Source: Tubiluchus corallicola (Eukaryota; Animalia; Priapulida). From it: a stretch of DNA of 64,000 nucleotides. Where the stretch lies: the NCBI GenBank assembly GCA_030141605.1, contig JAQGDQ010000346.1, forward strand, positions 188,157-252,156, written 5' to 3'. The translations under genes and the position numbers were made by a program. Below, in pieces: positions 1 through 64,000 of the stretch (position 1 is its first letter; each line of letters starts with the position of its first letter). The notes beneath the pieces are model-generated. The model was not told where the DNA came from. It worked only from the letters and a program-made list of their open reading frames with translations, and made no database searches.

Positions 1-1541
1 CGCGTGATTTGTATTCATATCCCCTTACAACCTAAAATACGATGATTATACTGTACGGACAACATTCAGATAATGGCTTGTAAAAACCTACAAAAGCCTG
101 TCATTATATGCTCTAAAAACTCCACAAATTTCTCCAGAAATCACGCTTAAACGCCCCCCTTTTTGGATACGCCATGTTTGCCTGCAAATTTGTGTAATAA
201 TTACAAGAATGAATTAACAACAATAAAGACAGGCTGTTTAAGGAGTGAAATAATCGATAAAATACTTTTTATGTTGAATTTCATTTCGGATATCATTGTC
301 AAGCGAATTCATTGGCTACTACAAGAAAATCAGTCTATAAGATTTTTAAAATCAGTCTGCTAATGTCTATAAAATATGTAGACGGTCACTGAACAGTGAA
401 AAATCTGGTGGAAAAAACAAGAAACCGAAACCATATAGCTAAAAATTTGTACAAAGTGTTTATGCTTTATCGTTTAAACATTTTACGTGTATATGTAATT
501 TCAATTTAAAATAGTTACAGAATTTCTTAAATTAAAATGCTGAAATCGTAGTGGCCGTGCAGCAAATAAAATATAGTAACAAAGTTGTGACAGAAATCTA
601 AGTAGCAGAGCTTTGTTACAAAAACATCTGCGACCCCCCAAGTGTTCGTTACTGCATTGTGGATTTAAACTGTCTCGGGACAACGATCCATGCAGCATAG
701 TTGATATACAGGGCTACTTTGCTATTTTATTTTCAAATTTTGTTTAGATAGCCTCTCCCCAAATGAATGAAACCGGAATTGTACAGTCTTCTACAGGTGT
801 TCCTTATATGCGTCTTTGGATGTCATGCATCACTACCTATACACATGGCTTCCTCAAATTTTTGCCGTCTGGCTTCATTTGATAAAAGCTAATCCGCTAT
901 GTACAGCACTTATACTTTGAACTTAAATTAAATTTTCTTTAATTATTATATGATATTTTTGATTCTTCAGACAACTTTTGTTTGAAAACGCAGCTACTGA
1001 GTATCACACTCTCAGAAGGATTTAAGTTTATTATGATAAATGCAAAAAATACATAAATTGGCGGTCAATGCAAGAAATACATAAATTGGCGGTCACACCT
1101 AGGGAAACCAGATCTCTAGTTGTATGGAAAATCAAGAAACAACTTAAATTTGGTTCCTGGAATTCTAGTTTTAAACAAATATCTTGCTAATTAGAAAGGT
1201 AAAGTCGTTGTTTTCAATTCTCAAAACAAAATTTTGGCTATTTCAAAAAACAGTCATAGCTCTTTGAATAAAAAAAAATCAAATTAGCTCCTTATAAGCC
1301 AAAAAACATAATTCCTATTATATTTTTTAAATTACTAGCATTTTTATTGAACAGAAGCACACCTGTACTTATTTTAAAAATATTAAATTCAATCATTAAT
1401 TAATGAAAGATCTAATTTCCAATAATTTTTAACGAAAAATGAAACAACAAACAACTGATTTATTGCTTATTTAGCCTTTCTGAAACAGAAATAAATCTAG
1501 ACAAATTCACAACTACTAAGCAATTAACTAAAAAAACTTAC

Positions 1542-1558
1542 CTATGTATGAGCGCCAT
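1542..1558 (-). CDS. Candidate short first coding exon (MALIH..) of an unidentified gene running left
   Basis: ATG GCG CTC ATA CAT AG followed by a perfect donor AG|gtaagt, with a promoter-like motif cluster ~130-180 nt upstream. No matching downstream exon could be assigned. Confidence 0.3.
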
Positions 1559-1685
1559 TCCAACAGGTGGAATCCAGTAATTTTAACACGTCTCCAACGC
1601 ACTGTCTAAACTCACCGCTGTAGGCCTGCCACTAAAAGGCGAATGTAGGTCGTAACATACTCTACATACCATACCAGCGACGACA

Positions 1686-1738
1686 CGATTGGCTAAACGG
1701 TGTCACATGACGCAACAAGGTAACCAATCGCGTGGCGT
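1686..1738. promoter_or_regulatory. Promoter-like cluster: two opposed CCAAT boxes flanking an E-box (GTCACATGAC)
   Basis: gattggct...gtcacatgac...aaccaatc within ~50 bp, upstream of the candidate exon at 1542-1558. Confidence 0.4.
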
Positions 1739-3261
1739 TTTTTCCTATTTCACTGTTTTGGAAAGTGAAATTTCATACCATTTCATGGTCACACTTTCAC
1801 TTCACTCCTCTGCGCATCCACTGCTCAATGTTCAGAAGCTAATTTAAATGGCTATAAGGCGCATTCCAAGCTCAGACTCAGACATGAAGTTCATTGCCGA
1901 CTGGACAGCCAAATGTAAAAAACGACAATAACTCCAAGCAGGGGTGATCTTCTTTTCTTAGCATCCTATGCAGCTGTGCTATAACGAATGAGTTTTTCAG
2001 TTGTCTGCTTGCAGTTAAAGAGCTAACATTGCGGGGTGTATTTGTACAAAATCAATTAACCAGACCTACTTTATAGCCAAAACTATGCACTAAATGACAA
2101 ACTATATGAGAAAAAATTCTAACAGAGCTGCCTCTATAAAGGCTTTTAGTAATAAAGAAACAGTCACCAGACAGCATGTCATGTCCATGGCTTTTATAAA
2201 TTGTTATTGACAGCTGTTATAAATTTGCAGGGCAATAACATAAACAACAGACGAACTTTTAATTGCACGTTGTAAAACTATAGGGACGCTTTCTTTTGTT
2301 AAGCAAAATAGGTTGCCTTTCAAATGACTTGGGTCTGTCTGTACAAGGTTATTTCATGATAATGGCTGACTTGAACAATTGAAAGCAAGAAAATCGTACT
2401 TCTGATTTCCAGTAAAAATCAAAAAGTCTGTTGCAGTTGTACAATTATCATTATACAATCCTCCATTGCTAATTAAATCATGTGCAAGTCAATATTGTTA
2501 ATCAACATTATTGCAATTAATGACTGCATTAGAAATGAAAATAAATATAATTACATATAATGACTATTTGGATTCATCTATCTGGGATTCGAACCCGCGT
2601 TTTATTCGTTCTAGGAAGTTTACTAACCACAATGTGACAGACTTAATGTGAAATTATCTTACATCTTCGGCGATAAAAATATAGTAGAAGATTAAATTAT
2701 TTTGAATCGTAAAAATTTAAAATTTGTTAAAGAAATTTCATTTTGCAAAAAAAATTTCGTATGTGTGACATTTTTGCAATAATAAAATAAAGTTATATGA
2801 ACAAGTAGATAATTATGTAAGTATTTAAACAGCTATATTATTTTACGTGATTTATTTGATTGTGAAAATGATAGCCTCTCGTGAGCCCAAGTCTATTTAC
2901 ATTGACCTTATAAATCGTTTTAAATGATACGCGAAGTTGTGATTGACTGTCTGTGAACAAGTGAGACCTAAATAAACTTTCCTCTAATCTCAAGCAAGTA
3001 ATGTACGCAAAACTTAGCCATCAGCAGAAATGCTGCAGAAATAGTAAATAAATAAGTAAAGAATAAAAACAAGTACTTTTTGCCATTTTACCTCTATGTG
3101 CAGACCGTTTTAGATTTGATGATATACGTATGCTTAAGATTTTGAAAGAATCTCATCCACAACCACTTTGTCATAAACCAAATTTTCGGTCATGAAAATT
3201 TTCTGAAATGAACAATTATTATTTTTTGTTTCGATAATATTTAAATTCAAATATTTAAACA

Positions 3262-3600
3262 CCATCACAGGTCTAAAGCATCGCTTCTATGGTAAACCGT
3301 GATGGACTGAAGAGATTTCCATTTTTACACACTTCAGTTGCTCTGCAAGCCGTGATCCGGTATTCAGGCTCTGCTCAATGTGGTTGTGGCTGGGACGGAA
3401 CGTATCTATTTACCTTAATCCTCTGCGGTGAGACATGCGACCCGGCAGAGATGCCTTGGCCGCGTTCAGTAAATCGTCAGAGTCGATATGGCAGTGGCCA
3501 CCTCTCAGAAGCAGCTTTCCGAGCCCTCATCCATCCTTTTTCTGAACAGGATCAGCACTGCTTAGCTAGCGCAAACCGTGATCACTCGCCCTAAACTGCG
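3262..3600. other. GC-enriched, hairpin-rich island (candidate non-coding first exon or structured RNA)
   Basis: Stems ccatcac/gtgatgg (3262-3305), actgaag/cttcagt (3306-3338), ctctgc/gcagag (3421-3450); three a(a/g)ccgtgat motifs; minus-strand donor AAG|gtaaat near 3413; CCAAT and CTCF-like motifs at 3675-3803. Confidence 0.3.
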
Positions 3601-3786
3601 GAAAGTGCAAGCAATTATGTTAGCGGACAAAAATTATTGTAGTAAAAACATACGTGTTGTCTAAACTGCTCTGACCAATAGCCGCGCTAGACAGCGCCAT
3701 ATAAATAAGTTAACATTGACATAAAATTTGCCGCACGTTTTGTGGACTGCAACTGGTACCTATGAAATTTATTCAGAACTGGCCTG

Positions 3787-3803
3787 TGTCGCCACCTATG
3801 GCA
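3787..3803 (-). promoter_or_regulatory. CTCF-like motif
   Basis: Minus strand TGCCATAGGTGGCGACA resembles the CTCF core. Confidence 0.3.
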
Positions 3804-3974
3804 GAAAGTGAAGTATAAAATACAAAATTATTTAGTGTGTGTAGTCGACAATTGAGAATAAAATATTATAAAATGTTTGTTAACTATTCATGACGTTGGC
3901 ACAATATATTGACATACATTAATAAATATATAAATACAGCAATAATAAGCAGTTAAACACGCGAATCAATGACG

Positions 3975-4122
3975 TATTTACCTCCTCTAAGGAGTTTATA
4001 CTTCCATCGCGGTTGGTTTTTTGATTGTCTGTTTGTCATGCATGCAGTCAGTCAGTCAGTCAGTCAGTCAGTCAGTCAGTCAGTCAGTCAGTCAGTCAGT
4101 CAGTCAGCCAGTCAGTCAGTCA

Positions 4123-4186
<64 letters not shown>

Positions 4187-4435
4187 CTCTGTTTGTTTCT
4201 CCATCCTTTCGTTCGACTGTCTTTGTTTGTGTTTGCCTGTATGAGTGTGTGTGTGTGTGTGTGTGTGCATGTGTGTGCGCGTGTGCGTGCGCGTGCGTGT
4301 TTGTTTGTTTGTTTTTTCGCTTGCTTGCTTGCTTGTTTGTTAGTTTGTTAACAGGATTACGCATAACTGTTTCACAAATTTTTATGAAGCAGGGAAGGAA
4401 GCTTTCGAGAGTGACAATGACCGATTAAAAATTGC
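3975..4435 (+). mobile_element. Non-autonomous Helentron/DINE-1-like (HINE) element with an expanded compound microsatellite
   Basis: Starts tttacctcctctaaggagtttatacttc, then (CAGT)n(CTGT)n(GT)n(TTTG)n, then aacaggattacgcataac...ttttatgaagc...accgattaaaattg. This matches the recalled layout of metazoan HINEs (tacctccgccaaggaggttatg..caggattacgcaaaaact..ccgattaaattt). Confidence 0.6.
4046..4347. repeat. Compound microsatellite (CAGT)n/(CTGT)n/(GT)n/(TTTG)n
   Basis: Directly visible. Confidence 0.95.
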
Positions 4436-5744
4436 GAAAAAAAATATAAAAAAATTATTGCATAATTATAATCCTGTACGAGAAATTTCTGTGTGACATG
4501 ACAAAAGAGCACCACAGAAAAATTACAAAAATGCAAGCGTGCGTGTCATAATTCAGATCAATGGATGACGTTGTTTCCTAAGGCAGTGTGTAGTTTAGTA
4601 AATCTATTCATGTTCTTTCTTTCGTTTATTAATTTATTTAATTTATTAATTCATTTCATTTATTGTAAGGAAACGTGTCATTATAGAAAACAACCATGAA
4701 AAAGTATAGTTTGAGTGCAATACAAAGAAACAAAAATATTGTAGGGCTATATTTGGGCTAATGATTAAACTAACGTTAAATTAATAAAATGTAATGCTGG
4801 CAAGGCAATACAGTGGATCTCCAAGGCCTTTATCTACAGCAGATTCAAACTCTGACCTGTAGTAGTAAAAACCACGAATCACGTGCACACCTGAATTTGT
4901 TAAAACGGAAGGTCTAATGTAGATTGTTGCCAGTGGTCAATGACGTTCTCTGCAGTGTTTTCCTTGGCCAGCGCTGTTGGCCTGGGTTTGCCGGAACGGT
5001 TCGATTGAGTCGTCTCTCCTATGGTCGACATTTCGGTACCTTGATTATGTAATGTGCTTAATAATAAATCGATAATTCAATTCGCTTATTAGATTTCATA
5101 ATTTTTTAGCTTAAAGGTTTGCTTAGCTTAAGCGTAAACATATGCAATGCAACACAACTTCCTTTTGGGCCGCAACGCCATCCTCCCTACGTCCGTTGTA
5201 GACGGATGTCATAGTTGGGCAATCCAATACAATGCAACATTAAATTACAAATTGATGTTCTAAAAACATGCAAACTCAATAAATTTCAGAATATTTATTA
5301 GAAAAATCACATGAAAGTTAAAATCTTATTTTTTAAAATATAAAATAGCACTAATATTAACTAAAATAGTTTTTTTACTTGATTTATGTTAGTAAGTAAG
5401 AAACACTTAAATAAAAAATAAAGAAACATACGCATAAATTAGCTTGAAATTTATTAAAAATAATAATCAAAACTAACCATTAAACCTAAGCCCTATTAGC
5501 ATGAAAGCTTGAACACTTTTTAGCTCTTGATTAGCCTGTAGAAAACTTTTTAAATCACATACTTTGAATTAATTATAAGTGATATTGTACAAGAAACTGT
5601 TCGTTCCCTTTTACTGTTAGCAATGGTGTTAGGGAGGGTGGCATTCTATCGCCTTATTTCTTTAATGATGACCCGAATGTTAAACTGCTTCGTGTAGTGT
5701 GGGTTGTGCCACTGACACAACCTTTATTAATCATCAGCGAACGA

Positions 5745-6045
5745 AATTCGAAGCATTCCAGTTCAAGTACCTGAGGATGCACACTCCGGATTAGATGGCA
5801 GGAACAGGTCACTAATCAGGAAGTGGCAAACAGGGCACAAATAAATGCACTCAGTGATGAACCTAGAAGTAGGAGCTTGATTTGGATTGGACATGTCCTA
5901 CGGGGGGGGATTCTAGAATGACTGTGAGACGGCGATGGAGTGGACACAGGAAGGAAGAAGGGCGAGATCAGCGTGGAGAAAACCAGTGGAGGCAGAAAGG
6001 AGTTATGCAACATGATGGAACTGGAGCGAGGTCAAAATAGTGCCA
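5745..6045 (+). mobile_element. RTE-clade LINE 3-prime ORF relic
   Basis: Frameshifted translation EAFQFKYLR..IRWQEQVTNQEVANRA..LIWIGHVLR..TAMEWTQEGRR..AWRKPVEAE, typical of the RTE C-terminus. Confidence 0.8.
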
Positions 6046-6114
6046 CCAAACCACAAGAGGGTTTAACAAGGAAAACACCTGGAGAGAGATGAAATCGCCC
6101 AGAAGCAGTTTCAC

Positions 6115-6175
6115 GGACGATCATCCATCTATTTTACAACAAGGCTTATGCTGCTTAACTTTAGTAACCGAGCAC
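6115..6175 (-). mobile_element. Degenerate 5S-rRNA-derived SINE head
   Basis: Minus strand aaagttaagcagcat...tagatggatgatcg resembles 5S box A (agttaagcaac) and box C (ggatgggtgacc); related copies at 10377, 24686 and 58363. Confidence 0.55.
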
Positions 6176-6375
6176 CCACAAATGATCTCTCATATTATTC
6201 TTTTCGCAAACGAAAACACAAATAAACGTAAATACAAAATAGTGTAATGTACAAATAGAAAAAGAATGCAGCCTAAAAACAATAAAATTATATTTTTTCA
6301 AACTTTTAGCAAGTTTCCTTATTTACGAACCTTTCTATCAAATCTGGGTCGTACCAGAAAATGGATACGGGAGAC

Positions 6376-6772
6376 ACGAGCAACATGAAGCTTGTGTGTG
6401 AACAACATGAAGCTTGTGTATGAGCAACATGAAGCTTGTGCTTACGAGAAGCATACATATGAACAATATGAATCTTTTGTGCTTATAAGAACCTTATGCA
6501 TGAAGAATATGAATTTTTATGTTTACAGGAAGTTTACACATGACAATCTGAAGCTTATGTGCTTACAGGAAACCTATGTACGTTCAATATGAAGCGTTTA
6601 CACTTGCAAGAAGCTTGTATATCATCAATATGACGCTTGCGCGTTTACAAGAAAGTTTTGCAAGAACAATATGAAGCTTGTACGCTTACAGATAGCTAAT
6701 ATGTAAACAATAATGTGTGAATCTTGTGTGATTACAGGAGGCTTGTGTATGAGCAATATGAAGCTTGTGTGC
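6376..6772. repeat. Degenerate minisatellite, ~21-22 bp unit (caayatgaagcttgtgt...)
   Basis: gaagcttgtg core recurs throughout, alternating with ttacaggaa-type half units. Confidence 0.8.
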
Positions 6773-6978
6773 AAAAAGCAGATTTAGTAATACTTGACAT
6801 GACACACTTCAATAAACCTGATTGGTATCTAAAAAGCATATATTTAGGGTTATCAAACAAAATCACTTAAATTGATAAACAGGGCTCGATCTGAGCAAGA
6901 GTGGTTGTACAATAAAGAAATTAATTTAAAATTAGCCCTAGCAAAAGCTTGCCTACACCGAAATGCAAATGTTTGGAT

Positions 6979-7140
6979 CTAAGAATCCTGAGGTGTCTCT
7001 CCCAGGGCCACATGCACGTTAGGAACATTGCTTTCCTGTACAGCATCGAACTCGCCAGTGTCGCCAGTTAGTCTTATAACGTTTTCATTTTGGGTTTCAA
7101 CGGCTAGTAACTTCGGATTGTTTTCACTAGTTAAAGGTAG
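6979..7140 (-). pseudogene. Out-of-frame remnant of the gene B distal tail (PLTSENNPKLLAVE...TGDTGEFDAVQES..PNVHVALGETPQDS*)
   Basis: Open reading frame homologous to the gene A C-terminus, ending at the same GAT TCT TAG; disconnected by a net 14-nt deletion relative to gene A near 7137-7146. Confidence 0.8.
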
Positions 7141-7337
7141 CGTTCGATTTTGTATCTAACTCCTTTGAAACGTACGTCTCAGTACTTTCATCAGCATTTG
7201 CTCTCCTGTGCTCATTATCATTGTAAGCCAGTTCTTCAAAGACTGGTGGAAGACCAGGAAGATTCCTTTCTGGGACTTCCGAAGAGTAAATAACAGTTCC
7301 ACCGTTAGTGTTTATGATTACGTTTCGCCGAGATCTT
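7127..7337 (-). CDS. Gene B terminal exon (cytoplasmic tail RSRRNVII...LPPVFEELAY...ELDTKSNATFN*)
   Basis: Acceptor ttattag| in phase 2, matching the TM exon; 29/63 aa identical to the gene A tail up to the frameshift. Missed by the ORF track. Confidence 0.85.
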
Positions 7338-10068
7338 CTAATAACAGCATAACAAATCGTTAATGTTGATTTTAATACAGTAATAGCATTAAAGCAATTT
7401 TACGTAGCTGTAACCAATATTAAAAGTATGAAGGCACGTATAACATAAATAACTAGCGCAAGAAATCTCTGTGAAACTTAGTGTAATTGCGAAAGTCGAT
7501 AAAGTATGAGAATACAGCAAAATGATAAGCGTAATGATAATTTGTGCCATTATTTTGTTTAACAATACTACGCAACGCATGTCGTACAATAAAACGATAT
7601 TTTGCCTGTTAATTGCAATTGAGATGCTCTGGTTTGAACGCAGCCATTACAAAAGTATATGATTTGGGTACGATCATTTTGGGCACCAGACACTTGGGCA
7701 CTGGAACACTTGGGCACGAGACATTTGCGCACCAACAAAATTTAAATCACATAATCTTTTTATTTTTGTTTTTAACTTTTTAATGACTGACTATAATTTC
7801 CTAACTCTCTCAATGTTTTTTTAAGAATCGTCGTTTCACTAAATTAAACAGATGCAATGCAATGTCAAATGACTTTGCACTTTCTGGTTTTCAGTATTTT
7901 TGTGTCTAGCTTTTAAAACGAACAAAGCAGAAGAAGACACCGCAAGTTTACATTAGCATTTTATTAAAATAGAATTGGAATTAGAATAATTAATAAAATT
8001 AGAAACCGACCTAGAATGCGTTGTTTAGTTTTTTAGTTGCTTATTCTGCCTGTCAACTTGAAAACGACGTTAATTAGTAAGCTAATGCTTATCAATTTCA
8101 AGACCAACAATAATTGTTGCTGGATCCCATGCGAAATGCATGATAATATTATGCGTTCGGCAAGAGTGTTTTTAGACACTTGCACGCGTTAGATAATACT
8201 ATACATGTAGTTGTTGACAGTTTTACATGATCGTTATCACGAAAATAATTATTTCTTTTCATACCAAAAGATTGTTTAAAAGAAGAAGATTACCATGTTT
8301 TAAAAGCAGCATGGTTATCGGGCAGTGGACGACGATTCCAAGAATAATTTTAGTATGTTAGGCAGCGCGATTTGCTGCGCAAAACAGAAATAATATACAC
8401 TTTCGTGATGCAGGCACATTGGTCATAATTTGTGCGTTGGCGCCTAAATGTCTCCTGCCCAAGTATCTGGCACCCAAACGGCCGTGCCCAATTTCCTCGC
8501 GTCCAAACTGCAGCGCCTAGATGTCCTGTCCCCCCCCCCCACATATAAGTCTATCGCGTCAACTTACACTTTTACACAATAGCAGACGGTTCCTGTAGTT
8601 AATATAGCAACAACGATGACTACACCCATAACAACGATGATTACAACAGCAACGGTAGAACCAGTTTGTTTCTCGGTTACACAGACGCTTGTCGTAGTAT
8701 CTTCTATGCTTGTAGCTTTGAATTAAATCGAAATCAAGATTATATTTTAAATCATTTACATGGGAACTACAGAACCCCCTGAAGTGACAATTTAAAAAAA
8801 ATTAAATTGTTTTGCGATATGCCGCAAAATTATTGTGACATCTTGCAAAACTGTATTACCGTCATGGCACTCGTTTAACCAGAAATGGGATACGCTGGCG
8901 CGAGAACAAAGTAGTCCAGAAAGATTGCCACAGAGCCTTAGGAGCCCGTAACTTTAACCAAAATTTGAACAACGGTATTTTAGCAAACCGGAAACTAAGC
9001 AAAACAAAAGAAATTGTGAGCATGCCTATTATTAAAAGATATTATAGCTGTTAATTGTTACAGAAATTAGAAAAGTTCTGACAAAGACCAAATAGTTTAC
9101 TAAATGATCCTATGGCGCACAAGTTACAGTGCGATTTCTCTTACAGTTGCATAGCGGAACTGTCTAGGGAGCGCACTGGCGAGGTACAAGAAGAAAAGCG
9201 TGTGTGGGTAATGTAAGTTAAGGGTAATGATTATTTAGTTGGTCAGTTCATTAATCAATCGGTCGGTCGTTTGGTTGGTTATCTGGTATATGGTTGAACT
9301 ATTGACTTATAACTGTTGATCATTTTGTTAGTTTCATTGTCTTTTTAGATAGTTGGTTGCCTAATTAGTTAACCAGCTGGTTTGTCACTCGGTTAGTCTG
9401 GTTGATCAGCAGTAAGTTAGTTTTCTAGTCGGTTTTGGATTTTCGTTTACTAAGTTGACCTGTTGGTCCACTAGTCGACTATTGAATAAACCGGCTAATT
9501 TCTAATTTACTACGTATAACAAAATTATCTTCACCTGTAGTTATTCGTTCACATGAAAAAGTTGGTGTAACTGTGGAGCCTCTGACGTTCAACCCCCAGT
9601 GGTCAGTATGATAACTAGCCAGACGTACTGTCACAACTCGACCCCGTTGTTCTACAAATTTCGCATTCCAAAAGTCGTCAAGATTTTTCTTATCTACATA
9701 AGACTTGCTATCTCCAAGAGTGAACGTTTCCAGCGAATTCGAAACCCAAGAACTTTGCCAAATGGTTATCGAGCACCCAGCAGCAAAAGCATTGTCCCAG
9801 CACTGAGTAACGTTAACGGTACATTTACCATAGCAGTTCGACGTAAAGCATGCTAAAGTCAGTATAACCACTGAAATTGTATGTCGCCTGCCCAACAATT
9901 TGTAGACAAGATACATAATTCTACATTTAGCAAGTTAAAACGTGTTGTGTCCTCCCTTGAAGTGAGTTAAGGTCTAGGTTGCTCATGCTTTTTCACAATG
10001 ATAAGAAACCAATGAAAAATACTTTCATGAACACTTAGGATTTGGATCTAAGGAACTTACTCAGTCAT
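7127..10068 (-). CDS. Gene B: type I membrane protein, signal peptide - CBM2-like domain - stalk - TM - truncated tail lacking motif tyrosines (~239 aa)
   Basis: join(10061..10068, 9535..9887, 8568..8715, 7127..7337) on minus strand = 720 nt; GT-AG introns with phases 2,1,2; paralogous to gene A exon by exon. Confidence 0.8.
7666..8533. mobile_element. MITE with inverted arrays of subterminal repeats in gene B intron 3
   Basis: Left end has (acayttgggcac)x4; right end has the reverse-complement units (gcgcctaaatgtc, gcccaagtatc, gcacccaaacgg, gcgcctagatgtcc). Confidence 0.7.
8568..8715 (-). CDS. Gene B stalk + transmembrane exon (ATSIEDTTTS...TVAVVIIVVMGVVIVVAILTTGTVCYCVKV)
   Basis: ttcaaag| acceptor and |gtaagt donor, phases 1 to 2; long hydrophobic run; paralogue of 14252-14417. 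Confidence 0.9.
9535..9887 (-). CDS. Gene B signal peptide + CBM2-like exon
   Basis: Within ORF 9479-9916; donor ACAG|gtgaag phase 1; acceptor either gggcag| (9887) or atgtag| (9920), both in frame. Confidence 0.88.
10061..10068 (-). CDS. Gene B putative first coding exon (ATG ACT GA)
   Basis: Donor |gtaagt in phase 2 joins exon 2 to give MTERHTISVVILTLACFTSNCYG; ~95 nt downstream of the conserved promoter motif. Confidence 0.6.
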
Positions 10069-10076
10069 GTTCTACC

Positions 10077-10219
10077 TTCGGTGGAGTTTCTAGAATTGGT
10101 TAGAGTGGAATGGATCACACAAGTTGCCATTATTGGAGTAATGTTTGTGTAGTAAGCCAGCTGACATCACTTCCGGCGTCTACATTTGTTCATTCTATTT
10201 AGTAAAGCCTTTTACATGA
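10077..10219 (-). promoter_or_regulatory. Gene B promoter block with ETS-CRE-like motif CCGGAAGTGATGTCA (10162-10176)
   Basis: Aligns with 18550-18672 upstream of gene A. Confidence 0.65.
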
Positions 10220-10376
10220 CAAACGTATAGTTCAAAGCAATTACGATTTTTATTTCGGTATTGGGATGACCCGCATACATCGTAATTAATCCAAAACAAA
10301 CGATAGAATCCATTTAACAGTCTTTTCGCGGGTTTTTCTTTATAACATAAATGGTAAATGTATGATTCTTGATGAC

Positions 10377-10470
10377 GGGAATAGCTTAGTGTCGCAGTGT
10401 ATGCTTAGCGACCAAAATGAAGCAAGTCTGAGACTGGTCTGTGAAAGTATGGGTGGTCGTTAAGCTCAGT
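10377..10470 (+). mobile_element. tRNA/5S-derived SINE head
   Basis: gtatgcttagcgaccaaaatgaagcaa is nearly identical to the reverse complement of 58414-58440; followed by box C-like gtatgggtggtcg. Confidence 0.6.
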
Positions 10471-11340
10471 ACTTACTCTGGACGATTTCTTTTATCATAC
10501 TGATTCAGTTTTACCACACTAATTCTGGCCATAACTATCGCAAAATAAGTGAAACTCTTTTCAGAGCACTTAAATGCCCTTTTCTTATTAAATGGATGAT
10601 AATTAAGTCTGCTGTTGCCTAGTTGGGTAAAAAGGCAGGTTGGTAAATGTGGAACAGGCCAATCGTGAGACTGCCATATACCCCACATGGCTGTCTTTCA
10701 CTTTTATAGTGTCCATTTACCAGTTGCGTTTTCTGTTGAGGTTTTATGGAACTAATTTTCACTCTCACAATTGGCGTGAAAAAACAATCTCTCTGAGTTT
10801 AAAAATTCATAATAGCAGGGGAAAATATCAAAAAAAATAGTACAAATATCCCACTTTTGTTGTGCAGTTGAAACGTTATATCAACAAGCATACAAAATTC
10901 TTTTTATTGTTGTGTATCTATGCCGAACTATCTTTTCTTTTCAGAAAAGTTAATTTAACGTCTATTGCGCGAACGTACAATACTTCATGCTTTGTAGTAC
11001 ATTTTTAATTGCAAAGCAGATTTCCTGAGACACTTATATAATAGTTTTGAAATCAGAGATAAAAAGGAGATTTGAAAAATTTCTTCTGCCTGCAGGGAAA
11101 AAAAGAGCATGATTACGCGTGGTTAAAATTGCGTTGACGTTCGTCGTTGCTGCTGCTTCTGTTGTTGCTAATGTTGTAGCTGTTGTTGATACTGTAGCTG
11201 TTATTGATGTTGTAATTTTTGTTGCACTACTGACTTAATTTACTCAAGAATTCAACGAATCAACAAAAATTTAATAAATAGTATTAAAACACAATTCTGA
11301 TGTCAATTATAACAGCCATTCTTTTGTTTTTGCTGAAATA

Positions 11341-11490
11341 TAAAGAGTCCATAAGTCTCCTTCCAATTGCTGTACACACGTTAGGCCGATTACATCCTGA
11401 AGGTCAACATCGTATTTACCGGAATCGTCAGATGATGTTTTTCTTTTGACCAACCATTTTTTGGTTGTCAACAGCTAAAGAATTTGGACT
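11341..11490 (-). pseudogene. Decayed third copy of the receptor terminal exon
   Basis: Frameshifted translation PNSLAVDNQK / SDDSGKYDV / RPNVCTAIGRRLMDS versus gene A PKSLVVEPQK / TGDSGEYDV / GPNVYTALGEKPHDS. Confidence 0.75.
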
Positions 11491-12812
11491 ATAAATCACG
11501 TATCAAAAGCACCTTAGCGGCCATATCAACCTTTTTCACGTACTTCAGTGCATTTGTTGCAGTTCGTCAATGTCAGTATTGTCACAAAATCAAGTTTCGA
11601 AAAGACCGTAATTATTGTAAGCTAGTAGTGGGTTAAGAAAATCTCGTCTCGAACCATAAAAGTTAAAGATATGAAAAAGCTCTGCTGAGATTTGCCATTT
11701 TAACATAAGGAATCGTTGAATGCCCTAGTAGTTTCAAAATAATTATTTTTATTTCTTACAGAAGCTTTCACCCTAGCGGGTTTTATCAGCTGAATGTATT
11801 GTGCGGCTAACTTGATAGTATTCTTAGGTTAGCCGTAGAGTCCTATGCAGCTGACAATACAAGGGCTTTCAACGTTTTCTTCCATAGAAGCTTAAACCAA
11901 ACAGCTTGACTTTCCACAATTAGTATCATAGTATGGCTCCCATTTTGCCGTAGTTTCCCATTAACAAAATGGACACTTAATGCTGATTTTGTCAGAATAA
12001 AAAAAATACAATGTTAACCAATTTCGCGAGTATACTTAATATACAAGGATCAGTAATGCATAGATGACACACCCTACCAACGAAAACTTAATGATCTTCA
12101 GATGCTTAACGACGATGAAGATACAATAAAAAATACTAAATTTATTTATTTATTCATATTTTACACTCAAAATTAGGATAAAAACAAAAAATCAGAGAAG
12201 CCATGTACAAATTTGCAGACGCACAATAAAAATTAGCAGTGATCAAACATAATAAATATATTACAGACATGTATTTGTTATAAAAATGCCATAAACAAAT
12301 AGCAAGTTGTTACTAATATTAAAATGACATTCGTGTATTGTATAATTAACAGTCTTTTAAAATCCGATTACCCATAATCGGATCTTGGAAGAAGCGTGAT
12401 CTTTTTTAAACTTTACGCAGATCAGAAGTTCACACAAGCAATGATACGAATTAATTATTCACCATATTTAATGGGAAACACACCAGCATCACTTCTACAC
12501 TTCATAAAATAAGTGACCTTCGCTGCCCTTGAAAACCTATTTTCTAGGTATTTTAAATCCATGTTCAACATCAATATAAGTCAACAATTACATAATTTTA
12601 TACAGCCTAAAAGCAGTGCTTCTGAACTGACAGGAAGCATTTTTGTAGCAAACAATGCTTTCAGATTAGTACTTTTGTTGCTGACCTCAATTATTACTTT
12701 CATAAACGAAAAAGACAAAAAATATATATACAAAAATAGTACAGTGTACAATTAAAAAATTATGAAATCAATATTTTTTCAAAATAGAGCTTTTCCACAA
12801 CAATATTTTGAG

Positions 12813-13188
12813 CTAAGAATCATGGGGTTTCTCTCCCAAGGCCGTGTACACATTCGGACCACTACTTTCCTGTACAACGTCGTACTCACCAGAATCACCA
12901 GTTAGCGTCCTTTTAAGGTTTTCCTTTTGGGGCTCAACGACCAGTGACTTTGGAATGTGTTCACTAGATAAAGGTGGCGCTGACGCTACCACATCGGGTT
13001 TTCTGTCTAATTCTATTGGCACGTTAGCGTCAGTGTTTTTACCACCATTTTGTGTCACGTGTTTATATTCACTGTAGGCCAACTCTTCATAGACTGGAGG
13101 CGGCTCAGGAAGATCCCTTTCTTGAATTGTTGAGGAGTAAGTAACCGTTCCGCTTTCAGCGTGCATGATTGCACTTCGGCGAGGTTTT
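12813..13188 (-). CDS. Gene A terminal exon, cytoplasmic tail (PPVYEEL, SEYKHV, EYDVV-x8-YTAL)
   Basis: Within ORF 12813-13238; acceptor gttaatag| in phase 2; basic stop-transfer KPRR. Confidence 0.9.
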
Positions 13189-16100
13189 CTATTAACAACA
13201 AAGCAGTTAAAATTGATTTGAAGCAGTAATAACGTCAAGGCTACTTAACTAAGGCCAAATAATTAAGGTTTATTCGCATGACCAATATCAGAAGCATTAC
13301 GGCATGGATAACACTGATAACCAACGCAAAAATCTTTGTAATAAAAATGCATGGGTATCATTTTGCCAACAAAGGCTGATTTAAACAGCAAAAGGCTAAG
13401 TGATATAAATGTAAAACTGGTAAAATTATAGCAATGAATTAATAGAAAAGCTTTGAAACGTCTAAAATAGTATCATTATTTTGTTTATCAATTGTCACAA
13501 ACCCAAGTGGCATCCATAAGAGAAACCATCATTTGGATTTTTATTGATACACTCCACGTGATCGAAGATTTTTGAAAAGTTCAAAAAAATAGACTACATA
13601 AATTACCTTATACCCAATAAATTATAGCCGATGATGTAAAAATAAAGTTAATAATTTGAATATAATAACTTCTATTGATATCCAGAATTACACTGTAATT
13701 TAGAAAGCTGTGAAACAGTTAAAAATCAAGATAATGATTGCACCTTGGAATTTTTCACATTGAATGGAAATCTGCAAAGCAAATGCGTTTGCCCTAAAAT
13801 AATTTTAATTCAATTTTATTCCTATTTTTATTCGAACTCGTTCGTAAATTAACTTTTACTTTAGTGTATTTTGTTTAGAAGTGAAAAAAACCAAAGGAGC
13901 AAAACGACTTGTGTACTTCATAGCACATTTTTTTTTTGTCTTTTATAGCTTCAACTCATCTTTGTGAGTTTGTTTTGGTTCAGTAGTAGAATTCTTGTCA
14001 TTCGTATTGTCTGAACACTTAAGTCTTACCATTCACAAATTCCGTTACATTTCAGCAAATAAAAGTTCTTTTAAAAACACTATCCAACATTGATTCAACA
14101 AAAAAAATTCGGTTTAATGAAACGTTCTCGTGTAATTGAAATGCTCTTTTGTAAATGTAGCGATTACAAGTGTTTTATATCTGTAAACGTTGCCTTACAG
14201 GTATATTGCGTTTTGCAATCGTGGCATTGCAAGTATATTATGTAAACTTACACTTTCACACAGTAGTAGACGATCCCAATTGTCAATATGGCAATAACAA
14301 TGACAACACCCACAACAACAATGATTACAATGGCGATGGTAGTGATCGGTGCAGCAGATTGTGTATCGGTCACAGTTTCAACATACACATGTGTCGTAGT
14401 ATCTTCTTCGCTAAATGCTTTGAAAAAAATCGAGAATTATATTTTAAATCAATTGAATAAGAAGGCACTGCTCTACTGTAGCAGTCTACGTTACAATATT
14501 ATAATAATCAGTTGTCTTCAATGTCAATTAGTTTATTCCAATTAATAACCTCAGATTTATTTATTCTATTCAGGTGACTGTTCGGTAAGACCTACTATCA
14601 TTTGTTTTCTGAAAGCCTTAAACGAGCATAAAAATATCCCCAATAGAAACGGTTTCTTCTTGGAAGAATTTTACAGAAGAATTTGTAATTTGAAAACAGC
14701 GAAACAGATGAATGGCTTTTTAATTTGAAAACAGTGAAACAGGTAAATGGCCACTGGTTGGTGCACTTGAAGTTAAGCAATAGCAAATCTTCTCACTAAG
14801 TAAATGGTTGACCTTCTGGAGAAGCAGTCTGAGCGGCTTCATCTGCCATGGTTACCCGGTCATTTAAATTATGAAAAAACACATAAATGTGGTCAACATA
14901 CACTTGCCTTTTTACTGCTTCATCTTTGATTATTATCTTTAATGAGTTACATTCTGACATTATTGTATGTCTTGCAGTTAAAACGTGGATTACCGGCTTG
15001 CATTGCCGAATTGGATAAAAAAGTCGCTCTGACAGTTCCATCTCGTCGAAGGGCAAAATACCTATTTCGTGCTAATAGAACCACTCCGACAGAAACAAAA
15101 TGAACTATTTTAACAACAACTAAAAATCTTATTTGACACAAGCAATTACATGCACACCTGCACAAAAATCTTCGCACTTCTGCTTGGTGGGAAACTGATT
15201 ATAAATCCCTGGACACCTGCCAAAACCGAACGGAATACATTCCTTGTTTTTCGGATCAAAATGCCAAGCAGTTGGGCTAGACACGAAACAGCTATTATCA
15301 GGTAAAGGTTCCTTGCAAACGCTTTTACCTGTAAAACATAAAGACATATTCGCCATCTCAGTTTTAATTTTTTTAAAATTTAAAACTGACTGATGAGTTT
15401 TTTTTTGTTTTTTTTTATAGGGTAAGACATAAGATTTATCCTGACATTTTCTGTGGTCGGTAACCTTCTCCGCAGTTACTGACATTTCCATATAAGGTGA
15501 AAGTTAAAGTAGAATATTTATTAGTACGTATCACTGACGTCTTGATAAAATTTCTAACCTAGATGGAGCCACTATAAGATCGGATATTCTAATACTGCTA
15601 CTGCTGTAATTACTCACCTACACACGCTTGGTAACACTCTGCTTCGTTATCAAAATGTAACGTTCTCTCAGGACACAAGTCATTATCGGGTACATATTCG
15701 ACGCACTTTTTCTTGTCAATGTTGAAGTAGTAATATGAATCCTGGTAAGCCGACTGCTGATATGGCTGTTCATTGACAGAAGGCAAGCCATATTGGTGAA
15801 TGGGAGATTTTCCAGTAGGTACGTAATATCCTCCCTTCCCAGAAGGCACAGCAGGCACGCCAAACACCGAATCTTTCACTCCCTCGTAACCAGATTGGCT
15901 GGTGTCACTTCCACTTTTAGTGCAGTGAGATGGTAATGGAGGATCAAAGCAACTATCTTTAAAATAAAAAAATTAGATTTTAACATAGACGAATGGCAAT
16001 AATGCTAGATTAGGAAGAAAGCTCTTAAATTATAGATAAGTTTCCTGTAAAAATAAACCAACAGTCTCATATATTTGCACGAAAAAATTGATTACATTGT

Positions 16101-18344
16101 ATGTGAGTGTGTGAGCAAGGGAATATGTATGAGATTGAAAGTGTGAAAGTGTGTGCAGACATAACCGTTACCTGCCTTGCATGTCTGTGTTTTTTATTTT
16201 TTTAATCTTGAGATTCGGCAATTCTTGACTTTCGTATGCCGATCCCACGTTGATAGCATCAAAAATTCTGAAAATTATGCATATATTATTCTTATCAATC
16301 ACTTTGATCCATTTTCTCATTTTTGTGTTTTCATCACCATTTTTTCTTTTTTTAAATTATCTTTTATTGTATTCATTCATGCCATTTATTAAGTTAACAC
16401 TGCACAAGTTTTCTTATAGTGTTGACTTGATGTCATGCGCTATTGATTTATAAGCTAAGTATGTTACATGTTGTTCTGTATGTACATGTACACATTGACA
16501 TTGTATATAAAAAAATCTAATCTAATCTACTGACATAAATAACAGCCATTCTCCTCTTTGACTCGCTGATTGGTCGGTCGATAGGTTCGTTGGTAGATTT
16601 GTTAATTTCCACTAGCAGCTAGTTAGTTGGTTTATTGATTCGTTGAATATTTGGGTGGTGGTTGGTCTGTTAGCTCATCATTGTGGGCTGCTTAGTTAAT
16701 TAATTGTTTGTTTGATTGCCTAACTGGATAGTTGGTTGTTTTGTTAGTTGATAGTTTTCTAGTCAGCAATTGATTTTTCGGTTACTAAGTTGACCGGTTG
16801 GTCTACTGGTCGACTAATGAACAAGTGAACAAACCAGATAATTTTTAAATTTCTATAAACAAGAAAAATAAGCTTTACCTTTAGTTATTTTGTTAGGCTC
16901 CTGTTTACATGAAAAAGTTGGTGTGACTGTGGAGCCTCTGACGTTCAATCCCCAGTGGTCAGTTTGATAGCTAGCCAGACGTACTGTCACAACTCGACCC
17001 CGTTGTTCTACAAACTCCGCATTCCAAAAGTCGTCGGTAACGTTCACATCTACATACGACTTGCTGTCTCCAAGAGTGAACGTTTGCAACGATTTCGAAA
17101 CCCAAGAACTTTGCCAAATGGTTATCGAGCACCCAGCAGTAAAAGGATTGTCCCAGCATTCGGTAACGTCAACGGTACATTTGCCATAACAGTTCGACGT
17201 GAAAAATGCTACGGTCATTATGAGTGATGAAATTGAATGTCCTTTACTGAACATTTTCTAAACAAAATAATATAATTACATTCAACATGCTATTTAAAAT
17301 GTATTACTTGAAAAAAGTTTAGGCTCTCGCAGTGACCAAAAAGAAGCTTCTTGTTTTTGCCCCCTAAGATATGAGCTTAGGGCTTTCGAATTGTTTGCAA
17401 ACACTACTAATTTAAACTTCATATTAATTCTACGAAAGCAGAATAAAACAAAACAAATTATATAACAGATTATATTTTTTATTCTCTATTCCTGTCAGAA
17501 AATTACTATCCAAATGAATTCGTTGAATTCTTTTACCATTATAAAAAACACTTCTTAATCAATTATCTCAATAATACTATCTTGTACATCAGTATTGTAA
17601 TTCATTAAATAAGATGCTGGGTTTAATCATTATTTGCGTGTGCCAGTTACTATCTATTAATCACGGATCATCCATTCATTCTTCTCAAAATTTTTGAACA
17701 AGTTCATAAAATAATTTTGAGGTTTTAAAAAGTAGTAACATTTGATTTTGCAAAAGGCCAAAGTTTGTTAACATGACAACATGACGATAGTTAATTGTTA
17801 TTCTGTAAACGTACTAAAATGTACTACATGTAAACTGGGTCAGCACTGTATCGAGGATAGCCTACAATAACGGCTGCTACTACAGTATTATAAAAAAAAG
17901 TCACCAACGTATCTTACTTTGTGTGGTTACAAATGTGTGGTTACAAATGTGTATGTACAACGTGGATACACTAAAGCATTACAAGAAACTTATCAACATT
18001 GCTTGATCAAGCAAGGAAACTTTCAATGCTACTGAAAATAACTTACTGCTACTACAGAAGCTGTAAATCCCATGTACCCAACTATGTTATGGAGTAAATA
18101 TACAAAAGTAACAAACGTACATATACAGTACACTACAGCATACAAGAAGCTCACCAACTTAGCTTTATCAAGCAGAGAAACTTGGGAGAGCAACTAAATT
18201 TTGTCCTACTAATAGTTTCCTGCTTGACAAAATAGTTGTAAAACCCAAGTACCAAGTTGTGGAGTCAACAGACAAAAGTAAAAATGTACATTTACACTGT
18301 GCTAAAATATACAAGAAGCTTACCAACTTAGCTTGATAGTTCAT
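12813..18344 (-). CDS. Gene A: type I membrane receptor, signal peptide - CBM2-like - Kunitz (with insertion) - Kunitz - stalk - TM - tyrosine-motif tail (~483 aa)
   Basis: join(18324..18344, 16879..17257, 15618..15956, 15158..15328, 14252..14417, 12813..13188) on minus strand = 1452 nt, no internal stop; GT-AG introns with phases 0,1,1,1,2. Confidence 0.85.
14252..14417 (-). CDS. Gene A stalk + transmembrane exon (AFSEEDTTTH...ITTIAIVIIVVVGVVIVIAILTIGIVYYCVKV)
   Basis: tttttttcaaag| acceptor and |gtaagt donor, phases 1 to 2. Missed by the ORF track. Confidence 0.9.
15158..15328 (-). CDS. Gene A Kunitz/BPTI domain exon 2 (canonical, P1 = Phe)
   Basis: C-x8-C-x16-C-x7-C-x12-C-x3-C with WHFD and NQF motifs; 171-nt phase 1-1 exon; ttttacag| acceptor and weak GCAG|gtgtgc donor. 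Confidence 0.9.
15618..15956 (-). CDS. Gene A Kunitz-like domain exon 1 with a long insertion after the second Cys
   Basis: CFDPPLPSHC-(72 aa)-CVEYVPDNDLCPERTLHFDNEAECYQAC, six Cys; 339-nt phase 1-1 exon; ttttaaag| acceptor and GTAG|gtgagt donor. Confidence 0.88.
16879..17257 (-). CDS. Gene A signal peptide + CBM2-like exon
   Basis: Matches ORF 16853-17254; tttgtttag| acceptor and AAAG|gtaaag donor; motifs CTV..WDNPFTA, TFTL, WNA, QRGRVVTVRLASY, WGLN align by eye with CBM2a. Confidence 0.9.
17975..18340. repeat. ~165-bp degenerate tandem repeat (about 2.3 copies) containing the gene A exon-1 donor
   Basis: acaagaa(a/g)ct(t/c)a(t/c)caac..gctt(g/t)at at 17981, 18142 and 18311; intervening blocks also align (tggagt.aa.a.acaaaagtaa.aa..gtacat). 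Confidence 0.75.
18324..18344 (-). CDS. Gene A putative first coding exon (MNYQAKL)
   Basis: TTG|gtaagc donor in phase 0 joins exon 2 in frame; the ATG at 17254 is an alternative start. Confidence 0.55.
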
Positions 18345-18549
18345 TCAGGTACGGTCTGATTATGCAGATCAGCATTAATCAATAACAATTACGCACAGTA
18401 AAGCAATTCTTGAGTATCTTGAATCGTCGTCGTTCTAACCGGATTTCACTGTGTTTTTCACCAAATCTCGTGTGTTAACATACAGTAAACAGCAATAAAA
18501 CTGTGCCTGCAAACACCTCTGGCAAATTCTTGTCACGTCACGCTTTTGC

Positions 18550-18672
18550 TTCGGTTGAGTTCCTAGAATGGATCAGTGAACTGTCGTCATTGCAGACATG
18601 GCTTAGTAAGCTGGCTGACGTCACTTCCGGACTCTACATTTCGCCATTCTGTCTAGTAAACCCTTTTGTATG
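18550..18672 (-). promoter_or_regulatory. Gene A promoter block with perfect overlapping ETS-CRE motif CCGGAAGTGACGTCA (18616-18630)
   Basis: Exact composite motif; block conserved with 10077-10219. Confidence 0.7.
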
Positions 18673-19146
18673 ATATTATTAAAATTTTAGCTTTCAAGTA
18701 TGTTAAACTATATTTAGGATCTTACTATCACAGGAAGAGATACTGCGTGAATACAATTCCGTTTCCTGTCTGTCCCATTTCAAAAGAAAGATGTAGGCTA
18801 CATAGTAGAGACCGTACTTCGTTCCAATGCAAATGCATTTCCTTATAGCGCGGGTGACAAATGTGTAAAATCCTTGATGATGATAATAGTCGAGTTGTCA
18901 TGGTGCTAACGCTCGTAATTCCAACAATCTCATGACATTTATTTCCGAGCATTTCTGGGGCTGAGCAATGAACGAATAGATGGCCGCTAGGTTCAATACT
19001 CGTTTTGAAAAATTTCATTCACTCGCTAATTCTGGCTATTTACATCTTCAAATTTGTAAATAAAGGATCTCTGATGGATCAGTGTCTCATCTTAGAACCT
19101 CATTATCATTACTGTTATCATAATCATAACTGCAATTACTATTTAA

Positions 19147-19691
19147 AGGAAAACCGGACGACTGATTAGAACCAATCTCATTTTAATTTACAGTCCAAAA
19201 TATACATTTTTGCCTATAAAAGTTTGTAATTGTTTCTTATATTTGAATAATTAACTTGGAAATTTAATTAACTACAACCGAACACAGCTATCGATTATGT
19301 CACAAACTAACCACAATTTGTGCAATGGTAGGCATCTTTCCTGCGCGTCAAGCACTTTTGCGTAAGCGAAGATTGCTATAAGATTCTGATGTGATGTCAC
19401 GTAAAAGTGCTGTACGTCACAGACGAACATTGCAGTTCATGATCATGCTTATCACGCTACCGCTACTATTTGTCGGCCACGCGGATGTGACATAAAGACG
19501 CCATTGCCAGTCTTAGTAGATTCACTGAGCGACCTGAGCCGCGCCTAGCTTTGGCAGTTTAACAAAATTTAACTATCCGAGGTAATTATTATTTAAACTA
19601 CGCTTTGATTAAAAAAAAGCTATTGGAGTTTTCAATATTTTAGAGCATACTTTATTTTGAAGTAATGTTTACACAATCGCCCGGTTTTCCT
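19147..19691. mobile_element. Kolobok-type MITE
   Basis: TIRs aggaaaaccggacgactg / caatcgcccggttttcct, flanked by TTAA on both sides. Confidence 0.85.
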
Positions 19692-20684
19692 TTAACTAAA
19701 CCTCAAAATAGAGCCAAGGCGCCAAATCCACTTGGATGAACAAAACAAATGTTAATATATTAATAATTTTGTTGAGTCACTTACACTGCAAATAAGGCGG
19801 ATTTATATTTCTTCAATTGTTTTTTCTGTCAATTGTTTCTTCAAGAAATTAGGTCGACATGCTTTACTTATCTTATTGATTATGCTGGTAGTCGCAGAAG
19901 GTAATTCTTTTCAAGTTACTTCAAGAAAGGTGTTCACTTTTAACTTTAAATTATACTATATAATTACTGGAGATACTGTACCCCAATCTACTTAAATTTA
20001 ATATATACGTAAATATCCAAAATGTTGGGAGAGATAACTATTGAAAATCAGTGGTCAATAATATACATTATGTAACAAATGACCATTTCGAAATATAGCA
20101 CCAGTTATCTGAGGTATCTATATAGGCCTAAAAAATTTACTGAATTATAGCTATGTAAATAAATAAATAAACAGCACTTGTTGCAGTAAATCTGGTGTAT
20201 TTTTGTATAAATTTGATCAGTATTTCGACATTCCGTCCTCATCAAGTATAGCCAAAAATTGCAATTTGCTCTATCTAGATTCAGAAATTGATAACGCCAA
20301 ATTACAAGTTATTCAAGTTAAAGCGTTACCTAGATATATTTATATCTGCTGTCCAACCTCTCAAGTCACAAATGATAAATCAGATAGTGGTGATAACGAT
20401 GATATATTTTATTAATATAGGATACATACATAATATAGGATACATACAAGAGGTATCACAAACGCATGATTAAATTAAGAACTTGCTGCATTCTTGCAAT
20501 GTCCATAATTCTATTGTTTGTGGACTTATTTTATTTTTGAAACACAAATTACATTCATTTTTTTCTAAATACCACCTGCAATCATGTTTTCTATTTGCAT
20601 TTCCTATCGCATGCATGTATGATGCTTCACTTAGTTCCTGGTGGTCGTCGTCCCCTCCTTCGTCTGTCTGTTTCGGACGCCTCC

Positions 20685-20703
20685 TGCTGCCATCTAGCGG
20701 ACA
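20685..20703 (-). promoter_or_regulatory. Strong CTCF-like motif
   Basis: Minus strand TGTCCGCTAGATGGCAGCA. Confidence 0.45.
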
Positions 20704-23700
20704 TATTCCTAACAATTGTAGTTGTATTTCAGTACCACCATCACTTTTGTGACTATGCAATTTTCCCATTCACAATTGCATAATTCACAAAAATGACGGC
20801 AGTATCGATCGACAAAGAGCGTGACGGTTTTACATCTCGGGAAAATAAGAAAATCCTTTATAAATCTGCAAATAAACAAAAAGGGTAAAGTTACTAACAA
20901 GGAAGACAGAAAACAACATTCATATAAACAATAGGCCTACAACTTAGTGACACAAAAATAGCATTAATAATTAACGCACTGCTAATTTAACTAAATTGAT
21001 GAAATTGAAACTTGTTTGATGTCATTTTCATTACGTTCGAGGCCCAGCTAGTACAATGCACATTTTTAAACCTATGTGTATCCAGAGGTAGGTGTCATCA
21101 GATAAATTATCGCTAGTATGTTAGCTCGCAAAATCCAAAATCACATTTGAAGCGTGCATTGTAATGCAGGCACCTAATACAAATGATTAAATTTGCTAAC
21201 TAGTGCTGTAATTTGCAATCGATCGTTAAATTTTACGATCTTTTATCTGCTTTTTCTTTGTATTAAAATCCCTAAATAAAGTACTTCTCGCGCATTTTTC
21301 TGTTACACAAAACAGCCAAAAATATTCAAGCACTGACTGCAAAAGTAGACTATAAAGAACTACAAAAATAGCCGTGAGTATTGAGTAATATGTGATAACA
21401 CAGCTTTGTAGTTAGTTAAAATCTAAAATGCTTTAGCATCAATTGTTTAAAGAAACAGCATCAATTTCTGCATAATTAATATTTTCATACATTTTTCCTT
21501 GTTTGTTATTAGAAATTTATTGTTTTTATTGCTATTGATTTACAAGATAACGTTTCCTTTTAGCAAAAACAGTGTGTGATACACATGCGCAAACAACCGC
21601 AGACAGTAGACACATTCCTGAGGTGAATATTAGCACAATTTTCTATGATGCGTTCGAAATTATTTCACCTCGTTAAAACTCGAAATTTTGAAAATGCTTT
21701 ATTTGCACAAGATGTATTTAGCCATTGCTGTGTGTAATGAGGTAAAAAGCTGTTCTGCCAGACACTACCAACTAATAAAACGGCAGTGGGATAAGCAGTG
21801 GGAAACTAAAAAGAAAACGTGTTAGTAACGCAAAACAATAAAAAATACATGATGCCATTCAGGTTTTGTAAACGCACTCACGCACGCACGCACACTCAGA
21901 AACAGAATCGATTATTAGGAATCAAATAATAAGACCAATAAAACCATCGAGATTTTAGGTTCACTACTTGTTAGTCAAAAGGAAAGCTTGTATTTATAAA
22001 TTTTTTGCAGCAATTTAATTGATATGTAACCGCTGTAACCACATGTTTTCATTTTCTTAAAAAACAGAATGTTTATGCTATGTGGTTAAAAAATGAATGA
22101 TATACAGCCACATGCAAAGTAATTGCAAGACAATCTAATTTCATATTTTGACCTAATTTAGTTTTTACGTTTTATATTTAATCATAATCTATTTGCTTTA
22201 ATTTTTTCAATTCACGTCACTTAACGCCTTTATGAAGGCAAGATGCTCAAATTTTGATTTGAAACTCAAAATTATGTTCAAATAGCTAATCAATTTATAA
22301 CTAGCCAGGGCTGGCCAAAACCTTTGCAGTATACGTTGTCCACCATATTCACTGTCCCTTTCATAATAGGAGAGTAATTAGGCGCAATAACAACACTAGC
22401 TTCATAATAACACTGGGTGACGGAATTAATAAAATTCGTGGGTGGTTTCGTAAAATTAATAGATTGTTCATTCAGTCTACTTTACGTGACCTCAATTTTT
22501 TCAAGGGTCGAAAAAGCCTTTCACTGGGATTTTTAAATGCAGTGGTAATTAGTAACAATCGAAAATACAGAAGGAGAATATAGATTATATTTGCACAAAT
22601 AACAATCTAAAATAACTTAAATATGCTGGTTTAGGTCTAAAGAAAGAACTACATTAAATTTATGTAAAGGTAAAAATAGCAGCTTCACACGCGCAATAAG
22701 TTGCAAATTTATTATTTTTGGACACACTGTACATTAAACCGTATCTACAATTTGATTTCACATTTCAATACAAATGCTTTTTTTGTTCTATCCTCTCACG
22801 CGACAAGACGTTTTGATAATAAAACGTTTTAAAATAACCTGAATGTAAAATACGACGTGTCAATACTATTCGTACAAACCAACTCCCGGATGACAGCATG
22901 ACAACGTAGAAGATACGCTGCCATAATTATCATCATCAAATACAGAAATTTGCTGACTATGTTACATATATTTTTGTGCAACATGAATAGCGCTTCTATT
23001 ATGGTCGCGCAGGCATCAAACAATCTACCTGTCAATTTACTAAGATATCAGGTGTAACTTTGTCGGCAAACATCACAAGGCAGTTCATTACTGTTCAATT
23101 AATGCTGATGTAGTATTAAAGCCAGACACTAACAATGGATTTCACTCTTAACAACATCTATTCATAAGGCTTAAAATCCGCACATGTTCCTTCATGTCTT
23201 TGTCTCAGTATGTCTCCAGACACTTTGTCTTCACTGGATTTTTAAAGCAAAATCTCTTACTATAACCCTTTTTGTTCATCGCAACTTCTTTGACAAGTTT
23301 TAATAGAATGTATGCAGACGAAACATCAAAACATTATCACAAATACAAAATTTACAACATCCTTTCTACGTTTATATGAATTTTGCCACAGTTTACGTGC
23401 TCGCCAAGCGAATGAAATACAGAAATATACATGTAATTAGTCCTATAATGTTTCCAAAGACCAGATTTTCGTCATCAGCTACAAAACAAATGATTTCGAT
23501 GATTCCAAATAGAAACGAAATTTTTAACTTGATAATTATGCAAAACATTGCTACTTATTTCTTTAAGTAGCTATTACTATATGTACGTTTGACACAATTT
23601 ATTTCACACGAATATAGACAACGGAGAGTCTACAAATTCTCAATAGCAAGAAGATATATCAGTTGGCACAAAGATCCCACGATAAACACAATTTTTATAA

Positions 23701-23726
23701 TGCTACCTAAGGACATCACTAAAAGG

Positions 23727-23952
23727 TAGAGGTGCAACCAATATTTATTTATTATCCAAACGCTTTCGGCGAGTGACGCCATCGTCTGGGAACAGATATG
23801 AACAATAACCGATATGAAAAATAAAATGAAAATATGATAAATGTCACATTTTTTATTTTATTCTTCATAAATTACAGTTGGTAATTTTTGATCCCTGATG
23901 ATGGCGTCACTCACCAAGCCCTGTTGGATAACAAATGTTTGCTGCACCTCTA
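23727..23952. mobile_element. Penelope-like inverted terminal-repeat relic with degenerate minimal hammerhead ribozyme cores
   Basis: Arms 23727-23791 and 23892-23952 are inverted copies; consensus CTGANGA-tggcg-tcact-cgcc-GAAA. Confidence 0.6.
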
Positions 23953-24072
23953 ACTATTGGCAATATCTTCTACTACCATTATTGTATTAAATGGGTTCTA
24001 CGTCTCCAATTTTCTACACATTTTTATTAAAAAACAATTTGTTTTTAATTTGTAACACTTCATCTTGCTAGT

Positions 24073-24286
24073 GGCATTTGTAAAAGAGACACACATCTCA
24101 GTTTCTGGTTTCACACCGCCCGGTTTCTCCTCTTTTCAAGGAGCTGTAAATCTCCAAGACCTCTGTGCCAGGCGCTGCTGACCACGCCTTAGCGCGCTGG
24201 GTGGGGATATTAGAGGGAAATTTACAGCTCCTTGGAAAAAGGAGCAAGCGGGCTGCACGGCAATGTGGGTGACGCTTACAAATGCC
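24073..24286. other. Long imperfect fold-back, GC-enriched
   Basis: ggcatttgtaa/ttacaaatgcc outer stem; gcccggtttctcctcttttcaaggagctgtaaat / atttacagctccttggaaaaaggagcaagcgggc central stem. Confidence 0.7.
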
Positions 24287-24685
24287 TCTATCAATGGTAA
24301 GGATTCCAAGTGAATTTACGAGAACGTCTTTATGAACGACCCTGTACATTTCTGCTTCGAATTACCACGACCACATTTATTTCGCAAAACAATTAAACGA
24401 ACAGTATTTTAGGTAAACTTGCGTTTAAATTTGGTAAATCGAGCACACTTTCTAAAGCTCTTTGTGGACAAGCGAGAAAAAGTTGCTAGTAAACTTTACA
24501 CGCAGCCTGTAAAGGCTTAAAAAGTCATGACCTGCCATTACTTGTATTCATGTTACTGACTTAAATCATATTACAAAAGCCTGGTCAAATTAATACCATC
24601 ACGACATCACGGAAAGTACATAGATGAAGCCTAACCTATTAATACCATGCAAAAGATTTAAGCCATCTTAATAAAAACAACAGGC

Positions 24686-24778
24686 GAGTAGGTGGCTGAG
24701 TAATCTGTAATGTGCTCTTGGTGACCGAAGTTACGCAACATCAACGTTAATCACCGCATGGATAGGCGATCCTGGGCT
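24686..24778 (+). mobile_element. tRNA/5S-derived SINE head
   Basis: tRNA-like ggtggctgagtaatct followed by 5S-like gaccgaagttacgcaac...tggataggcgatcctggg. Confidence 0.6.
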
Positions 24779-26311
24779 CAATATTTGGTCTCTTCTGATT
24801 TAGTGTCACATGTTACAGCATAACTAAGCGATTCCGGCTCGGATCCAATCATCTACATGAACTAGGTCATGTCAGTAAGTTCTTTTTAGATAGCCTTGAC
24901 CAGAGTTTTTGTCATGGACCAAAAACGCAAAAAAGTTTAGATGTCGCATTTTGAACGTACATTGAGAAAATTTAAGATGCAATTTATGATTTACAATATT
25001 AATTTCATTACAGTACACCAGTAGCACATAGTAAAAAATAAGTAATAAAATACGAATAAAATGAAAATAGCAGCAAAGCAACACCTACTTAAACAAACAC
25101 GCGATTTTATTTTAACATGCCACAAACGTCTGCAACGTTTCCGACCAGTTATGGTTCAGACCATGTTCGTAGAACAATCAACCTAAATAAAATACAGTGT
25201 TGAAAATTACAAATACTAAATTGTAAACTTACAGACCGTGTGATACAAAGCCATATGACAGAAAAAATAAGTTATGTTACTCCAACATAATTCATTCTCT
25301 GACTAACGCCAAGTGGGTGGTGCTAAGAGAAATCTTTGCTCCAAACATGAACAACACAAAATGATCAGGTACAATGATCAGTTCAAAATAATTCCAGGGG
25401 CAGAGAAGAAAGTGGATCACTAAGCTCTGACTGAAATTTTAATATCAAACGAGTTTCAAAAATGTGCAAATGAAAATCACTGCTAGCAGAATCTAAAATT
25501 TTACAAATCAAAAGTCAGTTTCTCTAATACAAAATATACAAAAGTTCTGAAAAAGAATGTACAAACGCGCAGGTGAATGTTTAAAGTTCAACTTTCCACT
25601 CGTTAGCGCGTGGAATTTTATTTTGCATAAACTTTAACAAAGGTAACATAGTAAAAAATGAGAATTTGTCAATCCGCTGTGCTTTTGTTAGTCATGCCCG
25701 TTAGTCAATTCGTTGTTCATAGGCCACTGAAGACTCCCATCTTGAATTCACCCTAATGTAAATAACCACACAGGAAAAACTTATTAGCAGTTAACTTTCA
25801 ACTGTATGCAATGGGTGTAATTGTACGCCAAAGCACACTCTGACTGTCGAAGCCTATCTTATAGTTATAATCTTACTTATCCTTATTACATTTCGATAAG
25901 TTATAGCGGCAGGCCTACATTGAGGCCACTCATACCTACGAGACCTAGCAAATTATTTTAGTTAAATAAACAAACACTCAACGGATACGTTTTTGATTTT
26001 TCTTAAACATGTGAAACTCGTTTGCGTGGCAGGCGACATTGGATCGTTATAGGGTTAAGCCATTAGCAAATTTATTAGTCTCTAAACTATAAACGTAGAT
26101 CGTCTTTACAATAATAGAAATAACAATAATTTATTATTCATAAGGACTTCAAATCAGTAGCGACTGATTGGAAAAGGTTTAAATACGGTGTTTATTTAAC
26201 GATTGGGCGTGTCCGCAATGACAAGATATCCCTTTTCGGATTCTAAAATGATCTCAAATTGGTACAAAATGTTAGTTGTTGACTACCTGCAGCGTTGTAA
26301 GGAGAACACGC

Positions 26312-26765
26312 CTGTTTTTCCTTCTTTCCTTTTTTACTTTTTCTTTCTTCTTTCATTCCTTCAATCCTTCCTTCCTTCATTCTTTCCTTATTTTCTTTCT
26401 TCTTTCTTTCTTTCTTTCCTTCTTCCTTTCCTTTATTTCTTTTCTTTCTTCTTTTTTCATCTTTTTACCACCACTTCCTTCCTCCCTTCCTTCCATCCTT
26501 CTTTCTATTCCTTCCTTCCATTCTACTATCTTTTTTCGCTTTCCTGTTCAATTTTCCCTTCTTTTTGGTTCTTTCTTCCATTTTGTTTTGTTTTGTTTTA
26601 GCTCGTTATTTTCCTTTTCTTTCGCTTTGTCTTCGGTATTTTTTCCTTCTATTTTCCATTTTAAATTCTTTACCTTCATTTTTTTTCATTTCATCCTTCT
26701 TTTTTCTTTCTTTCTTGTTTTTCTTTACTCTCTTCTCCATCAACCATCATTTTCGCTGACCTTTT
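26312..26765. repeat. Pyrimidine-rich low-complexity tract (TTTC/TTCC)
   Basis: Directly visible; explains the F/S/L-rich ORFs. Confidence 0.9.
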
Positions 26766-27088
26766 CCGGAAGCTCAAAGTTAAAATGCATAGGCTTATTA
26801 TCATAACTATCCCAGTCTCGTGTTATGAGCCTGATGAGCTTCAGACACCTTTCCTGAGCTCTTTCAAACAGGAAAGCTAATCTAGTCCTATCAATAATAC
26901 TTTACTCCTAACCTTTACATACAAATGTCATTGCTTGGGCGGATTATATCACACGTTTGATAACTAAACGCCTGTTTGCGACTACCACGTGCGTTTTGTA
27001 CACTGTCTTGCGTGTCTCCAACACAATCGCTGCAAATATAATCTTATATTCAACATGAAAAGAAGCTCAACAAAAAAGAGCAGAAGCT

Positions 27089-27120
27089 GTTGTCTAGGCA
27101 ACCGAAGGTGTAGTGACTCA
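27089..27120. promoter_or_regulatory. RFX X-box-like palindrome plus AP-1 site
   Basis: GTTGTCTAGGCAAC followed by TGACTCA; motif match only. Confidence 0.3.
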
Positions 27121-27967
27121 TGATCATCGCTAGTTATCTTTATTTCCTGTCTCACTCATCTTTCGCTCTTACTGGGAGAGACGCGATGACACATAATTAT
27201 AGCCTGTAGGACTACCTTCTTGCAGTGGATTATTACAGGGTTTTCGTTCAAAGCAGGATCTGTACAAATGCAACAGGCTCTGAACTCAGATGAAGTCAAT
27301 GTATCGTCAGGTGTTAGAGAAACTACGTTCAACATTTTAAAACCTAGGCTGCCAAAACGTCGCATCGTATTTGACAAAGAGACAAACGTCTACCGTAAAT
27401 CAAAACTTTTCATTCTTACACGCAATTATTGTAAAACCAGTAGCATTGTGGCCAACTAGAAAACATTAGCATTTTATCCGTGACAAATGGAAGCAGTTAA
27501 GCACGTTACTGTTGGAACCCAGTAGATCGCATCTAAATTAAAACTGCGTTCGTATTTACACTAAACATTAATAATTTGAAATGCCTCAAAAATAAGGCGC
27601 ACCGTAATTTTTGTTTATGTAAGGTATACAGCATCAATTAACATCAACAATGATTTTCACTTCTCCATGGTTTTCGCCTCCATATTTCTTTCACAGAAAT
27701 GGCTTCAAAGTGAGTAGCATCACCAGGTTTGGTAACCATGGGCTTATTATGACTTTCATTTCATCTTTGTTATTTTGTCTTTATTATGAGCTTGACCCCG
27801 TATTTCAAATTTTACCTTTATCGTTACCTGTACCCACGCATTTCAGTTTTTACCTTTATTTTCACTTTGACCCGTGTATTTCGATTTTACCTTTATTGTG
27901 ACCTTCACCCCTGCACTTCACATTTTACCTCAGTTTAAAAATCAATTAGGAAATACTTTACGGCATA

Positions 27968-28074
27968 TAACCAATAACAATGACAACAACAGCAACGACA
28001 ACAGTAGCAGCGACAGTGACAGTGACAGTGACAATGGCAACGACAATAACAACAATAACAAAAACAACAACAAT
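27968..28074. repeat. (AAC/GAC)n-type degenerate trinucleotide repeat
   Basis: Directly visible. Confidence 0.85.
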
Positions 28075-28254
28075 ATATTGTTAAAAGTAAGCTATATGGA
28101 AGGTCCAAAACTAAAATGTATGAATGACATATATGTACCGGATGCAGTTAACTGCTTTGGTAGTTTGAGGCTGTTGTTAAATAGCACGTAACTAATCACC
28201 TGCATTAATTATTAACGGTTTACTTTAAGCATTTTTTGGAGTACTGATAAAAGA

Positions 28255-28430
28255 TTGATGATGATGATGACGATGATCATGATTACGATGACGATGACGA
28301 TAACGATGATGATGACGATTACGATTACGATTACAATGATGATGGTGATGACGATGATGATGATAATGATGATGATGATGATGATGACGATGACGACGAC
28401 GACGACGATAATGATGATAACTTTGATGAC
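28255..28430. repeat. (GAT/GAC)n microsatellite
   Basis: Directly visible. Confidence 0.95.
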
Positions 28431-30044
28431 ACTAATTTTGAACTAGCGGTCCTTTTGCAATTATGATCAGTACCACCATTATTATCAAAGATCTTGCCAT
28501 AATAATTGTGATAGTAAGTATAAAAAGGCATATATGTTACATAAGCGTACGTGCTGTTACTCATGTAAATTTTGCTCCTATCAAAAAGATAGGCTTCAGT
28601 CATCTATGTACAGATCTGCACTAAGTATCTAAATCAAAAAACGGTTCATAGGAAGCGCATTTTGCAGAGCCGATAAAGGTATCAAAACCGAAACTTATCA
28701 CTCTTGTTTGCCATATAAGAGCTCAAAGAAAAGAAGTGACTGAAATCAGCTTAGACCCTGGACGGCGTGGGCGGCGTGAGCTCATTTGACCTGGAGAACA
28801 CAGTAACAAAAAAGGTAACCGTTTATATTTTTGTATTTTTTTCGTATTCTTGAAGTATTATTGCCTCATAGATCTCGAACGCCAAGTATAATTTTGTAAA
28901 ACGAATTTTCATGAACCTTGTACACGCATTTGATTATTGTGTGCTTTTTGGTGTATAATGTGCATGCTTATTTTGCCGATTAAATTGTTTATTGCATTGA
29001 AAACTGAAAATTGAAAAAACCAAAACTAGTTTTCCCAATTGTGGTCAGAACGCACTGGCAGAATGTACTGGTTAAATGCCTGTAGTTCTGTGGTTAACTG
29101 TCAATTTATCGAATTAGTAAAGGTTATTTCAAATAAGCTAAGCGAGTGGTCATTGGTCAGTGTTGACCAAGATAACTTCGCATTCTGCACTTGACATAAG
29201 TGTACTCCTATCCCTCACGAGAACTACAACATTTATTAAAACTGACAGGTCACAAGAATTAACCTAAAATTGTGGCCGTAGGCACAGTTCAAAGTAGTAA
29301 TAGTAAATTTATTGACTAGTGACGGTCCATTCAAACTAGTTACAAATAATTTCAAAAATTGCAAGGCAGGTTAGTTATAATAAAAATATGATCATTTGAA
29401 AATAATCAAGCCATACATTTGCAAAATACAACACTATTTTTCGCTACAAGAGTGCCAGTAAATCACTACTGTCGTGATTTTGTTTTTCTTCTTGCTGTTT
29501 AGATAACTGCCTAAACACTGCCAAAAGTCACAACATTCTTGATATACCCAGGTAGTTTATAAATGTATTCGTTGATTTTGTCGAAGCTTTTTTCAGCTAC
29601 ATACTTAAATTGTAATAGTGAGTTATAAAAGGCTGTGTAACTGAAAGTGATGTTAATCAGTAAAGACAGATACGTTCATCCAGAAATACAATTTCTCCCA
29701 GAAAATTTCTTACCACAATATTTGTAAATCCTACATGTAAATGATTGGACCAAAACTCTAAGTCGTTCTATATGAGCAAATGATTTTCTTTAAATCTGTT
29801 ATAAAGCGAGTTTTTAGTCTATCAATCGTAAACATTAGACATTTTAACTTTAGCTTTGTGTTAATATGGTTAACTGACTGAACTCACTGAATCCATTTAT
29901 TGTATATGATTCTTGCATTATAATAGCAACAAATTGTTTGAGTGCTTACTCGTTTACTCACACTCCCTTTCACACACTCAACATGAAAGTTGATAAAATA
30001 GAAAACGTCATTGGTGAAACTGATTTTCTCATTTATATTATTAT

Positions 30045-30111
30045 TGATGTTGTTGTTGTCATTATCATCATCATCATCATCATCATCTTCATCATCATCA
30101 TCATCATCATT

Positions 30112-30149
<38 letters not shown>

Positions 30150-30150
30150 T
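30045..30150. repeat. (ATC)n microsatellite
   Basis: Directly visible. Confidence 0.95.
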
Positions 30151-30674
30151 ATAGGCAAAACAGCTTCGTTAATTGGCATAAATAGACATACAAACATTTT
30201 AATAAAATGAAATAAGTTGGCTAACTTCAAGCGCAAAAGCGCTGTATATTCAAGACATCTATGCGCTTGTTTTTCGAAGATCTATTTCACCTCTAGAACT
30301 ACTATGGTGAGTATGTTAGAGCTAATTCTTCAGAGTAACTATAACTTTTCTATTACAGATATTGACATTTTGCATCGTCATGTTACAATTAAGAAATGGT
30401 TTTTGGCATACGTGTCGCCACATAACTCATTAACTTACACTTCTGGTCAACAACTAATAACGGTGTATCAGCATAACAACAAAGTATATTATTGCATTAC
30501 AAATAAACATGACGTATCTTGTAATAAACAGAAATTTCATATCTAGGAATTTTATAAGCATTTAGATGTCATAGAGTCCGACCCAACAACAGTTTTTGGC
30601 AATTATTCGCCCATGACATAGCTATGAAGTCTTGCTTTGATGTAGTGTTTTGAATTCTTCTGTTAACTTTCCAT

Positions 30675-30765
30675 TTACTTTTCTTTACTCTTTTTTCTCT
30701 TCTCTTCTCTTCTCTTTTCTTTTCTTTTCTATTCTTTTCTTTTCGTTTCTTTCCCTTTCTGTTTT
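30675..30765. repeat. (TTTTC/TTCTC)n tract
   Basis: Directly visible. Confidence 0.8.
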
Positions 30766-30961
30766 GTATTTGTTTTATTATACATATATCAAGGATTATC
30801 TCAAGTACTGAACTTAAAATTTGAAACTAGTTTTAACAAAATGGTTTTTCACAAAGTAAGTATAATTCCCAATGATCAAGTATTCGTTAAATCAGAATTA
30901 ATTACACTTTTCTTTGTTCTAGCGTAATAAGAATGTTGTAAGGTGAGGAGATATCTGAAAG

Positions 30962-32040
30962 ATGATTCGGACTGGATTCTAGACAACATAGGTCGGATTG
31001 CAATCAAGAAATGGCTCTTGGTACATCACGCTTAATTACACAATTTTTCATTAGGTTTCGCATTGTTCGCATTCAGTCGACTCGTTCAACAAAGTTGAAA
31101 CACCTTTATACGAAGAATAAAAAGACCTCTTTATTTTAAGTTCAGTTCCAATAAAAAAGGGTTTTCTATTGGCTAATATCAGGGCCGGCTCTAGGCAGTT
31201 GGACACGCCCTAGGCAAATATTATTTTAGCGCCCCCTCCTCAGCGTCCAACCTCTTCCCGCGTTCTCATGCACCCACGCACAAAATTGAATTCTTGTAGT
31301 ATATAATAAAGTATAATGGTACTTATGTGTTAAACTTATGCATGAAAGTGCAGTAATTAACTGTGGTTAATGACCTATATAGTTATACCTATACAGCTTG
31401 TGTTGATATCATTTGAAATGGAATTTTTGACCTCAATTGTACGTCCTCTTCATGTACACTTGCTCTTACCTAGAATTTCTCTCGGCCTATTCATCCGCAA
31501 ATTTTTTGAAACGTTGACTCCTTTTTTCATATACATCCATTTCACTAGTTTCATCAAGGTCGTTAGCGAATCTTTTTGCTGTTTAATGTCCACCAACTTT
31601 TTTACCATTCGTTTCCTATATTACGGTCCTGAAGGCTTCGATTTCTTATCTCAAAACGAAAATAACACAAGTACGAGTTCGTTTCATTTAATTAAAATGT
31701 TGTGTGCTTAAGCAATTACACATTATGTTATTACTTATGCTAAACTTAAAAATGAAGGCAATTCTTTCATAATGTGGCGCCCTAGGCAACTGCCTAGTTT
31801 GCTTAGTGGTAAAGCTGGCCCTGGTTAATATCATTTTTAGTTTTGTTTAAAAGTTTCTTCGAATGTGGTCCATGATAATGAATGCATTTTAAAGTTCTGA
31901 GAATGCCAAGCTTAAAGGTAATGCCAAGCTTAAAGGTAATTCCGACTGGACTGTGGACGGCATAGGTCAGATTTCACAAATGACGTTGATGCATGCACGC
32001 TCAACTGCACAATTTGCCACAAGGTGTTGCATCACTCGTA
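30962..32040. repeat. Diverged ~105-bp direct repeat pair (30964-31070 and 31938-32038)
   Basis: attc.gactgga.t.t.gac..cataggtc.gatt.ca...cacgct.aa.t.cacaattt..ca..aggt.t.gcat is shared. Confidence 0.6.
31180..31823. mobile_element. hAT-type MITE
   Basis: TIRs cagggccggct / agctggccctg; 8-bp TSD gctaatat / gttaatat; subterminal gccctaggcaa repeats. Confidence 0.88.
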
Positions 32041-32929
32041 AACATACACCACACAAACAAAATTTGAAACCTACAAGCAACACGAATCCATTCCCATTAT
32101 ATTAATTCATTCTATAAAAGGCATTTCTCGCGCATAACTCGAGCTTATACGTGCGCCTCAGGAGGTGCTAACAATACACAACAAAAATTTCATTACGAAA
32201 ATGTGATACTAAGTGATTGGTTCCGGTACGTAACACCTCTCTGACCTCACAACGGTTAGGTACTGAGTACATTTTGTAAATTACGCATAAATTAGTGTTA
32301 TTGAGACCAGTGTGAAATCGAGAATTTTTGAAAGACTCGCAAACGCGTTTCTGATCCATTCACATACAGTGAGGTTTTTATTTGCTGAAAACGTCTTTTA
32401 TTTGCCGGTAAACAAAAAGAAATCAATATTAAAAACCGGAAAGTTATAATAGAAGCTAAGACTAAAATGTGAACAATGAAAAACAATAAATATGTAAATG
32501 CATTGTTTTCTCTATACTATACGTTCTATTATTTATTAGAATGTCTCGAGAGCGATAGTGCGAACCCACAATTAATTGAACTTTGATTTTAGAAACCACA
32601 TTTTGAAAAACAAGTAATGTAAAAACACAGCTTAGGTTTGAACCAAGAACCTTCTCTTTGCATTCAATTAACTGTTGCTGCGTACAATCATTAAAATAAT
32701 CTTAATATTAAGCTTACACGTAATTAATTATTTACCCACGGAAAATTTGGATTCAAAATCTAACGAAATTAAATTTAATCTAATTAGTTAATTCTAAATG
32801 CTGAAACTGACTGACGAGCTATAAGGGATGAACCACCAAGGTCGCTGGAGAACATGGTTGTCTAGCGTTATTTGTTTAGTTTGGCTTCAAATTCAATTAC
32901 TTGTATCATCATTACTAAACATAAATAAG

Positions 32930-33016
32930 TCCCAAGTGCCAGGCACTGTCCTGCGGCATTAAATATTTAGTAGTTGTCTCATCACTATTCTATAGTACGC
33001 GATTGAGTAGACACCT
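32930..33016 (+). repeat. Interspersed repeat fragment, related copy at 55445-55525
   Basis: agtgccaggcactgtcc..ggcat..agttgtc.catca..attctat..cgatt.agtagaca.ctg is shared. Confidence 0.7.
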
Positions 33017-35344
33017 GTGGAGCTGTGGATAGAACATATTCTAAATAACTTTTTGTTTCAATAACTTTTTTTGTCACTTATTGTCCTGTCAACTGGCGCA
33101 TTGATATTGCAGCACTTGAAGACGGGCAAATTTACAAGTATACTCTACTGAAGCGTAATTACAACAGTTTAGTTTGGATGAGCTAAGTGAAGCTAAAACA
33201 CAAAAAACCCTCCACTTACATGAAGATTAAAAAACTCGCATTGAAATCTTATACCGCTTACATGCTGCCGTTTTGCATACAGGGGTTACGTCGGCAGTAA
33301 CACTGATAACACGGAGTAAAGTTTCAAAAAAATAATCAGAACATTCGTAGCGCACACGTCACTAACTAAGTAAAACTTTAAATTACCTTGCCTATACGAT
33401 TAAAAGTACGTTTTTGGTTAGTGAGTAGGGCACCTTGGATGTGTATCAACGACATTTTACCAATTGGTGAAAACATTTTAAATAATTAATAATTTTCTTT
33501 CTTGCTACGTAAGTCTTTCAAGCAGGTAAGCGAAATACTAAGTAACATAACTTTGCATGGAAAGTTTTTGGGACATAGATAGTTTAACAATTTCTTTTTC
33601 CCTGATTTACGTTGTGCACGGTCAGAACAGTATCGTGGGAAATACAAAATGAAAACAAAAACAAACAAAAAATGCACACGTATGATATACGTATAAAACT
33701 GCTATAAAATAATATAATTTTTAAGGCGGTTTTTCTGAAACCTATTCCAGGCATGCCTTTTCCTGTCCTTTATGCAATTCTGATTATTTAACGCCAAAAT
33801 ATAGGCTTTCAGCTGGAGGAGGGGCCTCTGCGGTGCACACATTTTATTTGCTGAGCTCAACAGCAATTTTACCTACGTGTAATTAAAAATTATAATTCTC
33901 TGCAAAAAACAGAAATTTGAAGTACATACATACGAGAAAATTCATAATTGCAACACAGGCAGATAATTATCATGAAAACTAATAGTGATGCAACAAAACA
34001 CGTATTTAACAAAGCTAATTGCTGGGCCCATAATAAAAACTAATAATCTCAGATTTTCCTATTTAAGGTTGGCTGCCTAGTGGAATAGGATCCATTCCCC
34101 ATGGAAAATTCCCCATAGGAGTGAAATGGGAAACATGTAGTACCCATAACAAAAAGCACAAGTTTTATCACAAAAAAACGAAACGATACCCAGGGTTAGT
34201 ATTTGAAACTTTTTTCAAATGCGAAAAACTTTTTGGGCTCACTATTATCTCAATAAACACAAAATATAATTAAATAAACTATTACTGAACTGAATAAATA
34301 TAAAAGACGTATCTCTAAAGGTCTATTAAGAAAAATATGTATTAAATTTTGTATGCATTACGTACTACTATGTATTAAAGTTAATATTCATTTTCGGCGC
34401 GGAAGTTTGCAATGACTGCAGGGCTAAATGCCCATTTTTTGCACAATGGAAATAAAAAATGCCCACTAGATATTTTCGTTGCAATAAAAGACATTAGTTC
34501 TTTTACAGCATATACCATGTGCAATTAAAATAAAAATTAAAATTACAAAAGTTCACAAACGTATATACAAAAATAAAATAAATGCGCCTCAAAAATAGGA
34601 TAATGAATGTACCACAGAAAGTACATGTAATAAACCCTGTAAAGGATATAAGGCAAACGCAAGAAATTAAGTGACTCAGATAAGTTTCTGGACAATTTTT
34701 ATGATTTGTTATAATGCATAATTGCAGCTACGTGAAGGACTTTTGGTTTCAACTGATTTCAGAAGTTCGTAATTTTGAATTTTCAATAACATATTCCAAT
34801 AATAGGTTACGTGTACTGTCTTCCCGTGGCAGCTCCTGATGAAAACTCACAACCAAAAGAATAAGGCAGCCCAAAGGTTCGCAATAGAAGTTTTGGACGC
34901 CACAAAGCCACATTCGCTGATTGCTAAAAAGGAGCAAAACAAGAATCAAAGTATCTTATCCTACCCAAATCCAGTCCAGCCTAACTTACAATATTTAAAG
35001 CTTAAATCAAAATCGGGTAGTATATGAAAAATCATCCTGTCTTCCTTTAAGCACGGTCAAAGTCAACTGTCTAAGCAAAATACAGCAAACGATTGAGTTG
35101 TGCATAAAACAGACCTAACAAGCCGTACCTGGTGAAATCACGCAGCGCTAATTATTAAACAGTTAACAAGCCCCGAGTGATGCAAGCTGTTGTAAAGCGG
35201 CGATTAACAGCCATGTAACAAGCATGCATCACTGCTACTGAACACTTGTAGTAACATTAATGATTCATGTCCAAGCGTAGACGATGATAATTATGCAGCC
35301 GCAAGCTTTGGAGAGACGTCTGTTAAACATTATCAAGAAATCGC

Positions 35345-35346
<2 letters not shown>

Positions 35347-35387
<41 letters not shown>

Positions 35388-35441
35388 GCTCTCTCTCTCT
35401 TTCCCTCTTTCTCTCCCTCTCTCTCTCTCTGTCTGTCTGCC

Positions 35442-35519
<78 letters not shown>

Positions 35520-35642
35520 CCTCCCTCCCTCCATCCATCCATCCATCCATCCATCCATCCATCCATCTATCTATCTATCTCTTTCTCTCTCTCGCTGTCT
35601 CTTCTCTCCCGTTTTCTCTCCCTCTCGCTCTCCTTTCTCTTG
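35347..35642. repeat. Compound microsatellite (CT)n/(CTGT)n/(CCAT)n
   Basis: Directly visible. Confidence 0.95.
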
Positions 35643-36969
35643 CTCGTTATAGTAATACTAACTTGCAGTTAACGAAGCAGCTCTCCAGTAAAACAACTAC
35701 ACCTGTGACCTAATCATACTGAGCAGGATGATATCAGAGTCGAGTAATAGTAGTGCAAAGCTGGGTATTTTATATTGCTGAGATTAATGGTGAGCTACAG
35801 CCTCCTTGACATTTCCCAAATAAACACGCTACTCAAGACTACTCAAAAACAGACGGGGTGGCTCATTGGGCATTTTTATTGGAGTAAAAATGAACTACAG
35901 CCTGACGGTCTATGTAACTGTGGAAAGCTCCAGCAACACCAGTTTACACAGTTATAAAAGACTTCATAGCAATTAATATGCACATGCAAGCTTCATACAT
36001 GAAAGTACAAGACTGACAGGGAACTGGGGCGATTTATGGTGGAATGTCGTCGGCCCTGCACTAAATATTAAATTATTTAACAGTCGCTTAAATAAATTTA
36101 ACATACATTTTTTGTACATAATAGACGCAAGTAAGTAATCAATCTCTTTGTATCCTTACTACACTCTTGCAAATATTGCACTTATAAACGTTTTGCCAAC
36201 ATGTTTTGTTATATTGTTTCTGTTATGTTTTACCATTGGATGTGAATAAAATAAATAAATAAAGACTTCTTGCGCTTTTCCCGGTTCTTGGAAAAAATCT
36301 GATTATTCACTTTTATCCGCGAGTGCTAGCGTCACGAATCTAGAAGAAGGAGACTCGACTAGAATCGCTACTTTTCTGGATGTTGTTGTTCTTGTTTGAG
36401 ATGACATTTTGAAAAAATCTAAGGCCCAGCCAGTTTGCAACTGATCGCCACAAAGCGATGATTAGCTAGGATGCCTTTGGTTCAAAACAAAAAATTGTAG
36501 CAATTCGTTATCTAGTTAATTAATTAAAGTTGTTTAATTAATTAATAATATTTTTTTAATCGACTAAATAAAAAACACAGATAATATAAGTGTTCGAACT
36601 GTTGCCTAGCCACGTCCACCCAAATTAAATTTTGACGTCACAGTTACGTAATCGCTACTAATAATACGTGAATACGCATTAACTGTGCTATGCTTTTGGT
36701 AAAACTATCTACTGACTAGCATCATTATCACAAAAATTAGACATGTGCAGTCATGCCTGTCATAAGCCTAAGAGGCGATGGAAATGTTTAAACTGATAAT
36801 GGCCAATTTTTCGTATATCATAATGATTGCTAATTGTCTTTTTAATACCCATTAATGGCTTTGATGCACGGCAACTTTTCTTAATCAAAGCTGGTAAATT
36901 TCTATCATGCACCATGCTGACACAAAATATGGCTGTTCTATGATCTGGTTGATGAGAACAGGTCGCAAA

Positions 36970-37200
36970 CTAAGCAGCCAGTCAGCTATTCAGCCACTCG
37001 GTCACTCATACAATCAGTCAGCCAATCGGTCAGCCAGCCAGCCAGCTGGTAAGTCAGTCAATCTGTATCAGTCAGTCGGTCAGTCAGTCTGTTCACGCCG
37101 AGGCAGTGAGCCAGCAAGCCAATTCGTAAAACTATTTTAATCAGCTGTAAAATAGTTAGCCAGTCGCTCAGTTAGCTGAACCACGAAAGACAGCCAGCTA
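36970..37200. repeat. Degenerate (CAGT/CAGC)n tract
   Basis: Directly visible. Confidence 0.7.
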
Positions 37201-37970
37201 CTAATTTTACAGCGCTGTAAAACCACAAATTTTAACCGTGTGCTCCATTACGGTACAAACGGGTTAAAAGAAAGTAGTTTGTATGCAAATAATGTTGTGC
37301 TTAGGTTTTCTAGACGTAATCATTGCAGTCAAACCTATGAGGTTTCGCTCATAATTAAACGCCAGTCTAGTGTGTCTGCTGCTTAGCTAGGTGAGTTAAT
37401 TTTGCTTTTAATTTTTGTCCAGCAAAACAAACATGGGGAAAAGATAGTGCAAAATAATGATGATAAGGCGCTTTTAGAGTTTATAAAAAACTTGATTAGC
37501 TCTGTATATTTTGAAGCTGAACATCTTCTGCGTTTGTTTATTAACAACTTAATGTATCACAGTTATGCAGAAGCAAAAAGGAAATAACATATCAAACTTA
37601 GAAGACCTGCACTTTTTAGTTTACTGAAAGACAAAGAAGCAGGATGGATGGTACAGAATAAAAGATGGCGCAGGTAATAATAACAAAGAAAAAAGAGCTC
37701 ACTTGGGGAAATAGAAAAAAATGGCACACCTAATAAAACATGAGTGAATTTAGAGCTTCTTCTTTTGAAGAGTTCTAGTCGTCTTCCACATAGAGGGGTG
37801 TCTGCTAGGGTTAGGTTTAGTCTTGGAATGAGGCGCTATTTTTTCTCATTTTTTAGTTCTTCCTGTACCAGCTTTACCGTGCATCGTTACCTGTGCCATT
37901 ATTACATGTGGCACTTTTATGTACATTCCGCGGAATGTAATATTAATGTTAAATAGGCCAGAATGCACCG

Positions 37971-37977
<7 letters not shown>

Positions 37978-38041
<64 letters not shown>

Positions 38042-38071
38042 CTCTGCCTCTCTTCTTTCTCTCTCTCTCTC
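37978..38071. repeat. (CT)n microsatellite
   Basis: Directly visible. Confidence 0.95.
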
Positions 38072-40320
38072 CACACCTCGCTTACTTTTACTACATATTA
38101 GTTCGTCTAGTTATTATAAGATGGAACAAAGATTTACCGTCACATTCTATACAAAATGAAATTACTGACCACCATTGCCATAATACCTGCATCAGCCCTG
38201 TTTAATTCCATTCACTTGAATCAATTTCGTGTGCACGTGTCACGATCGTTTAGCCTTGGACCCTAAAGCAAAACTAGCGCGCAGTAGAAGGTATTCACGC
38301 GTCTAAATCCCCAAGGAAATGAGGCAAAATGCATGAAGATTTCCTCAGTGTTTTCATCGGATCTGAATAGCTAGAGCAAGACTGTAGGTGTCGCTGTAAA
38401 TACGTTACCGGACGTCACACTTTTTGGGAGAAGCCATACTGCTTCCCTCCCATGTGGCACGGTAAAGTTGACTCTTTTTATTGCTGTATTACTTTATAAC
38501 CTGTTTATTACTTGTTAAGGACTTCCCAGTACAAGTATCTTTCTAGGAGGAATCTGTCGTATCAAGAAAGGCGTATTTGAGGTACCTCGGAGAAGCCAGT
38601 TGAGGGTTGACCAACCTGTCCCGCAATGCCTAGTGTTCATAAATCTCGCCTGCGTGTGACAACTTGTTTCGTAATGGATTGTACAGCAAGAGCACGTGTC
38701 TGACTCAGTCACACGAATGTCTCCCGGCCGTCTAGCATTCCACTATCGACATTCTAGTAAGAGAATGAAAAAACGTCTCACCTCCTCGAGTCTCTCTCTC
38801 TCCCTCTCTCTCTCTCTCGTGTGGCATGCCAAAATAATCACAAAAACGTAATGTAGAACAAGAAATATTTTGTCCTTCTACCTTTGGCGTTGAAAATTCT
38901 TAAATTTCGACTTTTTCATTTGCACAGCTAGAATGTAATCTTAGCTCCTAAGAAAAGACAAACAGCTCACTTGTCTACCTACACTTCTGCGCCCTATAAA
39001 CAAATCCGCCTCGTATGTACGAAACGTGAATCCGTGGTGGATCAATGCTGAAGACAAAGGCGCGATGGTGTTAGAAGTAGCCTCAGGTAGCACCTACCGA
39101 GTGCACGTATGATAGGAATCCGTATTACATTTAGGTATGCCTAGATTTCATCAATACTAAACGATATGCGACGAAATGGAAGCAGTCAGGTATTTGCCCT
39201 TTATCTTTACGGCACATTCGACATCACTGAATTTAGTATTTTGCAACCTTGATCATTGTTAAGGAAGCTGTTGGTTTATTTATAAATAATAAAAACTAAA
39301 GTACGTTCATAAGTAAAATGCTTAATCTAATTTTTTGAATTTTGTATGTCATTCTTACTCAAAGGGTCAAAATCAGTCGGAATATGTAATAACCCATACA
39401 AAGACACCAGATATTTAGCGAAGTTGTTGTGAGTATAATAAAAATATTAAAGACAGTACCTGAATTTTTCGATGAGAACTACTGTTTTTTTCTTACCAAA
39501 GTCTTTTTCTACCTTGCACAAATTTACAAGGTACAAAAGTAGTATTAAATTACTATATTATGAGATTTATCACAAACTGTACACTGTTCTAGTGATACTA
39601 ATATATCGTAAAATTAACAGACAATTCGCGTAAAGAATTACTCAAACTTGGAACCATTTTGGAAAACATTTCATTACAAACTGTCAAAGTTGCAATATAA
39701 AGAAAATTTTGTAATTCCGAACTCACGTACAAGTTCAAACATACACGTAATTTTGAGACTGATCAATTTTTACTCTAAAATAACATTTTAATGTCCGTAT
39801 GTCTATAATTCCGTTCGCCGTATACAGGCCCGGGGGAGGGGGCGAAAATATAATGGTAACGCTATATAGGTAACCATCGTAATCGACAAAATATTGGAGA
39901 AAACTTTTCAGTATAGTATGAAATACTATACAAACCAAAAAACGTCTTTTTAATAAAACCAGGAAGCAGCGCTGCATTAACATGGCTTCTGCGAAAATGA
40001 GCTTACCGAATGTTGAAGGATGCAGAAAATGTGTTTTCAAGGCTCTCGCGATGCTAAAGCAGGGATTGATGCGCCATTGCAGCGAGGGGATGCCCAACAC
40101 AAATGCATTAAGATTATGCAGGTGCACGTAAACTATCGGATTAAATAAATCGGGGGTTGGCTCATGTAAATACGACAATAGCTCATCGAGAATATAATCA
40201 TGATACCAACAGAATTAAGCAAGGTAAACTAAGCGCAAGCTGACTACAATTTCTTTCAGAGAATTAGGATTACCTACAGCCTGTTAATATTGACCATAAT
40301 AATTATTCTATATTTAAATA

Positions 40321-40474
40321 CATGGTGTTCCAAACAATTTGCAGTAAATTATGCTGATATGGTTATACTAGTATGTTCACAAACGAAGTGAAATTATGCA
40401 AACGTAATTTCATTTTACGTCCATTTCTTAGAGACTTGTTAGCATATTTCTATTATTTCTTCTGGAACGCCCTG
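40321..40474. mobile_element. Small Tc1/mariner-type MITE
   Basis: TA|catggtgttcca ... tggaacgccctg|TA, imperfect 12-bp TIR. Confidence 0.5.
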
Positions 40475-41429
40475 TAGAATAAATCCTCGTCGTTGCTGAA
40501 CCCATCACTATCATTGTCAATGTCACCACCATTGTTGAATATATGCTTATTATTTGCAGACATTACTTGACAATTATTTTACTATTGCAAAATTTAAATT
40601 TTTGTATAATAGACTACCCGAATTTTCAGATAAGTGGAACCCTAAAGACGTTTTTTCATTAAAGTTGGCAACACGGTCAATCTTGCTAGCAGAAATGAAC
40701 AATTTTTCACCATTCTGCTACACTATATGTCGGGGACCAAGCGGCCATTTTGTTTTTTGCTTGTTGGACTATTTTGAATTTTTAAATCTTTTTTGTGGTC
40801 TAGCAGTTTTTATATTCAATAATGTCAAACTGATAGAAATAATTTATTTTTTGTTTTTATAGTAAATCTTTAGATGAAACTGCTGATATAACTGCGTGAT
40901 CGACACAATTTCGTTTTGTGTAGCGGCGATTTTGAAAACGCATTTTTTAAAATGAACGTAACAGAAATAAGTCCATTTGCTTAAGTCCAACTACCCTGGA
41001 TTAGATGTCATAATCGCTTCTTAATATAAATTTACTAGGAATTTTTTTTATATAATTTATGCAAAAACTCTGACAGTCGTTTTGTTTTTTGCGTTTTTGA
41101 CTCTTTCCGATAATTTTTCAAGCTGACAACAGACTTTTGAATTCAGCACGGTCAAAATGATAAGTTGCGCCTTTTACAGAAGCACTCTTCAGGATTTTCT
41201 TCCAGACAGGGTCATTAATTCTATTGTTTATTCAGTTCGCCTCACTCCAAGGAGAAATTCAGTATTCACTAGCACAGCATAATATATTTTTGACCACTGT
41301 GGCGGGACCGACAGATATCTCTTTTTATCGAGAATTTTAAATAGCTGCAAAATTTTGGCTCACAATAATCATATCAGAAAAGATGATGTTTAGCATTGGA
41401 AATCTTGAATCCCTGGTGTCTTATCTTAA

Positions 41430-42166
41430 AGGAAGAACCAACCCTCAAACAACATTTATTGCATTTTAATATGCAATTTAAAATATTGAAATCACCACAC
41501 AACATACGCGCATAGAATGCTTTGCTTAAAAATGCAAGCGAAATTTAAATATTTTTTTCTCCCGCCAAACGAACGTCTCTCCGGCATATTTGAAAAAATG
41601 ACGTAAGCTGGTGTCTGCTGGGCAGCGTGAATGCTGTGAAGGCAAGCTGTGATAAAGGTACGCGTTGCAAAATTTCAACAATTCACTCAGAAGTTCCGTT
41701 ATTCCAGCGTTGTGTTTAACTGTGTTTAGGTAAAAATTAGTCATTGGATCAACTATGACCAAGTTTAAAGTGGTTACATAGTTTTAATCCACAGGATTAC
41801 CTAAAAATGTGTAAGTATAGTGTACATTAATTGTGCAAATGTGATTAATTTACGGACGTTTGTTGACTTTCAGATACGCATGTAAACTTGCGAGCATATA
41901 GTAGGTACGGGGTAGAGTAACTCGCTCTATAGGCCAAAAAAGATTGCTGAAAGACCTGGCGGGATAAGTGTTTATTTTACATGGAAACCGGATGATGCCA
42001 TTTTTCGTCTAAAATGAGCGCGTCCAAGCGTTAAGCGTCCACTGCGACTTTAAATTGATTTTAATAATTACATAAGACGCTTATCACAATTTTATTGCTG
42101 AAACGTTCTAACATTTTTCTCAAATATTAGAATAAGCTTAGCTTCCCGATAAACTTGGTTTTTGCT
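41430..42166. mobile_element. Kolobok-type MITE, family copy 1
   Basis: TTAA|aggaagaaccaa ... ttggtttttgct|TTAA; colinear over its full length with 61735-62495. Confidence 0.88.
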
Positions 42167-45100
42167 TTAAGCTGAACGTAGCAGCTCACCATATTTGACA
42201 TTAGAGGAGACAAAGTAACAGTCTAAATCAAATTGCTGGAACCCTCACTGCAATGTATAGGTGTTTCACTTGTTATTCGCAAAACTTTTACTAGTATTTA
42301 TTACATCAGTAACAATATTAATAAATAAAAACAACAACACTTTATCACACATAAGATGGGATGTCAACTATTAAGACAGATGAAACATTATAAACTCTTC
42401 CATAAACTAAACTGGTGCTCTTTAACAGACTAAGCGGAAGAATACAAAAATGAGAAACAGAAAGCAAATTAAAGTGGCACAATGAGCAAAAAACTTCCAT
42501 CAATTTAATGGCTATTCAAGGTTACTATAGCCAACAGTGGCCAAAGAGTTAAACACATTCGTAATGGGCATTCGTGAATCATCGGAAAAACTATAGAATT
42601 ACAGAGTACCCCAGGGAGAAACCCTGCATGCCTCTCTCTCCTCTCCATTCTCTCTCTGTCTCAGCCGAAGATATGAGCGGTGCACACCAAGCTAATTAAA
42701 AGTAGAATTTCCATTAGAGGCTTCAAATATACAGCAAGAATATGTGCAGATGTTATTCCACTAAGAAGTTTAAGTGCAACGCGCAGGAGGATTCATAATC
42801 GAAGAAGAAGAATACGAAGGTAATTCTCTTGCCTCCTCTGGTGTAGAGACAGCGGTAACGCATCGGACGAAATGTGGTTAGAAGATTGATGTAATCATTA
42901 CAACAACATCTTCGTGCTTATTTAATGGATGGGATTAAGTCTTGTAATTAGGAATGCATCTTAGAAATGTAAAATGTTAAAGAAAATTATGCCTGGTTTG
43001 ACATTCACAAAGTAAAAGTAAACCAGCAGGTTAAAAAATAACAAACTTTAAAAACAATAAAGCATTAAAAACAAAACGCAAAAAATAACAAAGAATGTTA
43101 CGTGTTGAGTTTCAGCAAAACAGGAAGGTGCGTAACTGATCGGCCTTACTTCCACAAAACTGTTTTGGCACCATGAGGGGGATGAAGGGCGCCCGTGACG
43201 GCTAGTGCAAAGAAACTCTCGGCGTGTTAACCTTTGAGAGCTTATAAAGAAGCCTGCGTAACCTTTCAGAAGGATAATAACATGTAAGATGCAAAGTCGT
43301 GCAAACATGTACACAGAGAGCAGGACTGTAAAATGAATCTCTGTGTTTTTTGTCTGGCAGCTGACACTCAACAAACTGGTACCGTGAACAGAAGTCACAA
43401 AAGTCATTAGCCACTCCTGGAAAATGGCTGCTAGATGTGTTTTTCTTTGCTTTGCTGAAACTTGGTTTCCTAATCTAAACAATAAGCTAGTATTGCCTTT
43501 TCAAACCTCTTGACATGCTTGGCTTCGCAATTTCTAGGTCAGTGATTTCTTTGCGGTAAAATCCCGCTCACAAAACTTCGCAAGCCAATGAAAAAATGCC
43601 AAAAATTTCCCAGTGAAAATCTTCGAATACACTAATTAATTAATCCTAGGTAAGGTGTGTTACTGTGCAGCAATGCACACCTGAAACGCTATAAGCCCAT
43701 TGCTTTAGCATGTATGAGGTTTAAGACAAAGAGGTCCTCAACTGGGTTAGGAGCTTGTTTGGTTAAAACGTAACATCGGTACAAAACACCCTACTCCTTT
43801 GCTCTGAGTGGAGTTTTGCGCAAAAGGTACAAAGTTGCCATCCAAATGGCGCAAACCAAACCTTCATAATCAGGTCAGTACGCAACACGATTAACCATTT
43901 TTTCCTGTAATTTCAGAAATAAACATTCTTTTGCTCTCTATCCACCCATCCATCCGTTTGATGCCTTATCCTTTTATATCAGGACATGCAGCAATATGTT
44001 TTTATACTGCTAGGCTCAAACTATGCATGAGGCATTGCATTAATATAATTCTAATTTGAAGATTAAAATAGTTATTAACACGTAATAAGAAACTTCACTC
44101 TTCTTACTTACTTGCTTAATTGCTAGTGGGACTGCATGTATATGGCGCTACTTATGTCGCAACATTGATGTGAAAATTTTCGTAAATGGATAAGTTTTTA
44201 CGTACAGGCAACATTAAAAGCGACAATTTTATTATTATACGTAAAGCTCGCTGCTTAAATTCTCTCACACTAAAATGACTGCCGTATGTTGCAATCAAAA
44301 CGTCTGAATATGATGCTTTTAAGTATTTACATTTTTAATAACAAACTTCTTTAATAACAAAATAACCAAAGCGAGTTCATAAATTGAATTGGTTTATAAG
44401 TAACTTCATGAATGAAACTGTATGCCGAGGTATATAACTTTGCTCATTGTGCTCATCTTAAGCTCTCGACAACTAATAAAAAAACTTTTATGATCACAAA
44501 CTTTAACATCTACTACTAACCACTTAGATGAATCAAGCATGTGGCAAGAGAAGGATAATTTGGGCTGAAAGAACTAGAGCCCACATGTGCAATGCAGTAA
44601 CAACAGTCAGTCCGCTTTACTTCACCTTCTTTGGCGTGGGTTCTTAAATCTTAGTAACAGTGAAGATATCAAATCCAATTCATGGCGATATAGGTGTAAA
44701 GCTAATCCAGGTTTAATATAACTAAACACGAAATACTTCATTCTAGCAAAATTATCAAAATAGAAAAGCCAAAATTGGTTTACGAAGAGCAAATGAAGCC
44801 GTTTAACTAGGCTGCACAGGTAGCACATGCGTTAGTAAAAATGTAATGAACCAAACTATGATTCTTTGTGAAAAAAACTTGTCGGTTTATGTAGAATTTC
44901 CATCACGCAAAAAAGAAACAAAAGACTGCTATCTGCATAAAGAAATTCGTGAAAAAAGCAATAAATTTTACTAGATTGTGGTTATAAAATGCTTGCACAG
45001 TGCTATATTCAACAAGAAACAAGCTAGCAGCATTATTCCAAAAACAACGGTTCTACGAAAGACGCCATCTCTAGCTAGCAAAAGAGAAAACCCTTTACCG

Positions 45101-46719
45101 CTGAAAGGTTACACAAGAAAACAAGCAAGAACTCTGTTCAAATGATTGTAAGAAAGCTCAGATGAATAGGGGAGACATTTATAGAACCCTCATCCGCAAA
45201 AACTAACAGCGGATTTTGTGTGCAAAGCAAAACAACAACAGAAGAATTTACAAGTAACTTAACTACCTGCAGGTCCGTCAGTCACCCTAGGAACCACAAA
45301 GACTAAAACGAAATTAAAGATTATTCGCTTAAGTACCTATAGTTTCTACTGTCACTATTCGAGATCATCAAGTGCAGAACTACAAGAACGTTACGTACAA
45401 TTATTTACATCAACTTGCACAGTATAATATGCCCTTCGAAAAAGTGTAATGATTACTATTTAACGTGCCGATTATAGAGTTTTCATTAGGCCTCACGCAG
45501 ACATGCAATTTTTTATTGCGCAACAGATATATCTGATATCTGGTTGAAACAATAACAATAATTTTAGTAAAGACATTCAAAAAATTGAACATCTGTTTTT
45601 TTTTCTGTTCTATTTCAGTAAGTTGGAAGAAGCACATTATATAGTCAGAAATAAAACTCCTAAAGCGTCTTCAGTATTGAGCTAATCCAATAACTGACCA
45701 GCGACTGATGAAAGGACAATTTGTAACATTTTTTGGGTTTACACTATCTTTCTTGTCATTGAAAAGAGAAAAACGAAACAGAAATGACTCTGGTTGTTTT
45801 ACAACAAAATCGCGCAAAATCTAAGGCCACAATAGTTGTAATAAGCATACCACTACACATGAAAGGGTTAAATTATTTAGTTTTACCAGTTCATATGAAC
45901 GTGTTAGATTATTTAGCTGTAAGTTATTTAGTAGGAATTTTATACAATTTATAGTCGTGTGTTTAATTTATCGGAGCGTGAACCTTTTTTTCTGAGGCAA
46001 GTATGGTTAACACACTGGGCAGTGGAGTATGGGAGCTTGTGAGCGGTACCTTGCATTGTGAAAGCCCCCACAGTTGTGAGGAAAAAATAGCAGTAAGCAG
46101 TAAAAAAAAAACTGTTAATTGTACTGTGACGTGTTTGTAATGAGCTGTCCACTTTCAAAACTTCACGAATTTTTATCTCAAATTTCTAGGTGTCGCTGAA
46201 TATCTTGAAAGATTGTAGCAAAGATAACAAGAATGATTTATCTAAATTAATGTGTAGTTTTATCTCTCTTATGTGTTTAATAGCACCTTTTCATAAGTTA
46301 CTGTCTACTTTTTACATTAACATACGTGTTTTGAAAGCTGCGCAATTAAAAGTTGCATGTCTGTCCTTAAAAACAGCTGAGCAACCAAAAGTTTGAGCCC
46401 GAATTGCAACTTTTTGTTGCTCAGCTTTTAATTGCATATATCTGCGCACTCTCATATTTATTCACTTTTTTAATTGTTTATTTATTAGTGCTAAAGACAT
46501 ACACAAAAAAAGAAACAAGACATAAAACAATTTCAATTATGAAATACGTCGACATTGCAAACTAACAATTATTGATAAAACAACTAATAATCGTTCCTGT
46601 GAGTTGTGTTTTCAGTGAGTTTATTTAAATGAAAAGTTTAGTAATTAATGTTTATAAAAGACGGCCACTCAACTTGCTTCATTTTCAATTACATGATCAT
46701 TACACTGTATTCGTCATGT

Positions 46720-48610
46720 CTCAAAACGCTTTTTCAACATACTCAATAAACGCCTTAATTAATTCAAAATCACTGCTTCCCATCAAGAAAAAAATATTAG
46801 CATCGCTTTGCCTCATAAGGAAAAATTCTGGTATTACTGCGTTGATGTGATTACATAATTTTCTTTTAAGATCATTGTAATATGGACATTTTATAACAAA
46901 GTGTAATTCGTTTTCGATTTCATTTCTTAAACAATACGTGCATAACGATTCTCAGCCAGGATTTTTCTAGGTTTAATGTACCTCCCGCTTTCAATACACA
47001 AAGTATGTGAGCTGATTCTTAATTTTGTAAATTTTGCTATAGCGTATTTGAAATAACCAGAAAGTGAATAGTTTTCTAGTTGATATCGTCTTTTGAAGTA
47101 TGTTCTCAGTTTGTTTTGTCTATTAGGTTTATTATCTCCATTGATTTCTTCTTTCCAAAATAGGATATACTATCAGCTTTTAATTTTCTTCCCATTTATC
47201 AAATAGTCAAAAAAGAAAAAATATTTTCAAACCGTATACACATAACACATACTTAAAGAAAGTAGTCCAAAAAAGCCTCGGTTTTCATCACACGTCTTGT
47301 ACACATTACACAATTATCATAAGGTTGGCTAGTAACATGTATCCAATAGCAAATTGAATTCTTAATTATTTTAGTAAAAATTGAAAAATAGCCTAATCCC
47401 CTCTGCGTTAAACAGACTGCCATATTTAGTTTGAATATGCAGAAAATTTCTTTTCATTTCAATAAGGTTGGGTCCCCATACTTCAGAGCCATATAACATG
47501 ATAGGTTTCACAGTATGTTCGAATAATTTAATAATAGTAACTGGGTTTGCGTAGTTTGAGAGGTGTTTTTTCACAGAGTAAACAGTTTTTAATTCCTTGT
47601 CTTTTAGCTTGATGGAATCCTGAAAGCGCCAGATGCAAAAAGTGGACTCCCAAATATTCATAAGATTGGACTTCTTTCAGCTTGTTGGAATCCTGAATCA
47701 ATAGGTAATTTTTATGTCTTTTAGGATTCTGCCTGCTTTGTTAAATACAATAATTTCTGTCTTTTTGTTATTAACTTCCAGAGCCAGTTAGCTACAGTAA
47801 TTATTCGGCTTAATAAAGCATTGCTGCAATCCCGACTGGGAACAAGAAAGTAAGACCATAACGTCGGTATGAAGAAGACAGTTGGTTTCAAAATTACCTA
47901 GACTAACGAGATCACGTTTATCAAGTGTGAAACCTGATGGCAGGTCACTGATATGAAAGGAGAAGAGAGCCTTAACGTACAACCTAGCTTAACGGAGGAC
48001 GGTGTATCTTCTGTTAATTAACCAGCAAGTTTAATGGAGTAATTAGTTTTAAAGTATTTACATATTTTGCAAAACCTTAACAAAGTAACCACCTATATTA
48101 TTTTTCAATTACTTGTAGTATAAGCCAGTTCGCCAGACGGAATCAAAGGCTTTGTGTAAGTCAACGAAACAACAATAAAGTTTATAATTTTTTCTAAAGA
48201 TTAATTATCAATAAGTGTTTTTAATGTAAACATGTGGTCGTTGGTACGACAGCCTTTCTGAAATCCTATTTGACTTTCCTGAAATATTGCTCTTAGTCAG
48301 AATTTTTCCTAACCTATTATTTAGAATTTCACAAATAATTTGCTTAAACTGCTCGAGATGGCAACTCCTCTGTAATTATTTGGGTCTGTTGCATTTTCGC
48401 TTTGGAATGTCTGGTTAATGTGGCTTTCCTTCCACTGGCTAGGATAGCAAGAACCAGAAGATATCAAATTGAGTCATTTATGAAGTCCATAACTTGGCTT
48501 GATGTTTGAGCATTTCGTTTATTAAGCCGTCTGTACCTGTAGCATTGTTACTTTTTAACTGTTTAATGGCTAACAGGATTTCCGTTTCAGTTATTCTATA
48601 ATCTCATAAA
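46720..48610 (-). mobile_element. Degenerate non-LTR retrotransposon (RTE-X-like) reverse transcriptase and C-terminal region
   Basis: Frameshifted motifs in order: ITETEILLAIKQLK..ATGTDGLINEMLK, DPNNYRGVAI, QIGFQKGCRTNDHMFTL, CFVDLHKAFDSV, CLLHTDVMVLLS (decayed YADD), VKPIMLYGSEVWG, LRISSHTLCIESGRY, IENELHFVIKCPYY. Confidence 0.92.
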
Positions 48611-49020
48611 CTTCAGCTATTTTGCACATTTAGTTGCGCAACTGAAATTTGCAACGCATGACGTTATTTTTACATTGTTAGTTACAAAATTGTTCAGACG
48701 AAAGGTTGGTTTTAAAAACCAATACTTTCTAAGTTTTGCATTTTTACCTTACTCAAGCTCCAAAGTTCACCTAACCAAATATCCTTTAACAATACATACA
48801 CTAAAATAGTAAATTATTGAACTCTTATGTTCTTTCCATGCTCTTTCCATTTAGATAATTAATCTCCATCGATGATGTTCAAATGCAATTATAAATTGTC
48901 CATTCTTCAATGTAACAACAACCCTGCTGAATTCAGTAATAGCGACATATGTGTAAAACTCGTTTCATAAACAACACACTGTATAATGAATTTTATTACG
49001 TCTTTGTTAGGAAAACATAA

Positions 49021-49069
49021 TGTTTCGACTGGACACTAGCAGTCCTGAAGATGAATGCTAGTGTAAACG
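49021..49069. mobile_element. Penelope-like hammerhead relic, two back-to-back inverted copies
   Basis: Minus strand gactg-ctagtgtc-cagtc-GAAAC adjacent to plus strand CTGAAGA-tgaatgctagtgt-aaacg. Confidence 0.45.
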
Positions 49070-49884
49070 CTGCATTTTCCAAACAAAAATATGAGTAAAT
49101 TTATTTTATAGTGTGTTGCTTTTGAAACGGATATTGTTCTTGTTATAAAGAAGTTAAAAACTTTATGTGTAAAACTCGTCTCAAAAAACAAATTCATGAC
49201 ATCAAAATTCAAAAATCTAAACGCTGCATTACTAACTAAATCGGTCAAACTTTTACTATTCGTCTGCAAAAATTTCTCAAAGACCTGTTGATTTTAGTGA
49301 TACTCTTTTTCCCCTCAGAATATTTTTGTTTTCTCACTACATCACTTTACAACCAAGTTTTGTCCGTTTTTCAACTAACTTAGCTTGAACTATAATTTGC
49401 AACTTACTTTCTGTTAACTGTTTTACAACACAAATATTTTTATGTAGATCTCTCCGTTCGTACAATACATCATGAACAGTTTTATTCCTCTCTGTCTGTT
49501 TCTGCTAAACTTATAATATGACAAACAGATTGTTTAAATTTACCTTTATAATGCAGTAACCTGCTTCCAATGATACCTAAACGTCGGTTCTTTTTTCTTT
49601 TTTATTGAGAAATTTTTCATTAATAGTAAGTAACGTCAGTAACGTTGTGAACTACCGCTGACTGTAATTTAAACCAAAAGCTTATGTGAAAAAAAACACT
49701 GACAAAGGTTTTTCGCAAATAAAATACAATAGAATATTGTATACAATAGTATACAATAAGGTATTGTATACACATTTCCAGTTTTTGCACTAATTGCAGA
49801 GTAACATTTTGGACTTATTTTTCATAAAAATAGTGCTGAAATTAAACTATTAGACAGAAAATGAATGAAAAAGTGTTTTGCGTA

Positions 49885-50410
49885 CATTAGGGGGAAGAAA
49901 AGAGAAATTTAAAATATGTCGCAAAAAACTTTCCACACAAAGTTATATTCCTTAGCATTACGCTATTCCTAACTATCAGAAAGACATAATACATGCAACT
50001 GAAAGATAAAGGTCTTAATAATTTAAAATGTTCGCGCCTACTGGTAAAACGTCACTGTTTAAATATCCAAGGGTTTACCAACCACATCACTGGCTCAGCA
50101 GAAAACATATTATTAATCCTATTGACAAGATGAAGTAATTTACACAACTGCTTAGCCGGTAAAGTATGTGCTACGAATATGCCTGATGATTTTTTGAACT
50201 TTACGCAGTTTTTTTAAAGTTTCTTGAATTTCTTACTCAAGGGCTGACCGTTAAAATGACTGCGCCTAAGACGTCAGCACAGGAGTTTAAATTTACGAGT
50301 TTTCTACAGAGTTACACAAATACAGGTTCAATATATGAGTTAACTTCAGCAAGAGACATCATATAAGTAATGCAAAATTTCAAGACGAATTTTTTAAATA
50401 TCGTACACGA
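49885..50410 (+). repeat. Interspersed repeat, related copy at 56025-56520
   Basis: Colinear blocks: aaaaaactt.cca.acaaagttat, gaaagacata, tcagca.aaaacata, att.acaagatgaagta.ttta, gctacgaata, ggagtttaaattt, atgcaaaatttca.gacga. Confidence 0.8.
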
Positions 50411-51017
50411 ATTCTCCTTTCTTGTCCTTTAAAGACATACAGCGGTGATTTGTTTGCAGGATATTTAAATGCTCAGCCAATCAGGGCACGAGTCGGTATC
50501 ATACTTTTGGGAATGTGGAACGATTTTGAATTGAAGTAATCGTGTTGTTTTTAATGGTGTATAGTACTGTTGGTCAGCAGTCATCATCACGATTACCTGC
50601 GAAATTAGCGTTGCTAATAAAGTTTTGAAATTGTTGTCTGTGTAAACGTTCTGTATTACACCTCTGGCCACTGCTGCCAAACTAAATACGTTTACCTTTT
50701 TATTTTTATTTTTATTATTATTTTTATTTCGCTACACAAATCCACAATACACTTAACACACAATAGCGGGCTTACAACTGCAAATGTGCAAGGGTTTCGT
50801 CTTGATTTCAGTAAAAAGGGAACAAATGAAAATAAGTTTATCCAATCTTAGGGATTTGCAGCATCTTCATACAAAAAAGCGATATAATCAAAATTTGCAA
50901 TAAGACAACAATTAACTTGTGTCAAGTCAGAAAACAAATACATGTATGCAATTTATATTAAGATGACAGTACAAAAAAAGTGCAAAACTGTGTTATTGTC
51001 GGTATTAGTAGTTTTAG

Positions 51018-51160
51018 CTATCATCTCATCATCGTTGCCATTATCATCACCATTAATATCATCATCATCATTATCATCATTTTGATCGTCGTTGTCGTCG
51101 TCGTCACCACCACCACCATCATCATCATCAACATAATCATCATCATCATTGCCATCATCA
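51018..51160. repeat. (ATC/GTC/ACC)n microsatellite
   Basis: Directly visible. Confidence 0.9.
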
Positions 51161-51421
51161 CGCAATATATATGAAGTTTGTACTCTGTGCTTCGTTCGTC
51201 ACGTTAAGGAACAAACGAAAACTATAACTGTATACTATATAATATAAGTGTATATCTGCTGTCTAGCGTGGGCCTAAGGTAAGGAAGAGACTAATTACGG
51301 CAAAAGTTCATACCACAAAACTAAACTAACAAAACAATAACAGGAGTTTACGACATTTTGATTTTCTGACCGCAAGCTCGCTGACCAGGTAAAACTAAGA
51401 CGATATTTAAACTTTACTCAC

Positions 51422-51625
51422 CTGTAAAGGTTGCTGATGAAGTACAATTGTGTGTCGGTCGACCCAGCTCTATGCTAATATAATTGGCTTCTCTTGTTGC
51501 GTTACGTGGTTGGCTTCATCTTGATGTGGCCAAGCTCTTCTTCTCCACACCTGTCCAGACAGGTTGAAATCCCCAGTTGCTGGTGATTAACCGAATGCGT
51601 TAAAGATGATGGCACGTTTGGGTAA
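51422..51625 (-). other. Candidate non-coding first exon
   Basis: Perfect donor CAG|gtgagt at 51421; GC-enriched; no long ORF; promoter motifs just upstream. The 5-prime end is a guess. Confidence 0.45.
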
Positions 51626-51644
51626 TAAACTGGACACTGTCAGC

Positions 51645-51716
51645 TTGTCACATGGGGCTACCAGTGCGCACGCGCATACAACCTATTGATCATGGCATTC
51701 TTATCGTCATAGCAAC
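51645..51716 (-). promoter_or_regulatory. Promoter-like cluster: E-box (gtcacatg), NRF1-like TGCGCACGCGCA, X-box-like catagcaac
   Basis: Motifs at 51647-51654, 51665-51676 and 51703-51716. Confidence 0.4.
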
Positions 51717-51913
51717 AATAAGTCAAATACACACTACGTTAGGCTAATAAGACTATTACGAGAACAAGATTTAATGTTTAAATAATATGATTCCAAGTTA
51801 GTGTTAGAAAACAGGCCAGCCAGGAATTAGCAACAAACAGGGAGAATTAGCCTCCAACTATTTTAACAGGCAAAGTATAAACACTGCCCAAAGGTCTATA
51901 TCTGGCATTCTAA

Positions 51914-52455
51914 AGGAAAAGGCGAGCCACTTTAGCATGTTGTGATAATTTTACTGTTGTTACTTAAACTCAGAAAAATACAACACAGAAATTTGCAAAA
52001 AAGAAACATTATAAATCATTAAATTAATTCATACTGCCGCTGCATAGAAATTTTCAGGCTCGGTGGTAGCCGCCATTCACTTGAAAATTATGACGTAACT
52101 GATGGACTTCATTGCTTTCTGCAAGAGCATCGTAGGTTTCCGCTGCTTAAACTAATTCAAACCTCTGCAGCTTATCACAAATATCACAAATTAGCTGTTT
52201 AAATTTTTCTAAATACTTATTATACTTTTGGCGGAAATTGTGCTGCCTTTCTTCAGTCGATAAACGACGTCATTTAATAAGTAATAGGTATTCAAAATGG
52301 AGCGCCCCCATGCTTGAAATGATTGCAACTTCAAAGTGATTTTAAAAAATACAGGAAGCGCTTATCACACTTTTATTACTAAATGTTTCTAACGTTTTTC
52401 CCAAGCACTGAAATAAGCCAAACTACCCAGAAGGCTTGCGTCTTCCAGGCTTCCT
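51914..52455. mobile_element. Kolobok-type MITE sharing its right end with 41430/61735
   Basis: ctaa|aggaaaaggcgagcc ... ggcttcct|ttaa; shared block cttatcaca.ttttatt.ctaaa..tttctaac.ttttt. Confidence 0.65.
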
Positions 52456-53052
52456 TTAAACCATCAATATAATAATAAGTCGTATTTTTATTTTGTTATT
52501 TTTAGTTATTAATTATCTCCATTGTTTAAAATTGTTGTATACAAATAGCTCTATATCGCAAACATAAAATTAAAATGATATTTATTGGAAAATTTATACA
52601 CGACCAGATTAGAAAAACGGATTAGAAACTATAGGGACAAAAGTGTCACTGTTAATAAACATTCAAACTAAAAACTAAATTAAAGACAATATACATAATA
52701 TGCAAACAAATTATGTATATTTATTATAACAGTATTTGTGCTATATAATAATTATGCAAATAATAATATTCAAAATGATATACAAATACAAATATTGAGC
52801 ACCCGGATTACAGTGAAGGCCACTGAACTGTGCTCGAAATTGTTTGAAATTTAAGCAAGCCTATCCACCCCTAAAAGTACCCCCCACGCCTGCAAAGCAT
52901 TGCAGTTAATTTGTACGTGTGGCTAAACTTTTTTTAGCGGCTGATTTTGCTAAAATTCTCCTCATTAGTCGGTTTCTAGCGGGCTCCGCCCCCAAGCGAC
53001 GTGGCATACTTTGCAAAGGTTCAGTGACGGCCAAGATCTAAATTCTTATAGG

Positions 53053-53517
53053 CAGTGGCGGCTCGTGTATAGGTACTGTGGAACTGCAGCACGCCCTATT
53101 TTCACTCAATATTGGCGATAATATTCAATATAAAGTGTTTTTGCTTTAGTTCTTTCTTCATACTTGTGCGGTCCCAGAGCACGTGAGGGTAGTACTGGTT
53201 GCTTCACAGTACGCTTCACCAACGCGGCGTTTAGCTGTTGTGCGCATGCGGCCGTGCGCACGTGTGTGAGCCCAGGTAGAAAAAGTACTGTCGTTCACAC
53301 AGTTGGTTATCATTTGTCATGTATTTACCGTGGAGAAATCAAGCTTGAACTGAGACAATTTAGGCCAGGTTAATGTATAAATTTTTGTATATTTATTTCT
53401 TTACAATTGCAACATTAAAATTACATATGTTTGTTTCGTTTTAAAACAGTATTAAAACAATGGCTTAAAAATTTTTGAAGCAGCACCCCCAGTAATTTTA
53501 ACTACGAACCGCCACTG
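53053..53517. mobile_element. hAT-type MITE
   Basis: TIRs cagtggcggctcgt / acgaaccgccactg; perfect 8-bp TSD cttatagg. Confidence 0.92.
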
Positions 53518-53826
53518 CTTATAGGACCACTTGAAGTAGTTATTCAGCATTGGACAACTAGTGGTTTTTTATCTGCTGATGGTTTATCTTCTTTTATGAT
53601 TTTTCTATGTTAGACGCATTGAGCCTAATGTAATTATAAACTGATAAATACCAAATAAACTGTCAAACGAAGACACAAACAAGCACTCAAGTTAGTGAGT
53701 GAAAAGTAACATTAACAAACTAATAGCGAAATAAAAACAGCAACATAAGAAGAAACGTTAAAACGAACGAGCAAATAAATTAACGAATAAGTACATTCAG
53801 TTATGAATCACTGAATTATAATTATA

Positions 53827-54036
53827 ATGAATGAATGAATGAATGAATGAATGAATGAATGAATGAATGAATGAATGTATGAATGAATGCATGAATGAAT
53901 GAATGAATGAATGAATGAATGAATGAATGAATGAATGAATGAATGAATGAATGAATGAATGAATGAATGAATGAATGAATGAATGAATGAATGAATGAAT
54001 GAATGAATGAATGAATGAATGAATGAATGAATGAAC
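53827..54036. repeat. (GAAT)n microsatellite
   Basis: Directly visible. Confidence 0.95.
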
Positions 54037-54699
54037 AAAGGAGGGAGTGAGTTAGTGAATGATCGAATCAATGTATGACAAATAAACAAATGAGTGAATA
54101 ATTGAACAAGCGAACGAATGAAACGGGCCACAGAAAGCCTTTCAAATTATTAATTATTGCCTGCAAAAGCTAAGTATATGCAGAATTTGTCCATGTAGGA
54201 GTTAGTACTTGTTACGGCTTGTCTTCCCTAACGAATATCATAGGCTGAGTATAGTGTGCAAAACCCGATGAATGCGCTTGATGTAATACCAAAGTTCATG
54301 GTCTAGTCCACGGAAACTCGTGGAAAAGCGGATAACCAGGAATTAAAAATTCACAGCGCACGCGCAGACTTTCTTGGCGCAGTCTTAGCTACCTGCATTT
54401 TGTATTCCTACTGCTGAATTCTGGACAGTTTCTATAGCAGCGTGATTTCCTTTTATACTAGCTATAATCACAGTAATATACAAGGAGGCCGTACATATAA
54501 TACAAAAGATGATGCACACAAAGGGAAGCCAGAAACATATAACAGTGAAGAGCAATTATTCACTTCGGCTATTATACGTTTGATATACCAAATTGAGAGA
54601 CACTGCTCTAACAACACAGCGTAAAGATGTGTATACAATGTGTATGACAAATTCTTAGTATATACGTCACACCGGAATAATTATTTAATATAATCTTAA

Positions 54700-55112
54700 A
54701 GGAAGACATGATGATTTTCATATACTACCCCATTTTAAACATCAAAAACATTCCGTGAACATGTTGCGCGTGTTTGCGAAAGGGAAAATTGAAGTACAGC
54801 ACTACTGCAAGATATTCAGTGTGTTGTACTAAAACTAGGCAAGTTTTAAGATAAAAATTCAAATTTCAAATTCATCACTGTGCCCACGCATGAACTGCCG
54901 AACGTGTGTAGTTCGTCACAAACTAACACATCTGAACTGAGAGGTACAGCACCTGTTTTTTGTGCATCGCTTTTCAAAATGCAGGCGCTAGTACCTGTCT
55001 AACTAGCAAAATGCATGTAACAGCGAAGAACTAGTGGTGCGAACGCGAAATTGCGTTTGTGTGGTAATAATTGTTTTACGTAAGTAATTTTTGAAAAAAT
55101 AGTATGTTTCCT
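54700..55112. mobile_element. Possible old Kolobok-type MITE
   Basis: TTAA|aggaagacat ... atgtttcct; right-hand TSD degenerate. Confidence 0.4.
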
Positions 55113-55444
55113 TTCGGGTTGTTTTGACCTACAGTTTAAGATTGGGGCTGGTTTTGCTTTAATGTCAAGACAGAATTTAGTTAGAGACAGTCTAGTGTGA
55201 ATGATCTAACATTGTAAATGCTGAATTTGGTTATAAGAGATAAATAGATAAGAGCCAGCTACAAGAGATGAACTTTTTTCGGACTAGCTTGATCATTGTG
55301 ACACAGCGTACAAGGACGTCTGTCTTATAAACAGAAGATACTTGGTTCAAATACAGTCTGTATCAAACTTTTACATTACCCGTCTTTCAAGTTTGTTTTC
55401 AAATTCAGTTTATTGTAGTCGCTTATTGTACTATCATAATTATG

Positions 55445-55525
55445 CCCCGAGTGCCAGGCACTGTCCCGTGGCATCACAGTTGTCCCATCAGCCATTCTAT
55501 CGTAAACGATTAAGTAGACAGCTGA
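55445..55525 (+). repeat. Interspersed repeat fragment, related to 32930-33016
   Basis: See partner copy. Confidence 0.7.
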
Positions 55526-56024
55526 CGATCTGTGGCTTGGGAAACCAATTTTTAATTTTGAGTTTACACCATCACATTTGAATGATATACCTGTGATAGC
55601 AGTGCTATGTACTGTCAGCAATCCATTTCTGTGGTCACTCAACAAAGTATTTCATTTTGTAGACATGCGCTATTTGTCATTCAGCCAATTCTAATCTTAT
55701 GAGGTTAATTTTGCTTTTCGATAAAAGTAATTATAAGACATCGTTCACCATCAATCAACCAAACATATCCGTACATTTAAAAGTACCCTTTCAAAAACTC
55801 GAATCGTTTTTAAAACATTTTCAGTAATGTGCTTCTAACCATCGAACCTAACTCTTCGCAACACTTTCTCATTTACTTTAAGCCGAAAAACAAATGGACT
55901 TCAGTAGTGGACTTAGTGACCACGAGGTAAGGCATGTTTGACGACCGTCTCTACTTTTACGCCGATTTTACAGTAATGACCTTGTTTGCCTTGCATTTAA
56001 GGCCCAAAGATGCTGCCCGGTTTG

Positions 56025-56419
56025 CTGGGGAAGAAAGGGTGATTTTCAAATAGACCTATGTACCAAAAAACTTCCATACAAAGTTATGTTAGTTTGCGTT
56101 ATGCTTACTTGTCTGAAAGACATACGTAACTGAGAAAGAAATTCTCGATAATTTAAACTGTTCGCTCTAGCTAGTAAAGTGACTCTATTTCACTATAGCC
56201 CAGTGTGGACCAAAAAACGGGTTCAGCAAAAAAAACATACTCTTAGTCTTATTAACAAGATGAAGTAGTTTATACTTTTGATTAATTAGTGAAATGTGGG
56301 CTACGAATACTCTTATTATTCTTTCGAACATTACGCAATGTTATCTAAACTTGTTTCGAACGACTTACTATTAATATGACAGCGTCTCTATACTAATAAG
56401 TCATCGCGGGAGTTTAAAT

Positions 56420-56485
<66 letters not shown>

Positions 56486-56520
56486 CACGTAGGCGATGCA
56501 AAATTTCAGGACGATTCTTA
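56025..56520 (+). repeat. Interspersed repeat related to 49885-50410, with (AT)n at 56425-56484
   Basis: See partner copy; the (AT)n tract replaces part of the partner sequence. Confidence 0.8.
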
Positions 56521-58362
56521 GCATTAGGTAAGAATAGTGTTTTTGGTGCTATGGATTTCCTGTAACCCTGGCATTGCACATCTGAGTTACATACATCTGG
56601 ACATACAGTATCTAATTTCTAAAACTAAGATCTTTCTACCATGGCTTTTGGTAATTTGTTTTTTTTCCTTTGAGTGGACATAAATATCAAAAAACATTCT
56701 TTAATTATCTTTCTTGACCGAGCTTTATAAAAAAATAAGAAAAACCGCAAGTTTACGCGTCCATTTCCCTCACTAAGCTTACAAAATGCAGAAATGCGCT
56801 GGCAGGAATTAAGAATCTGTTTCCTGGCAACGACATCACCCTAATGCACAGCATCCCTCTAAGAGACTTTATATCTAAACATCTCAAGTTCTCAAAGACG
56901 TTCTTAAAAGTATGACGTGCGTCTAATAATTACAGAGACGTTTAAAGTTTGTTCTTTTATTTTATACGTCGCACAATGGAGAGACAATGCACAAAAAATT
57001 GCGCACCAAGCATCTGTTTCATAGTTGCAGGACATTAGCATTTGTGACTTTGTGTGTTGGCTTTGTCGGTCTGTTTGGAAATGTTTTTTTCATTTATTAT
57101 TATATCACAAACAACAAGACCAATGAGCCATTGGTCAATGGTCACTTTGGTCACTGTGTTGTAGTCGATTAACTGCATGTGTGTTTGCGGAGCTGTCTAC
57201 ACGCAAATTTGACAAATAAATTGATTAACTCGTACCTATAGAGACCAGACTGAGATGTAAAATTGGCAGCTGAATGCCCAGTCCACGGGCATCCTTAGTG
57301 ATGTGGAAGATCTTCAAATTTACTGGAAAACGTCGCCAGCAGTTTTCCCTGGACATGTGCATCGTCGGCATGACGGTCAGCCAGATGAGCTTTTGTTTAC
57401 TAGTTGGAGCATTTGACGAAAATCACTCAAAAGTTTTGTTAGTCGAAAATTATTAAAAGAATATAGGCTTCCAATATAGGCTTCTGTCTTCTTAACTTCT
57501 TCAGATAATGGTATTTGGAGCAAATATATGCATCTCGAGTCATTTTTACTTGTCATTTTCAATCTTCTTACTCCAGTCTGGGTGAAGCGAGACACTGAAA
57601 AAGAGGCAAATACTCAAATATACATTCATTGCAAAAACATTAATTATGTTATTGTAATACTGCAAGCCATAATATTTACAAATTTCATAGAATTAATAAC
57701 ACAACCGCTGCTGCAGCTTATTAAAACACTGGGTTTCTTCTTTAGTATTCTTTAGAGATTCTTTCGAATCTCAGTCTTTCTCTCCAAATAATTTTAAACT
57801 TTTTATTGGAACACGGTTAACGTTTTCTTGCGTGTTTATTTCATTTAATAGTAGTTTTACAACTAAAAAATACAAAATTCAGAAAATCACGTGTGGATTT
57901 ACGCAATTTTTTTAACTTATTACGTCAACTACATAACATCAAGCATTATTAACTGAACCGCAAGTTTAATGAAAGCTCGAGTTATGTCTCGGATAGGTAA
58001 TAATCCTTCTGTAAGAGACTCCTCGGGGTTTAATTACAGCACCTGGCTGATCTACTAAGCTACAGGTATTCTTGTTATTATGCGCTATAGCAAGGGTTCG
58101 ACCAAGGGGAAGCCTTATGAAAATCTGATGGGTGAATCTACAGAGACGTAGCTCTGCATTAAACCAAGGCTGAAAGATTGTTTCCATTAGCACAGTCTAT
58201 TGCGATGGGAATAGATTGTGGCGAGGCCGGAATCTCGCTCATTTTCAAGGGTAATCTTCTAAGATGAGACGCTAAACCAGCAGAAGCCATGTTCAGATGT
58301 GAATGCAACCTCCATTAACGAGACAAATAGCCAGAATCAGAATGGCAAATAAAACCGTTTAG

Positions 58363-58458
58363 AGCTGGTATTGACACAGCGGTCACCTATCCATTTATAG
58401 ATAAGCCTCGGCGTTGCTTAATTTTGGTCGCTAAGCATACTACTCCTCTATTCCCCAT
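58363..58458 (-). mobile_element. tRNA/5S-derived SINE head (best-preserved copy)
   Basis: Minus strand aattaagcaacgccgaggc..tggataggtgaccgctgtgtcaataccag parallels 5S rRNA agttaagcaacgtcgggcc..tggatgggtgaccgcctgggaataccag. Confidence 0.7.
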
Positions 58459-60714
58459 GCTCGATCTATGACCAGTCTTGCCAAAATCACTGCTTACTTT
58501 GATCAACATTAAACAGACAAGTGAAAAAAAACTAATTAATATTGCTTTAGTCCATTTTGTATTATTTTACAAAAAATAACTGTATTGAAAATAAACACAA
58601 GTTGAACGGGCGGCGTGGTATTGATCAGTGAAAAACGTTAATGGTGGATACACTGTCGAAAATCATTAGATAAAAAAATTATCATGTCGAAAAATTTAAA
58701 AATAGCTCGCTGGTTAGGTGATGAATATTAAATTTGTGAATAGAACTTGACAGCATGAGATGTGACATCCGAGGTGTGATTTTTTTATTTGACTTTATTA
58801 CAGTGGCGGCAGCAAAACTAATCTCAGTTATACTAAGACGTTATTCAAAGTTGATTGAAAAAAAATTAAAAATCAGGAGCACATTATATTGCTAAAACGC
58901 TTGTGGAGTTTTCATGCATAAGATGACCATGGGAACATAAATTAACTCACGAAAACCTTGATTTACATAGTAAAGTACTAATGGATCTGCAGAGTACGTA
59001 GAAGTGAAATTACTGACGAAATTTGTGCCGTTACGTATATGCAGGAAGCCTAAATAATGAAAGCCTGTCATTTGCCGTTGCGAACCGAGAGACCGAGAGA
59101 CACAGACCGAGTCAAAATTGGAAACAATGTTATAAAAAACTGCTTTTACACCGAATTTAATTAAATTGATTAAACAAATGATTATAATTATTGAAGACGA
59201 AATCCCACCCCGGTAAGAATATAAGCCTTTAATGCTCTTATACTGGGCAAGGGTAAAGATATCATGACATTAATAACCATATAATAGATAGACGTAGTTG
59301 AAATTTTATGTCTTTTTAGGAAATTCTAAGAAGCAACATATTTTTCAAAATATGGATTATTTTTTCGATTTTATAAATAATTACACGACATGTGCAATCA
59401 TTCACTTCATGAAATTATTGCAACAGACGTATAACTTATAAAGATTATTTTGCATTGTGTCACCCGCCTTAACGCATCATAAAACAAGCGATTAGCCCAA
59501 ATCAGTTTATTACGTACAATAAATTAAAAGTGGTATCCAGAATTTTTCACCATTGCGAATTTTCTAAGACAATTAAAGTTACTAAACTACATTTTACCAT
59601 GGTACCGGACTGGGACAAAATCTGGAATGGAACTGAAAGAAGAGTTAATCTGAAGAGCATGCCATGTCAAAATCGTTTACTCGACATTGCAAAAGAAATT
59701 AACACAGTAACAACAAATAACAAAAATTTAAAGTACCTGTCAGAAAAACAATGGCGACCGTAAACAAGATGGAGGTTTTCTTTTAATGCACTAGTTCATC
59801 AGTGTAAAAAAGAGTTTTTTAGAACTTCTTGTTCCACAGACATTTGTAATGAAAAGAATGAGGGCAAGGCAGTCATTCCAAAAAAAACTAAATTTACTAT
59901 TTAGCTAATGTTATGTCATACATTTCAGCATTTTAAAATGCTGCAGTACTCATTGTTTCGCACAGAATCTTATAAACTATTTAAGGCCTATTTTCGTATA
60001 ATAGTCTATGGCTTTCTTTTCAGCTCTGCTGTTAATCAAAGGCCAACCTTATAAATAAAAATATTAGTTATATAAAAAATGTTGCGCATGATATAGGTAG
60101 ACCTATAATTATAAGCAATTAAGAACTATTGTGTCCTCGTGTTATTAGTTAGAAACTCCCTCTACTGCACAAAATGGGTTTTGATCATTTACATAGTGTC
60201 CTAATGGCGATGTACATCAATTTATAAATTTACATTTTAGTCAGTAGGCTAGCAGGACACATTTATTTCGATTTGCGCGCTTCGGGCCTGGACGAAACAT
60301 ATATAACATTAAGATCTGGCAGTGCTTCTTTTACTAAACTTCGTTCTTAACAAGGCGAGCATTAATTTTTGTGCGGCTTGCTAATTACAGCATAATTAGA
60401 ATATGGCATCATATATCAGATATTACTCATCGCAATAATTGCATGAAATATGCACTCTATAATGATATGCCAGACGCAACAATAATGATGACACCGAAAA
60501 AATTATCTGCTGAGTAACCAGAATACCTGCGATGATTATTCCTCGTTTATAATAATTATTATAATCTTGAAATATCAGAAACTCGGTGAGATGAAGATGA
60601 TGGGACGAGTTTCCATGGTTACGATGTTGCCGAAGAGAACTTGTTGACCTCATTATGATGTAGGAGAATGATCACTGTAGGTATGGTATAGTGATGCTAA
60701 TTCGTCAAATGAAG

Positions 60715-60716
<2 letters not shown>

Positions 60717-60800
<84 letters not shown>

Positions 60801-60952
60801 GCTCTCTCTCTCCCTCTTTCTCTCGCTCTCTCTCCCTCTTTTTCTCCCTCTCTCTCGCTCTCTCTTGCTCTCTCTCTCTCTCTCTTTCTCTCTCGCTCTC
60901 TCTCTCTCCCTCTCTCTCTTCTCTTCTCTTCTTTTCTTTTCTCTCTTCTCTC
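60717..60952. repeat. (CT)n microsatellite
   Basis: Directly visible. Confidence 0.95.
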
Positions 60953-61549
60953 GTTTTTATCAATTTTTGCAGGAAACTCTAAACTATGCACTTTTAATAA
61001 AAATAAACAATCTTTGCGCCATTTTATTAATGATCATTCAACGAGGAAACGCCGATTAAAAAGACAATTAGCAAACATAGCAAACAGTACTGGAATTCTA
61101 AATTGAAAGAGTTGCCTGATAAAGTTAGAACTTTGAAAAGTCGCTATCAATATTATTCACATTCTTATTTTGCAGCAAAAAATGAATTTAAATTGTTAAG
61201 CCCACGTTTTAAGCTGAACTGGATTAATAGGTTACTGCAAATGCTGTTAATTTAAATTCTTGTAAAGGAAGTCGCTTCTGGAAAGCATATAATAAAGTAT
61301 TCCAGAAGCGAAATGACAACCATGTTGGTGTTAATGCTTCTACAAATTCTACATTACCGATGAAGATAAATGTCCCTTGTCGTATGGAAATTTTTTTACC
61401 AGCTCCCACCATGAACTTGTTCCGATTAGAAACGCTTTAAGCCTTCTAGTGTGCTCTTTACGTATACTTTATGTATATATGTACCAGTATTAATCTTGTT
61501 AGATCGTCATAGCATTTTCCCTGTAAACAGACGGGTCTTTTTGTATTTG

Positions 61550-61554
<5 letters not shown>

Positions 61555-61595
<41 letters not shown>
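61555..61595. repeat. (AT)n microsatellite
   Basis: Directly visible. Confidence 0.95.
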
Positions 61596-61598
<3 letters not shown>

Positions 61599-61734
61599 AT
61601 CTGTACTTATAATTTTATTATATAAATAAAAGGTTTTGAATGAATGAATGGATAATTCAATATGCGTTATTAATTGGCCTTATCGAAATGTTCCGACAAA
61701 CCTGTATTTTAGATAGTTTACTAAAATTACTTAA

Positions 61735-62495
61735 AGAAAGAACCAACCCTTGAACAACATTTTTTGCATTTTAATGTACAATTAAAAATGTTGAAATTAC
61801 ATTACAAAATATGCGCAATGAATGCTTTGATTAAAAATGTAACAGAAATTTAAATATTTCTTATCTCCCGCCAAACTAGCGTTGATGCGGGCATATTTCA
61901 AAAAATGACGTAAGGTGTTGTATGCTGAGCAGCGTGAATGCTGTGAAGGCAAACTGTGTGAATGTATGCGTTGCAAAATTTCTATAGTTTCCTTAGAAGT
62001 TCCGTTATTCTAATGTTGTGTTTGACTTTATTTATCTAGAAATTAGTCATTCGATATATTATGATCAAATTGTAAGTGGTTACATTGCTTTAATCTACAC
62101 TACAGGATTACACCTTAAAGTTATTACTCACATGTGTAAGTAATTAACATTAATTGTGTAAATAATTAATTTACAGATTTTTTGACTTTTAGATGCGCAT
62201 GTAAACTTGCCAACACGTAATAGGTGCCAGGATGGTTATTTAGTTTAGGGAGTTCGCTGTACAAGTTAAAAAAGATCACTGAAGCACTTGGCAGAGTAAG
62301 TGTTTATAATGCACGGAAGCCCGACGGCGCCATTTTTCGTTTAAAACGAGCGCTCCCAAGCGTGAATTGACCAGGACTTTAAATTGATTTTACTAATTAC
62401 ACGAGATCCTTATCACAATTTTATTGCTAAAGCTTTCTAACATTTTTCCCAACTATTAAAGTAGGCTCAACTTCCTGAGATACTTGGCTTTTGCT
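61735..62495. mobile_element. Kolobok-type MITE, family copy 2
   Basis: TTAA|agaaagaaccaa ... ttggcttttgct|TTAA; colinear with 41430-42166. Confidence 0.88.
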
Positions 62496-62777
62496 TTAAA
62501 TTTATAAATATTACAAATATCCCGTTTTAATGTATTTTAAGTAAAAAATTTATTATTTGGATCTGCTCAAAAAAGAAATTATACGAATTTTTATAGAACC
62601 AAAGTACAGAAAAGAAAGAAAGCAAATCGCCGAAAATTTCACTTCTGATCCACCACCTGCTTGCATGATTTCCTTTTCAATTTCAAGTGCTTGAGGATCA
62701 CAAGAGACTTTGGGAGCCAGCTAGTCGATCTTGGCGTCTTATGTGCGGCTTATAGCAAAAGACGTCAACCAACCTTA

Positions 62778-64000
62778 CGGCGCATTCAGAGTAGCGAGTT
62801 TTTTCGTCAGTTAAACTTGCCAAATAACTCGCAAGCGCATTACAGTAGAAAGCAAAAAATTGCTGCGAGTTACTCTCTCTATTCACCGCGAGAAATGTCA
62901 CGACTCGAGAGTAACTCGCAGAGGCGTTCACACTAAAGTCTAGACAGTAAATCATCTCGCAGCAACTGCCGGAGAGTTTGTGACAGTCTCAACGTCCCAT
63001 TAGAAGTTTGTCACAATAATGGGGAACGTACAACTGCTTCGTATTATAATACGCTTTTGTGCACTTCTTCTTTTCATTATGTTTGAAGTGAAAACACCAT
63101 TGTGTTTTAGAATCAGTCTGAAGTGAACATCGCTACATCAACTTCAACATGTATTTTAGCTATCACAGAATGAATTTAAATAATGATGTTGTAGGTGACA
63201 CGCGAGACTTTATTGTGGGTGCAAAGCATAAGAGCGATAAGCGCGGCATGTGCATTGACAAATACTTCTGCAAGTTGAAATTTTTTTATATATACTTCAA
63301 CCAAGACCTTTAAATAATGAGGCGTATAGTGTCTAAGGGGCAGCAAACTCAATTAAGTGAACAAACGTGATACGTCTACTCGATGTAGCTGTCGTCCACA
63401 GAATAATTTTGCGTTTCACTATAATTAATGCTGTTAATAATGTTGTCAGTTAAGTGGTAGGGCCTAAATACTTTTGGTATGGGCACTAAACGTTTATGCC
63501 AGTGCGCTTGTCTCATAAGCAAAAATTATCAATATCCATAATATCCTTAAAAGTAGTTGTAACTCATGGACTTATATTACAGATCATGGAATGAACTCAC
63601 ACCTTATATTACAGATCATGAATGCACTCACAACATTTTTCTTCGAAAATCCAAACTTGGCCAGAAATAAATAAAAGAAATAACAAACGTAAACCTAAAT
63701 TTTAAAGCAAACATAATGAAAAGAAGAAGTGCACAAAAGCGTATTATAATACGAAGCAGTTGTACGTTCCCCATTATTGTGACAAACTTCTAATGGGACG
63801 TTGAGACTGTCACAAACTCTCCGGCAGTTGCTGCGAGATGATTTACTGTCTAGACTTTAGTGTGAACGCCTCTGCGAGTTACTCTCGAGTCGTGACATTT
63901 CTCGCGGTGAATAGAGAGAGTAACTCGCAGCAATTTTTTGCTTTCTACTGTAATGCGCTTGCGAGTTATTTGGCAAGTTTAACTGACGAAAAAACTCGCT
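62778..64000. mobile_element. Young non-autonomous DNA transposon with long TIRs (probably PIF/Harbinger), cut by the window end
   Basis: 62793-63085 is the reverse complement of 63708-64000 with no mismatch seen; left end tta|cggcgcattcaga resembles Harbinger termini. Confidence 0.8.

Follow-up and report, generated by a model that had tools for sequence, protein, structure and literature searches.

A glycanase-type module on a predicted tyrosine-motif receptor and its tyrosine-less paralogue in the priapulid Tubiluchus corallicola

Organization of the locus

The window, a stretch of 64,000 nucleotides of Tubiluchus corallicola DNA, contains two related predicted genes, A and B, which lie in tandem 3 kb apart, together with a remnant of a further copy. 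The following features were annotated:

17254-12813, minus strand: gene A, five coding exons, predicted protein of 475 aa
16879..17254, minus strand: gene A exon 1, signal peptide and CBM2-like module (mature module at about 17182-16904)
15618..15956, minus strand: gene A exon 2, six-Cys Kunitz-like domain interrupted by a long insertion (Pfam Kunitz, Atlas and Cys spacing)
15158..15328, minus strand: gene A exon 3, complete Kunitz domain (Pfam, PDB sequences and Cys spacing)
14252..14417, minus strand: gene A exon 4, Thr-rich stalk followed by the transmembrane (TM) helix (sequence reading)
12813..13188, minus strand: gene A exon 5, cytoplasmic tail of ~125 aa containing one PPxY and four YxxPhi motifs (motif scan)
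18566..18673, minus strand: putative gene A promoter block, in which 18616-18630 match the ETS-CRE composite motif exactly
About 11250..11750, minus strand: copy C, consisting solely of a degenerate tail exon that contains indels and stops and shares about 51-52% identity with its counterparts in A and B
10108..10219, minus strand: putative promoter block of gene B, with an ETS-CRE motif carrying one change at 10162-10176
9535..9916, minus strand: gene B coding exon 1, signal peptide and CBM2-like module (86% identity with A, 93 codons compared)
8568..8715, minus strand: gene B exon 2, stalk and TM helix, the helix lacking a charged residue (sequence reading)
7127..7337, minus strand: in-frame part of gene B exon 3, tail of ~70 aa without YxxPhi or PPxY, ending at a deletion-made stop
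6979..7126, minus strand: former distal tail of gene B, out of frame, stop-free in the old frame

The coding sequence of gene A forms a single open frame of 1428 nt across the junctions predicted from the DNA, with four of four introns of the GT-AG type in phases 1, 1, 1 and 2, and with a GC content of 0.41-0.47 in exons versus 0.30-0.34 in its introns. The predicted introns of gene B are also GT-AG and phase-consistent, and no Kunitz exon is present. Inspection by eye of intron 3 of A and intron 1 of B for further small exons revealed no phase-compatible sites, and such exons were rejected. Both predicted proteins begin with a hydrophobic N-terminus and contain one strong TM segment (KD19 of 3.54 in A and 3.37 in B).

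The sequence-only reading had described two complete, phase-consistent genes, which holds for A but not for B. If read to 6979, the B coding sequence comprises 889 nt and is not divisible by 3, and near 7145 B lacks 14 nt that are present in A, a deletion that shifts the frame and terminates the protein after 246 aa at a stop in 7127-7129. An assembly error was ruled out by a contig from run X1 that carries the same deletion; this contig crosses 6966-7349 with no gaps and four differing letters and, because it spans the site without gaps, a second haplotype shares the deletion. Run X2 aligned only to repeats, which carries no information on expression. Rescue of the frame by a micro-intron was likewise rejected, as the GT..AG pairs seen there by eye span only 13-20 nt. 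A transcript whose stop lies in the last exon normally escapes nonsense-mediated decay, and since the new stop is so placed, this would apply to the B transcript.

Local alignment of copy C gave scores of 134 and 145, against maxima of 93.5 and 94.5 over 50 shuffles each, and neither module nor TM sequence could be recognised next to it, so that the proposed decayed third copy is reduced to a decayed tail exon. The putative promoter blocks of A and B are 74% identical over 112 nt (10108-10219 in B), and a candidate donor for a non-coding first exon of B was located at about 10060. The site CCGGAAGTG, of the ETS-CRE composite type described in PMC3464117, occurs only twice within the 64 kb, once per block. 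Among the other open reading frames, 0 of 111 (drawn from 477 with a minimum length of 45 aa, together with a few that are longer) matched Pfam at E<=0.01. A motif scan of the window for a PTP-type host gene of mir-153 yielded nothing convincing, and no literature on a conserved invertebrate mir-153 in an IA-2 intron was found.

Family and predicted fold of the module

A profile search with the module returned seven matches, all of them secreted glycanases or a glycanase fragment, at 29-44% identity: four GH7 enzymes and one GH7-like fragment (P0001, P0002 and P0006-P0008), each with two C-terminal copies, and two GH8 proteins (P0003 and P0009, the latter being XP_014663182 of Priapulus caudatus), each with one N-terminal copy. 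Thr-rich linkers join these modules to the enzymes. As in A and B, the GH8 copies directly follow the signal peptide; unlike A and B, all relatives are secreted enzymes devoid of a Kunitz domain, a tail or a TM segment, KD19 not exceeding 1.32 in any of the 12 proteins collected. Judged by these alignments, the A/B module and those of the GH7 and animal GH8 proteins constitute one unnamed module family, within which BLAST scores do not tell GH7 from GH8 copies as the source. Two further candidates, P0004 (E 1.7e-4) and its cluster mate P0005, were dropped as FN3-type repeats (28-29 bits). Word-index searches found the module in 0 of 63 candidates among longer proteins (single module) and 0 of 29 of near length (profile). 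A metagenome scan produced 22 pattern matches, only one of which was genuine, namely GH7 P0002 on contig L001; 0 of 51 viral contigs carried the module, and two plasmid matches at E 7 were discarded as noise. No literature on the Priapulus GH8 cellulase was found.

The module had been termed CBM2-like, a label that stands through its relatives, which resemble CBM2, but not through the window copy, which matches no Pfam family: the A module hit none, and the B module did not match CBM_2. Pfam CBM_2 (PF00553) detected relatives at E 5.5e-5 and 1.1e-3, with 19.7 bits reached against a cut-off of 24. In Atlas, all of the ten highest-ranking matches with an assigned family fell within CBM_2 or its clan, with scores of up to 0.89. 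CBM2 modules have a terminal disulfide, with a Cys near each end, and the A/B module likewise has C2 and C92 near its ends, a putative bonding pair. Its nearest known counterparts among CBM2 modules of bacterial glycanases are those of C. fimi xylanase D (1heh, 1e5b and 2xbd), the C. fimi cellulose-binding domain (1exg) and the CBM2 of ScLPMO10C (6f7e), with which the A/B module shares a length of ~90 residues, Cys at both ends, a Trp close to the N-terminus, a W-N-A motif, a predicted all-beta character, and weak matches by sequence, language model and structure. It differs in falling below the Pfam cut-off, in an extra invariant Cys pair (C9 and C18), in a Tyr as third invariant aromatic, and in sitting on a membrane anchor rather than on an enzyme. 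Residues C2, W10, W53, Y72 and C92 are invariant in five of five aligned module sequences; W10 and W53 fall opposite Trp residues of 1heh, Y72 is a putative equivalent of the third Trp, and all three may be exposed as a binding platform. According to PMC9996879, CBM2b lacks the third Trp of CBM2a. Collectively, membership of a glycanase accessory-module family with weak CBM2 similarity is supported at the sequence level.

A PDB sequence search with the single module gave no matches, and a PDB profile search ranked Flo11 first and returned the C. fimi xylanase D modules at E 0.045-1. Single-sequence fold prediction reached a pLDDT of 36.4, too low to be of use, and Foldseek, run with a model from a shallow five-sequence alignment, gave no matches at E<=0.001. 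The module might be a generic small beta-sandwich mediating protein-protein adhesion, in which glycan binding was lost or never present. This agrees with the missing Pfam match, the rank of Flo11, and structural comparison scores that are low and tied; yet all clear relatives are parts of glycoside hydrolases, set apart from the enzyme by a Thr-rich linker, and two Trp aligned with those of CBM2b plus a third aromatic are invariant, so we regard adhesion as quite improbable.

Kunitz domains and cytoplasmic tails

The predicted domain order of A is signal peptide, beta-module, split Kunitz-like domain, Kunitz domain, TM helix and YxxPhi tail. This agrees with the order given in the sequence-only reading, whose duplicate Kunitz assignment and ITAM-like tail need qualification. 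The second Kunitz domain is clear (Pfam PF00014 at 42.2 bits versus a cut-off of 21, E 9.6e-11), with the six-Cys pattern at spacings of 8, 16, 7, 12 and 3, matches to 38 PDB sequences at E<=0.001, and a Phe directly after the second Cys. The first scores only 11.4 bits, under the same cut-off and over model positions 16-52 only, although Atlas groups it with Kunitz clusters (0.83). Its Cys spacing is 8, 72, 9, 12 and 3, the 72 residues between Cys2 and Cys3 contrasting with 16 in the second domain, and an insertion of ~56 residues rich in G/Y/P/Q/S follows Cys2 in place of a short reactive loop. We judged it unlikely that this insert is an unspliced intron, as its frame is open and its GC content is 0.49, against 0.30-0.36 in introns. 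As modelled, the first Kunitz-like domain cannot act as a standard inhibitor.

The tail of A carries YxxPhi motifs at Y384, Y392, Y453 and Y465, a number reached in 1.4% of 5000 shuffles of the tail. The last two are at ITAM-like spacing; such a pair arises in 5% of shuffles. A contains no strict ITAM, one ITAM-like match, one ITIM-like match and no ITSM. The description of B as having the same ligand domain, no Kunitz and no motif tyrosines was borne out, its tail showing none of the six motif kinds tested. All four YxxPhi tyrosines of A are changed in B, both non-motif tyrosines are kept (chance about 0.034), and the two motif tyrosines of the former distal tail had already become F and H. 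In one alignment, two of the A motif positions are still Tyr codons in copy C, which makes tyrosine loss in B the likelier direction.

Matrix proteins with non-inhibitory Kunitz domains exist, and A and B could be structural tethers that fasten cells to a polysaccharide matrix made by the animal itself, be it a chitinous cuticle, a gut lining or a cellulose tunic, with the Kunitz domains as matrix-binding modules. Such tethers would suit a polysaccharide-binding-type module on a TM anchor and a first Kunitz-like domain with a G/Y/P-rich insert in place of a normal reactive loop. The ectodomain is nonetheless short, with a single binding module, and tethering would not account for the motifs in the tail or for B having lost them selectively; we consider this reading improbable.

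Divergence of A and B and the fate of gene B

At synonymous sites, the modules of A and B diverge by 0.155, as against 0.38-0.50 for the signal peptide, TM and tail, corresponding to differences at 10 of 65 synonymous sites in the module and 59 of 139 elsewhere (Fisher p 1.2e-4). This pattern indicates that the module exon is homogenised between the two genes. Pairwise dN/dS, a value that mixes both lineages, is 0.32-0.53 in all five segments, and it is 0.33 (p 0.01) in the now out-of-frame end of B. For most of its existence B probably functioned at full length without the motif tyrosines, its shortening being a late event.

Alternatively, A may be functional while B is becoming a pseudogene under relaxed selection, the similarity of the modules being a by-product of gene conversion. 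The frameshift in two haplotypes and the adjoining dead tail copy C are in keeping with such decay, as are the lack of a canonical poly(A) signal for B within 1.2 kb, three of three listed tail variants being replacements, and the chance of losing all four tyrosines, which at about 3% is not negligible. Against it, the signal peptide, module and TM exons of B are intact with conserved splice sites, the promoter block is retained, and no segment reaches a dN/dS of 1, subject to the mixing of lineages just mentioned. We hold decay of B to be doubtful, with appreciable weight nonetheless.

Comparison with known receptor systems

PMC13358205 describes paired immune receptors as linked genes with glycan-binding ectodomains matched by gene conversion and with divergent tails, features also found in A and B. 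It further describes an ITIM receptor with an ITAM-adaptor partner, on Ig or C-type lectin folds, which known paired and pattern-recognition receptors mainly use; A and B differ in these respects, and no ITIM member opposite an ITAM or charged-TM member was found here. An activating adaptor would find no charged residue in the TM helix of B, so A and B are not a classic activating/inhibitory pair, and their ectodomains also differ by two Kunitz exons. The earlier term paired receptors is therefore kept for the homogenised module and diverged tails, and not for an activating/inhibitory pair, as B lacks both motifs and a charged TM. With this restriction, the pattern fits a paired-receptor history.

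A further comparable system is that of the Fester/FcoR receptors of Botryllus schlosseri, paired invertebrate type I receptors of which one lacks tyrosine motifs and the other bears YxxI/L/V core motifs, ITIMs or hemITAMs (PMC12582321). Unlike A and B, these are IgSF allorecognition receptors in large families, and neither a glycanase module nor a Kunitz domain was found in the available part of that source. In that system the member without motifs is expressed together with the other as its partner and does not serve as a decoy (PMC12582321); a further option by analogy is that B may be such a partner. The sequence-only reading knew of no described CBM2, Kunitz and ITAM-like receptor; protein and literature searches likewise found none with a CBM2-like, Kunitz and TM layout, nor any literature on a metazoan CBM2 as an immune receptor. 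Dectin-1, a C-type lectin of type II topology that recognises beta-1,3-glucan, and the RsgI proteins, bacterial anti-sigma factors with CBM sensors, resemble A in combining an outer polysaccharide-binding module, one TM helix and an inner signalling part, but their folds or organisms are unrelated.

A might instead be an uptake or scavenger receptor, for example of gut cells or phagocytes, for polysaccharide particles or protease complexes, with YxxPhi and PPxY as endocytosis or lysosomal sorting signals and B retained at the surface. Four YxxPhi and one PPxY without a strict ITAM or ITSM would suit this role, as would the derivation of the module from digestive-type enzymes. Human ETS-CRE genes, moreover, serve mRNA processing, catabolism and stress response and are not specifically immune in the available part of PMC3464117. 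A homogenised ligand exon with diverged tails is, however, the pattern of paired immune receptors (PMC13358205), and the two distal motifs of A are at ITAM-like spacing; uptake is thus unlikely, if only slightly more so than decay of B.

Proposed function and significance

We tentatively favour, at a little under even confidence, A as a predicted cell-surface binder of beta-1,4-glycan signalling through tyrosine motifs and B as a non-signalling competitor with the same module. The A module would likely bind an insoluble beta-1,4-glycan of the cellulose, chitin or xylan type, and a polymeric ligand would cluster A, whereupon the YxxPhi tyrosines may be phosphorylated and SH2 proteins dock; at the PPxY, a WW-domain ubiquitin ligase may turn the receptor over. 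The intact Kunitz domain would bind a chymotrypsin-like protease, with the split one as a spacer or cleavable loop. B, a duplicate with the same module that lost the motif tyrosines, is likely a non-signalling competitor. The full scenario, in which a glycanase module became an animal receptor for cellulose, chitin or xylan with a protease-sensing Kunitz stalk, an ITAM-like tail and a conversion-matched tyrosine-less paralogue, is a doubtful proposition that we rate about level with the decay of B.

A and B represent a new architecture of a known type, a putative glycan-binding tyrosine-motif receptor with a presumably silent paralogue. The weight of this is limited to one locus in one species and to the genes alone, and the system is small, comprising a 93-residue module, three aromatic residues and two tails. 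If true, animals can convert part of a digestive enzyme into a beta-1,4-glycan sensor, and paired receptors would exist on a fold without known such use in vertebrates or tunicates.

Structure of the gene pair

Gene A, a predicted receptor gene, was laid out as five coding exons, and its shorter paralogue, gene B, as counterparts of three of them; all splice junctions of both genes are predictions from DNA.

Predicted exons of genes A and B (window positions)
17254-16879, minus, gene A coding exon 1
15956-15618, minus, gene A coding exon 2
15328-15158, minus, gene A coding exon 3
14417-14252, minus, gene A coding exon 4
13188-12813, minus, gene A coding exon 5
9916-9535, minus, gene B, counterpart of A exon 1
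8715-8568, minus, gene B, counterpart of A exon 4
7337 onward, minus, gene B, counterpart of A exon 5

The predicted introns of A (922, 289, 740 and 1063 nt; phases 1, 1, 1 and 2) were all GT-AG, with a GC content of 0.30-0.34 compared with 0.41-0.47 in the exons, and the joined exons gave a single open frame of 475 aa. The predicted protein begins with a hydrophobic segment and a 93-residue Cys-bounded CBM2-like module; the products of two Kunitz-type exons come next, followed by a stalk rich in Thr, a transmembrane (TM) helix with a KD19 value of 3.54, and ~125 tail residues. Of the Kunitz-Kunitz arrangement proposed in the sequence-only reading, the second domain was typical (42.2 bits; Pfam cut-off 21), whereas the first scored 11.4 bits against the same cut-off, with a Cys2-Cys3 spacing of 72 residues compared with 16 in the second. 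The insert in the first domain is probably coding, since it is open and GC-rich (0.49).

No Kunitz sequence was found in gene B, the coding sequence of which would span 889 nt if read to 6979. Near 7145, 14 nt present in A are missing from B, with a stop at 7127-7129 and a product of 246 aa; of the two multi-exon genes previously claimed to be complete, B does not extend intact to 6979. A contig from sequencing run X1, from the same individual or another, covered 6966-7349 with no gaps and four other letters relative to the window; the deletion is therefore also on a second haplotype. The decayed third copy was recovered as a tail exon alone (copy C, about 11750-11250; local scores 134 and 145, with shuffled sequences reaching at most 93.5 and 94.5); no trace of the module or of the TM segment was found beside it. 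A Thr/Ala-rich open frame lies between copy C and the putative B promoter, at 11234-11100 (minus), and has candidate splice sites in phase 1. It may be what is left of a stalk exon or just a simple repeat, and it misfits the exon order of A and B. Degenerate local tandem duplications were observed at 6374-6780, downstream of B, and at 17866-18337, upstream of coding exon 1 of A.

Divergence within the pair

High A/B identity was restricted to 17192-16913. Synonymous differences affected 10 of 65 sites in the module versus 59 of 139 in the signal peptide, stalk/TM and tail combined (p 1.2e-4). As protein-level selection leaves synonymous divergence unreduced, these counts are most simply explained by gene conversion or a comparable exchange. 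Pairwise dN/dS was 0.32 for the signal peptide, 0.45 for the module (p 0.08, the only non-significant segment of the five), 0.37 for the stalk/TM, 0.53 for the proximal tail and 0.33 for the distal tail (p 0.01). The latter value, in a segment now out of frame in B, suggests that the deletion was a late event; the absence of stops there adds weak support, with 25% of neutral simulations staying open. That B is decaying, which is independent of the other readings, was considered possible but less likely than not.

All four YxxPhi tyrosines of A are replaced in B (F, N, F and H), in line with the sequence-only reading of its tail, and both other aligned tyrosines are retained; the chance of this pattern from background change rates is ~0.034. 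In a three-way alignment, copy C has Tyr codons at two of the YxxPhi places and sequence spanning B's deletion, which points to loss of the tyrosines and the 14 nt in B, with the proviso that copy C is only ~52% identical and that an alternative alignment disagrees at the first tyrosine site.

Putative promoter blocks and surroundings

A and B share a 112-nt upstream block. Both copies of it conserve a composite ETS-CRE motif described from human promoters (PMC3464117), with a perfect match in A.

ETS-CRE motif sites (window positions)
18616-18630, A block
10162-10176, B block

A mir-153 precursor (20803-20734, minus; Rfam RF00650; 58.2 bits against a gathering score of 54; z -9.3 for the hairpin) marks the host as an animal. 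It shares the strand of A and lies 2 kb upstream of the putative A promoter block. This bilaterian family sits within PTPRN/IA-2 introns in vertebrates; no PTPRN/IA-2-type exon was recognised within the window. Among 111 other selected window ORFs, none had a Pfam match at E<=0.01, nor did the broken frames at 46721-48506 (minus) and 5583-5918 (plus), which by eye resemble LINE reverse-transcriptase remnants. Further repeats comprised a perfect 293-nt inverted repeat (62793-63085 and 63708-64000) reaching the window end and perhaps representing the termini of a young DNA transposon; two ~750-nt copies, 77% identical (41425-42170 and 61730-62499); and a very high-copy repeat at 19079-19500, judged from contig depth in run X1.

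Module family

An unnamed CBM2-like module family was observed on GH8 proteins and, as two copies at the C-terminus, on GH7 proteins.

Members of the module family
GH7: P0001, P0002, P0006-P0008, P0010-P0012; L001 (metagenome contig of P0002) 1552-2118
GH8: P0003, P0009

P0009 is Priapulus caudatus XP_014663182, annotated as "uncharacterized", and is 50% identical to P0003 over the full length. That A carries instead a non-glycan module was deemed very unlikely. Searches of protein collections found no protein joining the module to a TM segment or Kunitz domain; this absence carries little weight, because most searches depended on words in common and the collections probably contain too few multi-exon genes of eukaryotes. 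A literature search, with subscription journals mostly outside its scope, returned nothing on a Priapulus GH8 cellulase or on CBM2 as a metazoan immune receptor, and no receptor combining CBM2, Kunitz and transmembrane segments.

Tail motifs and putative function

The A tail contains four YxxPhi motifs, a number reached in 1.4% of 5000 shuffles. It also has single matches to PPxY, to an ITAM-like pair (YDVV-x8-YTAL) and to an ITIM-like motif, which arose in 6%, 5% and 29% of shuffles, respectively, and no strict ITAM or ITSM; the B tail has none of these six. The review PMC13358205 defines ITAM as Yxx[L/I]x6-12Yxx[L/I] and describes paired receptors as an activating member together with an inhibitory one. 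Measured against these definitions, the locus is paired-receptor-like in its genetics, with an apparently homogenised module and diverged tails, but the proposed likeness does not extend to opposing signals, since A departs from the ITAM pattern by one residue and the TM segment of B has no charged residue for an adaptor.

With somewhat less than even confidence, we read A as a glycan-clustered, tyrosine-signalling receptor and B as a silent competitor or buffer for the same ligand. The aromatic face of A's module would bind a β-1,4-glycan polymer, which would cluster A and elicit signalling via phosphorylated tail tyrosines; B would take the same ligand without signalling, and A may additionally bind a protease. 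An endocytic role for A was regarded as unlikely, and a role of both proteins as structural tethers as distinctly more so. The Botryllus Fester family and fester coreceptors (FF/FcoR), as presented in PMC12582321, offer an invertebrate precedent in which a motif-bearing receptor and a motif-less one act as partners. The architecture and history of the priapulid pair are unusual and well supported at the sequence level, and the functional roles are putative.
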